Below, in pieces: positions 1-32,000 of a DNA stretch of 32,000 nucleotides. The notes under the pieces are model-generated. The model was given only the letters and a program-made list of their open reading frames with translations, searched no databases and was not told where the DNA came from. Location of the stretch: positions 30,001 through 62,000 of the forward strand of contig APJZ01000002.1 of assembly GCA_000387965.1 (NCBI GenBank). The letters run 5' to 3'. Numbering within the stretch: position 1 is the first letter of the stretch; every line of letters starts with the position of its first letter. This stretch comes from Candidatus Nanobsidianus stetteri. Its GTDB lineage: Archaea; Nanobdellota; Nanobdellia; Nanobdellales; Nanobdellaceae. Both the position numbers and the translations under genes were made by a program.

Positions 1-789
1 GTAAAAATAGCAAGAATTGATATTGATAAGTTAGAAAATTATGGATTAAAAGAAGTTGATGGAATAAAATTGGATAGAGAATTAGGATTCTTATTAGGAT
101 GGTTGGTTGGTAATGGATATGTTGGAGAAAAAGTATTCTTTTACTTTAATGCTAAAACTGAGAGAGAAGTTTCTGAATATGTAAAAGAATTACTTGAAAA
201 GAAATTTGGAGTAAATGTTAGTAAGTACGAAAGAAATAATGAGATATGGATTTATGTAAGTAAGGAAGAAGTTGTTGAAATTTTCAAAAAACTAATGAGA
301 AAGAAAACTAGTTTGCCAGAAATTGTTTTCCTAGCAAATTCAGAATTTGTTAAAGGATTCTTGAATGGTTTGTTCTCAGCAGATGGGTATATTGATAAAG
401 ATGGAGCAATAAGATTAACATCATCTAATAAAGATTTATTGAAAGAAGTACAAATTTTACTAACTTTATATGGTATATTTTCAAAGATTTATGAAAGACC
501 ATATAAGAGAAAGTTTGAATATATTACTGTAAATGGTGAAAAGAGAGAATATGAAACAAAAGGATATTATGAACTTATAATCAAAAATTATAGTAGGAAA
601 ATTTTCGAAGAAAAGATAAAATTAGTAAATTATAAAAATGAAAAACTACTTGAAAGACTAAATAAAACTAAAATAGATGATAATTATGTTAAAATTGTGA
701 GAGTAGAATATGTTGGTGAAAAAATGGTTTATGATTTTAGTGTTCCAGGATTTAATAGATATATTTCTAATGGAATAATAAGTCACAAT
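1..789 (+). mobile_element. Intein (C-terminal ~263 aa visible) with a LAGLIDADG homing-endonuclease domain, inserted directly before the catalytic Cys of the RNR
   Basis: Two LAGLIDADG-type blocks are present: LGFLLGWLVGNGY and KGFLNGLFSADGY. The C-terminal splice junction is VYDFSV..NGIISHN followed by Cys+1 (tgt at 790-792) of CGEQPL. The first block has Asn where the catalytic Asp/Glu is expected. Confidence 0.85.
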
Positions 790-2067
790 TGTGGAGAACA
801 GCCTCTATATCCATATGAATCTTGTAATTTAGGATCAATTAATCTATATGCTCTGGTTGAATTTAAAGATGGAAAGGCAGAATTTAATTGGAATAAATAT
901 ATTGAAACAATAAAATGGGCGTATAGATTTTTAGATAATGTAATAGATGTAAATAAATATCCAATAAAGGAAATTGAAGAAGCTTCAAAATCTGTAAGAA
1001 GAGTTGGTCTTGGATTTATGGGATTAGCAGATTTATTCTATGCATTGGAAATTCCATATACATCGGAAGAGGCATATAAGTTATTGATGAAAATATCAGA
1101 ATATTTAACATATTATTCAATGTTAGAATCTGTTGAAAGAGCAAAAACAAGGGGTAAATTTGATAGATATGAACAAACAACATATAAAGATGGAGAATTG
1201 CCTGTAGAAGGATATTATCATAGAGAATTATGGACATTAGATTGGGAATATTTGAAAGAACAAATAATAAAGTATGGAATAAGAAATGTTGAAGTTACAT
1301 CAATTGCTCCTACGGGTTCTATATCAATGTTAGCAGATACTTCTTCAGGTATTGAACCACAATATTCTTTAGTATATGAAAAAAGAGTAACTGCTGGTGT
1401 ATATTATTATGTAGATCAAGAATTGGAAAGACAATTAAGGGAAAGAGGATTATATAATAATGATATATTAAAGAAAATATCTGATAATGGAGGAAGTTTA
1501 TTAGGAATAAAAGAGATACCAGACGATTTGAAAGCAATATTCTTAACAGCATTAGATATACCATGGTGGGATCATATAAGAGCACAGGCAGTTGCCCAAA
1601 TATGGATAACTACATCAATATCAAAAACAATTAATATGCCAAATTGGGTTCAACCTGATGATGTATATTATTCATATCTATTAGCATATAAGATGGGATG
1701 TAAAGGAATTACAATATATAGAGATGGATCAAAGTCTTCGCAAGTATATGTAGCCCCTGCTGAATCAAGTAAAGCAAGATTTGCAGATTACTTTAGATTA
1801 ATTAAAGAAGGTAAAATAAATAATAGAACGATTGAAATATTAAATCAATATGGAATAAAGTTGCCAAACTGGTATTATGAATTAAATAACAATGTTGAAT
1901 TACCAAAAGTGAAATTGAATGTAAACATTAATAATACAATAAAAGTTGAAGAAAATGGAAATAATAAAGTTGAAAAATGTCCTGTATGTGGATCTACAAG
2001 ATTAAAACATGAAGCTGGTTGTGTTACATGTATTGATTGTGGATGGTCTGAATGTATAATTGCTTAA
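1..2067 (+). CDS. nrdJ: Class II (adenosylcobalamin-type) ribonucleotide reductase, 3' portion. The frame is open from base 1, so the 5' end lies outside the window. It is interrupted by an intein (1-789); the C-extein is 790-2067.
   Basis: Frame 1 has no stop from nt 1. After the intein end the sequence reads SHN|CGEQPLYPYESCNLGSINL, the RNR active-site loop. Further on come APTGSISMLADTSSGIEP, TSISKTINMP and KGITIYRDGS, then a C-terminal Zn ribbon CPVCGS..CVTCIDCGWSEC. Confidence 0.9.
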   Translation, partial: VKIARIDIDKLENYGLKEVDGIKLDRELGFLLGWLVGNGYVGEKVFFYFNAKTEREVSEYVKELLEKKFGVNVSKYERNNEIWIYVSKEEVVEIFKKLMRKKTSLPEIVFLANSEFVKGFLNGLFSADGYIDKDGAIRLTSSNKDLLKEVQILLTLYGIFSKIYERPYKRKFEYITVNGEKREYETKGYYELIIKNYSRKIFEEKIKLVNYKNEKLLERLNKTKIDDNYVKIVRVEYVGEKMVYDFSVPGFNRYISNGIISHNCGEQPLYPYESCNLGSINLYALVEFKDGKAEFNWNKYIETIKWAYRFLDNVIDVNKYPIKEIEEASKSVRRVGLGFMGLADLFYALEIPYTSEEAYKLLMKISEYLTYYSMLESVERAKTRGKFDRYEQTTYKDGELPVEGYYHRELWTLDWEYLKEQIIKYGIRNVEVTSIAPTGSISMLADTSSGIEPQYSLVYEKRVTAGVYYYVDQELERQLRERGLYNNDILKKISDNGGSLLGIKEIPDDLKAIFLTALDIPWWDHIRAQAVAQIWITTSISKTINMPNWVQPDDVYYSYLLAYKMGCKGITIYRDGSKSSQVYVAPAESSKARFADYFRLIKEGKINNRTIEILNQYGIKLPNWYYELNNNVELPKVKLNVNINNTIKVEENGNNKVEKCPVCGSTRLKHEAGCVTCIDCGWSECIIA

Positions 2068-2089
2068 TTTTTTATAATTTTTTAAAAAG

Positions 2090-2161
2090 TGGACCCGCCG
2101 GGATTTGAACCCGGGATCTCCGGCTTGCAAGGCCGGCATCCTACGACTAGACTACGGGCCC
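2090..2161 (-). tRNA. tRNA-Ala (anticodon UGC)
   Basis: The reverse complement GGGCCCGUAGUCUAGUCGUAGGAUGCCGGCCUUGCAAGCCGGAGAUCCCGGGUUCAAAUCCCGGCGGGUCCA folds as a cloverleaf. The anticodon arm is CCGGC-CUUGCAA-GCCGG and the acceptor stem has a G3:U70 pair. CCA is not encoded. Confidence 0.93.
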
Positions 2162-2261
2162 AATTATTAAATTTCTTAATATTTATTTTTATATAAATTT
2201 GTTTTGGAATAAAGATTGAATAATATTTCATAATTTTACTTAAAATTGAAGAAAGCAATTA

Positions 2262-2345
2262 TGCGGCGGAGGGGATTTGAACCCCTGACGGATCTACTCC
2301 ACTGGGTCTTGAGCCCAGCCCCTTTGTCCGCTCGGGCACCGCCGC
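2262..2345 (-). tRNA. tRNA-Leu (anticodon CAA), class II with a long variable arm
   Basis: The reverse complement is GCGGCGGUGCCCGAGCGGACAAAGGGGCUGGGCUCAAGACCCAGUGGAGUAGAUCCGUCAGGGGUUCAAAUCCCCUCCGCCGCA. The anticodon arm is CUGGG-CUCAAGA-CCCAG, there is a 15-nt variable arm, and the discriminator is A73. Confidence 0.9.
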
Positions 2346-2384
2346 TTAATAATTATATTTAGAAACTTTAATAATTTAAATAAT

Positions 2385-3329
2385 ATGGATAAGGGGGTAT
2401 TTATTATATTAGATGGATTGGGTGATAATTTAATTAAAGAGTTAAGATATAAAACACCTTTGGAAGATGCTAAAAAACCAAATATTGATAAATTAGTAAG
2501 ATATTCAGAATGTGGATTATTATATATAAAAGAAAGAGGACATATTCCAAAATGTATTGAATCAAATTTATCTTTATTAGGTTATGATTTTAAATATGAT
2601 GAATTAATATTTAAAGCATTGGTATATAAAGAATTAAAAGAAAATCAGTTTTTAATTGAAATAGAATCAAAAGAGGATCCAAAAATAGAAGATATATATG
2701 ATATAATAAAATATAAAGATAATAATTATATTCTGATTTTTGATAATTATGATAAGAAAATAATTAAAAAATTAAAGAAATATAAGATAAAAAACAAAAC
2801 AATATATAAAGATTTAAATAAAAAAGATTTATTTGAAAATAAATATAAAGTAAAGGCATTATATTTATCTTCAAGTCTCATTCATTTATCAATTGCAAAA
2901 TATTTGAAAATTGATTATGAAAAACCTTTAGGAACTACTGGGAAAAGTAATGAGAATTTATTTTCATTTTCAGAATACGCAATAGCAAACAGAAATAAAT
3001 ATGATATAATATTTATTCATATAAGGGCTCCAGATATTTTATCTCACTTAAAAAATCCGTTTAAAAAGAAAAAAATAATTGAAGAAATTGATGAATATTT
3101 AATAAAAAGAATAAAGGAATATTTTGATGTAATATTAATTACTGGAGATCATTCCACATCATCAATCAAAGGAAGGCATATTTCAGATCCTGTACCAGTT
3201 ATGATATATTCAAAATATTCAAGATATGGTTTTGTAAAAAATTTCTCCGAAAGAAAATGTATAAAAGGGACTTTGGGAATATTGAATTCAAAAGATATTA
3301 TAAAAATATTTATTGATAAATTAAAATAA
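2385..3329 (+). CDS. Alkaline-phosphatase-superfamily metalloenzyme related to archaeal cofactor-independent phosphoglycerate mutase (ApgM); short and divergent
   Basis: The motif order matches ApgM: N-terminal FIILDGLGDN, then LSLLGYD, HIRAPDILSH (the D..GH site), ITGDHSTSS and HISDPVPVMIY. It is only 314 aa against ~400 aa for typical ApgM. The GSDxAH block is replaced by KCIESNL. Confidence 0.55.
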   Translation: MDKGVFIILDGLGDNLIKELRYKTPLEDAKKPNIDKLVRYSECGLLYIKERGHIPKCIESNLSLLGYDFKYDELIFKALVYKELKENQFLIEIESKEDPKIEDIYDIIKYKDNNYILIFDNYDKKIIKKLKKYKIKNKTIYKDLNKKDLFENKYKVKALYLSSSLIHLSIAKYLKIDYEKPLGTTGKSNENLFSFSEYAIANRNKYDIIFIHIRAPDILSHLKNPFKKKKIIEEIDEYLIKRIKEYFDVILITGDHSTSSIKGRHISDPVPVMIYSKYSRYGFVKNFSERKCIKGTLGILNSKDIIKIFIDKLK

Positions 3330-4007
3330 TTATTGCCCCTGTTTTGCTAATTTTTCTAATAAAGATGGATCTATTTTTTCTAATTCTTCAGGTTTTATTT
3401 CTGATATATCTTTTATATTTATTCTATCAGGTAATTTATCTGTTGGCTTTAATATTCTAACTTGAATTCCAATTACTCCAGAGGGTAATTTTGCATGTCT
3501 TATGCTTTTTCCAATTATTTTATTTAATTCTCCAGATTTTTTAATGTATCCTTTCTGTTCTCTTATTGTAGATGATCTATCTCCAATTATTTTTCCAGTA
3601 ACTCTTACTTCAATACCTAAGGCACCAGCCTGCATTACTTGTTCCATAACTCTTTGCATAATTCTCCTTATTGCTCTATTTCCATATCTTTCTATTTGAG
3701 ATGCAATTAAATCTGCAACAATTTCAGAATCTAATAATGGATTTTCTACCCCAACAACTTCTATACTTGGATCCTTAACATTTGCAATATTTTCTACAAT
3801 TTTCTTAATTTCATCTAAATTTTCATTTGCTCTTCCTAGAACTAATCTAGGTCTTGCACAATATATAATAACCTTTGTACCCATTGAAATTTTGAAATAT
3901 TCAACTTTACTAATTAATTTACCTTTAAATTTATTTTTTAATGTCTTATCTAAAATAGCTTGTATTTTTTGTTCCTTTAAAAGTTCCTCTAAATTTTTTG
4001 ATGCCAT
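3330..4007 (-). CDS. rps3: 30S ribosomal protein uS3
   Basis: KH-domain N-terminus (GTKVIIYCARPRLVLGRANENL) and IASQIERYGNRAIRRIMQRVMEQVMQAGALGIEVRVTGKI. It overlaps the uL22 stop by 19 nt, keeping the canonical L22-S3 order. Confidence 0.93.
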   Translation of the reverse strand: MASKNLEELLKEQKIQAILDKTLKNKFKGKLISKVEYFKISMGTKVIIYCARPRLVLGRANENLDEIKKIVENIANVKDPSIEVVGVENPLLDSEIVADLIASQIERYGNRAIRRIMQRVMEQVMQAGALGIEVRVTGKIIGDRSSTIREQKGYIKKSGELNKIIGKSIRHAKLPSGVIGIQVRILKPTDKLPDRINIKDISEIKPEELEKIDPSLLEKLAKQGQ

Positions 4008-4564
4008 TCTTCTAATATTTGTTTAACAATTTGTTTTAAGCCTTTTCTTTTCAATTTTTTAGATGTATCTAATGATTCTAAATATAATCCATATATTTTA
4101 ATGTGTGATGTTTTCTTATGAACGGTTATTAATGCTCTTCTTATACCATTAGGACCTGTTTTTATTTTTACAACTCTCAATCTTCCAGGAAACTTATTTC
4201 CCTTAGAAACATTAACAGAAACAATTACAACTTTATTAGGATCTAAACCTATATTTTTTGCATTATTTTCTAAGGAATTTAATAATTTAATAAAATATTT
4301 TGAAACCTTAATTGGATATCTACCATATGGAACTTTTCCCATTACATTTTTATGGTGTGCTTGTTTTTTATGATATCTATAATATGGAACTGCAATCTTT
4401 TTTTCAATAACCATTTCTAAATATTTCTTTGCATATGGTATTGTTAAATATTTAATAAATCTCCCAACCATTTCAGAATCTTTTCTAGATACTGGTAAAT
4501 TAGTAGATGATACAGTAACAATTTTTTTATTCTCCTTTAATAATGATACTAGTTTTGAATCCAT
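3989..4564 (-). CDS. rpl22: 50S ribosomal protein uL22
   Basis: VSRKDSEMVGRFIKYLTIPYAKKYLEMVIEKKIAVPYYRYHKKQAHHK and the later GRLRVVKIKTGPNGIRRALITV are typical of archaeal L22/L17e. Confidence 0.9.
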   Translation of the reverse strand: MDSKLVSLLKENKKIVTVSSTNLPVSRKDSEMVGRFIKYLTIPYAKKYLEMVIEKKIAVPYYRYHKKQAHHKNVMGKVPYGRYPIKVSKYFIKLLNSLENNAKNIGLDPNKVVIVSVNVSKGNKFPGRLRVVKIKTGPNGIRRALITVHKKTSHIKIYGLYLESLDTSKKLKRKGLKQIVKQILEEWHQKI

Positions 4565-4606
4565 TTAGACATCTATATATAAAAATATTTATAAAACATA
4601 TAATAT

Positions 4607-5002
4607 ATGCTAGATAGGTTTTTTGAATTATTTGTAATTGTCTTAGTAATATTTTTTATTACCTTATTATTAATGGAAAAAGTTTCTTATATTTATAATA
4701 TTAATGAAAAATATCAAATTATATATAATCAATTTATGGATGGAAGAGTTTTAATTAAGAAAATTACGGAACAATATACTAATAATATTTGTAATTTAAC
4801 ATCAAATAATTTTGATCCAAGTATAATGAATAATTTGGCAAATTTTCCATATGAAATAATATATGAAAATTTAAGTAATATTAGTCAAGAATACATTTTT
4901 AGTAATGATAATATAACAAACATGCAAAATAATTATATAGAATTTAATAGGGTTTGTTATTATGATGGCTCATTATTTTTAGTTAGAGTATTGGTTCAAT
5001 GA
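4607..5002 (+). CDS. Small protein with an N-terminal hydrophobic helix, Asn/Tyr-rich with N-glycosylation sequons (pilin-like candidate 1)
   Basis: MLDRFFELFVIVLVIFFITLLLM, followed by a polar N/Y/I-rich body carrying the sequons NLT, NLS and NIT. Its stop overlaps the next start (ATGA at 4999-5002). Confidence 0.6.
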   Translation: MLDRFFELFVIVLVIFFITLLLMEKVSYIYNINEKYQIIYNQFMDGRVLIKKITEQYTNNICNLTSNNFDPSIMNNLANFPYEIIYENLSNISQEYIFSNDNITNMQNNYIEFNRVCYYDGSLFLVRVLVQ

Positions 5003-5343
5003 GATCTTTTAGTATATCAATATTTATTGAGTTAGTAGTTGTAATAATTGTTTTATATTTTATTTTAACTTCAACATATTATAGTAATTTTTATATTAGA
5101 GGATATAATAAAGAAGATCTATATGCATCATTAATATCAATAAATTATATGGATTTAAATAATACACAGCAATTAAACAATAGTTTATATCAAATTGTTA
5201 CAAATATTTTACCATATTATTATGTTGAAATAAATGGACAAGTTGCATTTAATAATATAAATTTAAATGAAGCTAAACAAGGAATTGAAACATTTTATAT
5301 TATTAATGGCTCAGTAGATTATGTAGATATATATTGGAAATGA
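4999..5343 (+). CDS. Small protein with a short charged N-terminus plus hydrophobic helix (pilin-like candidate 2)
   Basis: MRS-FSISIFIELVVVIIVLYFILTS, with sequons NNT, NNS and NGS. ATGA overlaps occur at both ends. The first nine nt (ATGAGATCT) are the same as in the next gene. Confidence 0.6.
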   Translation: MRSFSISIFIELVVVIIVLYFILTSTYYSNFYIRGYNKEDLYASLISINYMDLNNTQQLNNSLYQIVTNILPYYYVEINGQVAFNNINLNEAKQGIETFYIINGSVDYVDIYWK

Positions 5344-5618
5344 GATCTCAATTTATTCTATTATATTTAATTTTAATATTATTTATTACATTATACTTTA
5401 TTTCAAGTTTACAAAACAATTTCTATTATCAACCAAATATTGGTAAATATATTGCAGAAGATTTTTATGTTAAATTATTATTATATCCAAATTATTCTTT
5501 CATTATAAATCAAACATATTATAATATCTGTTTAGAAGAAAATATGATATGCTATGATAATGGAACAAATATAATAGTTATAACTCAAAATTCTGAATAT
5601 ATATTAAATAATCCATAG
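5340..5618 (+). CDS. Small protein with a short charged N-terminus plus hydrophobic helix (pilin-like candidate 3)
   Basis: MRS-QFILLYLILILFITLYFISS, with sequons NYS, NQT and NGT. I prefer the ATG at 5340 (ATGA overlap with the upstream stop) over the TTG at 5334 used by the ORF track. The last base of the stop codon TAG is the first base of tRNA-Glu. Confidence 0.55.
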   Translation: MRSQFILLYLILILFITLYFISSLQNNFYYQPNIGKYIAEDFYVKLLLYPNYSFIINQTYYNICLEENMICYDNGTNIIVITQNSEYILNNP

Positions 5619-5692
5619 CCCCCATCGTCTAGTCCGGTCCAGGATACGGGGTCCTCATCCCCGAGACCCGGGTTCAAATCCCGGTGGGGGCA
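5618..5692 (+). tRNA. tRNA-Glu (anticodon CUC)
   Basis: GCCCCCAUCGUCUAGUCCGGUCCAGGAUACGGGGUCCUCAUCCCCGAGACCCGGGUUCAAAUCCCGGUGGGGGCA. The acceptor stem is GCCCCCA/UGGGGGC and the T arm is CCGGG-UUCAAAU-CCCGG. The anticodon arm is CGGGG-UCCUCAU-CCCCG, which by my fold gives C at position 33. Confidence 0.8.
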
Positions 5693-6022
5693 AATTATAA
5701 TTATGTTTTTTAACTATTGATGGTCTTTTTAATAATTTTATAATAAAATAGAAGTTAAATAGATGATATAGATAAAAAATATGAATTAGTAAAATGAATC
5801 ATGAGTTATAAAAAGATTTTAGATTAAGATTCGAGAATAAATCTTTATATTGAAGCAATTTAAAATGTAAAGAATTAAAGTAGTTCAACTTTTGGAATAA
5901 TAAAAATTTGAAAAAAGATAATATAGTATTAAATTTTAGATGTTAGTAATTTTTCTTAAGAGTTTGAAAGAAAATTCTTATAAATCATAATATTTTATAA
6001 AAATTCTTTGAAATAAACTCTT

Positions 6023-6610
6023 ATGGAAAATTCTAATGAAAATATAAAATTTGGTATCTGTCCTGAATGTAAAGTAAGAGAAAAAGATTCTTCTGAAAAG
6101 AAACTTTATCAATGTCCTCATTGTAAAAATTGGTTTTGTGAAAAACATGTAGAACCCAAATTGGTAGTAACTTGGAATGAAATACAAGGAACTAAAGACC
6201 CTTTTTTAAAAGAAGAACTTTATGAAGAATGGAAGAAAGAAGGCCATCATCCTTGTTCTGTTTGGACAGTGCAATATTTTGAAAATCGTGAAATAAAGGA
6301 AAAAGAAGAAAGAGAAAGATTTTTGAGAGCTTTAGATAAAGAGAATATAGTTATTACTCCATATAATAGATCTTCAGAAGTTCATAAAGATGAAATATCT
6401 CCTAATGAGGATTCAAATAAGATAGAGAAAATAGAAAAAAGTAATCAATATTCTAAATCTTCAGAAGTTTCTAAAAGGAAAATATCTCCCAAAGATGTGG
6501 CAATTATATTAATGTTAATCTTATTAATTTATTTTATAGCTGTACGCAATATTATGATATCTATCTTTATTCTTCTTGTTTTAGCTCTTACAGCTGTAAT
6601 TTTTAAATAG
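6023..6610 (+). CDS. Membrane-anchored zinc-finger protein (AN1-like Cys/His cluster, acidic/basic linker, C-terminal TM helices)
   Basis: The N-terminus reads CPECKV(x12)YQCPHCKNWFCEKH...GHHPC. The middle is E/K-rich. The C-terminus is hydrophobic: VAIILMLILLIYFIAVRNIMISIFILLVLALTAVIF. Confidence 0.5.
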   Translation: MENSNENIKFGICPECKVREKDSSEKKLYQCPHCKNWFCEKHVEPKLVVTWNEIQGTKDPFLKEELYEEWKKEGHHPCSVWTVQYFENREIKEKEERERFLRALDKENIVITPYNRSSEVHKDEISPNEDSNKIEKIEKSNQYSKSSEVSKRKISPKDVAIILMLILLIYFIAVRNIMISIFILLVLALTAVIFK

Positions 6611-6816
6611 TTACTTGCCAAAAACTCTATTAGATAATCTATAAAATAGGCAAGTATCCTTAGGTTTTATATTTTAAGAAAATTTTGATAGTTTTTAATC
6701 ATTTATAATATTATAGAATGCAGATATTAAATTCATGTTCTAGACTTTTTATTAAATTTCATGTAATTTACTTATGGAACTTAATATTTTTATAAAATAT
6801 AAATTAAGAAAAAATT

Positions 6817-7020
6817 TTATTGTCCAGCCCAAACATATTTTCCACCCTGTTCCTTTATCATTCCTTTATTTACGTATCTTGTAATTAATGCTTTTACAAC
6901 TGCTGGCTTCTTTCCTAATTTATTTGCTATCTGTTGTGCTACTTTATCTACATCTTCTTTTGATACACCCTTTTTAAATGCAGATTCTATTTCTGTTCTT
7001 AATTGAGATGGTGTTGCCAT
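6817..7020 (-). CDS. Small (67 aa) basic helical protein, possibly winged-helix-like DNA/RNA binding; function unknown
   Basis: The composition is not low-complexity (MATPSQLRTEIESAFKKGVSKEDVDKVAQQIANKLGKKPAVVKALITRYVNKGMIKEQGGKYVWAGQ). GC content is higher than in the flanking spacers. I do not recognise a family. Confidence 0.45.
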   Translation of the reverse strand: MATPSQLRTEIESAFKKGVSKEDVDKVAQQIANKLGKKPAVVKALITRYVNKGMIKEQGGKYVWAGQ

Positions 7021-7072
7021 AAAGAATATATAGGTGAAATGATTATAAACTTTAAATAAAAAATTTTATAAA

Positions 7073-7543
7073 CTATTTATTTAAAACCTCTTTTTCATTT
7101 TTTAATATTCCTGAATCCTTAAGATAAATTAAAATAGCTCTTTTGCTCTTAAACTCATTGCTTTTAGCTCTTTTATATAAATCCCTATATAACTTTTTAT
7201 CAATTATGTTCTTCTCCTTTAATTCTCTTAATAGATTCCTTATTGCTCTTATTCTTTTAATCCAATTTTCTTTCTTGTCTAATCTAGCTTTCCTACCTCC
7301 TTTTCTAGATCCTGCTCCTCTTCTCCTTCCCTTTTTCTTTTGTTCTTTAATATAATTTGCCCATGTTCTAGATTGACCTTTAACTTGTTTTACTCTTATT
7401 ATTCCTTTATCAATTAAATCTAAAATGTCAGATCTACTTAAGGCTTTAGATACATCCTGTATTTTATTGGGATCTATCCATATCCTATCCTTTCCGACAC
7501 CAAGGATTTCAGATGCTAACCTTCTTTGTAATGATAGATCCAT
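7073..7543 (-). CDS. rpl19e: 50S ribosomal protein eL19
   Basis: MDLSLQRRLASEILGVGKDRIWIDPNKIQDVSKALSRSDILDLIDKGIIRVKQVKGQSR and KKKGRRRGAGSRKGGRKAR. Confidence 0.93.
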   Translation of the reverse strand: MDLSLQRRLASEILGVGKDRIWIDPNKIQDVSKALSRSDILDLIDKGIIRVKQVKGQSRTWANYIKEQKKKGRRRGAGSRKGGRKARLDKKENWIKRIRAIRNLLRELKEKNIIDKKLYRDLYKRAKSNEFKSKRAILIYLKDSGILKNEKEVLNK

Positions 7544-7989
7544 TATTTAATTATTACCTCGCCACCAATGTTTTTAACCTTTTCTATTGCTCCCTCTGAT
7601 GCTTCTCTTACATATATTTTCATTTTTTTACTGATTTTTCCAGCTCCCAATAATTTATCAACACCTATTTCATCCAGATCAATTATATAATATTCCCCAT
7701 CATTTTTTATTATTCCTTCTGATAGTAAATAATCGAAATATTCCTCTATATCTCCTAAATTAATTATGGATTTTTCAATATTATATTTAATACTCGTAAA
7801 TCCTTTCTTATCTTCAAATCTTTCTGGATATTCCTTAATTAATTTAATATATTTCTGTTTCTTAAACCTCCATCCAGAGAAACCTGAACCACCCTTATTA
7901 CCCTTACCTCTATTTCTATCATTATACCCTCTTCTAGCATATCTTTGTCCAAGGTATTTCCTATATTTTCTTTTCCTGTGAGCGACCAT
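7543..7989 (-). CDS. rpl15: 50S ribosomal protein uL15
   Basis: The N-terminus is Gly/Arg-rich (RNRGKGNKGGSGFSGWRFKK). The C-terminus reads LLGAGKISKKMKIYVREASEGAIEKVKNIGGEVI. Its first stop base overlaps the last base of the eL19 start codon. Confidence 0.88.
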   Translation of the reverse strand: MVAHRKRKYRKYLGQRYARRGYNDRNRGKGNKGGSGFSGWRFKKQKYIKLIKEYPERFEDKKGFTSIKYNIEKSIINLGDIEEYFDYLLSEGIIKNDGEYYIIDLDEIGVDKLLGAGKISKKMKIYVREASEGAIEKVKNIGGEVIIK

Positions 7990-8032
7990 AGATAACCAAA
8001 TATTTTATTAAACAATTTTTAAATTTAATATA

Positions 8033-9322
8033 ATGTATAATTTGCCATCAGGATTAAGAGATTTCCCTCCAGAAATAAAAATATTAAGAAATAAAATATT
8101 TAGTAAAATAGAAGAAATATTTAAAAGATTTGGATTTGATCCAATAGAAACTCCAACAATAGAATATTGGGATACAATGAAAGGAAAATATGGAGAAGAG
8201 GCAGAAAATAAATTAATATGGAGATTTAAATTACCATATTCTGATAAAGAATATGCATTAAGATATGATCAAACAGTACCTTTAGCAAGATTTTTTTCAA
8301 ATCACAGACCAAATTTACCATTTAAAAGATACGTAATAGATAAATCTTATAGATATGAAAATCCACAAAAGGGAAGATATAGAGAGTTTTATCAGGCGGA
8401 TTTTGATATAATAGGATCAAAGGAGCCAGAATCTGATGCAGAAATATTAAATATTGTAAATTTTATATTTAAAGAATTTAATTTTTCTAATTATAAGATT
8501 ATAATAAATGATAGAGAATTCTTAAGATTTGTCTTTGAGAAAAATTTAAATATAAATGAAGAAAAAATAAGGAAAGTATATACAATAATAGATAAATTAG
8601 ATAAAATTGGAATAGAAAATGTAAAAAGAGAATTAAATACTGTTGTTGGAGAATTGTCTGATAAAATTGTTGAAATAATATCATTAAGAAATCAGGAAGT
8701 AATTGATTATTTATCAAAATATGAAGAAATATCAAAAGAAATAAATTATTTTAACAATATCTTAGATTTATTGAATGATAAAGGTAGAATAGAAATAAAT
8801 TTATCATTAGTAAGAGGTTTAGATTATTATACTGGTATGATATATGAAGCGGTTGTTGAAAAACCAAGAATTGGATCTTTATCTGGAGGAGGAAGATATG
8901 ATAATTTGTTAAAATTATTTACAAATGAGGAAATACCTGCTGTTGGTGGAAGTATTGGGGTAGAAAGATTAATTGATGCAGGAATAGAATTGGGAATATT
9001 TAAGATTGATAAAAAAACATATACAGAAATATGTGTAATATATTTTGAAGATACATTTAAAGATGCATGGAATATATGTAATAAATTGAGAGAAATTGGA
9101 TTAAATTGTTATATTGATTTAATGAGAAGAGATTTTAATAAGCAAATAAAATATGCGGTAGATAAAGACATAAGGTTTTTATTAATTGTTGGAAAGAAAG
9201 AATTATCTGAGAATAGTGTTTTACTACAAGATAGGTATACAAAGGAAAGAATCAGGATTTCGATCAATAATTTGGAAGATATCTACAGAATAGTAAAAAA
9301 TATAATTAACAATAGCTATTGA
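8033..9322 (+). CDS. hisS: Histidyl-tRNA synthetase
   Basis: GLRDFPPE, YALRYDQTVPLARF, FKRYVIDKSYRYENPQKGRYREFYQADFDIIG (motif 2), GGGRYDNL and GGSIGVERL (motif 3), followed by a C-terminal anticodon-binding domain. Confidence 0.93.
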   Translation: MYNLPSGLRDFPPEIKILRNKIFSKIEEIFKRFGFDPIETPTIEYWDTMKGKYGEEAENKLIWRFKLPYSDKEYALRYDQTVPLARFFSNHRPNLPFKRYVIDKSYRYENPQKGRYREFYQADFDIIGSKEPESDAEILNIVNFIFKEFNFSNYKIIINDREFLRFVFEKNLNINEEKIRKVYTIIDKLDKIGIENVKRELNTVVGELSDKIVEIISLRNQEVIDYLSKYEEISKEINYFNNILDLLNDKGRIEINLSLVRGLDYYTGMIYEAVVEKPRIGSLSGGGRYDNLLKLFTNEEIPAVGGSIGVERLIDAGIELGIFKIDKKTYTEICVIYFEDTFKDAWNICNKLREIGLNCYIDLMRRDFNKQIKYAVDKDIRFLLIVGKKELSENSVLLQDRYTKERIRISINNLEDIYRIVKNIINNSY

Positions 9323-9494
9323 TAGGTTATTAGTATTATAAATATTTTCTATTAGGATAAAGAAAATCTTAAAAATCCTATTTATAAAATTTATTAAAAT
9401 AAAATTTATAAATTTCAAAAGCGTATATATAAAGCCCATTTTATGCAAAAATAAAAATGGCGGCTATATATTACTACTTTGAAATTTATAAATT

Positions 9495-10553
9495 TTACTT
9501 CCCATATACAATACCTTTTGTAAATACCCAATTAATTATGGCAGCAATAAATATTGCAATAAGTTGTGATATTAAGTAATTTATTCCAAATATATAATAA
9601 AATAATAATGCAGATAAATATTGAACAGGTTTTGATAATAAACCCCTTCCTCCAAAAAATAATAAAAATCTCTCTAAAAGTTTTCTCTTTTTAATTTTAA
9701 ATACAAATAAATCATTTAAAATGAAATTCCATATAATTGAAATTAAAATTGCTAAGAAAGAGGAAATATAAAAGGGAAAATAAAATATTAATAAATATAA
9801 AGATAATAAGTTAATAACAATTCCAGATAATCCTACTAAATAGAACTTTATAAATTGAGAAATATTGAATAATAAAAAAACCTGTTTTAAATATGAAAAA
9901 ATTATCCTTTTACCCAATTTAGATTTTCCATGTTTTCTCTCTTTAAATGTATAAGGAATCTCTATTAATTTATTATAATTTACTTTTACTAATATATCTA
10001 ATAGAACCTTATAACTAAATGGATCAGAAATTTTAAAGTTATTTAATAGGTCTTTTTTTATTAAAAAATATCCACTTAATGGATCCTTTACTTTTAATGT
10101 TTCTGGTAGAAAAATATATGCAATAAATATTGCAGTTTTTGATATAAATTCTCTTATAATATTCCAATTCTCTATTTTACTTCCTTTAATATATCTTGAT
10201 GCAATAACTAGATCATAACCTTCTAAAGCCTTTTCATACATTTTTCTTAATAATTCTGGAGGATGTTGCAAATCGGCATCCATTAATACAATATATTTTC
10301 CATTAGAATGTTTTACTCCATCTAAAAAGGCGGAAGATAAACCTTTTCTATATCCCCTTTCAATAATTTTTATATTTTTATATTTTATTTCTAATTTTTC
10401 TATTTCTTCAATTGTTCCGTCTTTTGATCCATCGTCTACAAAAATTATTTCATATTTTATATCATTTAAGCTTTCTCTTATTCTTTTTACTAATTCATTA
10501 ATATTTTCCTTTTCATTTAATGTCGGTATTATTATTGATATATCTATATTCAT
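9495..10553 (-). CDS. Family-2 glycosyltransferase (dolichyl-phosphate mannose/glucose synthase-like) fused to a C-terminal GtrA-like 4-TM domain
   Basis: ISIIIPTLNEKENI, IIFVDDGSKDGT and LMDADLQHPP, then C-terminal TM helices ending WNFILNDLFVFK...INWVFTKGIVY. Confidence 0.85.
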   Translation of the reverse strand: MNIDISIIIPTLNEKENINELVKRIRESLNDIKYEIIFVDDGSKDGTIEEIEKLEIKYKNIKIIERGYRKGLSSAFLDGVKHSNGKYIVLMDADLQHPPELLRKMYEKALEGYDLVIASRYIKGSKIENWNIIREFISKTAIFIAYIFLPETLKVKDPLSGYFLIKKDLLNNFKISDPFSYKVLLDILVKVNYNKLIEIPYTFKERKHGKSKLGKRIIFSYLKQVFLLFNISQFIKFYLVGLSGIVINLLSLYLLIFYFPFYISSFLAILISIIWNFILNDLFVFKIKKRKLLERFLLFFGGRGLLSKPVQYLSALLFYYIFGINYLISQLIAIFIAAIINWVFTKGIVYGK

Positions 10554-10608
10554 TGATTATTTTAAGTCCTTTATTTACTTTAAAAATATTTCTTTATATT
10601 ATCATTAA

Positions 10609-10773
10609 ATGACAAGATTGGGTGGTACAAATAAAGTAAATCATGTTATATGTAGAAGATGTGGTAGAAAAACATATAATCCTGATAAGGGGTATTGTTC
10701 ACACTGTGGATTTGGAAGAAGTAGCAAAATAAGGGCCTATGTATGGTCATATAAATTTAAAAGAAAATGGTAG
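10609..10773 (+). CDS. rpl37e: 50S ribosomal protein eL37 (54 aa; absent from the ORF track because it is under 60 aa)
   Basis: Hand translation gives MTRLGGTNKVNHVICRRCGRKTYNPDKGYCSHCGFGRSSKIRAYVWSYKFKRKW. It has the CRRCG...C..CG zinc ribbon and the K(I/M)R.Y.W tail of L37e. It overlaps the uS5 start by 7 nt. Confidence 0.85.
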   Translation: MTRLGGTNKVNHVICRRCGRKTYNPDKGYCSHCGFGRSSKIRAYVWSYKFKRKW

Positions 10774-11525
10774 AAGAACAAAAAGAAGTTGAAGAAGTAA
10801 AGAAAGAACAGGAAGCTTTAGAAAAAATAGGATCACAAAAGTTTAATTTAGAATCTTGGAATCCAAAAACAAATCTTGGTAAATTAGTAAAGGAGGGAAA
10901 AATAAATTCAATTGAGCAAGTATTTAAAAATGGTTATAAAATATTAGAACCAGAAATTGTAGATGCATTAATACCAGATTTAAAATATGAATATATTAGA
11001 TTATCATTATCTAAAGGTAAATATAGAAGGCCAAAGTTTGTAAAGATGGTTCAAAGAAAGACCGCTGAAGGTAATAAAACATCCTGGGTTTCTGTTGCTG
11101 TTGTTGGAAATGAAAATGGATATGTTGGGGTTGGGATTGGAAAATCTTCAGATATTGCTTTATGTATGGAAAAAGCATTAAGAAATGCAAAATTAAATAT
11201 TATACCAATTGCAAGGGGTTGTGGATCATGGGAATGTGCATTTAAGACTCCACATTCTTTACCATTTAAAGTTGAAGGATCTTATGGTTCTGTAAGGGTT
11301 GTATTATTACCAGCTCCAAGAGGGGTTGGATTGGTAGCACCGGAAGAAATGAAAAAGATATTTAGATTAGCAGGTATAAAGGATCTATGGATGAAATCTT
11401 TTGGACAAACTAGGAGGAGATATAACTTTGCAATGGCAGTTTATAATGCATTAAGAAAGACAGTAGAGTATAGAATTAAGGAAGAATATGCTAAATATTC
11501 TGGATTAAAGATTGGATTTGTATAA
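10767..11525 (+). CDS. rps5: 30S ribosomal protein uS5
   Basis: VAVVGNENGYVGVGIGKSSDIALCMEKALRNAKLNIIPI and GSVRVVLLPAPRGVGLVA. Confidence 0.93.
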   Translation: MVEEQKEVEEVKKEQEALEKIGSQKFNLESWNPKTNLGKLVKEGKINSIEQVFKNGYKILEPEIVDALIPDLKYEYIRLSLSKGKYRRPKFVKMVQRKTAEGNKTSWVSVAVVGNENGYVGVGIGKSSDIALCMEKALRNAKLNIIPIARGCGSWECAFKTPHSLPFKVEGSYGSVRVVLLPAPRGVGLVAPEEMKKIFRLAGIKDLWMKSFGQTRRRYNFAMAVYNALRKTVEYRIKEEYAKYSGLKIGFV

Positions 11526-11526
11526 A

Positions 11527-11997
11527 ATGGGATTATTAGCTATTGTAAGGATAAAAGGAACCGTTAAGGCAAATGAAGAAGTAAAAGATACATTATATTT
11601 GTTAAGATTAAGGAGAAATAATTATGCAGTAATAATGAAAGATACAAAAGATATAAGGGGAATGATAAAAAAAGTTGAACCATGGGTTGCATGGGGAGAA
11701 ATAGATAAAGAAACATTAAAGGAATTATTATTAAAGAGAGGAAGATTGGAGGGAAATAAAAGATTAACAGAAGATTATATTAAACAAACATTAAATATGG
11801 ATATTGATACATTTGTTGAAAAATTATTAAATAATGAAATAGATTTAGATTCAATACCAAAAATAAAAAAAGTATTTAGATTAAAACCTCCATCAGGAGG
11901 ATATCCAAGAAAGGGTATAAAGATTCCATATAATCAGGGAGGAGCATATGGGTACTATGGAAAAGATATAAATATATTATTAAAGAAAATGATATAA
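11527..11997 (+). CDS. rpl30: 50S ribosomal protein uL30
   Basis: MGLLAIVRIKGTVKANEEVKDTLYLLRLRRNNYAVIM. The ATG at 11527 (2 nt after the uS5 stop) is preferred over the TTG at 11512 used by the track. Confidence 0.88.
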   Translation: MGLLAIVRIKGTVKANEEVKDTLYLLRLRRNNYAVIMKDTKDIRGMIKKVEPWVAWGEIDKETLKELLLKRGRLEGNKRLTEDYIKQTLNMDIDTFVEKLLNNEIDLDSIPKIKKVFRLKPPSGGYPRKGIKIPYNQGGAYGYYGKDINILLKKMI

Positions 11998-11998
11998 A

Positions 11999-12556
11999 AT
12001 GGCGAAGAGACCCTGGAGAATATTCAAGGAAATTGAAAGACCATATACAAGATTTTCATATAGTAAATCGTATAATAAAATCCCAGGTGCTCCAGTATCA
12101 AAGTTAAGGATGCAGATTATGGGGATAACAAATATACCAAAAGATCAATGGAAATATGTAGGACATTTAATTGCATTACATAATGTTCAAGTATCAGATT
12201 ATTCTTTAGAATCTGTAAGAACAAATATATTAAAATACTTAGAAGGTGAAGTAAAAGAATTCCTATTTATTGTAAGAAAATATCCACATCATGTTGTAAG
12301 AGAACATGCATTGGTATATGGTGCAGGTGCAGATAGAATTTCACAGGGAATGAGGCATGCATTTGGAAGACCATATACAAGAGCTGCGCAAGTATATTAT
12401 AAAGATATTGTTTTATCAATATATTATAATAAACCAGAATTTACAAATAGGATAAGTTTTTATTTAGATGTAGCAAGAAAAAAATTATCAGGAAAATATA
12501 AGAAATATATAGGAGAAAACAAACCAGAAGAAGTCATTTTATCATCTGTTGTCTAG
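11999..12556 (+). CDS. rpl10e: 50S ribosomal protein uL16 (L10e)
   Basis: RPYTRFSYSKSYNKIPGAP, RKYPHHVVREH and GAGADRISQGMRHAFGRP. Confidence 0.9.
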   Translation: MAKRPWRIFKEIERPYTRFSYSKSYNKIPGAPVSKLRMQIMGITNIPKDQWKYVGHLIALHNVQVSDYSLESVRTNILKYLEGEVKEFLFIVRKYPHHVVREHALVYGAGADRISQGMRHAFGRPYTRAAQVYYKDIVLSIYYNKPEFTNRISFYLDVARKKLSGKYKKYIGENKPEEVILSSVV

Positions 12557-13628
12557 ATATTACATATTCTAATAATAATAGTTTTTTCAAATCTTTTATA
12601 TCCTTAGAGATAAATAATCTTCCCCTTCCATATTTTACTATTTCTTTTGCAATTTTTTCTCCTTCATCATTTAATTGTATTCCAATTATAGATATATAAT
12701 AATATTGACTTAATTCCTTAGCTAACCTTAAAGTTCTTTCTACAGGATTTTTTCCTTTTGTTGGTAAAGCATCTGTTATTAATATTATATGCCCATTTTC
12801 GCCTTTATTTAATAAATAATTAAATGCTAAGGCAATATCTGTACTTCCATTTGGTATAATTCTTAATATATCTATTATATCTTTTAATCCTCTAACATTA
12901 TTATATTCTTTAACAATCTTATCATTAAATAATATTATATCTAATAGGTTATTATCCTCCAATATCTTCGATGTTAGTAATATTAAAGCCTTTTTTGCCT
13001 CAAATATTTTTTCTCCAATCATACTTCCAGATACATCTAATAAAATTATATATTTACCACCCTTATTTTCTCTATTAACATTAATAACAAATCTTACTGC
13101 ATCTTTATTCTTTATATATTTTCTTATCGTTTCTTTTATATCAATTTTATTATATTTATCTCCTATACTAAAATATTTTTTGTAAAATTCTTCATCATTT
13201 CCAATATAATATGATGAGTATTTTCCATACTCAAATATTCCTTCAATTTCCTTTTCTATATTTCCTATTAAATATTTAGAATATTCCATTAAAGATTTTT
13301 CAGTCAGTTCTCCCTTTTCATCTATATATCCTTCGCTAATTAATATTTCCTTTATTTTATTTAAAGATTTCCTAAATTCTTTATTAAATCTATAATCTTT
13401 ATCTTCTCTTATCCTTTTTTCATCATATTCTGTTAATTTTGATAATATATCTGAATATTCCTCTTTGTTTTCCATAATTTTATCTATATCAAATATTGGA
13501 TATCCTTCTTTTATCATTTTTTCAATCAATTCATTTATATTTTTCTTAATATCTTTTGAACTATATTTAAAAGATTCTCCAGGTCTATTCATTAAATTTT
13601 CTGAATCAACTCCGAAAGTCCTTTCCAA
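12534..13628 (-). CDS. von Willebrand factor A (VWA) domain protein with a ~190-aa helical N-terminal region
   Basis: The MIDAS motif is in YIILLDVSGSMIGEK, followed later by GSTDIALAF and HIILITDALPTKG. The start overlaps the upstream MoxR gene by 23 nt. Confidence 0.8.
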   Translation of the reverse strand: MERTFGVDSENLMNRPGESFKYSSKDIKKNINELIEKMIKEGYPIFDIDKIMENKEEYSDILSKLTEYDEKRIREDKDYRFNKEFRKSLNKIKEILISEGYIDEKGELTEKSLMEYSKYLIGNIEKEIEGIFEYGKYSSYYIGNDEEFYKKYFSIGDKYNKIDIKETIRKYIKNKDAVRFVINVNRENKGGKYIILLDVSGSMIGEKIFEAKKALILLTSKILEDNNLLDIILFNDKIVKEYNNVRGLKDIIDILRIIPNGSTDIALAFNYLLNKGENGHIILITDALPTKGKNPVERTLRLAKELSQYYYISIIGIQLNDEGEKIAKEIVKYGRGRLFISKDIKDLKKLLLLEYVISRQQMIK

Positions 13629-14646
13629 TTATAAAAGAATTCCATTGATTTTTTACATATTCTTCTTCATTTATTTCCATTTTATATGATGGTTTTAATC
13701 TTATCCTATGTGGTAATATTGATAGTAAAGATTCGAATATATGTTGAATTTCAACATTTTCTTTCTTATCTATTATTGCTAAAGCTTGTGCTTTTTCATA
13801 AATACCAATTGTAGATCTAACAGATGGTTTCCTTTCCAATTTATCATCTTTTCTTAATTTTTGTATAAATTCAATTGTTAATTCCAATAATTTTTCAGGG
13901 AAATTAACATCCAAACTTTTTCCATATTTTAATATAATCTTCTTTTCTTCTTCAATATCTTTTGGATAATCCAAATTTATTATATCAAATCTATCCAATA
14001 ATACATCAGATATTTTTTCAGTTCCATAATAACTTTCAGGATTCATTGTAGCAATAAATATTATATCCAAGGGTATTTGAAATTCATATGTTCCAATTGT
14101 TATTTTCTTTTCTTCTAATAATTCTAATAAACTATTTTGAACCTTTGGAGGTGCTCTATTTATTTCATCAAAAAATAATACACCATGGTGTGCTCTAAAT
14201 ATTTTTCCAGGTATAAAAGATTCTAAAGAATGTATTCCATATTTTAATGCTTTTGAAGGATCAATATCTCCAATTAAATCTTCTACAGATAGATCATAAG
14301 AACCCTGTATTCTAATAAATCTATCTTCTCCTCTTATTTTTATAAAGGGACCCTCCCTCCATTTTTTTCTATATTCTTCAGAGACAAAAGGGAATTCTTC
14401 ATATGCCCACAAAGGAATTCCTTCTGGAAAATCAATTTCAGGTAATAGTTTTGCTATATTTTTTGCTAGGGTTGTTTTTCCAGTACCAGGAGGACCTATT
14501 ATTAATATATTCCTTCCAGAAATTAATGAAGATAATATTTGTCTCTTTGCATTTTCTTGTCCAATTATAGAATCAAATGGATCTTTTCCCTCCTTAATAT
14601 AATTATTAATTATTATATCCCTTATCTGTTCTCTTATTTTGATCAT
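13606..14646 (-). CDS. MoxR-family AAA+ ATPase
   Basis: Walker A is ILIIGPPGTGKTTLAKNIA. Walker B and sensor are GVLFFDEINRAPPKVQNSLLELLEEKKITIG and FIATMNPES. Confidence 0.85.
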   Translation of the reverse strand: MIKIREQIRDIIINNYIKEGKDPFDSIIGQENAKRQILSSLISGRNILIIGPPGTGKTTLAKNIAKLLPEIDFPEGIPLWAYEEFPFVSEEYRKKWREGPFIKIRGEDRFIRIQGSYDLSVEDLIGDIDPSKALKYGIHSLESFIPGKIFRAHHGVLFFDEINRAPPKVQNSLLELLEEKKITIGTYEFQIPLDIIFIATMNPESYYGTEKISDVLLDRFDIINLDYPKDIEEEKKIILKYGKSLDVNFPEKLLELTIEFIQKLRKDDKLERKPSVRSTIGIYEKAQALAIIDKKENVEIQHIFESLLSILPHRIRLKPSYKMEINEEEYVKNQWNSFIIGKDFRS

Positions 14647-14684
14647 ATTAATTATTTTATATTTTTCTTTAAAATATTATAATT

Positions 14685-15374
14685 ATGTTTATATTTTACA
14701 ATTTAAAGGGAGTAGCAATAGATCTGGATGGTACACTTGTAAATAGCTTAAAGGTTTATGATGAAGTTCATAAAAAAATATTAGAAAAATATAACATAAA
14801 GTTAGATGGATCATTAGACAATTTTGGAATGTCTCCAGAAGAAATAATATATGATATAGTAAATAGATATAATTTAAGTATACCAATTGATGATTTAAAG
14901 AAAGAATTTGAAAATATGATATTAAATGAATATATAGAAAAGATAAAATTTAATCCTGGAGCAAAACAAATATTAAATTATTTTAAGGATAAAAAATATA
15001 AAATGGCAATTTTTACTTCAAATACTAGAAGATTAACAATAGAGATATTAAAACATCTACATATAGATAATTTATTTGATATTATAATAACTTCTGATGA
15101 TGTAAAACAGACAAAACCAGATCCGGAGGGTTATATTAAAATAATAAAAGGATTTTCTGTATTACCAAATGAAATATTGGCAATAGAAGATTCTATATAT
15201 GGTGTTATTGCTGCAAAAAGGGCTGGAATAAATGTAATAGGGGTTGCTAGTGGTGTAAATAAAAAGAGAGAATTAATTTCTGCAGGCGCTACAATGGCAT
15301 TTAAAAATTTAAAGGAATTATACAATTACCTTATAGAAGAAGATAATAAGAACAATCAAAATAATAATCAATAA
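14685..15374 (+). CDS. HAD-superfamily phosphatase/phosphomutase (beta-PGM-like subfamily IA)
   Basis: Motif I is AIDLDGTLVNS, motif II is IFTSNTRR, and motifs III/IV are KPDPEGY..AIEDSIYGVIAAKRAGI. The N/Q-rich tail overlaps the convergent gene by 57 nt. Confidence 0.85.
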   Translation: MFIFYNLKGVAIDLDGTLVNSLKVYDEVHKKILEKYNIKLDGSLDNFGMSPEEIIYDIVNRYNLSIPIDDLKKEFENMILNEYIEKIKFNPGAKQILNYFKDKKYKMAIFTSNTRRLTIEILKHLHIDNLFDIIITSDDVKQTKPDPEGYIKIIKGFSVLPNEILAIEDSIYGVIAAKRAGINVIGVASGVNKKRELISAGATMAFKNLKELYNYLIEEDNKNNQNNNQ

Positions 15375-15554
15375 AATAATTAACAATATAATTGATAGTT
15401 GGTAAGAATTTGATATTAATATTGGTATTGGACCTATCAATATCAATCCAGCAAATTTTGTATTAGAAGAATTTGATAATGAGTAAATAAATAATAAAAT
15501 AATTGAAATAAATAGAAAAATAATTGATAAAATCAAAAATATATTATTATTCAC
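15318..15554 (-). CDS. Small two-TM membrane protein resembling the archaeal DUF131/TIGR00304 family
   Basis: Two hydrophobic segments flank GLILIGPIPILISNS. From memory, a G.I.IGPIPI core is typical of that family. Confidence 0.45.
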   Translation of the reverse strand: MNNNIFLILSIIFLFISIILLFIYSLSNSSNTKFAGLILIGPIPILISNSYQLSIILLIILLIIILIVLIIFFYKVIV

Positions 15555-15820
15555 TTTAAACTTAATTTATAAAATTTTGAATGGCCAAAATGAATTATCA
15601 GATCAAATCCATATTTATCTAAATATATTGGCATATCGCATCCACCAAAATCCGATCCAAACCAAATATATATTTCAATATCTTTATATTTTTCCTTTAT
15701 TTTATCATATATTTCTTTTGAATATGGTTTTAGTCCATCAGGAAATTGTAATAATATTTTTTTATATTTCTTTTTATCCAATGTTTCAAATATCCTATCT
15801 AATTCAAAATCTATTTCCAT
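15551..15820 (-). CDS. dph2: Diphthamide synthase Dph2, N-terminal domain only (89 aa; split gene or remnant)
   Basis: EIDFELDRIFETLDKKKYKKILLQFPDGLKPYSKEI...IWFGSDFGGCDMPIYLDKYGFDLIIHFGHS matches the start of archaeal Dph2, including the first cluster-ligand Cys. The ORF stops right after the GHS block. Full-length proteins are ~330-340 aa. Confidence 0.7.
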   Translation of the reverse strand: MEIDFELDRIFETLDKKKYKKILLQFPDGLKPYSKEIYDKIKEKYKDIEIYIWFGSDFGGCDMPIYLDKYGFDLIIHFGHSKFYKLSLK

Positions 15821-16566
15821 TTAAATATTTTTAATATATTATCTATAAAGCTATTCTTAATCTTTAATTCCTTTCCAGTTATTTTTTCTGCAATTTTTAT
15901 TATATCTCTAGAAGCTATAGAATTTATATTATAATCTATTAAAGGTATACCTTTATTCATTGAAATTTGTACATTTTCATCATAATGTATTATTCCTATT
16001 ATTTTCTTTTTAAAAAATTTTTCAGCGTTTACGTAATCTATATCCTTTTTTATCTTATTTAAAACAATTCCAAAAGTTTTTATATCTAAATTATCTAATA
16101 CTTTTGTAACTCTATAAGAATCAAACATTGCAGATTTCTCATAGTTTGTTATAATTATAACTTCTTCAGAAGCTTTTAAAGCCTCTAAAGCTTCTTTACC
16201 AATTCCAGCAGCAGAATCTATAATAATATAATCAAAATCATCATATATTTTCATTATTCCATTATGTAATTTCTCCGTGGAAATATATATTAAATCTTTT
16301 ATATCCAAACTTCCTGGAATTATATAAAAATTATCTTCATATTCTTTTATACAATCATTTATTTCAATTTCTCCCCTTAAAAATTTATGTATATTGTTAT
16401 TTTCATTACCCAACCCTAGATTTATTGATACATTTGGTGTAGTTAGATTAAAATCAATTAATAATGTTTTAAAATTTAATAATGAGAGAGCCCTTGATAA
16501 ATTTATAGAAAAGAAAGTTTTTCCTACTCCACCTTTCCCAGAAGATATTGTATATACTTTTGCCAT
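15811..16566 (-). CDS. MinD/ParA-type P-loop ATPase (archaeal MinD-like)
   Basis: It has the deviant Walker A SGKGGVGKTFFSINLS and IIIDSAAGIGKEA. The size (251 aa) and layout are typical. Confidence 0.85.
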   Translation of the reverse strand: MAKVYTISSGKGGVGKTFFSINLSRALSLLNFKTLLIDFNLTTPNVSINLGLGNENNNIHKFLRGEIEINDCIKEYEDNFYIIPGSLDIKDLIYISTEKLHNGIMKIYDDFDYIIIDSAAGIGKEALEALKASEEVIIITNYEKSAMFDSYRVTKVLDNLDIKTFGIVLNKIKKDIDYVNAEKFFKKKIIGIIHYDENVQISMNKGIPLIDYNINSIASRDIIKIAEKITGKELKIKNSFIDNILKIFKWK

Positions 16567-17018
16567 TATATATATTTGTTAATAATTGTAGAAAATTTTT
16601 TAACTGATTCTAAAATATCTTTTAATGTCTTTATATTTATTTCAAATTCTTCTCCACTTAGTGTCCTAAATTTTATAATCATACTTTTTCTATATTCATT
16701 TATTATCCTTGCATCAGAATTTAAAGCAAGCTTTAATAGTTTATAATACTTTAATGATTCTTCAAGTTCTTTATCCTTTGTAATTTCAATTATTTTTTTA
16801 TATCTTTTCATTGGACTATCGGGAATTTCATCAATCTTTTTATTTTCATATAATTTCTTAAAAAATAATTCGATTGCATAATCATAATATTCAATAACTG
16901 CTTTTATAAAACTCCTAACAGTTTCCAATCCTTTATTATTTTTCAATGAAACATTAAATATATGTAAAACCTCTTTATATCTTCTATTATATTCTAAATT
17001 TTCTTCTAAATTAGGCAT
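16566..17018 (-). CDS. Hypothetical all-helical protein (150 aa), first large gene of the MinD operon
   Basis: Long ORF with a start/stop overlap (ATGA-type) with the MinD gene. I do not recognise any motif. Confidence 0.5.
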   Translation of the reverse strand: MPNLEENLEYNRRYKEVLHIFNVSLKNNKGLETVRSFIKAVIEYYDYAIELFFKKLYENKKIDEIPDSPMKRYKKIIEITKDKELEESLKYYKLLKLALNSDARIINEYRKSMIIKFRTLSGEEFEINIKTLKDILESVKKFSTIINKYI

Positions 17019-17164
17019 GATATGTAAATATTCGCAATATATACTAAAGCCGCGAAAATAATTATAAATATTATTATTTTATTTCTATTTAATTTTATTT
17101 TTGATTTTTCCTTTCCAAACTTATATAATCCGAGATATGTAAATATTGGTAATTGGTCGGGCAT
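17006..17164 (-). CDS. Tail-anchored 52-aa protein, probable Sec61-beta (archaeal SecG) homologue; missed by the 60-aa cutoff
   Basis: Hand translation gives MPDQLPIFTYLGLYKFGKEKSKIKLNRNKIIIFIIIFAALVYIANIYISCLI. The GL.(K/R)(F/Y)....SKIKL block followed by a single C-terminal TM resembles Sec61-beta. The TATA-like TTTATATAT on the minus strand is centred ~25 nt upstream of the ATG. Confidence 0.45.
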   Translation of the reverse strand: MPDQLPIFTYLGLYKFGKEKSKIKLNRNKIIIFIIIFAALVYIANIYISCLI

Positions 17165-17166
17165 AA

Positions 17167-17174
17167 TTTATATA
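17167..17174 (+). promoter_or_regulatory. TATA box (TTTATATA) for the RNase P RNA candidate
   Basis: It is centred ~26 nt upstream of the first paired base of the RNA (17197). Confidence 0.4.
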
Positions 17175-17184
17175 GTTAGAAGAA

Positions 17185-17193
17185 ATATATAAA
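17185..17193 (-). promoter_or_regulatory. TATA box (TTTATATAT on the minus strand) for the Sec61-beta-like/MinD operon
   Basis: It is centred ~25 nt upstream of the ATG at 17164, which implies a leaderless mRNA. Confidence 0.35.
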
Positions 17194-17196
17194 AAA

Positions 17197-17427
17197 GTGG
17201 CCGTAGGAAGGTCTGCTTACCGATAAGCCACCGAGGAATCGGAGGGGGAAACCCCTGGCTACATAATAAGAAATCACGGACATATATCCTATGAAGATGA
17301 AGGGTTAATACCTGGAGGTAACTCCGGGTAAACTCGGAGAGGATATATGCACCTTGAGAAGTATGTCCTGGCGGTACAAGGCTTGTCCGCTTAGAAAAAT
17401 ATATACTAAAAGCAGCCTACGGCCACA
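17197..17427 (+). ncRNA. rnpB: RNase P RNA candidate (compact, ~231 nt)
   Basis: It is a GC-rich island in AT-rich spacer. The termini pair: GUGGCCGU(AGG) with (CCU)ACGGCCAC. There is a CR-I-like GUAGGAAGGUCUGC and a CR-V-like ACUAAAAGCAGCCUA, which can form a P4-like helix with a bulged U. Other elements are GGGGGAAACCCC, GCUACAUAAUAAGAAAUCAC, GGGUAAACUCGGAG and a GGAG-GUAA-CUCC tetraloop hairpin. Confidence 0.65.
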
Positions 17428-19134
17428 CTAATAGCTTTTTCCTATATATACATAATATTTTGCATCTTCATTACAAAATATACATTTTTTATTTTTTCCA
17501 TCTTCAGGTATAATATCAGTTCCCCTTACATCTAATGAATATCTTTCTTTAATGTTCTTTGCACATTCTTCTCTCATGCAGAATGGTACTTTAAATGCTA
17601 TATTTTTATCCAAATTATTTTCTAGATCTTTTAAATTATCTACTTTTAATATTTTATTTTCAAAATATTTTTTTGCCCTCTCTTTTAGATCTTTATCATA
17701 TTCAATAATTAATTTATTTAATTCATTTAATAAATTTTCCAATTTTACTTCGTAATTTTTTGCTTTATTATTATATTGCCTTACAGATATTGTAACTGTA
17801 TTATTTTCCAATTCTCTTTTACCAATAGATATTCTAAATGGGACTCCCAATAATTCATATTGGTTAAATTTCCATCCAGGGCTTTTTGTATCATCTTTAT
17901 CAACTCTTACCCTATATTTTTCCTTTAATAAATTATATACATTCTCACAATATTCTAATATTTTGTTTTTTTCATCTTCAGAATAATATATTGGGATAAT
18001 TATTATTTGAATTTTGGATATTTCAAAAGGTAATATTAGACCTTTATTATCTCCATGTATTGAAATTACTGCACTCAATGTTCTCATAGATATTCCAAAA
18101 GATGTCTGCCATACGAATTTTTTATTAATTAATTTATTTTCATTAAATTTATTTTTAATTATATCATTTATTTTATTTATTAAATCTTTATTATCTTCAG
18201 ATATCTCTCCAGTAAATTTTATATTTTCTTCATATGATTTAATTAATTCTTTATTATTATATAACCTTATTTTTATTTTATTTTCAACAATTTCTATTTC
18301 ATATCTATAATTATCTTCATTAAATGCCTCAAATTTATTTTTATCTATTTTTATAAAAGGATGTTCATCTTCAAAAATAATATTAAATGCTTTGGAAAAA
18401 TTTCTTCCTAATAAATGGGTAGTTCCAATTTGCAAAAATTTCCCATCTGGTAATATAGTATCTGCAGCTAATGTATAATCTGCTCCGGCAAATTTATCCC
18501 AATTAGGTCTCCTTATCCATATATGTGGTAATGATAAATGATCCCAAAAAACTTTTGAATAAATTTCTATAGATTTTTTTATCATCCTTTCAGCATCATC
18601 TAAATCTTTATGTACAGTATGAGCTTCATTCCATAAAATCTCTCTTCCTCTAATTAATGGTTTTGTTGCTTTTGTTTCATATCTATATACGGTATTTGTC
18701 ATATAAGTTAACAAAGGCAAGTCTCTATAAGATCTTATCCATAAAGAAAACATATAATACATTTCAGTTTCAGATGTAGGTCTTAATATATATTTTATAT
18801 CTTTTTCTTCTTCTATTGGTTTTGATGGAGTAACATAAAATACTTCGGATTCAAAACCCTTTATATGTTCGCTCTCCCTTTTAAATATCTCATAAGGAAT
18901 TAATATTGGAAACCAGTATGGCTCAAACCCATTTTTTTCTAATTCATCTTCTAAAATGTTCAATATTTTTCTAATTGTGAAATATCCATTTGGATAATAA
19001 ACAGGCATTCCTTTTATAGGATATCTATCATCAATAATCTCAGAAATTCTTACTATATTGTTATACCATTCAGAAAAATTGGAATTCTTATCTAAATTAC
19101 TTTCTCTCATAGTAGAAGAGATCTGATGATACAT
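17428..19134 (-). CDS. proS: Prolyl-tRNA synthetase (archaeal/eukaryal type) with a ~80-aa internal insertion
   Basis: FSEWYNNIV, ILRPTSETEMY, YRYETKATKPLIRGREILWNEAHT, LQIGTTHLLGRNFSKAF and VWQTSFGISMR. The C-terminal Zn domain is CMREEC..CIFCNE, ending in the conserved terminal Tyr. Confidence 0.92.
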   Translation of the reverse strand: MYHQISSTMRESNLDKNSNFSEWYNNIVRISEIIDDRYPIKGMPVYYPNGYFTIRKILNILEDELEKNGFEPYWFPILIPYEIFKRESEHIKGFESEVFYVTPSKPIEEEKDIKYILRPTSETEMYYMFSLWIRSYRDLPLLTYMTNTVYRYETKATKPLIRGREILWNEAHTVHKDLDDAERMIKKSIEIYSKVFWDHLSLPHIWIRRPNWDKFAGADYTLAADTILPDGKFLQIGTTHLLGRNFSKAFNIIFEDEHPFIKIDKNKFEAFNEDNYRYEIEIVENKIKIRLYNNKELIKSYEENIKFTGEISEDNKDLINKINDIIKNKFNENKLINKKFVWQTSFGISMRTLSAVISIHGDNKGLILPFEISKIQIIIIPIYYSEDEKNKILEYCENVYNLLKEKYRVRVDKDDTKSPGWKFNQYELLGVPFRISIGKRELENNTVTISVRQYNNKAKNYEVKLENLLNELNKLIIEYDKDLKERAKKYFENKILKVDNLKDLENNLDKNIAFKVPFCMREECAKNIKERYSLDVRGTDIIPEDGKNKKCIFCNEDAKYYVYIGKSY

Positions 19135-19171
19135 TTTTAAATATTATATCATTTAATATTATCTATATGAT

Positions 19172-19194
19172 CTTCTCTACCTAGGGTAGAGAAG
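19172..19194 (+). repeat. Perfect 10-bp inverted repeat (CTTCTCTACC-tag-GGTAGAGAAG) in the 23S upstream leader
   Basis: Read directly from the sequence. It lies ~22 nt upstream of the start of the 23S processing helix. Confidence 0.7.
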
Positions 19195-19227
19195 TGAGCC
19201 TGATGATTAAGATGAGGGGGATGAGAG

Positions 19228-22173
19228 GGAATATATAGTCTCAGGAACCCGCCCGGTGGATGCCTGGGCTCGGAAGCCGAAGAAGGGCGTGGCAAGCTGC
19301 GAAAAGCTGGAGGGAGGTGCATGCAACCGTTGATCTCCAGATTCCCGAATGGGATATCCTGCCAAAAGGCATCCCGTAAGGGAGGGGAACGCGGGGAAGG
19401 GAAACATCTTAGTACCCGCAGGAATAAAAAACAATTTGTGATTTCCTGAGTAGGGGCGACCGAAAGGGAAGGAGCCCAAACTGAATCCTCTAAAGTAATT
19501 TAGAGGAGATGTGGGGTAAAGGAACGGGAGCTTCCCGTTATTATATCCTCAGAACTCCGGTGAAAGTCCGGGGCCATAGAGGGTGACAGCCCCGTATGGG
19601 GATATAATAGTGGGATTTCCCGTTTCCGGAGTACCGGCGGTTGGATTTCCGTCGGGAATTTGGGGGAAACTAGCCCCCAAGGCTAAATACTCTCCGAGTC
19701 CGATAGCGTATCAGTAGGGCGACCGAAAGGTGAAAAGAACCCTTGGCAGGGGGTGAAAAGAGCCTGAAACCGGGCGGGGATTGTCTGGTAGGGCTAGTTA
19801 AGCACCTTATCTGGGAAAATCTGGTGACAGATGAGTACCAGATAGGGTGCTAGCTAGTTCTACCGTGAGTTTTGAAGAACTTGCGGGGGAGTATACCCGA
19901 GTGGCGAGGTTAAGGTTTATACCGAAGCCATAGGGAAACCGAAAGCCCGTAACCTGGTTTCCAGGTGAGGGGCACCGTCCCATAAGGGCGGTTTAGTCAC
20001 TCGGGTATGACCGGAAGCCGGGCGATCTACCCCGGGGCAGGGCGAAGCGGGGTTTCCCGTGGAGGCCCGAAGAGGTGGGGCTTATCTCTCTCATGACCTC
20101 GGGGTAGAGGTGAAAAGCCACTCGGGCCCGGTTATAGCCGGTCCCCGCCGAAACTGACCCCAGCCAGGTCTCGGGTTGGGATCCCTATGGTGTAGAGATA
20201 CGGATTCTGTACGGGTTTCCGTACGGAGTCCAACTCCGAAGCCATAGGGTCCGTAGCCCGGGAAACGGGGATTGCGGGAAAGCCGCAATTCCGAGACGGG
20301 AACAACCGAGACCGAGGTTAAGGCCCCAAAGTGCTGGCTGAACGATTTTGAAGGAGTCTGTCCCCTAAGACATCGGGGATGTGGGCCTAATAGTGGCTAT
20401 CATCTAAGGAGTGTGTAACAACTCACCCGACGAGGGGATAGGCTCCGAAAACGGACGGGTCTAAGCCAGCCGCCGAGACCTCGGTCCGCTGGCATTGCCA
20501 GCGTGAGGTAGGCGGGCGTCCCGATGGCCTAGAAGGGTTCCTGAAAGGGAGCCTGGAGCCGTCGGGAATGAAGATCCCCGCGGTAGTAAGAATCAGACGG
20601 GTGAGAATCCCGTCGGCCGAAGGGGGAAAGGTTTCCCAGGCAATGAAAATCAGCCTGGGGTTAGTCGATCCTAATTCAGGCTCCGAGTGGAGTCTGGAGA
20701 AAGGGAAAGGGGTTAATATTCCCCTACCGCTCCGATAGATGCGGTAACGCAACATCCTTTCCCGACCCGGAAGGCTAGGCATACACGGGGGTGGGGTAAA
20801 ACTCACTTACCGTGCTAAGGGGGATAGGACCGGGGAGTGCCGTCATGGCGAGAACCGGTCTAAACCCTAATGGGCCCGAAAGGGTTATGCCGAGGCCTTC
20901 CGGCAATGAAAAGGGAAAGGATGCGATTCGGAGCGATCGTACCGAAATCCAGAATAGGTCCCCTGGGTGAGCAGCCTAAGGCCGTGGGGGTCAAGCCGGT
21001 CCAGGGAACTTGGCAAATTGGTCCCGTAACTTCGGGAGAAGGGATGCCTGCGGTGTAGACCGCAGGTCGCAGTGACAAGGGCGGGCGGACTGTTTATCAA
21101 AAACATAGCTCCCAGCAAGCCCGAAAGGGTTTGTACTGGGGGTGACGTCTGCTCAGCACCGGTATCTGAATCCCCCGTTCAAGGGGGGTAAGGACCGGTA
21201 AACGGCGGGGGTAACTCTGACCCTCTTAAGGTAGCGTAATGCCTTGCCAGTTAAATGCTGGCTCTGCGAACGACGTAACTAGCCCGCCACTGTCCCGGGC
21301 CGGCGCCCCCTGAAAAGCTATCCTGGTGAGAAGGCCAGGGACTTCCGATGGGTAAAAAAGACCCCGTGAAGCTTAACCGCAGCCTGTTGTTGCTCTGAAG
21401 AACCTGGTGTGTAGGGTAGCGGGGAGCAATGAATTCCTGCCGCTAGGTAGGAAGGATGCGACGATGAAACACCCGCCTCCAGGTTCTTCAGGGCTAACCC
21501 GAAAGGGGACAGCGGCAGGTGGGCGGTTTGGCTGGGGCGGCACCTTGCCGAAAAGGTATCGGCAGGGTCCATAAGGTCAGCTCAGGCGGGTCAGGAATCC
21601 GCCGTAGAGGACAAGGCCAAAAGCTGGCCTGACTGTGCCCTGACCATCAAGGGGCACAGGGGGGAAACCCGGGCCTAGCGAACCCCGTACTCTCACTAGT
21701 GGGGGTACGGGCTGGCGGAAAAGCTACTCCGGGGGTAACAGCGCCGTCGCGGGCGAGAGCCCCCATTGACCCCGCGGTTTGCGACATCGATGTCGTCTCT
21801 CCCCATCCTGGTGGTGCAGAAGCCGCCAAGGGTGGGGGTGTCCACCCATTAAAGGGGATCGTGAGATGGGTTCAGAACGCCGCGAGGCAGTTCGGTTATA
21901 ACTGTCGGAAGTGCTGGCTGCCTGAGGGGAAGGTCCGCCTAGTACGAAAGGAACGGCGGGCCGGGGCCTCTGGTATACGGGCTGTCCGAGAAGGGCATGC
22001 CCGGTAGCTACGCCCTAGGGGATAAGCCCTGAAAGCATCTAAGGGTGAAGCCCCCCTCAAAAATAGGCAGCCGTTAAGGGGTCGGATAAAAGATCCGACT
22101 CAGAGCGGCGGTGTAAGCTCCGAAAAGGAGTTCAGCCGACCGCTTGAAGTTCCCGTGAGACTATATATTCCCT
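19228..22173 (+). rRNA. rrl: 23S (large-subunit) rRNA, not linked to the 16S gene
   Basis: GGUGGAUGCCUGGGCUCGGAAGCCGAAGAAGGGCGUGGCAAGCUGCGAAAAGC lies near the 5' end. Internal landmarks include GACCCUCUUAAGGUAGCGUAAUGCCUUGCC, AAGACCCCGUGAAGCUU and GGGAUAACAG-like/GUUCAGAACG regions. The terminal helix pairs 19226-19249 with 22149-22174. Confidence 0.97.
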
Positions 22174-22187
22174 CGACCCCAAAAATT

Positions 22188-23681
22188 TTATTCAATATTA
22201 TAATATCTCAAAATATTTTCTTTATTATAATAATACATTTGTATAATTTTACTGAATGTTTGAAAATCTGAAATATTTAATTCAGATAATCTATATAATA
22301 ATTTTACTCTTCTAATATATTCTTCATACAATTCTTTGTATCTTATTCCATAATCATTTTCAATTAATCTAAATAAATATTTTTTAGGATTTTCTAAGTA
22401 TTCTCTTTTAAAAGGATTCCATTTATATGCAATATTAAATCTATTATATTTTATAATTTCATTAATTTCTTTAATTCTCCTCAAATTTGTTCCAAGAAAA
22501 TTATCATGTTGCATTATTACGACAATGTTTAATAATTCAATTAGTGATGGAGATAAATTTATTGGTGGTGTTGTTAATCTACTTATTAGAGCTTTTGTAC
22601 TTTCAGCATGCATTGTTGATAAAGATGAATGACCCGATGCCATTCCCTGAAACATTACATATGCCTCCTCTCCTCTTACTTCTCCTACAATTACATAATC
22701 TGGCCTTTGTCTAAAAGACATCCTCAATAATTCAAACATATCAATTTCTCTATTTTTATCAGAAGAATATTTTACTACAGAAGGAATCCAGTTTGGATGA
22801 TATAACCTTATTTCTCTTGTATCTTCAATCGAAACAATTCTAGCATTTGGTGGTATAAACATGGATATTGCATTTAGCATTGTTGTTTTTCCAGAAGCTG
22901 TACCTCCAATTATAATTATATTTTTTCTAAATTCTACTGCTAACCATAAATATGCAAATATTTCCGGAGTTGCACTTCCCAATCTTATTAATTCTATTGG
23001 AGTCCATGGAATTTCCCTAAACTTTCTTATTGTAAATGTTGGACCATGTGTAGTAATTTCTTGCGAATATGTTGCATTTACTCTTGATCCATCTGGTAAT
23101 GTTGCATCTAAAATTGGTTCTGCATAAGATATATGTTTCCCAGCCCTCAATGCAAATTTTTCAATTAAATCTCTAATTTCTTTATCATTTAAGATTATAT
23201 TTGTCCTTAAATTTCCGAAATATCTATGAACAACAAATATCGGATAACCTGGACCTGAACATTCAATATCCTCAATCAATGGATCTCTTAATAAAGAATC
23301 TACCTTATTATACCCATAAAGATCCCTAAAAATATAATAAAATATTTTTTCATAAGAGGATTGTCCCAATTGTATTCCTAAATCATTTAGTACAAAATCG
23401 TATAATCTTTGTAAATAACTTATAGCATCATTTAAATTATTAATTTCGGATAATTTAATATATAATAATTTTTCAATATAAAAAATTATATTTTTATATA
23501 TTTTTTCTTCATTTTCAGTTAATTTTGGCTCTATTATTTCGTAAACAAGATCATATGTACTTCTATCAAAATATATATGTGCATAGGAAAAAGGTTCCAC
23601 AATTGGGTAAGTTATATTTGTTTCAAATTTATTTTTAGGTACATTTATTTTTATATCATTAATAAATTTAATGTTTATCAT
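22188..23681 (-). CDS. Type IV filament (archaellum/pilus) assembly ATPase, FlaI(ArlI)/PilB/VirB11 superfamily
   Basis: Walker A is IIIGGTASGKTTMLNA, the Asp box is ARIVSIEDTREI, Walker B is RQRPDYVIVGEVRGEEA and the His box is ASGHSSLSTMHAES. The length of 497 aa is typical of archaeal FlaI-like ATPases. Confidence 0.88.
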   Translation of the reverse strand: MINIKFINDIKINVPKNKFETNITYPIVEPFSYAHIYFDRSTYDLVYEIIEPKLTENEEKIYKNIIFYIEKLLYIKLSEINNLNDAISYLQRLYDFVLNDLGIQLGQSSYEKIFYYIFRDLYGYNKVDSLLRDPLIEDIECSGPGYPIFVVHRYFGNLRTNIILNDKEIRDLIEKFALRAGKHISYAEPILDATLPDGSRVNATYSQEITTHGPTFTIRKFREIPWTPIELIRLGSATPEIFAYLWLAVEFRKNIIIIGGTASGKTTMLNAISMFIPPNARIVSIEDTREIRLYHPNWIPSVVKYSSDKNREIDMFELLRMSFRQRPDYVIVGEVRGEEAYVMFQGMASGHSSLSTMHAESTKALISRLTTPPINLSPSLIELLNIVVIMQHDNFLGTNLRRIKEINEIIKYNRFNIAYKWNPFKREYLENPKKYLFRLIENDYGIRYKELYEEYIRRVKLLYRLSELNISDFQTFSKIIQMYYYNKENILRYYNIE

Positions 23682-23689
23682 GATAAAGA

Positions 23690-23713
23690 TTAATATACTC
23701 CAGAATATATAAA
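23690..23713. promoter_or_regulatory. Pair of opposed TATA-like boxes in the 41-bp divergent spacer (TTAATATA on + at 23690-23697; TTTATATA on - at 23706-23713)
   Basis: Each box is centred ~28-30 nt upstream of the start codon it faces (23723 and 23681). Confidence 0.35.
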
Positions 23714-23722
23714 CTATTCATA

Positions 23723-25102
23723 ATGATTAATAAGAATGTTCTAATAAACCTGGAAAGGGATATAGAGGAAATAGAAAGATATATTGATAAATTAAAAAAT
23801 ATTTTAAAGGAAATAAAGAGAAAGGAGGAAATGAAGAAATATTTTCAAAAATTATATTTGAATGGATATTTTGATGAAAAAGAATATAAAAGAAGGTTAA
23901 CAATAATTGAAAAGAAAATAAAATATTTAGAGAAATCTAAATACTTAATATTATATGATTTAATTAATTTAATAAATAATAGTCAAAAAATAATAGAATT
24001 TTTAAAGAATATAGAAGAAAAAAGCGAAGAAGAGAATAAAAATATACAATATTATCAAATGAAGATAAATGATACAATAAATTATATTAGTAAAGTTTAT
24101 CCAGAAATATTTAAGAAAGAAGAAATAAAGATTGGTAAGAGATTTATTGAAGCATCAAACATATTATTTAGAAAGAAGGAAGAAAAAAAGAAGAAAATAA
24201 AATTTAAATTAAAGTTAACTGAAGAACGTAAAATAAATTATTATCAAGAGATTAAAAATATATTAATAAGATTTTCATATAAAATATTTGGGGGAATATC
24301 TAGAAGAATCTTAAATAGTAGTCCAAAATTATATTTCTATTTAAAATACTCATTAAAAGAAGCATATTATAATATAGAACCTGATGAATTATTATCTATT
24401 ATGTTTTTATTTTCATCAATTATTATTCTTACTTCAACATTTATCTCATTGTACCTTCTAAATATTTTCTATTTAGTTTATGGTTTAGTAGGATTTTTAT
24501 CTGTAGTAGGATTACTTGTCTTATATTTCAATTATAAAAAACAGAGCATAGTAGAAGATATAAATAGAAATTTACCATTTGCTATAATACATATGGCATC
24601 ATTAGCAGATGCTGGGATAGAAGTAAAGTATATAATAAAAATAATAAGTGAAACTGAGGAATATGGATATTTATCAAAAGAATTTAAAAAAATATATGAT
24701 AAAATAAACTTGGGAGAAGGATTGGTGGAATCATTAAGATCCGTTGCGGATGATACATTATCAAAAGATCTAAAAGATTTTTTAGAGGAATTAATATTAA
24801 CAATTACCTCTGGAAGAAAGATATCCGAATTCCTAATATTATACTCTCAGCAGGAAATGATTAGATATAATACATTTTTAAAGAAAGTTAATCAGGTAAT
24901 GAAGACATTTTCAGATTTATATGTTGGTATGGTATTAACAATTCCAATGATAATAATATCGGTTGGAGTAATGTTATTATCAATATTACAACAAACATAC
25001 AATATAAATATTCAAGGATTATTAGAGATAATTACATATATAGGATTACCTGCTATTAATATTGGCTTTATAATATTGTTTGATAAATTAACAAAAGAAT
25101 GA
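23723..25102 (+). CDS. Type IV filament platform protein, first half (single T2SS-F/FlaJ-type domain), preceded by a ~190-aa K/E-rich coiled-coil extension
   Basis: Residues ~200-459 read LKEAYYNIEPDELLSIMFLFSSIIIL (TMs) then LPFAIIHMASLADAGIE...LSKEFKKIYDKINLGEGLVESLRSVA...DFLEELILTITSGRKISEFL plus terminal TMs, which is FlaJ/TadB-like. The N-terminus is heptad-like (EEIERYIDKLKNILKEIKRKEE...). Confidence 0.75.
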   Translation: MINKNVLINLERDIEEIERYIDKLKNILKEIKRKEEMKKYFQKLYLNGYFDEKEYKRRLTIIEKKIKYLEKSKYLILYDLINLINNSQKIIEFLKNIEEKSEEENKNIQYYQMKINDTINYISKVYPEIFKKEEIKIGKRFIEASNILFRKKEEKKKKIKFKLKLTEERKINYYQEIKNILIRFSYKIFGGISRRILNSSPKLYFYLKYSLKEAYYNIEPDELLSIMFLFSSIIILTSTFISLYLLNIFYLVYGLVGFLSVVGLLVLYFNYKKQSIVEDINRNLPFAIIHMASLADAGIEVKYIIKIISETEEYGYLSKEFKKIYDKINLGEGLVESLRSVADDTLSKDLKDFLEELILTITSGRKISEFLILYSQQEMIRYNTFLKKVNQVMKTFSDLYVGMVLTIPMIIISVGVMLLSILQQTYNINIQGLLEIITYIGLPAINIGFIILFDKLTKE

Positions 25103-25923
25103 AGGAAGAAATAATTGATATATTTATTATTATAGTTCTTATATTTTTATTTTATTTTGTATTTAATTTTAGTATTTTAAATTCAATTGTAACTGGGATA
25201 ATAGTTGGTATATTTCCATATTTAATCTATCAAACAATTATTAATAATATAGAAAAAGAAAAAGAAGAACAATTTATTAGATTTTCAATTGATTTAATTG
25301 GATTATTAAAATCGGGATTATCATTACCAATTGCACTAAAACAATTGGAAAAAAATGATTATGGGAGAATTAATGAACTAGTAAAAAATCTATCTTCAAG
25401 AATTGATTGGGGTGTTAGTATTGAAGATTCATTTACAGAATTTGCAGAGGAAAGTAATAGTAGAATGATTAAGAGGACTATACAATCTTTAATAGATATA
25501 TACAAGGAAGGAGGAAATCTTGAACAAGGATTGGAAGCAATTATAAATAGTATAATGGAAATTAGAAAAATAAAAGAAGATAAAAAGGCAGCAATACATG
25601 AAAACATAATTCATTCTTATATTGTATTTGCTTTTTTCTTAGGTATAGTATTTACATTTCAAATATTTTTATTACCATTTTTACAAATTTCATTACCTGG
25701 ACAAGCTTCAAATGTTAATTTTAATTTTATTAATAATTTAATGTATTATATGTCAATAATTCAAGCAGTTTTTGCTGGATTATCAATGGGAAAGATGTAT
25801 GATGATTCATATAAAGCTGGTGCAAAGTATGTAGCAATATTTCTATTTATGGTTATAATATTATTTAATGTTATAATACCAATTGTTCCAAAAGGTATGT
25901 TTTTAATAAATATAAATATGTAA
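25099..25923 (+). CDS. Type IV filament platform protein, second half (single T2SS-F/FlaJ-type domain)
   Basis: N-terminal TMs, then FIRFSIDLIGLLKSGLSLPIALKQLEKNDYG..LSSRIDWGVSIEDSFTEFAEES..MIKRTIQSLIDIYKEGGNL, then three TMs. There is an ATGA overlap with the previous gene. Confidence 0.75.
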   Translation: MKEEIIDIFIIIVLIFLFYFVFNFSILNSIVTGIIVGIFPYLIYQTIINNIEKEKEEQFIRFSIDLIGLLKSGLSLPIALKQLEKNDYGRINELVKNLSSRIDWGVSIEDSFTEFAEESNSRMIKRTIQSLIDIYKEGGNLEQGLEAIINSIMEIRKIKEDKKAAIHENIIHSYIVFAFFLGIVFTFQIFLLPFLQISLPGQASNVNFNFINNLMYYMSIIQAVFAGLSMGKMYDDSYKAGAKYVAIFLFMVIILFNVIIPIVPKGMFLININM

Positions 25924-25925
25924 AA

Positions 25926-26336
25926 TTATTTCTTTGCCTTCATAAACTTAGAAGATTTAGAAGCTCCAATACCTGGTGCTGAATGTTGAACTTTCTTTGT
26001 TGTATGAACAAATTCTCCCAATCTTCTTCCAATCATTTCTGGTTTTATTTCAAATTCAACAAATTCTTTCCCATTATATACCCCAACCTTTGCACCAACA
26101 ATTGAAGGTAATATAACAATCTCTCTTGCATGTGTTTTTATTGTTTTCTTATATTTTCCCTGTAATTGTAAATAGCATTTTTTATAGAAATTTTCCCATT
26201 CTGGTGGAAATCCAATTTTTAATCTTCTTAATAATGTCCTTCTTGTCCTACTATCTGCAACTTTTTGAGCAAATTCTTCAATACTCATGTTTTTTAATTG
26301 ATCCAATGTATATCCCCTAATCATGAATTCTGGCAT
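25926..26336 (-). CDS. rps19: 30S ribosomal protein uS19
   Basis: RGYTLDQLKNMSIEEF, RRLKIGFPPE, VGVYNGKEFVEFEIKPEMIGRRLGEFVHTTKKVQHSAPGIG. Confidence 0.92.
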   Translation of the reverse strand: MPEFMIRGYTLDQLKNMSIEEFAQKVADSRTRRTLLRRLKIGFPPEWENFYKKCYLQLQGKYKKTIKTHAREIVILPSIVGAKVGVYNGKEFVEFEIKPEMIGRRLGEFVHTTKKVQHSAPGIGASKSSKFMKAKK

Positions 26337-26359
26337 TATTTATATTTAATATATAATTT

Positions 26360-26857
26360 TTATAAATAATATTTTGAAAGATAATCTAGAATATTTTTTA
26401 TGCCAAAAACATACTTTTCTTTCATAGAAACTATTTCATATATAAAATTTAGCATATCTTTGTAATCTGTAAATATATAAGGTTCTTTATTTAAATATTT
26501 TGATATATAGTATTCTGAAACATTATATGCAATATTATAAAAATATTTGTTCTTCTTTTGTATTAAATATTTATATTTTTCCTCTTTTTTATAATTATAT
26601 AATAAAAAAGATAGTAAAACACCCTCTATTGGTAATATTAATATTGAGTTTTCCTTTATTTCAATCTCTTCAATTTTTTTATATATATTTAAATTAATTT
26701 TAAACCCCATATTGAATTTTTTATCTATCTTATTTATTATATCTAAAACAAAATCTTTTGTATTTGATTCTAGTGCAATTATATTTATATTAGAATTTCT
26801 TTTGAATTTTTTTGAATTTCTAATTTCCCTTTTTGTTAATCTTTCATATATGTTCAT
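26360..26857 (-). CDS. Hypothetical protein (165 aa) between the ArcTGT and uS19 genes
   Basis: The ORF has a 4-nt overlap with the TGT stop. It is K/N/Y-rich and has no motif I can recognise. Confidence 0.45.
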   Translation of the reverse strand: MNIYERLTKREIRNSKKFKRNSNINIIALESNTKDFVLDIINKIDKKFNMGFKINLNIYKKIEEIEIKENSILILPIEGVLLSFLLYNYKKEEKYKYLIQKKNKYFYNIAYNVSEYYISKYLNKEPYIFTDYKDMLNFIYEIVSMKEKYVFGIKNILDYLSKYYL

Positions 26858-28062
26858 TTTACATTTTTAAATGAGTTAAATGGATATGCATAATCAAATA
26901 TATCTTCAATATCCTTTTTATCAACCCTCTCATTTATTCTTTCCAATGCTCTTTTAACATCTACTCTAATTTCATTTAATTCTCCCCCATAAAATATTCC
27001 AGATCTTTTTCTTATTGGTTCTAATGATTTTAAATAATTATAATATTTCTCTAAAATTAATTTTGTTGCTTTATATAATGAATAATGAGTATGTGCCTTA
27101 ATTAATATTAAATCTGTTAAATATTCATTTTTTATAGCATCTTTTGTAATTTCAATTTCCTTAATTAAATTATATAAATTATGTTCTGCTAATATTTTTA
27201 TTAATTCTTTATTATTATAATCTTTTATTTCTTCTATATGATATATATTATTTTTAGTTTCAATGTAAAAGTTCTTTATTTCATCATATCTAAATGTACC
27301 ATATGGTGTTAATATTCTCTTATCTTTAGCAAACAATATATATGAGGCAGAATCGAAAATATCAAAACCTAAATATATTGATAGTGGAATTATCAATGTA
27401 TGACCCATTCCAAATAAATGAATAGGTTTATTAAATGGTAATAAAATTTTTGGTTCGATTGCCAATTCTAATAATTTATAAAAATTGTATTTTATCATAT
27501 ATGGAACAATTGTACCAATTGCAAATATATCTACATCTAAATTTTTTACATATTCAGCAGCTTTTTTCCTTAAATCAATATAAATCCCACCCTGTATTGC
27601 TCCATTAATTAATCTATCCCCCTTTAATTTTATCCCTTCTTTTATCCTTTCAATTGTAATATTTAATTCATTTTCAGCTTCTTCTTTAGATTTATCAATA
27701 TCTGTTGGTATATCTAAGACATTTAATATGTCAGAATTTATTCTTATTTGATATTCAATAATTTCTCTATTATTTATTTCTAAATCTTTTTTATAATGCA
27801 ACATTTGATATGATCCCGAATCAGTTTCAATAATTCCATCAAAATTTAAGAATTTATGTATATCACCATCAAATTTTCTTCTATATAATATATATGCATT
27901 TGTAATTATTGCATTAATTCTATATTTTTTTATTGTTTCTATTGGTAAAATATTCTTATAGGGATTTATAACTGGTAAAAGTAATGGTGTTTCTAATTTT
28001 TTATTTTTATATCTAATAATTCCTATTCTTCCAGCTCCATCTCTATATTTTATTTCGAACAT
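26854..28062 (-). CDS. tgtA: Archaeosine tRNA-guanine transglycosylase, catalytic (TIM-barrel) portion only; no PUA/C-terminal domains
   Basis: MFEIKYRDGAGRIGII..LETPLLLPVINP, IIETDSGSYQ, NGAIQGG, LFGMGHT, FDIFDSASY and LAEHNLY. It is 402 aa against ~580-650 aa for full-length ArcTGT. Confidence 0.85.
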   Translation of the reverse strand: MFEIKYRDGAGRIGIIRYKNKKLETPLLLPVINPYKNILPIETIKKYRINAIITNAYILYRRKFDGDIHKFLNFDGIIETDSGSYQMLHYKKDLEINNREIIEYQIRINSDILNVLDIPTDIDKSKEEAENELNITIERIKEGIKLKGDRLINGAIQGGIYIDLRKKAAEYVKNLDVDIFAIGTIVPYMIKYNFYKLLELAIEPKILLPFNKPIHLFGMGHTLIIPLSIYLGFDIFDSASYILFAKDKRILTPYGTFRYDEIKNFYIETKNNIYHIEEIKDYNNKELIKILAEHNLYNLIKEIEITKDAIKNEYLTDLILIKAHTHYSLYKATKLILEKYYNYLKSLEPIRKRSGIFYGGELNEIRVDVKRALERINERVDKKDIEDIFDYAYPFNSFKNVK

Positions 28063-28090
28063 TATTTTATAATATAAGAAAATTTTATTT

Positions 28091-28107
28091 GGGGATTGCA
28101 GCGGAAT
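28091..28107 (-). repeat. 3' half of the 16S processing helix (pairs with 29646-29665)
   Basis: On the RNA, AUUCCGCUGCAAU-CCCC (3' flank) pairs with GGGG-AUA-AUUGCAGCGGAAU (5' flank). That is 13 + 4 bp with a 3-nt bulge. Confidence 0.75.
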
Positions 28108-29600
<1,493 letters not shown>

Positions 29601-29645
29601 CGGCGGATTTCCGCCGCGGGCCTAGCCCGAAAAGTACGGCCGCAG

Positions 29646-29665
29646 ATTCCGCTGCAATTATCCCC
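29646..29665 (-). repeat. 5' half of the 16S processing helix (pairs with 28091-28107)
   Basis: See the partner entry. Complementarity was read directly from the sequence. Confidence 0.75.
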
Positions 29666-29688
29666 TTTCAGATATACTCTACATATGT

Positions 29689-29723
29689 GCCATGTACATC
29701 ATATATCATATGATGTACATGGC
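29689..29723. repeat. Perfect 16-bp inverted repeat with a 3-nt spacer (GCCATGTACATCATAT-atc-ATATGATGTACATGGC) upstream of the 16S leader
   Basis: Read directly from the sequence. It lies ~24 nt upstream (on the minus strand) of the 16S processing helix and downstream of the eL41-like ORF. Confidence 0.8.
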
Positions 29724-29812
29724 TATATTAAGACAATATTACTATAATATTTTAAAAATCTTAATATTTATAAAGCTCTCATTCTAGCTATTTTTCTTAG
29801 TCTCTTTTCTTC

Positions 29813-29884
29813 TCTAATTCTTCTTCTCTGCCATTTCCATCTAGATCTTAAGTATTTTTTCCATCTCCTTGAGCTTCTCCTCAT
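29813..29884 (-). CDS. rpl41e: eL41-like Arg/Lys/Trp-rich micro-ORF (23 aa as written; homology continues in another frame to 29767)
   Basis: Hand translation gives MRRSSRRWKKYLRSRWKWQRRKN*. From memory, archaeal L41e has SSRRWKKKGRMRWKW.KKR.RRLKRERK. The +1 frame continues IREEKRLRKIARMRAL*. TTTAAAAATA is centred ~27 nt upstream of the ATG. Confidence 0.6.
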
Positions 29885-29916
29885 TCAAAATAATAAATGA
29901 TAATAATATTTTTAAA

Positions 29917-30897
29917 TTATGATAGATTAGCTATCCCATCTATAAATCCAATGAGAATACCCAAAGAAATTAATAAAATCCCAACCCATTTTGGTATTCC
30001 TTTTTTATATGAAGATATATATAAGATTATGATAGAAATTAATAAAACTAAAAATGCTGAAATAATTGGTATAACATCTTGACTAGAAAATTTTATTGGA
30101 GATATCATTCCAAGAATTCCAGTAAATATTGTGAAAGCCGATATTTCTTCTCCAGATATTGATGCCATACTAATATTAAGATCCTTATCTTTAAACCAGG
30201 AAAAATGACCATATAATATATCTGGTAATGTAAATAAAATTAAGGATATTGCATAACCAATTAATGGTATAGATAAATTTAATCCTTGTAAAGTATTTGA
30301 AATATTATTTAATATATTTCCACCAATATATATTATTGATATTGCTAGAGCAATTTCTAAAGAAAAAACCGTTGCCTTAAAATATTCATAAAATGAACTT
30401 TTAGGTATGTATATATTTTTTTCGCTTTTTTTCCTATATTTATACAATAAAAATATAGAAATTATAATAAATATAAGATATAAAATAGATCCGGAAAAGA
30501 AATTTATTTGTTTAAATATCAATACAACAACTTGTGCTATTATTGAAATCATAATTAGAGATAGTACATTACTATCAATCATTCCCTTCTTAAAATTAAA
30601 TGCTAATATAAATGAACCTAAAGTAATTGTATAATCTAATACTACATTATATAATTGAAAATAATATCCTAGTTTTGGATCTCCATTTAATGCTACTGAT
30701 AAACCCGGTAAAAAAGATTGCAAAGCAGAAGCTATTCCTGCTGTATATATTAATAAATAATGTTCTGGCCATGAAGAGTAATATTTTGAATATTTTTCAA
30801 TATACTTTAATATAATATTTTCAGATAAATATATTAGAAAAGCATATATAAGTAAAGGTATAAGAGTTGATATGATAATTATTAAGTAATTTGTCAT
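29917..30897 (-). CDS. Polytopic membrane protein, possibly a degenerate cation/Ca2+ exchanger (CaCA/YrbG-like)
   Basis: It has about 10 hydrophobic segments. Two internally related blocks, SFLPGLSVALNGDPKLGYYFQLYNVVLDYTITLG and LFTLPDILYGHFSWFKDKD...SGEEISAFTIFTGILG, resemble the alpha-repeat pattern (S.LPEL....G....A.GN..GSN.FN...LG). Confidence 0.4.
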   Translation of the reverse strand: MTNYLIIIISTLIPLLIYAFLIYLSENIILKYIEKYSKYYSSWPEHYLLIYTAGIASALQSFLPGLSVALNGDPKLGYYFQLYNVVLDYTITLGSFILAFNFKKGMIDSNVLSLIMISIIAQVVVLIFKQINFFSGSILYLIFIIISIFLLYKYRKKSEKNIYIPKSSFYEYFKATVFSLEIALAISIIYIGGNILNNISNTLQGLNLSIPLIGYAISLILFTLPDILYGHFSWFKDKDLNISMASISGEEISAFTIFTGILGMISPIKFSSQDVIPIISAFLVLLISIIILYISSYKKGIPKWVGILLISLGILIGFIDGIANLS

Positions 30898-30933
30898 AAA
30901 AGATTAATAACTATCAAGATTTAATAATTTTCT

Positions 30934-31449
30934 ATGGATGACTGTATATATTGTAAAATTGCAAATAAAACATTGACATCTTATATTTTATATGAGGATA
31001 ATGATATAATATGTGTATTAGATATTTTGCCACCTTCAAAAGGATCCTTTTTAGTATTTCCAAAATTACATATAGAAGATTATACAAGTTTAAATGATGA
31101 AATAAATCAAAAAATGTTTACAATTTCAAAATATATATCAATAGTATTAAAAAATAAATTGAAATTTGATGGATTAAATATTCTATTATCTTCTGGAGAA
31201 ACAGGACAAAAATATAGACATATTGTTATTCAGGTTATACCGAGATTTAAAGATGACAATATTAAAATATATTTTAATAGATTTAGAGAAGATCCTTCTT
31301 TTTTAGAAGAATTAAAGAAATATATAACTACAGAATTAATAAGGATGAGCCAACAATATTTAAATTCTGAAAAAAAGGAAGAGAGGGAGGAAATAAAAAA
31401 AGATATAGATTATAAATTATTAAATCAGTGGTTTGAAAAAAGAATATAA
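30934..31449 (+). CDS. HIT-superfamily protein with a degenerate histidine triad and a K/E-rich C-terminal extension
   Basis: CIYCKI...ILYEDNDIICVLDILPPSKGSFLVFPKLH and GETGQKYRHIVIQVIPRF. The position of the H-x-H-x-H-x-x motif reads H-I-V-I-Q-V-I. Confidence 0.75.
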   Translation: MDDCIYCKIANKTLTSYILYEDNDIICVLDILPPSKGSFLVFPKLHIEDYTSLNDEINQKMFTISKYISIVLKNKLKFDGLNILLSSGETGQKYRHIVIQVIPRFKDDNIKIYFNRFREDPSFLEELKKYITTELIRMSQQYLNSEKKEEREEIKKDIDYKLLNQWFEKRI

Positions 31450-31471
31450 ATAAATATTTTAAAGATATTTT

Positions 31472-32000
31472 ATGGCGGATCTTAAGGATGATATATTGAA
31501 TAGTGAATATAAAGATAGAGTACTCGGAATAATGGAATTTAAAGAAAAGAATGAGAATATAATGAATTTATTGAAAGAATTGATTTATTATAGCTCAATA
31601 ATGGTAAGGGATGACTTATTTGAAAAATATAAAAGAGAGATAGAAGTTTATAAGCATTGGATAATAATTTTATCAGATTTTGATTTAAGTCCAGAAGAGA
31701 AAGTAAAATTAAAGGCATCTTTTCTAGAAAAATATTTGCAAAAAATAAAAAATGAAAAATTGGATATATGGTTACATGTTTTATTAATTGAAGACATAAG
31801 AAACATTGCTATGGATTCAAGATTTGAGTTATTAGATTTATTAGCAATTGGAAATGTAATATATGATAAAGGAATATTTGGAATATTTAGGTTAACAAGT
31901 GTTCATAAAAAATTAATAATCGATATATTACAGAAATATGTTGTTGCATATGTTTTGGCAGGATCTCAAGTAAAGGGAAGAAGTGTTGAATCCTCCGATG
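31472..32000 (+). CDS. Nucleotidyltransferase-fold (Pol-beta superfamily) protein, N-terminal part; the ORF runs off the window
   Basis: The open frame from the ATG at 31472 to the window end was checked by hand translation. The visible end, YVLAGSQVKGRSVESSD, matches the hG[GS]x(9-13)[DE]hD-type NTase signature. The first ~160 aa are helical and I do not recognise them. Confidence 0.5.
   Translation, partial: MADLKDDILNSEYKDRVLGIMEFKEKNENIMNLLKELIYYSSIMVRDDLFEKYKREIEVYKHWIIILSDFDLSPEEKVKLKASFLEKYLQKIKNEKLDIWLHVLLIEDIRNIAMDSRFELLDLLAIGNVIYDKGIFGIFRLTSVHKKLIIDILQKYVVAYVLAGSQVKGRSVESSD

Follow-up and report, generated by a model that had tools for sequence, protein, structure and literature searches.

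A reduced RNase P RNA without the P2 and P3 helices in a Nanobsidianus/Nanopusillus-type nanoarchaeon

Can an RNA whose terminal helix, P1, runs straight into P4 still be an RNase P RNA (RPR)? The P2 and P3 helices and the P2/P4 pseudoknot have long been regarded as part of the universal catalytic core of this molecule. The question is posed by a 231-nt element at positions 17197–17427 (+ strand) of the window, by which we mean the whole 32-kb stretch of DNA analyzed here, and which a first-pass annotation, made from the sequence alone, had read as a compact RNase P RNA without P2 and P3. That annotation also set the RNA against Nanoarchaeum equitans, a relative that lacks RNase P, and the contrast is apt, the source organism being a close relative of Candidatus Nanobsidianus stetteri. 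The prolyl-tRNA synthetase (ProRS) encoded beside the RNA is 95% identical to that of Ca. N. stetteri and 91% identical to that of Nanopusillus acidilobi in a scan of representative genomes, and the RNA differs from the copy in the N. stetteri genome at 6 of 233 positions.

The gene and its P2/P3-less architecture are already known. Podar et al. (2013, Biol Direct 8:9) found the RPR with Infernal, described it as “considerably shorter” than other archaeal RPRs, and obtained no typical fold. “Coevolution of RNase P and the ribosome” (PNAS 2026) places the deletion of P3 and P2 “within Nanoarchaeales (Nanopusillaceae)”, redraws the secondary structure of the RPR from Ca. N. stetteri in its SI Fig. 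S12, and calls the P2 pseudoknot “important but not essential”. Neither a 2024 co-evolution review nor a 2026 study of the reduced type T RNase P mentions the nanoarchaeal case. To this record we add covariation support from 32 sequences, the reach of the architecture to Nanobdella, strain YN1, and a deeper lineage, the absence of both P2 strands, a conserved promoter and gene order, an explicit argument concerning Pop5 and the dimer, and the finding of sub-threshold Rfam scores.

Identification, promoter, and homologs

The proposal of a compact RNase P RNA was borne out by an end-to-end match to the archaeal RNase P family of Rfam, RF00373, whose model positions 1–288 align in E-value mode with 17193–17430 of the window at 71 bits (E = 5.9e-20). 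No rival Rfam family, SRP RNA included, was found in this mode at 17197–17427, the next-best family having E = 0.76; the comparison with Rfam that the first pass had put forward as a check thus gave a significant match and no competitor. A covariance model of our own (R1) scores 285.5 bits at 17196–17428. The RF00373 alignment retains P1, CR-I, P5, P7, P8, P9, P10/11, CR-II, P12, CR-III, CR-IV, the AGNNNNAU linker, and CR-V. Missing from it are P3 and both strands of P2, the 3' strand of which is 6 nt long in the model, and the P15–P17 region is contracted from 41 nt to 5 nt.

When the gathering thresholds of Rfam are applied, the window yields rRNAs and tRNAs alone and no RNase P, the RF00373 score of 71 bits not reaching the 84 bits set for that family. 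We attribute the sub-threshold score to the missing P2/P3 and P15–P17 elements. The RNAs of N. acidilobi (68.2 bits) and Nanobdella (63.9 bits) likewise score below 84 bits, so that two of the three complete genomes sampled fall under the threshold, as does the window, while a homolog from the deep lineage (L093) lies above it at 92.4 bits. Threshold-based annotation is therefore likely to miss this gene.

The first-pass observation of a GC-rich island in an AT-rich spacer holds, with a GC content of 41–49% over 17150–17449 and of 13–25% in the adjacent flanks. A fold of −93.2 kcal/mol is predicted for the + strand (z = −6.99; none of 200 shuffles was equally stable), and the − strand folds more weakly (z = −4.70).

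A TATA box, TTTATATA, lies at 17167–17174 (+ strand), where the first pass had placed it about 26 nt upstream, and does not vary among the 11 lineages aligned. Its last base lies 23 nt ahead of P1 and its center ~26–27 nt upstream, the usual archaeal distance from TATA box to start. This conserved position indicates that the transcript starts at P1 or within a few nucleotides of it. Immediately upstream of the promoter region sits the start codon of a conserved, divergent 52-aa ORF (17006–17164, − strand), probably encoding Sec61beta based on a weak match to NCBIfam NF002318 (E = 7e-4; 19 bits, under the model cutoff of 55). On the other side is a convergent ProRS-like gene (17428–19134, − strand), assigned from its own sequence and its relatives rather than by a family scan, whose stop codon (17428–17430) falls 1–2 nt past the end of P1. 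A T5 run at 17436–17440 (+ strand), read from the sequence and located within the last ProRS codons on the other strand, is a possible transcription terminator for the RNA.

With nhmmer, the RNA was found directly beside ProRS in 13 nanoarchaeal loci, three of them in complete genomes (N. acidilobi, strain YN1, and Nanobdella aerobiophila). Searches with nhmmer, our own covariance model, and Rfam over ~20 kb per genome did not find it near the ProRS of N. equitans or of a “Woesearchaeota” MAG with 58% ProRS identity. We also scanned metagenomes with a pattern that allowed 0–20 nt at the site of the P2 3' strand and so did not presuppose the absence of P2. Of the 26 loci recovered, 22 are family members at 216–288 bits. 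In all of these the RNA lies beside ProRS, and nearly all have the full set of genes for the 52-aa protein (probable Sec61beta), orf150, and ProRS. These 22 loci contribute 18 new distinct sequences, bringing the total to 32 distinct homologs that span the Nanopusillaceae, Nanobdella, YN1, and a deeper lineage. The last is represented by L093 and L086, which we place much deeper on the grounds that their ProRS is only 37–44% identical.

A fold in which P1 leads directly into P4

Helices were mapped by homology to the Rfam alignment and tested on MAFFT alignments of 14 and 32 sequences. In the smaller set, 99.3% of cells are in standard pairs and compensatory changes occur at 36 of 62 pairs. 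In the larger set, 99.0% of cells are paired, against 31–45% when the partners are slid by 1–3 columns, a control that may favor a structure derived from one of the aligned sequences. Compensation extends to 39 of the 62 pairs among the 32 sequences, and none of 500 shuffles reaches any of the observed measures. The covariation analysis with homologs foreseen in the first pass thus supports the fold. RNAalifold, run independently on the same alignment, gives a matching nested arrangement of P1–P4–P5 and specificity domain and differs in the register of P15 alone.

The pairing of the two ends noted in the first pass is confirmed as P1, formed by GUGGCCG (17197–17203) and CGGCCAC (17420–17426), with all cells paired and four of seven pairs compensatory. 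The strings compared there with CR-I and CR-V, UAGGAAGGUCUGCUU and ACUAAAAGCAGCCUA, align to the respective regions of RF00373. Between them forms the anticipated P4 with its bulged U: the 5' strand AGG-U-CUGCUU in CR-I (17209–17218, with the bulge at 17212) pairs with AAGCAGCCU in CR-V (17410–17418), an assignment given by the Rfam alignment, by covariation, and, helix and bulge alike, by RNAalifold. Its nine pairs are formed in 99% of cells and four of them covary. A few mismatches (C.A) occur in one sub-lineage, and in the lineage of L093 and L086 the bulged U is replaced by A.

The first-pass view that P1 abuts P4 and that P2 and P3 are absent is upheld both by the covariance-model alignment and by all 32 homologs, with P1 and P4 each covarying. 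Every sequence has a 7-bp P1, a 5-nt linker (U-N-GGA), and then P4, and on the 3' side P4 and P1 are one A apart; a GGAAGGUC-type CR-I directly follows P1 in 32 of 32. In the window RNA the linker is UAGGA (17204–17208), equivalent to J3/4 of ordinary RPRs, and just before it the Rfam alignment deletes ~23 model positions (roughly 12–34) corresponding to the P2 5' strand and P3. The GGA of this linker is invariant in the 32 sequences. The second site of loss is at 17389–17409, where J15/2 and J2/4 are fused as GCUUAGAAAAAU-AUAU-ACUAA. Here the alignment has a gap for the 6-nt P2 3' strand of the Rfam model, and the AGNNNNAU linker is joined via AUAU to the ACUAA of J2/4. Within this segment AUAUAUAC is invariant in the 14-sequence set, and among the 32 sequences L086 alone deviates (AUAUACAC). 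As P2 and P6 are both absent, P4 crosses no other helix and the RNA is free of pseudoknots.

Three further RNAs from the metagenome scan (L083, L084, and L088; 118–198 bits) bear on whether the model could have overlooked P2 and P3. They are GC-rich archaeal RPRs that likewise have a P15 loop of 3–5 nt, and in them RF00373 finds a clear P2 (GAGGGCAGC/GCUGCC) along with a short P3, the P2 3' strand being GCUGCC or GCCACC. RF00373 therefore detects P2 and P3 in compact RNAs of this kind, and their absence from the window RNA is genuine, not an oversight by the model.

We considered whether the same three RNAs could be nanoarchaeal intermediates combining a tiny P15 with P2 and P3, and rejected this, the ProRS gene order being found in none of them. 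The gene set on the L084 contig, the only one of the three whose genes were inspected, is of a free-living type, indicating that L084 is not a nanoarchaeon. All three RNAs resemble M-type RPRs.

P5 and a complete specificity domain (P7, P8, P9 with a GNRA loop, P10, P11, CR-II, P12, and CR-III) occupy 17219–17375 (+ strand). All of their helices are supported by covariation (P7, 4 of 4 pairs; P11, 4/4; P9, 4/5; proximal P12, 7/11; distal P12, 7/8), and CR-II and CR-III align to the Rfam consensus. GNRA loops cap P9 and the tip of P12, that of P9 being retained across homologs. The strings GGGGGAAACCCC and, following it, AUAAGAAAUCAC had been singled out as RNase P-like, correctly so, the former being P9 with its GAAA loop and the latter CR-II. 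The likeness drawn between GGGUAAACUCGGAG and GGUAAACUCCACCCGGAG of Escherichia coli is rejected as homology, the helix map placing the former on the 3' side of distal P12 and its GA-rich internal loop. The 5' side of that loop, UAUGAAGAUGAA (17290–17301, + strand), faces GGAGAG at 17336–17341. Its AAGAUGA is invariant in the 14-sequence set and G100 nearly so among the 32, while in Nanobdella the proximal G.A/A.G pairs become A-U/A-U and the distal GA/GA pairs are kept and invariant. From these features the loop probably forms one or two kink-turns that would serve as an L7Ae site.

The specificity domain is followed by the J5/15 linker ACAA (17376–17379, + strand), which belongs to CR-IV, holds the “A anchor” position, and aligns to GCAAG of the Rfam consensus; two of its As are invariant. 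Next comes a remnant P15 (17380–17388, + strand), placed by the Rfam alignment and consisting of GG/CC around a variable loop of 4–5 nt, in place of L15, P16, P17, and P6. Its GG and CC are invariant and hence show no covariation, and this is the helix for which RNAalifold favors another register.

Predicted enzyme and alternative explanations

Podar et al. (2013) reported p21, p29, and p30 alongside the RNase P RNA in Nst1. Samanta (2016) found RPP21, RPP29, RPP30, and L7Ae there, did not detect POP5, and suspected a remodeled catalytic domain. In the M. jannaschii cryo-EM structure (Nat Commun 2019), Pop5 sits on the P2/P3 junction, and contacts of Rpp30 with P2–P3 and of Pop5 with CR-IV mold the holoenzyme into a dimer; furthermore, an “A anchor” in the P5–P15 linker stacks on the first tRNA base pair, and P9 contacts P1. 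The loss of P2 and P3, taken together with the failure to detect Pop5 in Nst1, leads us to predict an enzyme that is Pop5-free and probably monomeric. The absence of Pop5 is taken from the literature, and a divergent Pop5 may have escaped detection. No RNase P protein genes were found in the window itself among 28 ORFs searched with Pfam and NCBIfam, with permissive rescans of eight of them, six of which had no family match.

What the RNA retains is a coaxial P1–P4–P5 core with CR-I, CR-IV, and CR-V, a vestigial P15, and the complete specificity domain. We infer that the CR-II/CR-III module holds the tRNA elbow, as in other archaeal RNase P, that the conserved A of the P5–P15 linker (CAA) stacks on the first base pair of the acceptor stem, and that P4, together with its bulged nucleotide and the conserved linkers beside it, positions Mg2+ so that a short 5' leader is cut off. 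Rpp21, Rpp29, L7Ae, and Rpp30 would be expected to lend protein support. The elements that are invariant appear to be those needed for canonical RNase P action.

Whether the tRNAs have leaders to be removed can be judged from promoter spacing in very few genes. The first pass had proposed short leaders requiring 5' processing from the boxes upstream of tRNA-Ala and tRNA-Leu. For these two the spacing stands: the tRNA-Ala box (TTTATATA, 2197–2190) ends 29 nt and the tRNA-Leu box (TTTAAATT, 2380–2373) 28 nt before the mature 5' end, compared with 23 nt for the RPR box. In the N. equitans tRNA-Arg locus (L014), a TTTTAAA-type box ends ~21 nt before the mature 5' end. The proposal is confirmed only in part, as the tRNA-Glu spacing is ambiguous and the sample comprises two or three genes in very AT-rich DNA; the related loci contained almost no tRNA genes from which to add further leaders. 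The spacing is, anecdotally, compatible with leaders of ~5–6 nt that would require RNase P.

It could be argued that the RNA is a decaying, functionless relic, a step toward the total disappearance of RNase P known from N. equitans. Its length is below the norm, elements long held to belong to the universal core are missing, it has a relative without RNase P, Podar et al. (2013) spoke of “partial degradation” and could not fold it, and one sub-lineage has the few C.A mismatches in P4. A relic would not, however, be expected to show 99% base pairing and 39 compensated pairs, nor nucleotides of CR-I, CR-IV, and CR-V and a promoter that are invariant from 95% ProRS identity down to 37–44%, and Nst1 has kept three RNase P proteins; we regard decay as very improbable. 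Slightly less credible still is a supply of P2 and P3 from a longer transcript or from a separate RNA in trans. Some RNAs and proteins of nanoarchaea are indeed put together from split genes (Podar et al. 2013), and the fused linker contains an invariant, self-complementary AUAUAU that lacks an explanation. Against this, the P2 3' strand that would be required inside the RNA is missing, the TATA box sets the start at P1 or a few nucleotides away, and the flanks are taken up by the probable Sec61beta gene and the ProRS stop codon, leaving little or no room for P2 and P3 outside 17197–17427. Nst1 has no split tRNA genes (Podar et al. 2013), and the published model (PNAS 2026) also shows loss of the P2 pseudoknot. 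We rejected a location of P2 and P3 beyond these coordinates or in trans on three grounds: the spacing of the promoter, the coding sequence on either flank, and the lack of a P2 strand within the RNA.

A repurposed RNase P homolog, acting as a scaffold or on another substrate and not as the tRNA 5' maturase, would be in keeping with a function that is predicted from sequence and with tRNA leaders that seem very short. Yet the invariant elements are exactly the CR-II/III elbow module, the linker with the A anchor, and the catalytic core at P4, and the tRNA-Ala and tRNA-Leu boxes lie 5–6 nt further out than leaderless tRNAs would need, and we give repurposing only a marginal chance. We conclude, with a probability of roughly 0.9, that the product of the locus is the catalytic RNA of RNase P from a Nanobsidianus/Nanopusillus-type nanoarchaeon, in a reduced form from which P2 and P3, together with L15, P16, P17, and P6, have been cleanly removed.

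A broader proposal is offered tentatively, at somewhat under even odds. The loss of P2 and P3 may be the state common to the whole sampled clade of hot-spring nanoarchaea, and not peculiar to a single family, and may have coevolved with the loss of Pop5, yielding a Pop5-free, monomeric, and pseudoknot-free RNase P as the last functional stage before the loss in N. equitans, with a “universal” bulged U in P4 that can be replaced by A. The conserved, predicted natural enzyme without P2 and P3 and with a full specificity domain implies that the catalytic core can be smaller than thought, a point already made in PNAS 2026. It also constitutes a natural experiment in RNA–protein co-evolution, given that the lost helices are those that carry Pop5 and aid dimer formation in M. 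jannaschii.

Comparison with known RNase P RNAs

The published RPR of Ca. N. stetteri and the Nanopusillaceae is essentially the same molecule, without P3 and P2 and with the P2 pseudoknot lost. The PNAS 2026 account consists of one sentence and an SI figure for a single species and refers to “P3 and the 3' portion of P2”, whereas both P2 strands are absent here. Relative to type A, as represented by the RF00373 consensus, P1, P4, P5, P7–P12, and CR-I to CR-V align, and the window RNA lacks P2, P3, L15, P16, P17, and P6, at ~231 nt against a 288-position model.

Type M, exemplified by M. jannaschii, resembles the window RNA in its short, small-looped P15 and in lacking the RCCA-binding L15, P16/P17, and P6. 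The two also have in common the linker with the A anchor, the CR-II/III module, and a P12 arm that binds proteins. The catalytic domain of type M is made up of P1, P2, P3, P4, P5, and P15, and of these the window RNA has no P2 or P3, the helices that in type M carry Pop5 and Rpp30 and build the dimer. Type M RPRs are generally described as being without P8. The window RNA has a helix aligned to P8, which is not among the stems listed for M. jannaschii in the cryo-EM paper.

The type T (P) RPRs of the Thermoproteaceae (Pyrobaculum) are also miniaturized archaeal RNAs tied to the loss of a protein subunit, and the reduction has gone in the opposite direction: type T has lost most of the specificity domain along with Rpp21 and keeps the catalytic domain, whereas in the nanoarchaeal RNA the specificity domain is retained, the catalytic domain is reduced, and Pop5 is reportedly missing. 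Budding-yeast mitochondrial RPRs of the RPM1 type likewise lack P2 and P3 and retain a core of P1 and P4 (CR-I/CR-V). Their specificity domain is largely or wholly gone and they need a large unrelated protein, in contrast to the nanoarchaeal RNA, which keeps a full specificity domain and is expected to keep archaeal protein partners.

P4 helix and fused linker of the P2/P3-less RNase P RNAs

The bulged nucleotide of P4 is an A (GGAAGG-A-CCGCC) in two RNase P RNAs (RPRs) without P2/P3 that form a deep lineage, L093 (8758–8991, metagenome contig Ga0065719_106971) and L086 (2515–2747, metagenome contig Ga0105154_1001453), whereas to our knowledge it is a U in all other RNase P RNAs. A sequencing error does not account for the substitution, because it is common to two independent contigs. 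P4 also varies at the second pair past the bulge, where one sub-lineage, represented by loci L101 (6267–6499), L085 (4036–4268) and L081 (519–751), has a C·A mismatch (GUCCGCUU versus AAGCAGCC) in place of the U-A or C-G pair seen in other lineages.

The fused linker of the window RPR contains AUAUAUAC (17400–17407) at the position occupied by the P2 3' strand in ordinary RPRs. This element is invariant in the smaller, 14-sequence alignment and present in 31 of the 32 distinct P2/P3-less homologues, the sole exception being L086 (AUAUACAC). Its AUAUAU portion is self-complementary, and the element might take part in a tertiary interaction or in RNA–RNA dimerization.

Compact archaeal RPRs that retain P2/P3

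GC-rich RPRs of only 237 to 247 nt were also identified at three other archaeal loci, L083 (5799–6043), L084 (4876–5122) and L088 (4217–4453). Their P15 loop spans 3–5 nt, P3 is very short, and P8 and P9 each have an aligned hairpin; the source archaea do not have the gene order involving the prolyl-tRNA synthetase-like gene (ProRS). The L084 contig encodes genes of free-living type and a C/D box sRNA (7129–7182).

Transcription signals flanking the window RPR

The promoters of the RPR and of a probable Sec61beta ORF on the minus strand appear to be interleaved and divergent within ~33 bp (17164–17197). The RPR TATA box (17167–17174, plus strand) lies 3 nt from the ATG of this ORF (17164), and another conserved TATA-like element (17183–17196), in minus-strand orientation, is located ~25 nt upstream of the same ATG, a spacing that suggests a leaderless Sec61beta mRNA. 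At the other end of the RPR, the TAG stop codon of ProRS (17428–17430, minus strand) is 1–2 nt beyond the end of P1. A run of five T residues (17436–17440, plus strand) falls within the final ProRS codons and may be the RPR terminator; termination there would mean that the convergent RPR and ProRS transcripts overlap.

Other genes of the window

The 23S (19232–22167, plus strand) and 16S (28107–29599, minus strand) rRNA genes are unlinked; they lie on opposite strands, separated by ~6 kb with intervening protein genes. Four small ORFs of 131, 114, 94 and 165 aa (4607–5618, plus strand, and 26360–26857, minus strand), the first three in a tight run with tRNA-Glu at its end, had no significant match in Pfam and NCBIfam searches; lengths like these would be compatible with divergent small RNA-binding proteins. 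An 89-aa ORF (15551–15820, minus strand) matches the diphthamide synthase profile PF01866 over only the first 58 of 302 positions, and this partial match fits the split Dph2 gene that was reported in the nanoarchaeon Nst1 (Podar 2013).

Follow-up and report, generated by a model that had tools for sequence, protein, structure and literature searches.

A conserved motor core, probably of an archaeal type IV pilus, in Candidatus Nanobsidianus stetteri

Three genes around a 41-bp intergenic region

Within the window, the whole stretch of 32,000 nucleotides of Candidatus Nanobsidianus stetteri DNA that was analysed, an ATPase gene on the minus strand (22188-23681) lies divergent from two platform genes on the plus strand (23723-25102 and 25099-25923), just as the initial annotation had described. 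Its product (497 aa) is a secretion ATPase of the PilB/afGspE type with a Pfam T2SSE match (E = 1.1e-33) whose core spans residues 184-371 (nt 22569-23132), and all the secretion-ATPase boxes attributed to it on first reading can be located, namely Walker A (GGTASGKTT, residues 259-267, nt 22881-22907), the Asp box (residues 282-290), Walker B (residues 327-337) and the His box (residues 350-358).

The first platform gene encodes a TadC-like N-half of 459 aa and the second a TadB-like C-half of 274 aa, so the likeness to bacterial TadB/TadC drawn at the outset is apt. HMM searches find one T2SSF domain in each (E = 9e-15 and 1.1e-17, both above the Pfam cut-off), which bears out the proposal of two T2SS-F domains in separate ORFs joined by an ATGA overlap, coordinates included. 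In the N-half the cytoplasmic T2SSF domain (residues 288-413, nt 24584-24961) is flanked, according to hydropathy, by membrane helices TM1-2 (~220-272) and TM3-4 (~396-458), and its AF2 model matches the cytoplasmic domains of OutF, EpsF and PilC (Foldseek, TM-score 0.66-0.77 on the target); in the C-half the domain covers residues 64-185 (nt 25288-25653). Relative to the ArlJ model (555 positions) the two proteins align with positions 23-233 and 279-539, that is, with the N and the C half of FlaJ, respectively. The ORFs share the four bases 25099-25102, an ATGA overlap through which the C-half is translationally coupled to the N-half.

Between the divergent units lie 41 bp (23682-23722) with two back-to-back TATA-like boxes, TTAATATA on the plus strand (23690-23697) and TTTATATA read on the minus strand (23706-23713). 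Both boxes persist across 12 species of the genus, even where protein identity drops to 52%, and are predicted to act as promoters, in which case the ATPase unit and the platform unit would share one bidirectional promoter region. As each box sits ~28-30 nt upstream of its ATG, leaderless or near-leaderless transcripts are implied.

Conservation of the split platform and its N-terminal extension

A single-base error could imitate a split at a four-base overlap, and the initial annotation had raised the possibility that a sequencing frameshift at ~25099 makes a single platform gene look like two ORFs. We consider this, or a recent pseudogene, to have next to no chance of being correct, as the same two ORFs and their ATGA overlap are kept in all 12 independent genomes from the genus, at 52-95% identity, and the split platform is also found in three further genera of the family. 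Moreover, the halves are separate in dozens of DPANN loci, some with genes inserted between them, each half opens with membrane helices of its own, and dN/dS is ~0.1. The comparison of synteny suggested at the outset points the same way: the order ATPase, N-half, C-half recurs in ~50 of 80 named DPANN loci and in all ten Woesearchaeota-type loci, where pilins with KRGVSPLIATVLLIAFAVALGA-type N-termini lie upstream. Since the three motor genes of Woesearchaeota- and Pacearchaeota-type relatives stand on one strand after pilin genes, the divergent orientation in the window appears, from gene order, to be a local rearrangement. The ancestral DPANN operon probably ran from pilins through ATPase and N-half to C-half, with the ATPase gene becoming inverted in the Nanopusillaceae/Nanobdella lineage.

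The split had been presented as a departure from the norm, and this we cannot uphold. Two single-domain platform genes have already been described for archaeal pili, namely in clade 1 and many clade 2 systems (Makarova 2016), in Epd-like systems (Denise 2019) and in system 1 and subsystems 4A/4B (Sivabalasarma and Albers 2026). In this genome, too, the typed non-archaellum platforms are all split (three N-half/C-half pairs, leaving out a divergent 669-aa protein beside a 747-aa ATPase). These archaea as a rule have a split platform, and with that the main ground for thinking the locus unusual falls away.

What is left as the sole little-described feature of the locus is a helical domain at the N-terminus of the N-half, which recurs across related tiny archaea. 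The first 200 residues of the N-half are 40% charged, carry a net charge of +18 and are predicted to be helical; this charge, together with their position before two membrane helices and the cytoplasmic T2SSF domain beyond these, places the extension in the cytoplasm. Structure prediction (AF2) divides it into three parts. Residues 1-125 (23723-24097) form a helical-bundle domain of three helices (2-46, 52-95 and 102-125; pLDDT 75-91) that resembles three-helix bundles in Foldseek searches and has a conserved core (~1-95) with the motif Y-x-x-G-x-[IFL]-x(3-4)-Y. A lysine-rich linker follows (residues 126-172, 24098-24238), predicted to be disordered (pLDDT 33-38 across residues 132-171), and then conserved pre-membrane helices (residues 173-219, 24239-24379; AF2 helices 173-199 and 201-213) in which the alignment shows F189 and S193 to be invariant. 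Hence, of the ~190-aa K/E-rich, heptad-like coiled coil originally proposed, the helical and highly charged character stands; the continuous coiled coil does not and gives way to three helices, a disordered stretch and further helices. The accompanying view that such a region is foreign to FlaJ-type proteins agrees with its lack of alignment to FlaJ N-termini.

Full-length orthologues of the N-half occur in 12 congeners and in three further genera of the family, and the extension evolves at dN/dS 0.09-0.16, the same as the membrane core; it is real and under purifying selection. A custom HMM detects the helical-bundle domain, for which Pfam has no family, at the start of 96 out of 176 related proteins and matches 60 of the 201 genomes sampled from the phylum; the domain sits on platform N-halves of many Woesearchaeota-type genomes. 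The tether, ~45 residues here and as long as several hundred in Woesearchaeota-type proteins, lengthens the proteins of relatives to 565-1018 aa. Makarova 2016 does not describe an N-terminal helical domain of the N-half, nor is this domain reported on TadC or EpdJ in the Epd/Tad papers examined. It may serve to oligomerise the platform, or to hold or regulate the ATPase. A bolder and rather doubtful proposition is that helical domain and variable-length tether make up a class-wide and so far undescribed module on the cytoplasmic side of DPANN pilus platforms, which would dock, oligomerise or gate the ATPase and, in these minimal cells, do what other type IV filament machines leave to separate proteins such as GspL, PilM, TadZ or ArlX. 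Either way, the recurrent domain is a modest clue, open to testing, to how a pilus motor can be arranged when the usual accessory proteins are missing.

Pilus or archaellum

Our reading, to which we give a probability of roughly four in five, is that the three genes, one for an afGspE-like ATPase (arCOG01817) and two of the TadC family (arCOG01808), encode the motor that assembles an archaeal type IV pilus other than the archaellum, one of the 'euryarchaeal' PilA type. Among solved relatives, the ATPase matches 2OAP best (381.5 bits), the afGspE of Archaeoglobus fulgidus and ATPase exemplar for 'euryarchaeal' clade 2 pili, and FlaI (4II7) with only 244.5 bits; the 80 best genome matches to it are all DPANN. 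The clade placement is a likely one, drawn from this best solved relative and from the published arCOG labels of orthologues.

Could the module instead be part of an archaellum, with a FlaI and a split FlaJ? The best NCBIfam names of its products are indeed FlaI and ArlJ, the N-half homologue of the cultured Nanobdella aerobiophila (P0011, 50% identity) is publicly named 'archaeal flagellar protein FlaJ', and the arlH-arlI operon of this genome has no arlJ next to it. All three window proteins, however, score far below the equivalog cut-offs (ATPase 365.7 bits against 550 for NCBIfam FlaI; platform halves 87.8 and 47.5 against 550 and 400), and the ATPase is nearer afGspE than FlaI. Another ATPase, a true ArlI paralog (C1:126548-128221), passes the FlaI cut-off with 654.6 bits, shows the opposite pattern in being nearer FlaI than afGspE and adjoins ArlH (221 bits, cut-off 215). 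Elsewhere in the genome are a fused ArlJ-like gene of 550 aa (C3:58829-60391; 271.7 bits) that covers model positions 25-550 and archaellin genes (C3:671-3844), while linked arlH, arlF/G or archaellin genes are absent from the window. In light of this, an archaellum role is very improbable, and the initial annotation was right to see a stand-alone pilus-type machine rather than an arl/fla operon and to state that FlaF/G/H and archaellin genes do not flank it. The pilus reading thereby clears up the identity of the locus despite the 'FlaJ' label on the Nanobdella aerobiophila orthologue.

Pilins, putative mechanism and known systems

If the module is a pilus motor, its pilins and class III signal peptidase would be encoded elsewhere in the genome, neither a pilin nor a peptidase gene being adjacent at the locus. 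Candidates exist: a Pilin_N protein (C5:36178-36678; 26.6 bits, cut-off 25.2), homologous (E = 2.5e-11) to the pilin encoded in the operon at a Woesearchaeota-type locus, a second pilin-like gene (C2:162875-163342) and, as candidate peptidase, a Peptidase_A24-like gene (C3:17003-17308) that at 25.1 bits stays just under its cut-off of 26.5. The genome further holds short pilin-like genes (C1:21223-21701) and a longer one with a QSLPxNTII N-terminus (C1:78537-78938), which adjoins a different ATPase. Rather than short Flp/Epd-type pilins without globular domain, the orthologous operons of the Woesearchaeota type carry several PilA-type pilins of 150-180 aa directly upstream of the motor genes.

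In the mechanism we propose, the ATPase would form a cytoplasmic hexamer and bind a hetero-oligomeric platform at its cytoplasmic T2SSF domains. In this platform the 459-aa N-half and the 274-aa C-half together correspond to one FlaJ/PilC-type protein, and the N-half contributes a cytoplasmic domain of three helices, flexibly tethered by the lysine-rich linker. Driven by ATP, the platform could then move so as to lift processed pilins from the membrane into the growing filament. The stoichiometry of the platform and its choice of pilins are, like the role of the N-terminal domain and any adhesive or host-contact function, inferred.

The lack of adjacent pilins also fits a motor that is real but does not serve an adhesive pilus, driving instead a short pseudopilus (for protein secretion, surface-protein display or DNA uptake) or persisting as a remnant that shares its platform halves with the paralogous ATPase of C2:82422-83969. 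The co-culture proteome of Nanopusillus acidilobi, which comprises only ~200 proteins, includes none of the three orthologues, and at one locus (L037, genus g2) a single ATPase of the window type lies between this platform pair and the N-half of the other system, which suggests modular sharing. The argument of Makarova 2016 that ATPase/TadC modules draw on pilin sets in trans may be counted on the same side. Against it speak the PilA-type pilins directly upstream in the Woesearchaeota-type operons, the retention of a homologous pilin in this genome and, as regards a remnant, strong purifying selection on all parts. We therefore regard this alternative as unlikely, albeit far less so than an archaellum role, and favour a pilus proper.

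Among the wider neighbours, a MinD/ParA-type ATPase gene (15811-16566, minus strand; Pfam AAA_31, ParA, CbiA) has the positional orthologue Nps_03280 (arCOG00589) in N. acidilobi. The arCOG00589 family is tied to clade 1/2 pili and TadZ (Makarova 2016, Denise 2019), and the MinD/FleN/TadZ-like ATPase that goes with split-platform pili is thus represented in the window; the gene may encode a TadZ/FleN-like pilus accessory. Genes for a vWA-domain protein (12534-13628) and a MoxR-type AAA ATPase (13606-14646), both assigned by Pfam and on the minus strand, might conceivably have a regulatory link to the module. These MinD/ParA, MoxR and vWA genes, 5.6 to 11 kb from the module, were absent from the initial annotation.

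Taken as a whole, the locus most likely supplies a tiny symbiont from hot springs with the conserved core of the motor for an ordinary archaeal type IV pilus. Where genes are sought that let nanoarchaea locate and hold on to their hosts, those for type IV pili are the foremost candidates, and attachment by such pili has already been proposed (Jarett et al. 2018). A parts list that covers three pilus systems with split platforms, a fourth, divergent locus of pilus type and one archaellum, with ATPases matched to platform pairs, is thus useful for work with the cultivable Nanopusillus and Nanobdella co-cultures.

Among the closest known counterparts are the loci of Nanopusillus acidilobi and Nanobsidianus stetteri Nst1, whose neighbours are identical (ProRS, ATPase, TadC, TadC, S19, hypothetical, TGT) and whose genes show no difference of substance from those in the window. 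Wurch 2016 (Supplementary Data 1) lists the orthologues of ATPase (Nps_03260/Nst1_227, the former labelled arCOG01817), N-half (Nps_03255/Nst1_228) and C-half (Nps_03250/Nst1_229; both halves arCOG01808, TadC), worded as 'VirB11-related ATPase' and, twice, 'Flp pilus assembly protein TadC'; that table is silent on the N-terminal extension and the orientation. With the 'euryarchaeal' clade 2 pili (Makarova, Koonin and Albers 2016), which take in a few Nanoarchaea, the system shares the arCOG01817-type ATPase, two arCOG01808 tadC-like genes, PilA/Pilin_N-type pilins, possibly in trans, and a stand-alone arCOG00589 FleN/MinD ATPase; it differs in the inversion of the ATPase relative to the platform genes, the lack of pilins in the locus and the extra helical domain of the N-half. 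The Epd pilus of Methanococcus maripaludis and bacterial Tad (Denise, Abby and Rocha 2019), 'system 1' of Sivabalasarma and Albers 2026, likewise split the platform into two contiguous one-T2SSF genes, with N-half equivalent to TadC and C-half to TadB, and have an arCOG00589 MinD/TadZ-like ATPase nearby, but their two platform genes precede the ATPase on a single strand and their pilins are short and Flp-like, whereas the orthologous DPANN operons carry longer PilA-type pilins and the window locus comes without a dedicated peptidase. The archaellum motor ArlI/ArlJ/ArlH, finally, belongs to the same ATPase and platform superfamily and assembles its filament in broadly the same way; it is set apart from the window genes by their scores below the equivalog cut-offs, their split platform and the absence of ArlH, ArlF/G and archaellins nearby, and this genome encodes it as a separate, complete gene set.

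Pilus motor and its surroundings

Three genes in the window (G+C ~23%) make up a genuine pilus motor of known kind, which is conserved and looks functional. The first (22188-23681, minus) encodes a 497-aa secretion ATPase (Pfam T2SSE, E = 1.1e-33) in which all the boxes credited to it by the initial annotation can be located (Walker A 259-267, Asp box 282-290, Walker B 327-337, His box 350-358). Divergent from it are two plus-strand genes for proteins of 459 aa (23723-25102) and 274 aa (25099-25923), joined by an ATGA overlap as had been noticed before, and each holding exactly one T2SSF domain (E = 9e-15 and 1.1e-17, respectively), so that the Pfam search recovered the expected domains in all three ORFs. 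On the NCBIfam ArlJ models (555 positions), the match of the 459-aa protein spans 23-233 and that of the 274-aa protein 279-539, which makes the two genes the N half and C half of a FlaJ/PilC-type platform (N-half, C-half). A phmmer comparison of the C-half with PDB sequences gave no match.

The 41-bp spacer between ATPase and N-half genes holds two TATA-like boxes, each ~28-30 nt from its own ATG, which were read by eye and then checked and found to be conserved across the genus; it would act as a bidirectional promoter producing near-leaderless transcripts. A sigma-70 promoter/terminator scan, unsuited to archaea, returned fewer promoter-like matches than shuffled sequence.

The module lies, together with rpS19, a hypothetical gene and a tRNA-guanine transglycosylase (TGT) gene, between the 23S (19232-22167, plus) and 16S (28107-29599, minus) rRNA genes, which are on opposite strands and not linked to each other. 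Going by its Nanopusillus acidilobi orthologue, Nps_03235 (= Nst1_232), which has the same neighbours, the TGT gene (26854-28062, minus; 402 aa) would be one piece of the archaeosine tRNA-guanine transglycosylase, whose gene is among those listed as split and conserved (NEQ 124-305, Nst 096-232, Nps 1135-3235; Wurch 2016). Absent from the initial annotation are three genes on the same strand as the pilus ATPase and within 11 kb of it, for a MinD/ParA protein (15811-16566, minus), a MoxR AAA ATPase (13606-14646, minus) and a vWA protein (12534-13628, minus), all members of families listed as type IV pili-linked (Makarova 2016, PMC4858521). Their proximity is weak evidence because the genome is compact; the position of the MinD gene is kept in N. 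acidilobi (Nps_03280, arCOG00589).

Split platforms and their ATPases

A frameshift near 25099 would also create two ORFs from one gene, in which case relatives should carry a fused version. The genome in question has an estimated completeness of 90%, its 7 contigs adding up to 594 kb. Matches over the full length of the 459-aa protein, at 52-95% identity, occur in 12 other congeneric genomes (in one of the 12 the match is spread over two contigs), and all 11 congeneric loci fetched show a divergent ATPase followed by a 459-461-aa gene and a 272-274-aa gene with the 4-base overlap, a longer upstream start for the former being also possible in two of them. The arrangement is kept in three further genera of the family (loci L036-L040, L043), and this recurrence of the two ORFs in genus and family rules out a frameshift as the cause of the split. 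Between congeners, dN/dS (Nei-Gojobori) is 0.09-0.16 for residues 1-219 of the N-half and 0.08-0.20 for the rest. Searching genome contigs with an ATPase alignment, the best 80 named loci were all from DPANN and included Nanopusillus, Nanobdella aerobiophila (75% identity) and MAGs labelled Woesearchaeota, Pacearchaeota and Aenigmatarchaeota, with no reference Epd or Haloferax sequences among them; some 50 of these 80 have ATPase, N-half and C-half in this order on one strand.

That this is a stand-alone pilus-type machine and not an arl/fla operon, as previously proposed, is borne out by the archaellum genes, all of which are elsewhere in the genome. Among five full-length T2SSE-family ATPases encoded there, the one at C1:126548-128221 (C1, C2, C3 and C5 being contigs of this genome) scores 654.6 bits on NCBIfam FlaI against an equivalog cut-off of 550 and is directly preceded by an ArlH gene (221.4 bits versus 215), while a fused two-domain ArlJ-like gene (C3:58829-60391; 550 aa, covering model positions 25-550) and archaellin genes (C3:671-3844) are found on another contig. 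On the same FlaI model the window ATPase stops at 365.7 bits, which together with these separate genes contradicts an archaellum identity for the module. Among proteins of solved structure this ATPase is closest to afGspE of Archaeoglobus fulgidus (2OAP, 381.5 bits; Sulfolobus FlaI, 244.5 bits), whereas the ArlI paralog shows the reverse preference (441 versus 291 bits). Public annotation names the N-half orthologue of Nanobdella aerobiophila (P0011, 50% identity; also in L057) 'archaeal flagellar protein FlaJ', a label which, as far as sequence comparison goes, is misleading.

The genome's other non-archaellar platform genes, as far as typed, likewise occur as halves. An N half of 277 aa (C2:81592-82425) adjoins its own ATPase, and its presumed partner, a C half of 263 aa (C2:149638-150429), is 67 kb away; on C5, an N half of 288 aa (C5:47074-47940) is divergent from a C half of 426 aa (C5:45800-47080) with a C-terminal extension of ~100 aa, the two overlapping by 7 bases at their starts. 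With 48% identity, the ATPase at C2:82422-83969 is the paralog nearest to the window ATPase. N-halves match N-halves and C-halves match C-halves (26-29% identity), and such pairing of like halves across paralogs implies that the split is older than the paralogs. A 594-aa ATPase (C1:79593-81377) is without an adjacent platform. In a genome from another order of the class (L045, G021:C11) its orthologue immediately precedes orthologues of the C5 pair as well as pilin-like genes, a gene order which suggests that the 594-aa ATPase works with the C5 platform pair. In a sister genus, one locus (L037, G013:C21:1-6500) combines a single window-type ATPase with a divergent C-half/N-half pair on one side and the 290-aa N-half of the other system on its downstream side; a single ATPase of C/D type was seen in that genome, which is 76% complete. 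This layout represents either the ancestral state before ATPase duplication or a secondary merger.

N-terminal extension of the platform N-half

The initial annotation described the start of the N-half as a charged, heptad-like coiled coil. Charge and helicity hold, in that residues 1-200 are 40% charged (net charge +18) and predicted to be helical; in place of one long coiled coil, however, an AlphaFold2 model (12 homologues, mean pLDDT 78) has three separate helices (2-46, 52-95, 102-125; pLDDT up to 91) and a disordered stretch (132-171; pLDDT 33-38), then helices at 173-213, two membrane helices, the T2SSF bundle and two more membrane helices. With Foldseek, the T2SSF part matches the cytoplasmic domains of OutF, EpsF and PilC, and in a search with the whole model the N part matches only generic three-helix bundles, e.g. 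syntaxin Habc and TBCA. The extension should be cytoplasmic, because it is strongly positive and because two membrane helices lead from it into a known cytoplasmic domain.

Scanning 1.84 billion representative proteins returned 1176 matches, many of the best being proteins of 400-1018 aa with the T2SSF part C-terminal. Built on the first ~95 residues, an HMM detects this N-domain (motif Y-x-x-G-x-[IFL]-x(3-4)-Y), always N-terminal, in 96 of 176 proteins, a set made up of the matches of two protein searches plus the genome's own ATPases and platform genes; two of the N-domain proteins are named, both from Candidatus Woesearchaeota MAGs. Among an even sample of 201 phylum genomes, 60 have a match at E <= 0.001; in ~28 the E value falls below 1e-10, and almost every such match is in an ORF of ~570-920 aa. 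No match came from the Nanoarchaeum-equitans-like genome of this sample. Judged from these searches, the extension is not lineage-specific, and the variable part of N-half proteins is the linker. Pfam assigned no family to 17 copies of the N-domain, giving scattered coiled-coil noise only, and a SHOCT-type identity for the Y-x-x-G-x-I...Y motif was dropped as there is no such Pfam match.

We also considered that the N-domain had moved between ATPase and platform, as Aenigmatarchaeota-labelled loci pair a long ATPase with a short N-half (284-292 aa); this idea was rejected since three loci (L049, L050, L088) combine a long ATPase with a long N-half. The N-domain HMM matched no ATPase. Many Woesearchaeota- or Pacearchaeota-labelled N-halves of 400-480 aa (L062-L131) have at the N-terminus another, analogous type of helical segment (roughly S-x-E-E-K-x-M-I-x-S-Q-I-x-x-L-K, then a low-complexity linker) which the HMM does not recognise.

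Ancestral operon and comparison with known systems

All 10 Woesearchaeota-type loci found via the N-domain share one layout, consisting of pilin genes (three to five, with KRGVSPLIATVLLIAFAVALGA as an example of their N-termini), a gene for a small membrane protein (~100 aa), an ATPase with 43-50% identity to the window ATPase, an N-half of 565-910 aa and a C-half of ~300 aa, which mostly adjoins the N-half (other genes lie between them in L049 and L050). Measured against this common layout, the window module is a reduced, rearranged version that has an inverted ATPase gene and has lost the pilins from the locus. A pilin homologue is retained at C5:36178-36678 (BLAST E = 2.5e-11 against an operon pilin; Pilin_N 26.6 bits versus a cut-off of 25.2), with a second, weaker candidate at C2:162875-163342 and a Peptidase_A24-like gene, scoring just below cut-off, at C3:17003-17308. 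Two pilin-like ORFs with products of only 62 and 72 aa (C1:21223-21701; starts MKKS/DAINFIILL and MVKKG/QSLPINTIIIL) resemble Flp/Epd-type pilins without a globular domain, and a longer relative (C1:78537-78938) adjoins the 594-aa ATPase. In the window itself, three translationally coupled small ORFs (4607-5618, plus; 131, 114 and 94 aa) have a very short charged N-terminus (second MRS, third MEMRS), then a single hydrophobic helix and a tail rich in Asn and Tyr; they may be atypical pilin-like or surface proteins, and the start of MRS followed by hydrophobic residues is seen again in several other ORFs of the genome.

The split platform, which had been presented as unusual, is the rule in the DPANN loci examined and already in the literature for archaeal pili. 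Two TadC components characterise clade 1 systems, two tadC-like genes occur in many clade 2 euryarchaeal systems (clade 2 including a few Nanoarchaea), and one would expect a FleN/MinD ATPase (arCOG00589) that stands alone (Makarova, Koonin and Albers 2016, PMC4858521). In Epd-like and Tad systems, fission gave rise to two platform genes of one domain each, TadC corresponding to the N half and TadB to the C half, with TadZ related to arCOG00589 (Denise, Abby and Rocha 2019, PMC6668835). Two platform genes are likewise described for system 1 and subsystems 4A/4B, and DPANN are noted to have adjacent ATPase and platform genes but scattered pilins (Sivabalasarma and Albers 2026, PMC13705601). In N. 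acidilobi the orthologous genes have the same order as in the window, namely Nps_03235 TGT, 03240, 03245 S19, 03250 TadC, 03255 TadC, 03260 ATPase, 03270 ProRS and 03280 MinD (Wurch et al. 2016, Supplementary Data 1); the orthologues of our three genes carry arCOG01808, arCOG01808 and arCOG01817, their Nst1 orthologues are given, and none of the three proteins was detected in a proteome of ~200 proteins (Wurch et al. 2016). Nanoarchaeal type IV pili have been proposed to sense and grip hosts, and four FlaJ/TadC homologues were reported (Jarett et al. 2018, PMC6142677). Split platform, stand-alone context and attachment hypothesis are all in the literature, then, and the orthologues already annotated; what is new is modest: platform halves and ATPases of this genome have been paired, a predicted cytoplasmic domain without a name has been recognised to recur N-terminally on N-halves across the class, and the ancestral operon has been reconstructed together with the inversion in this lineage.
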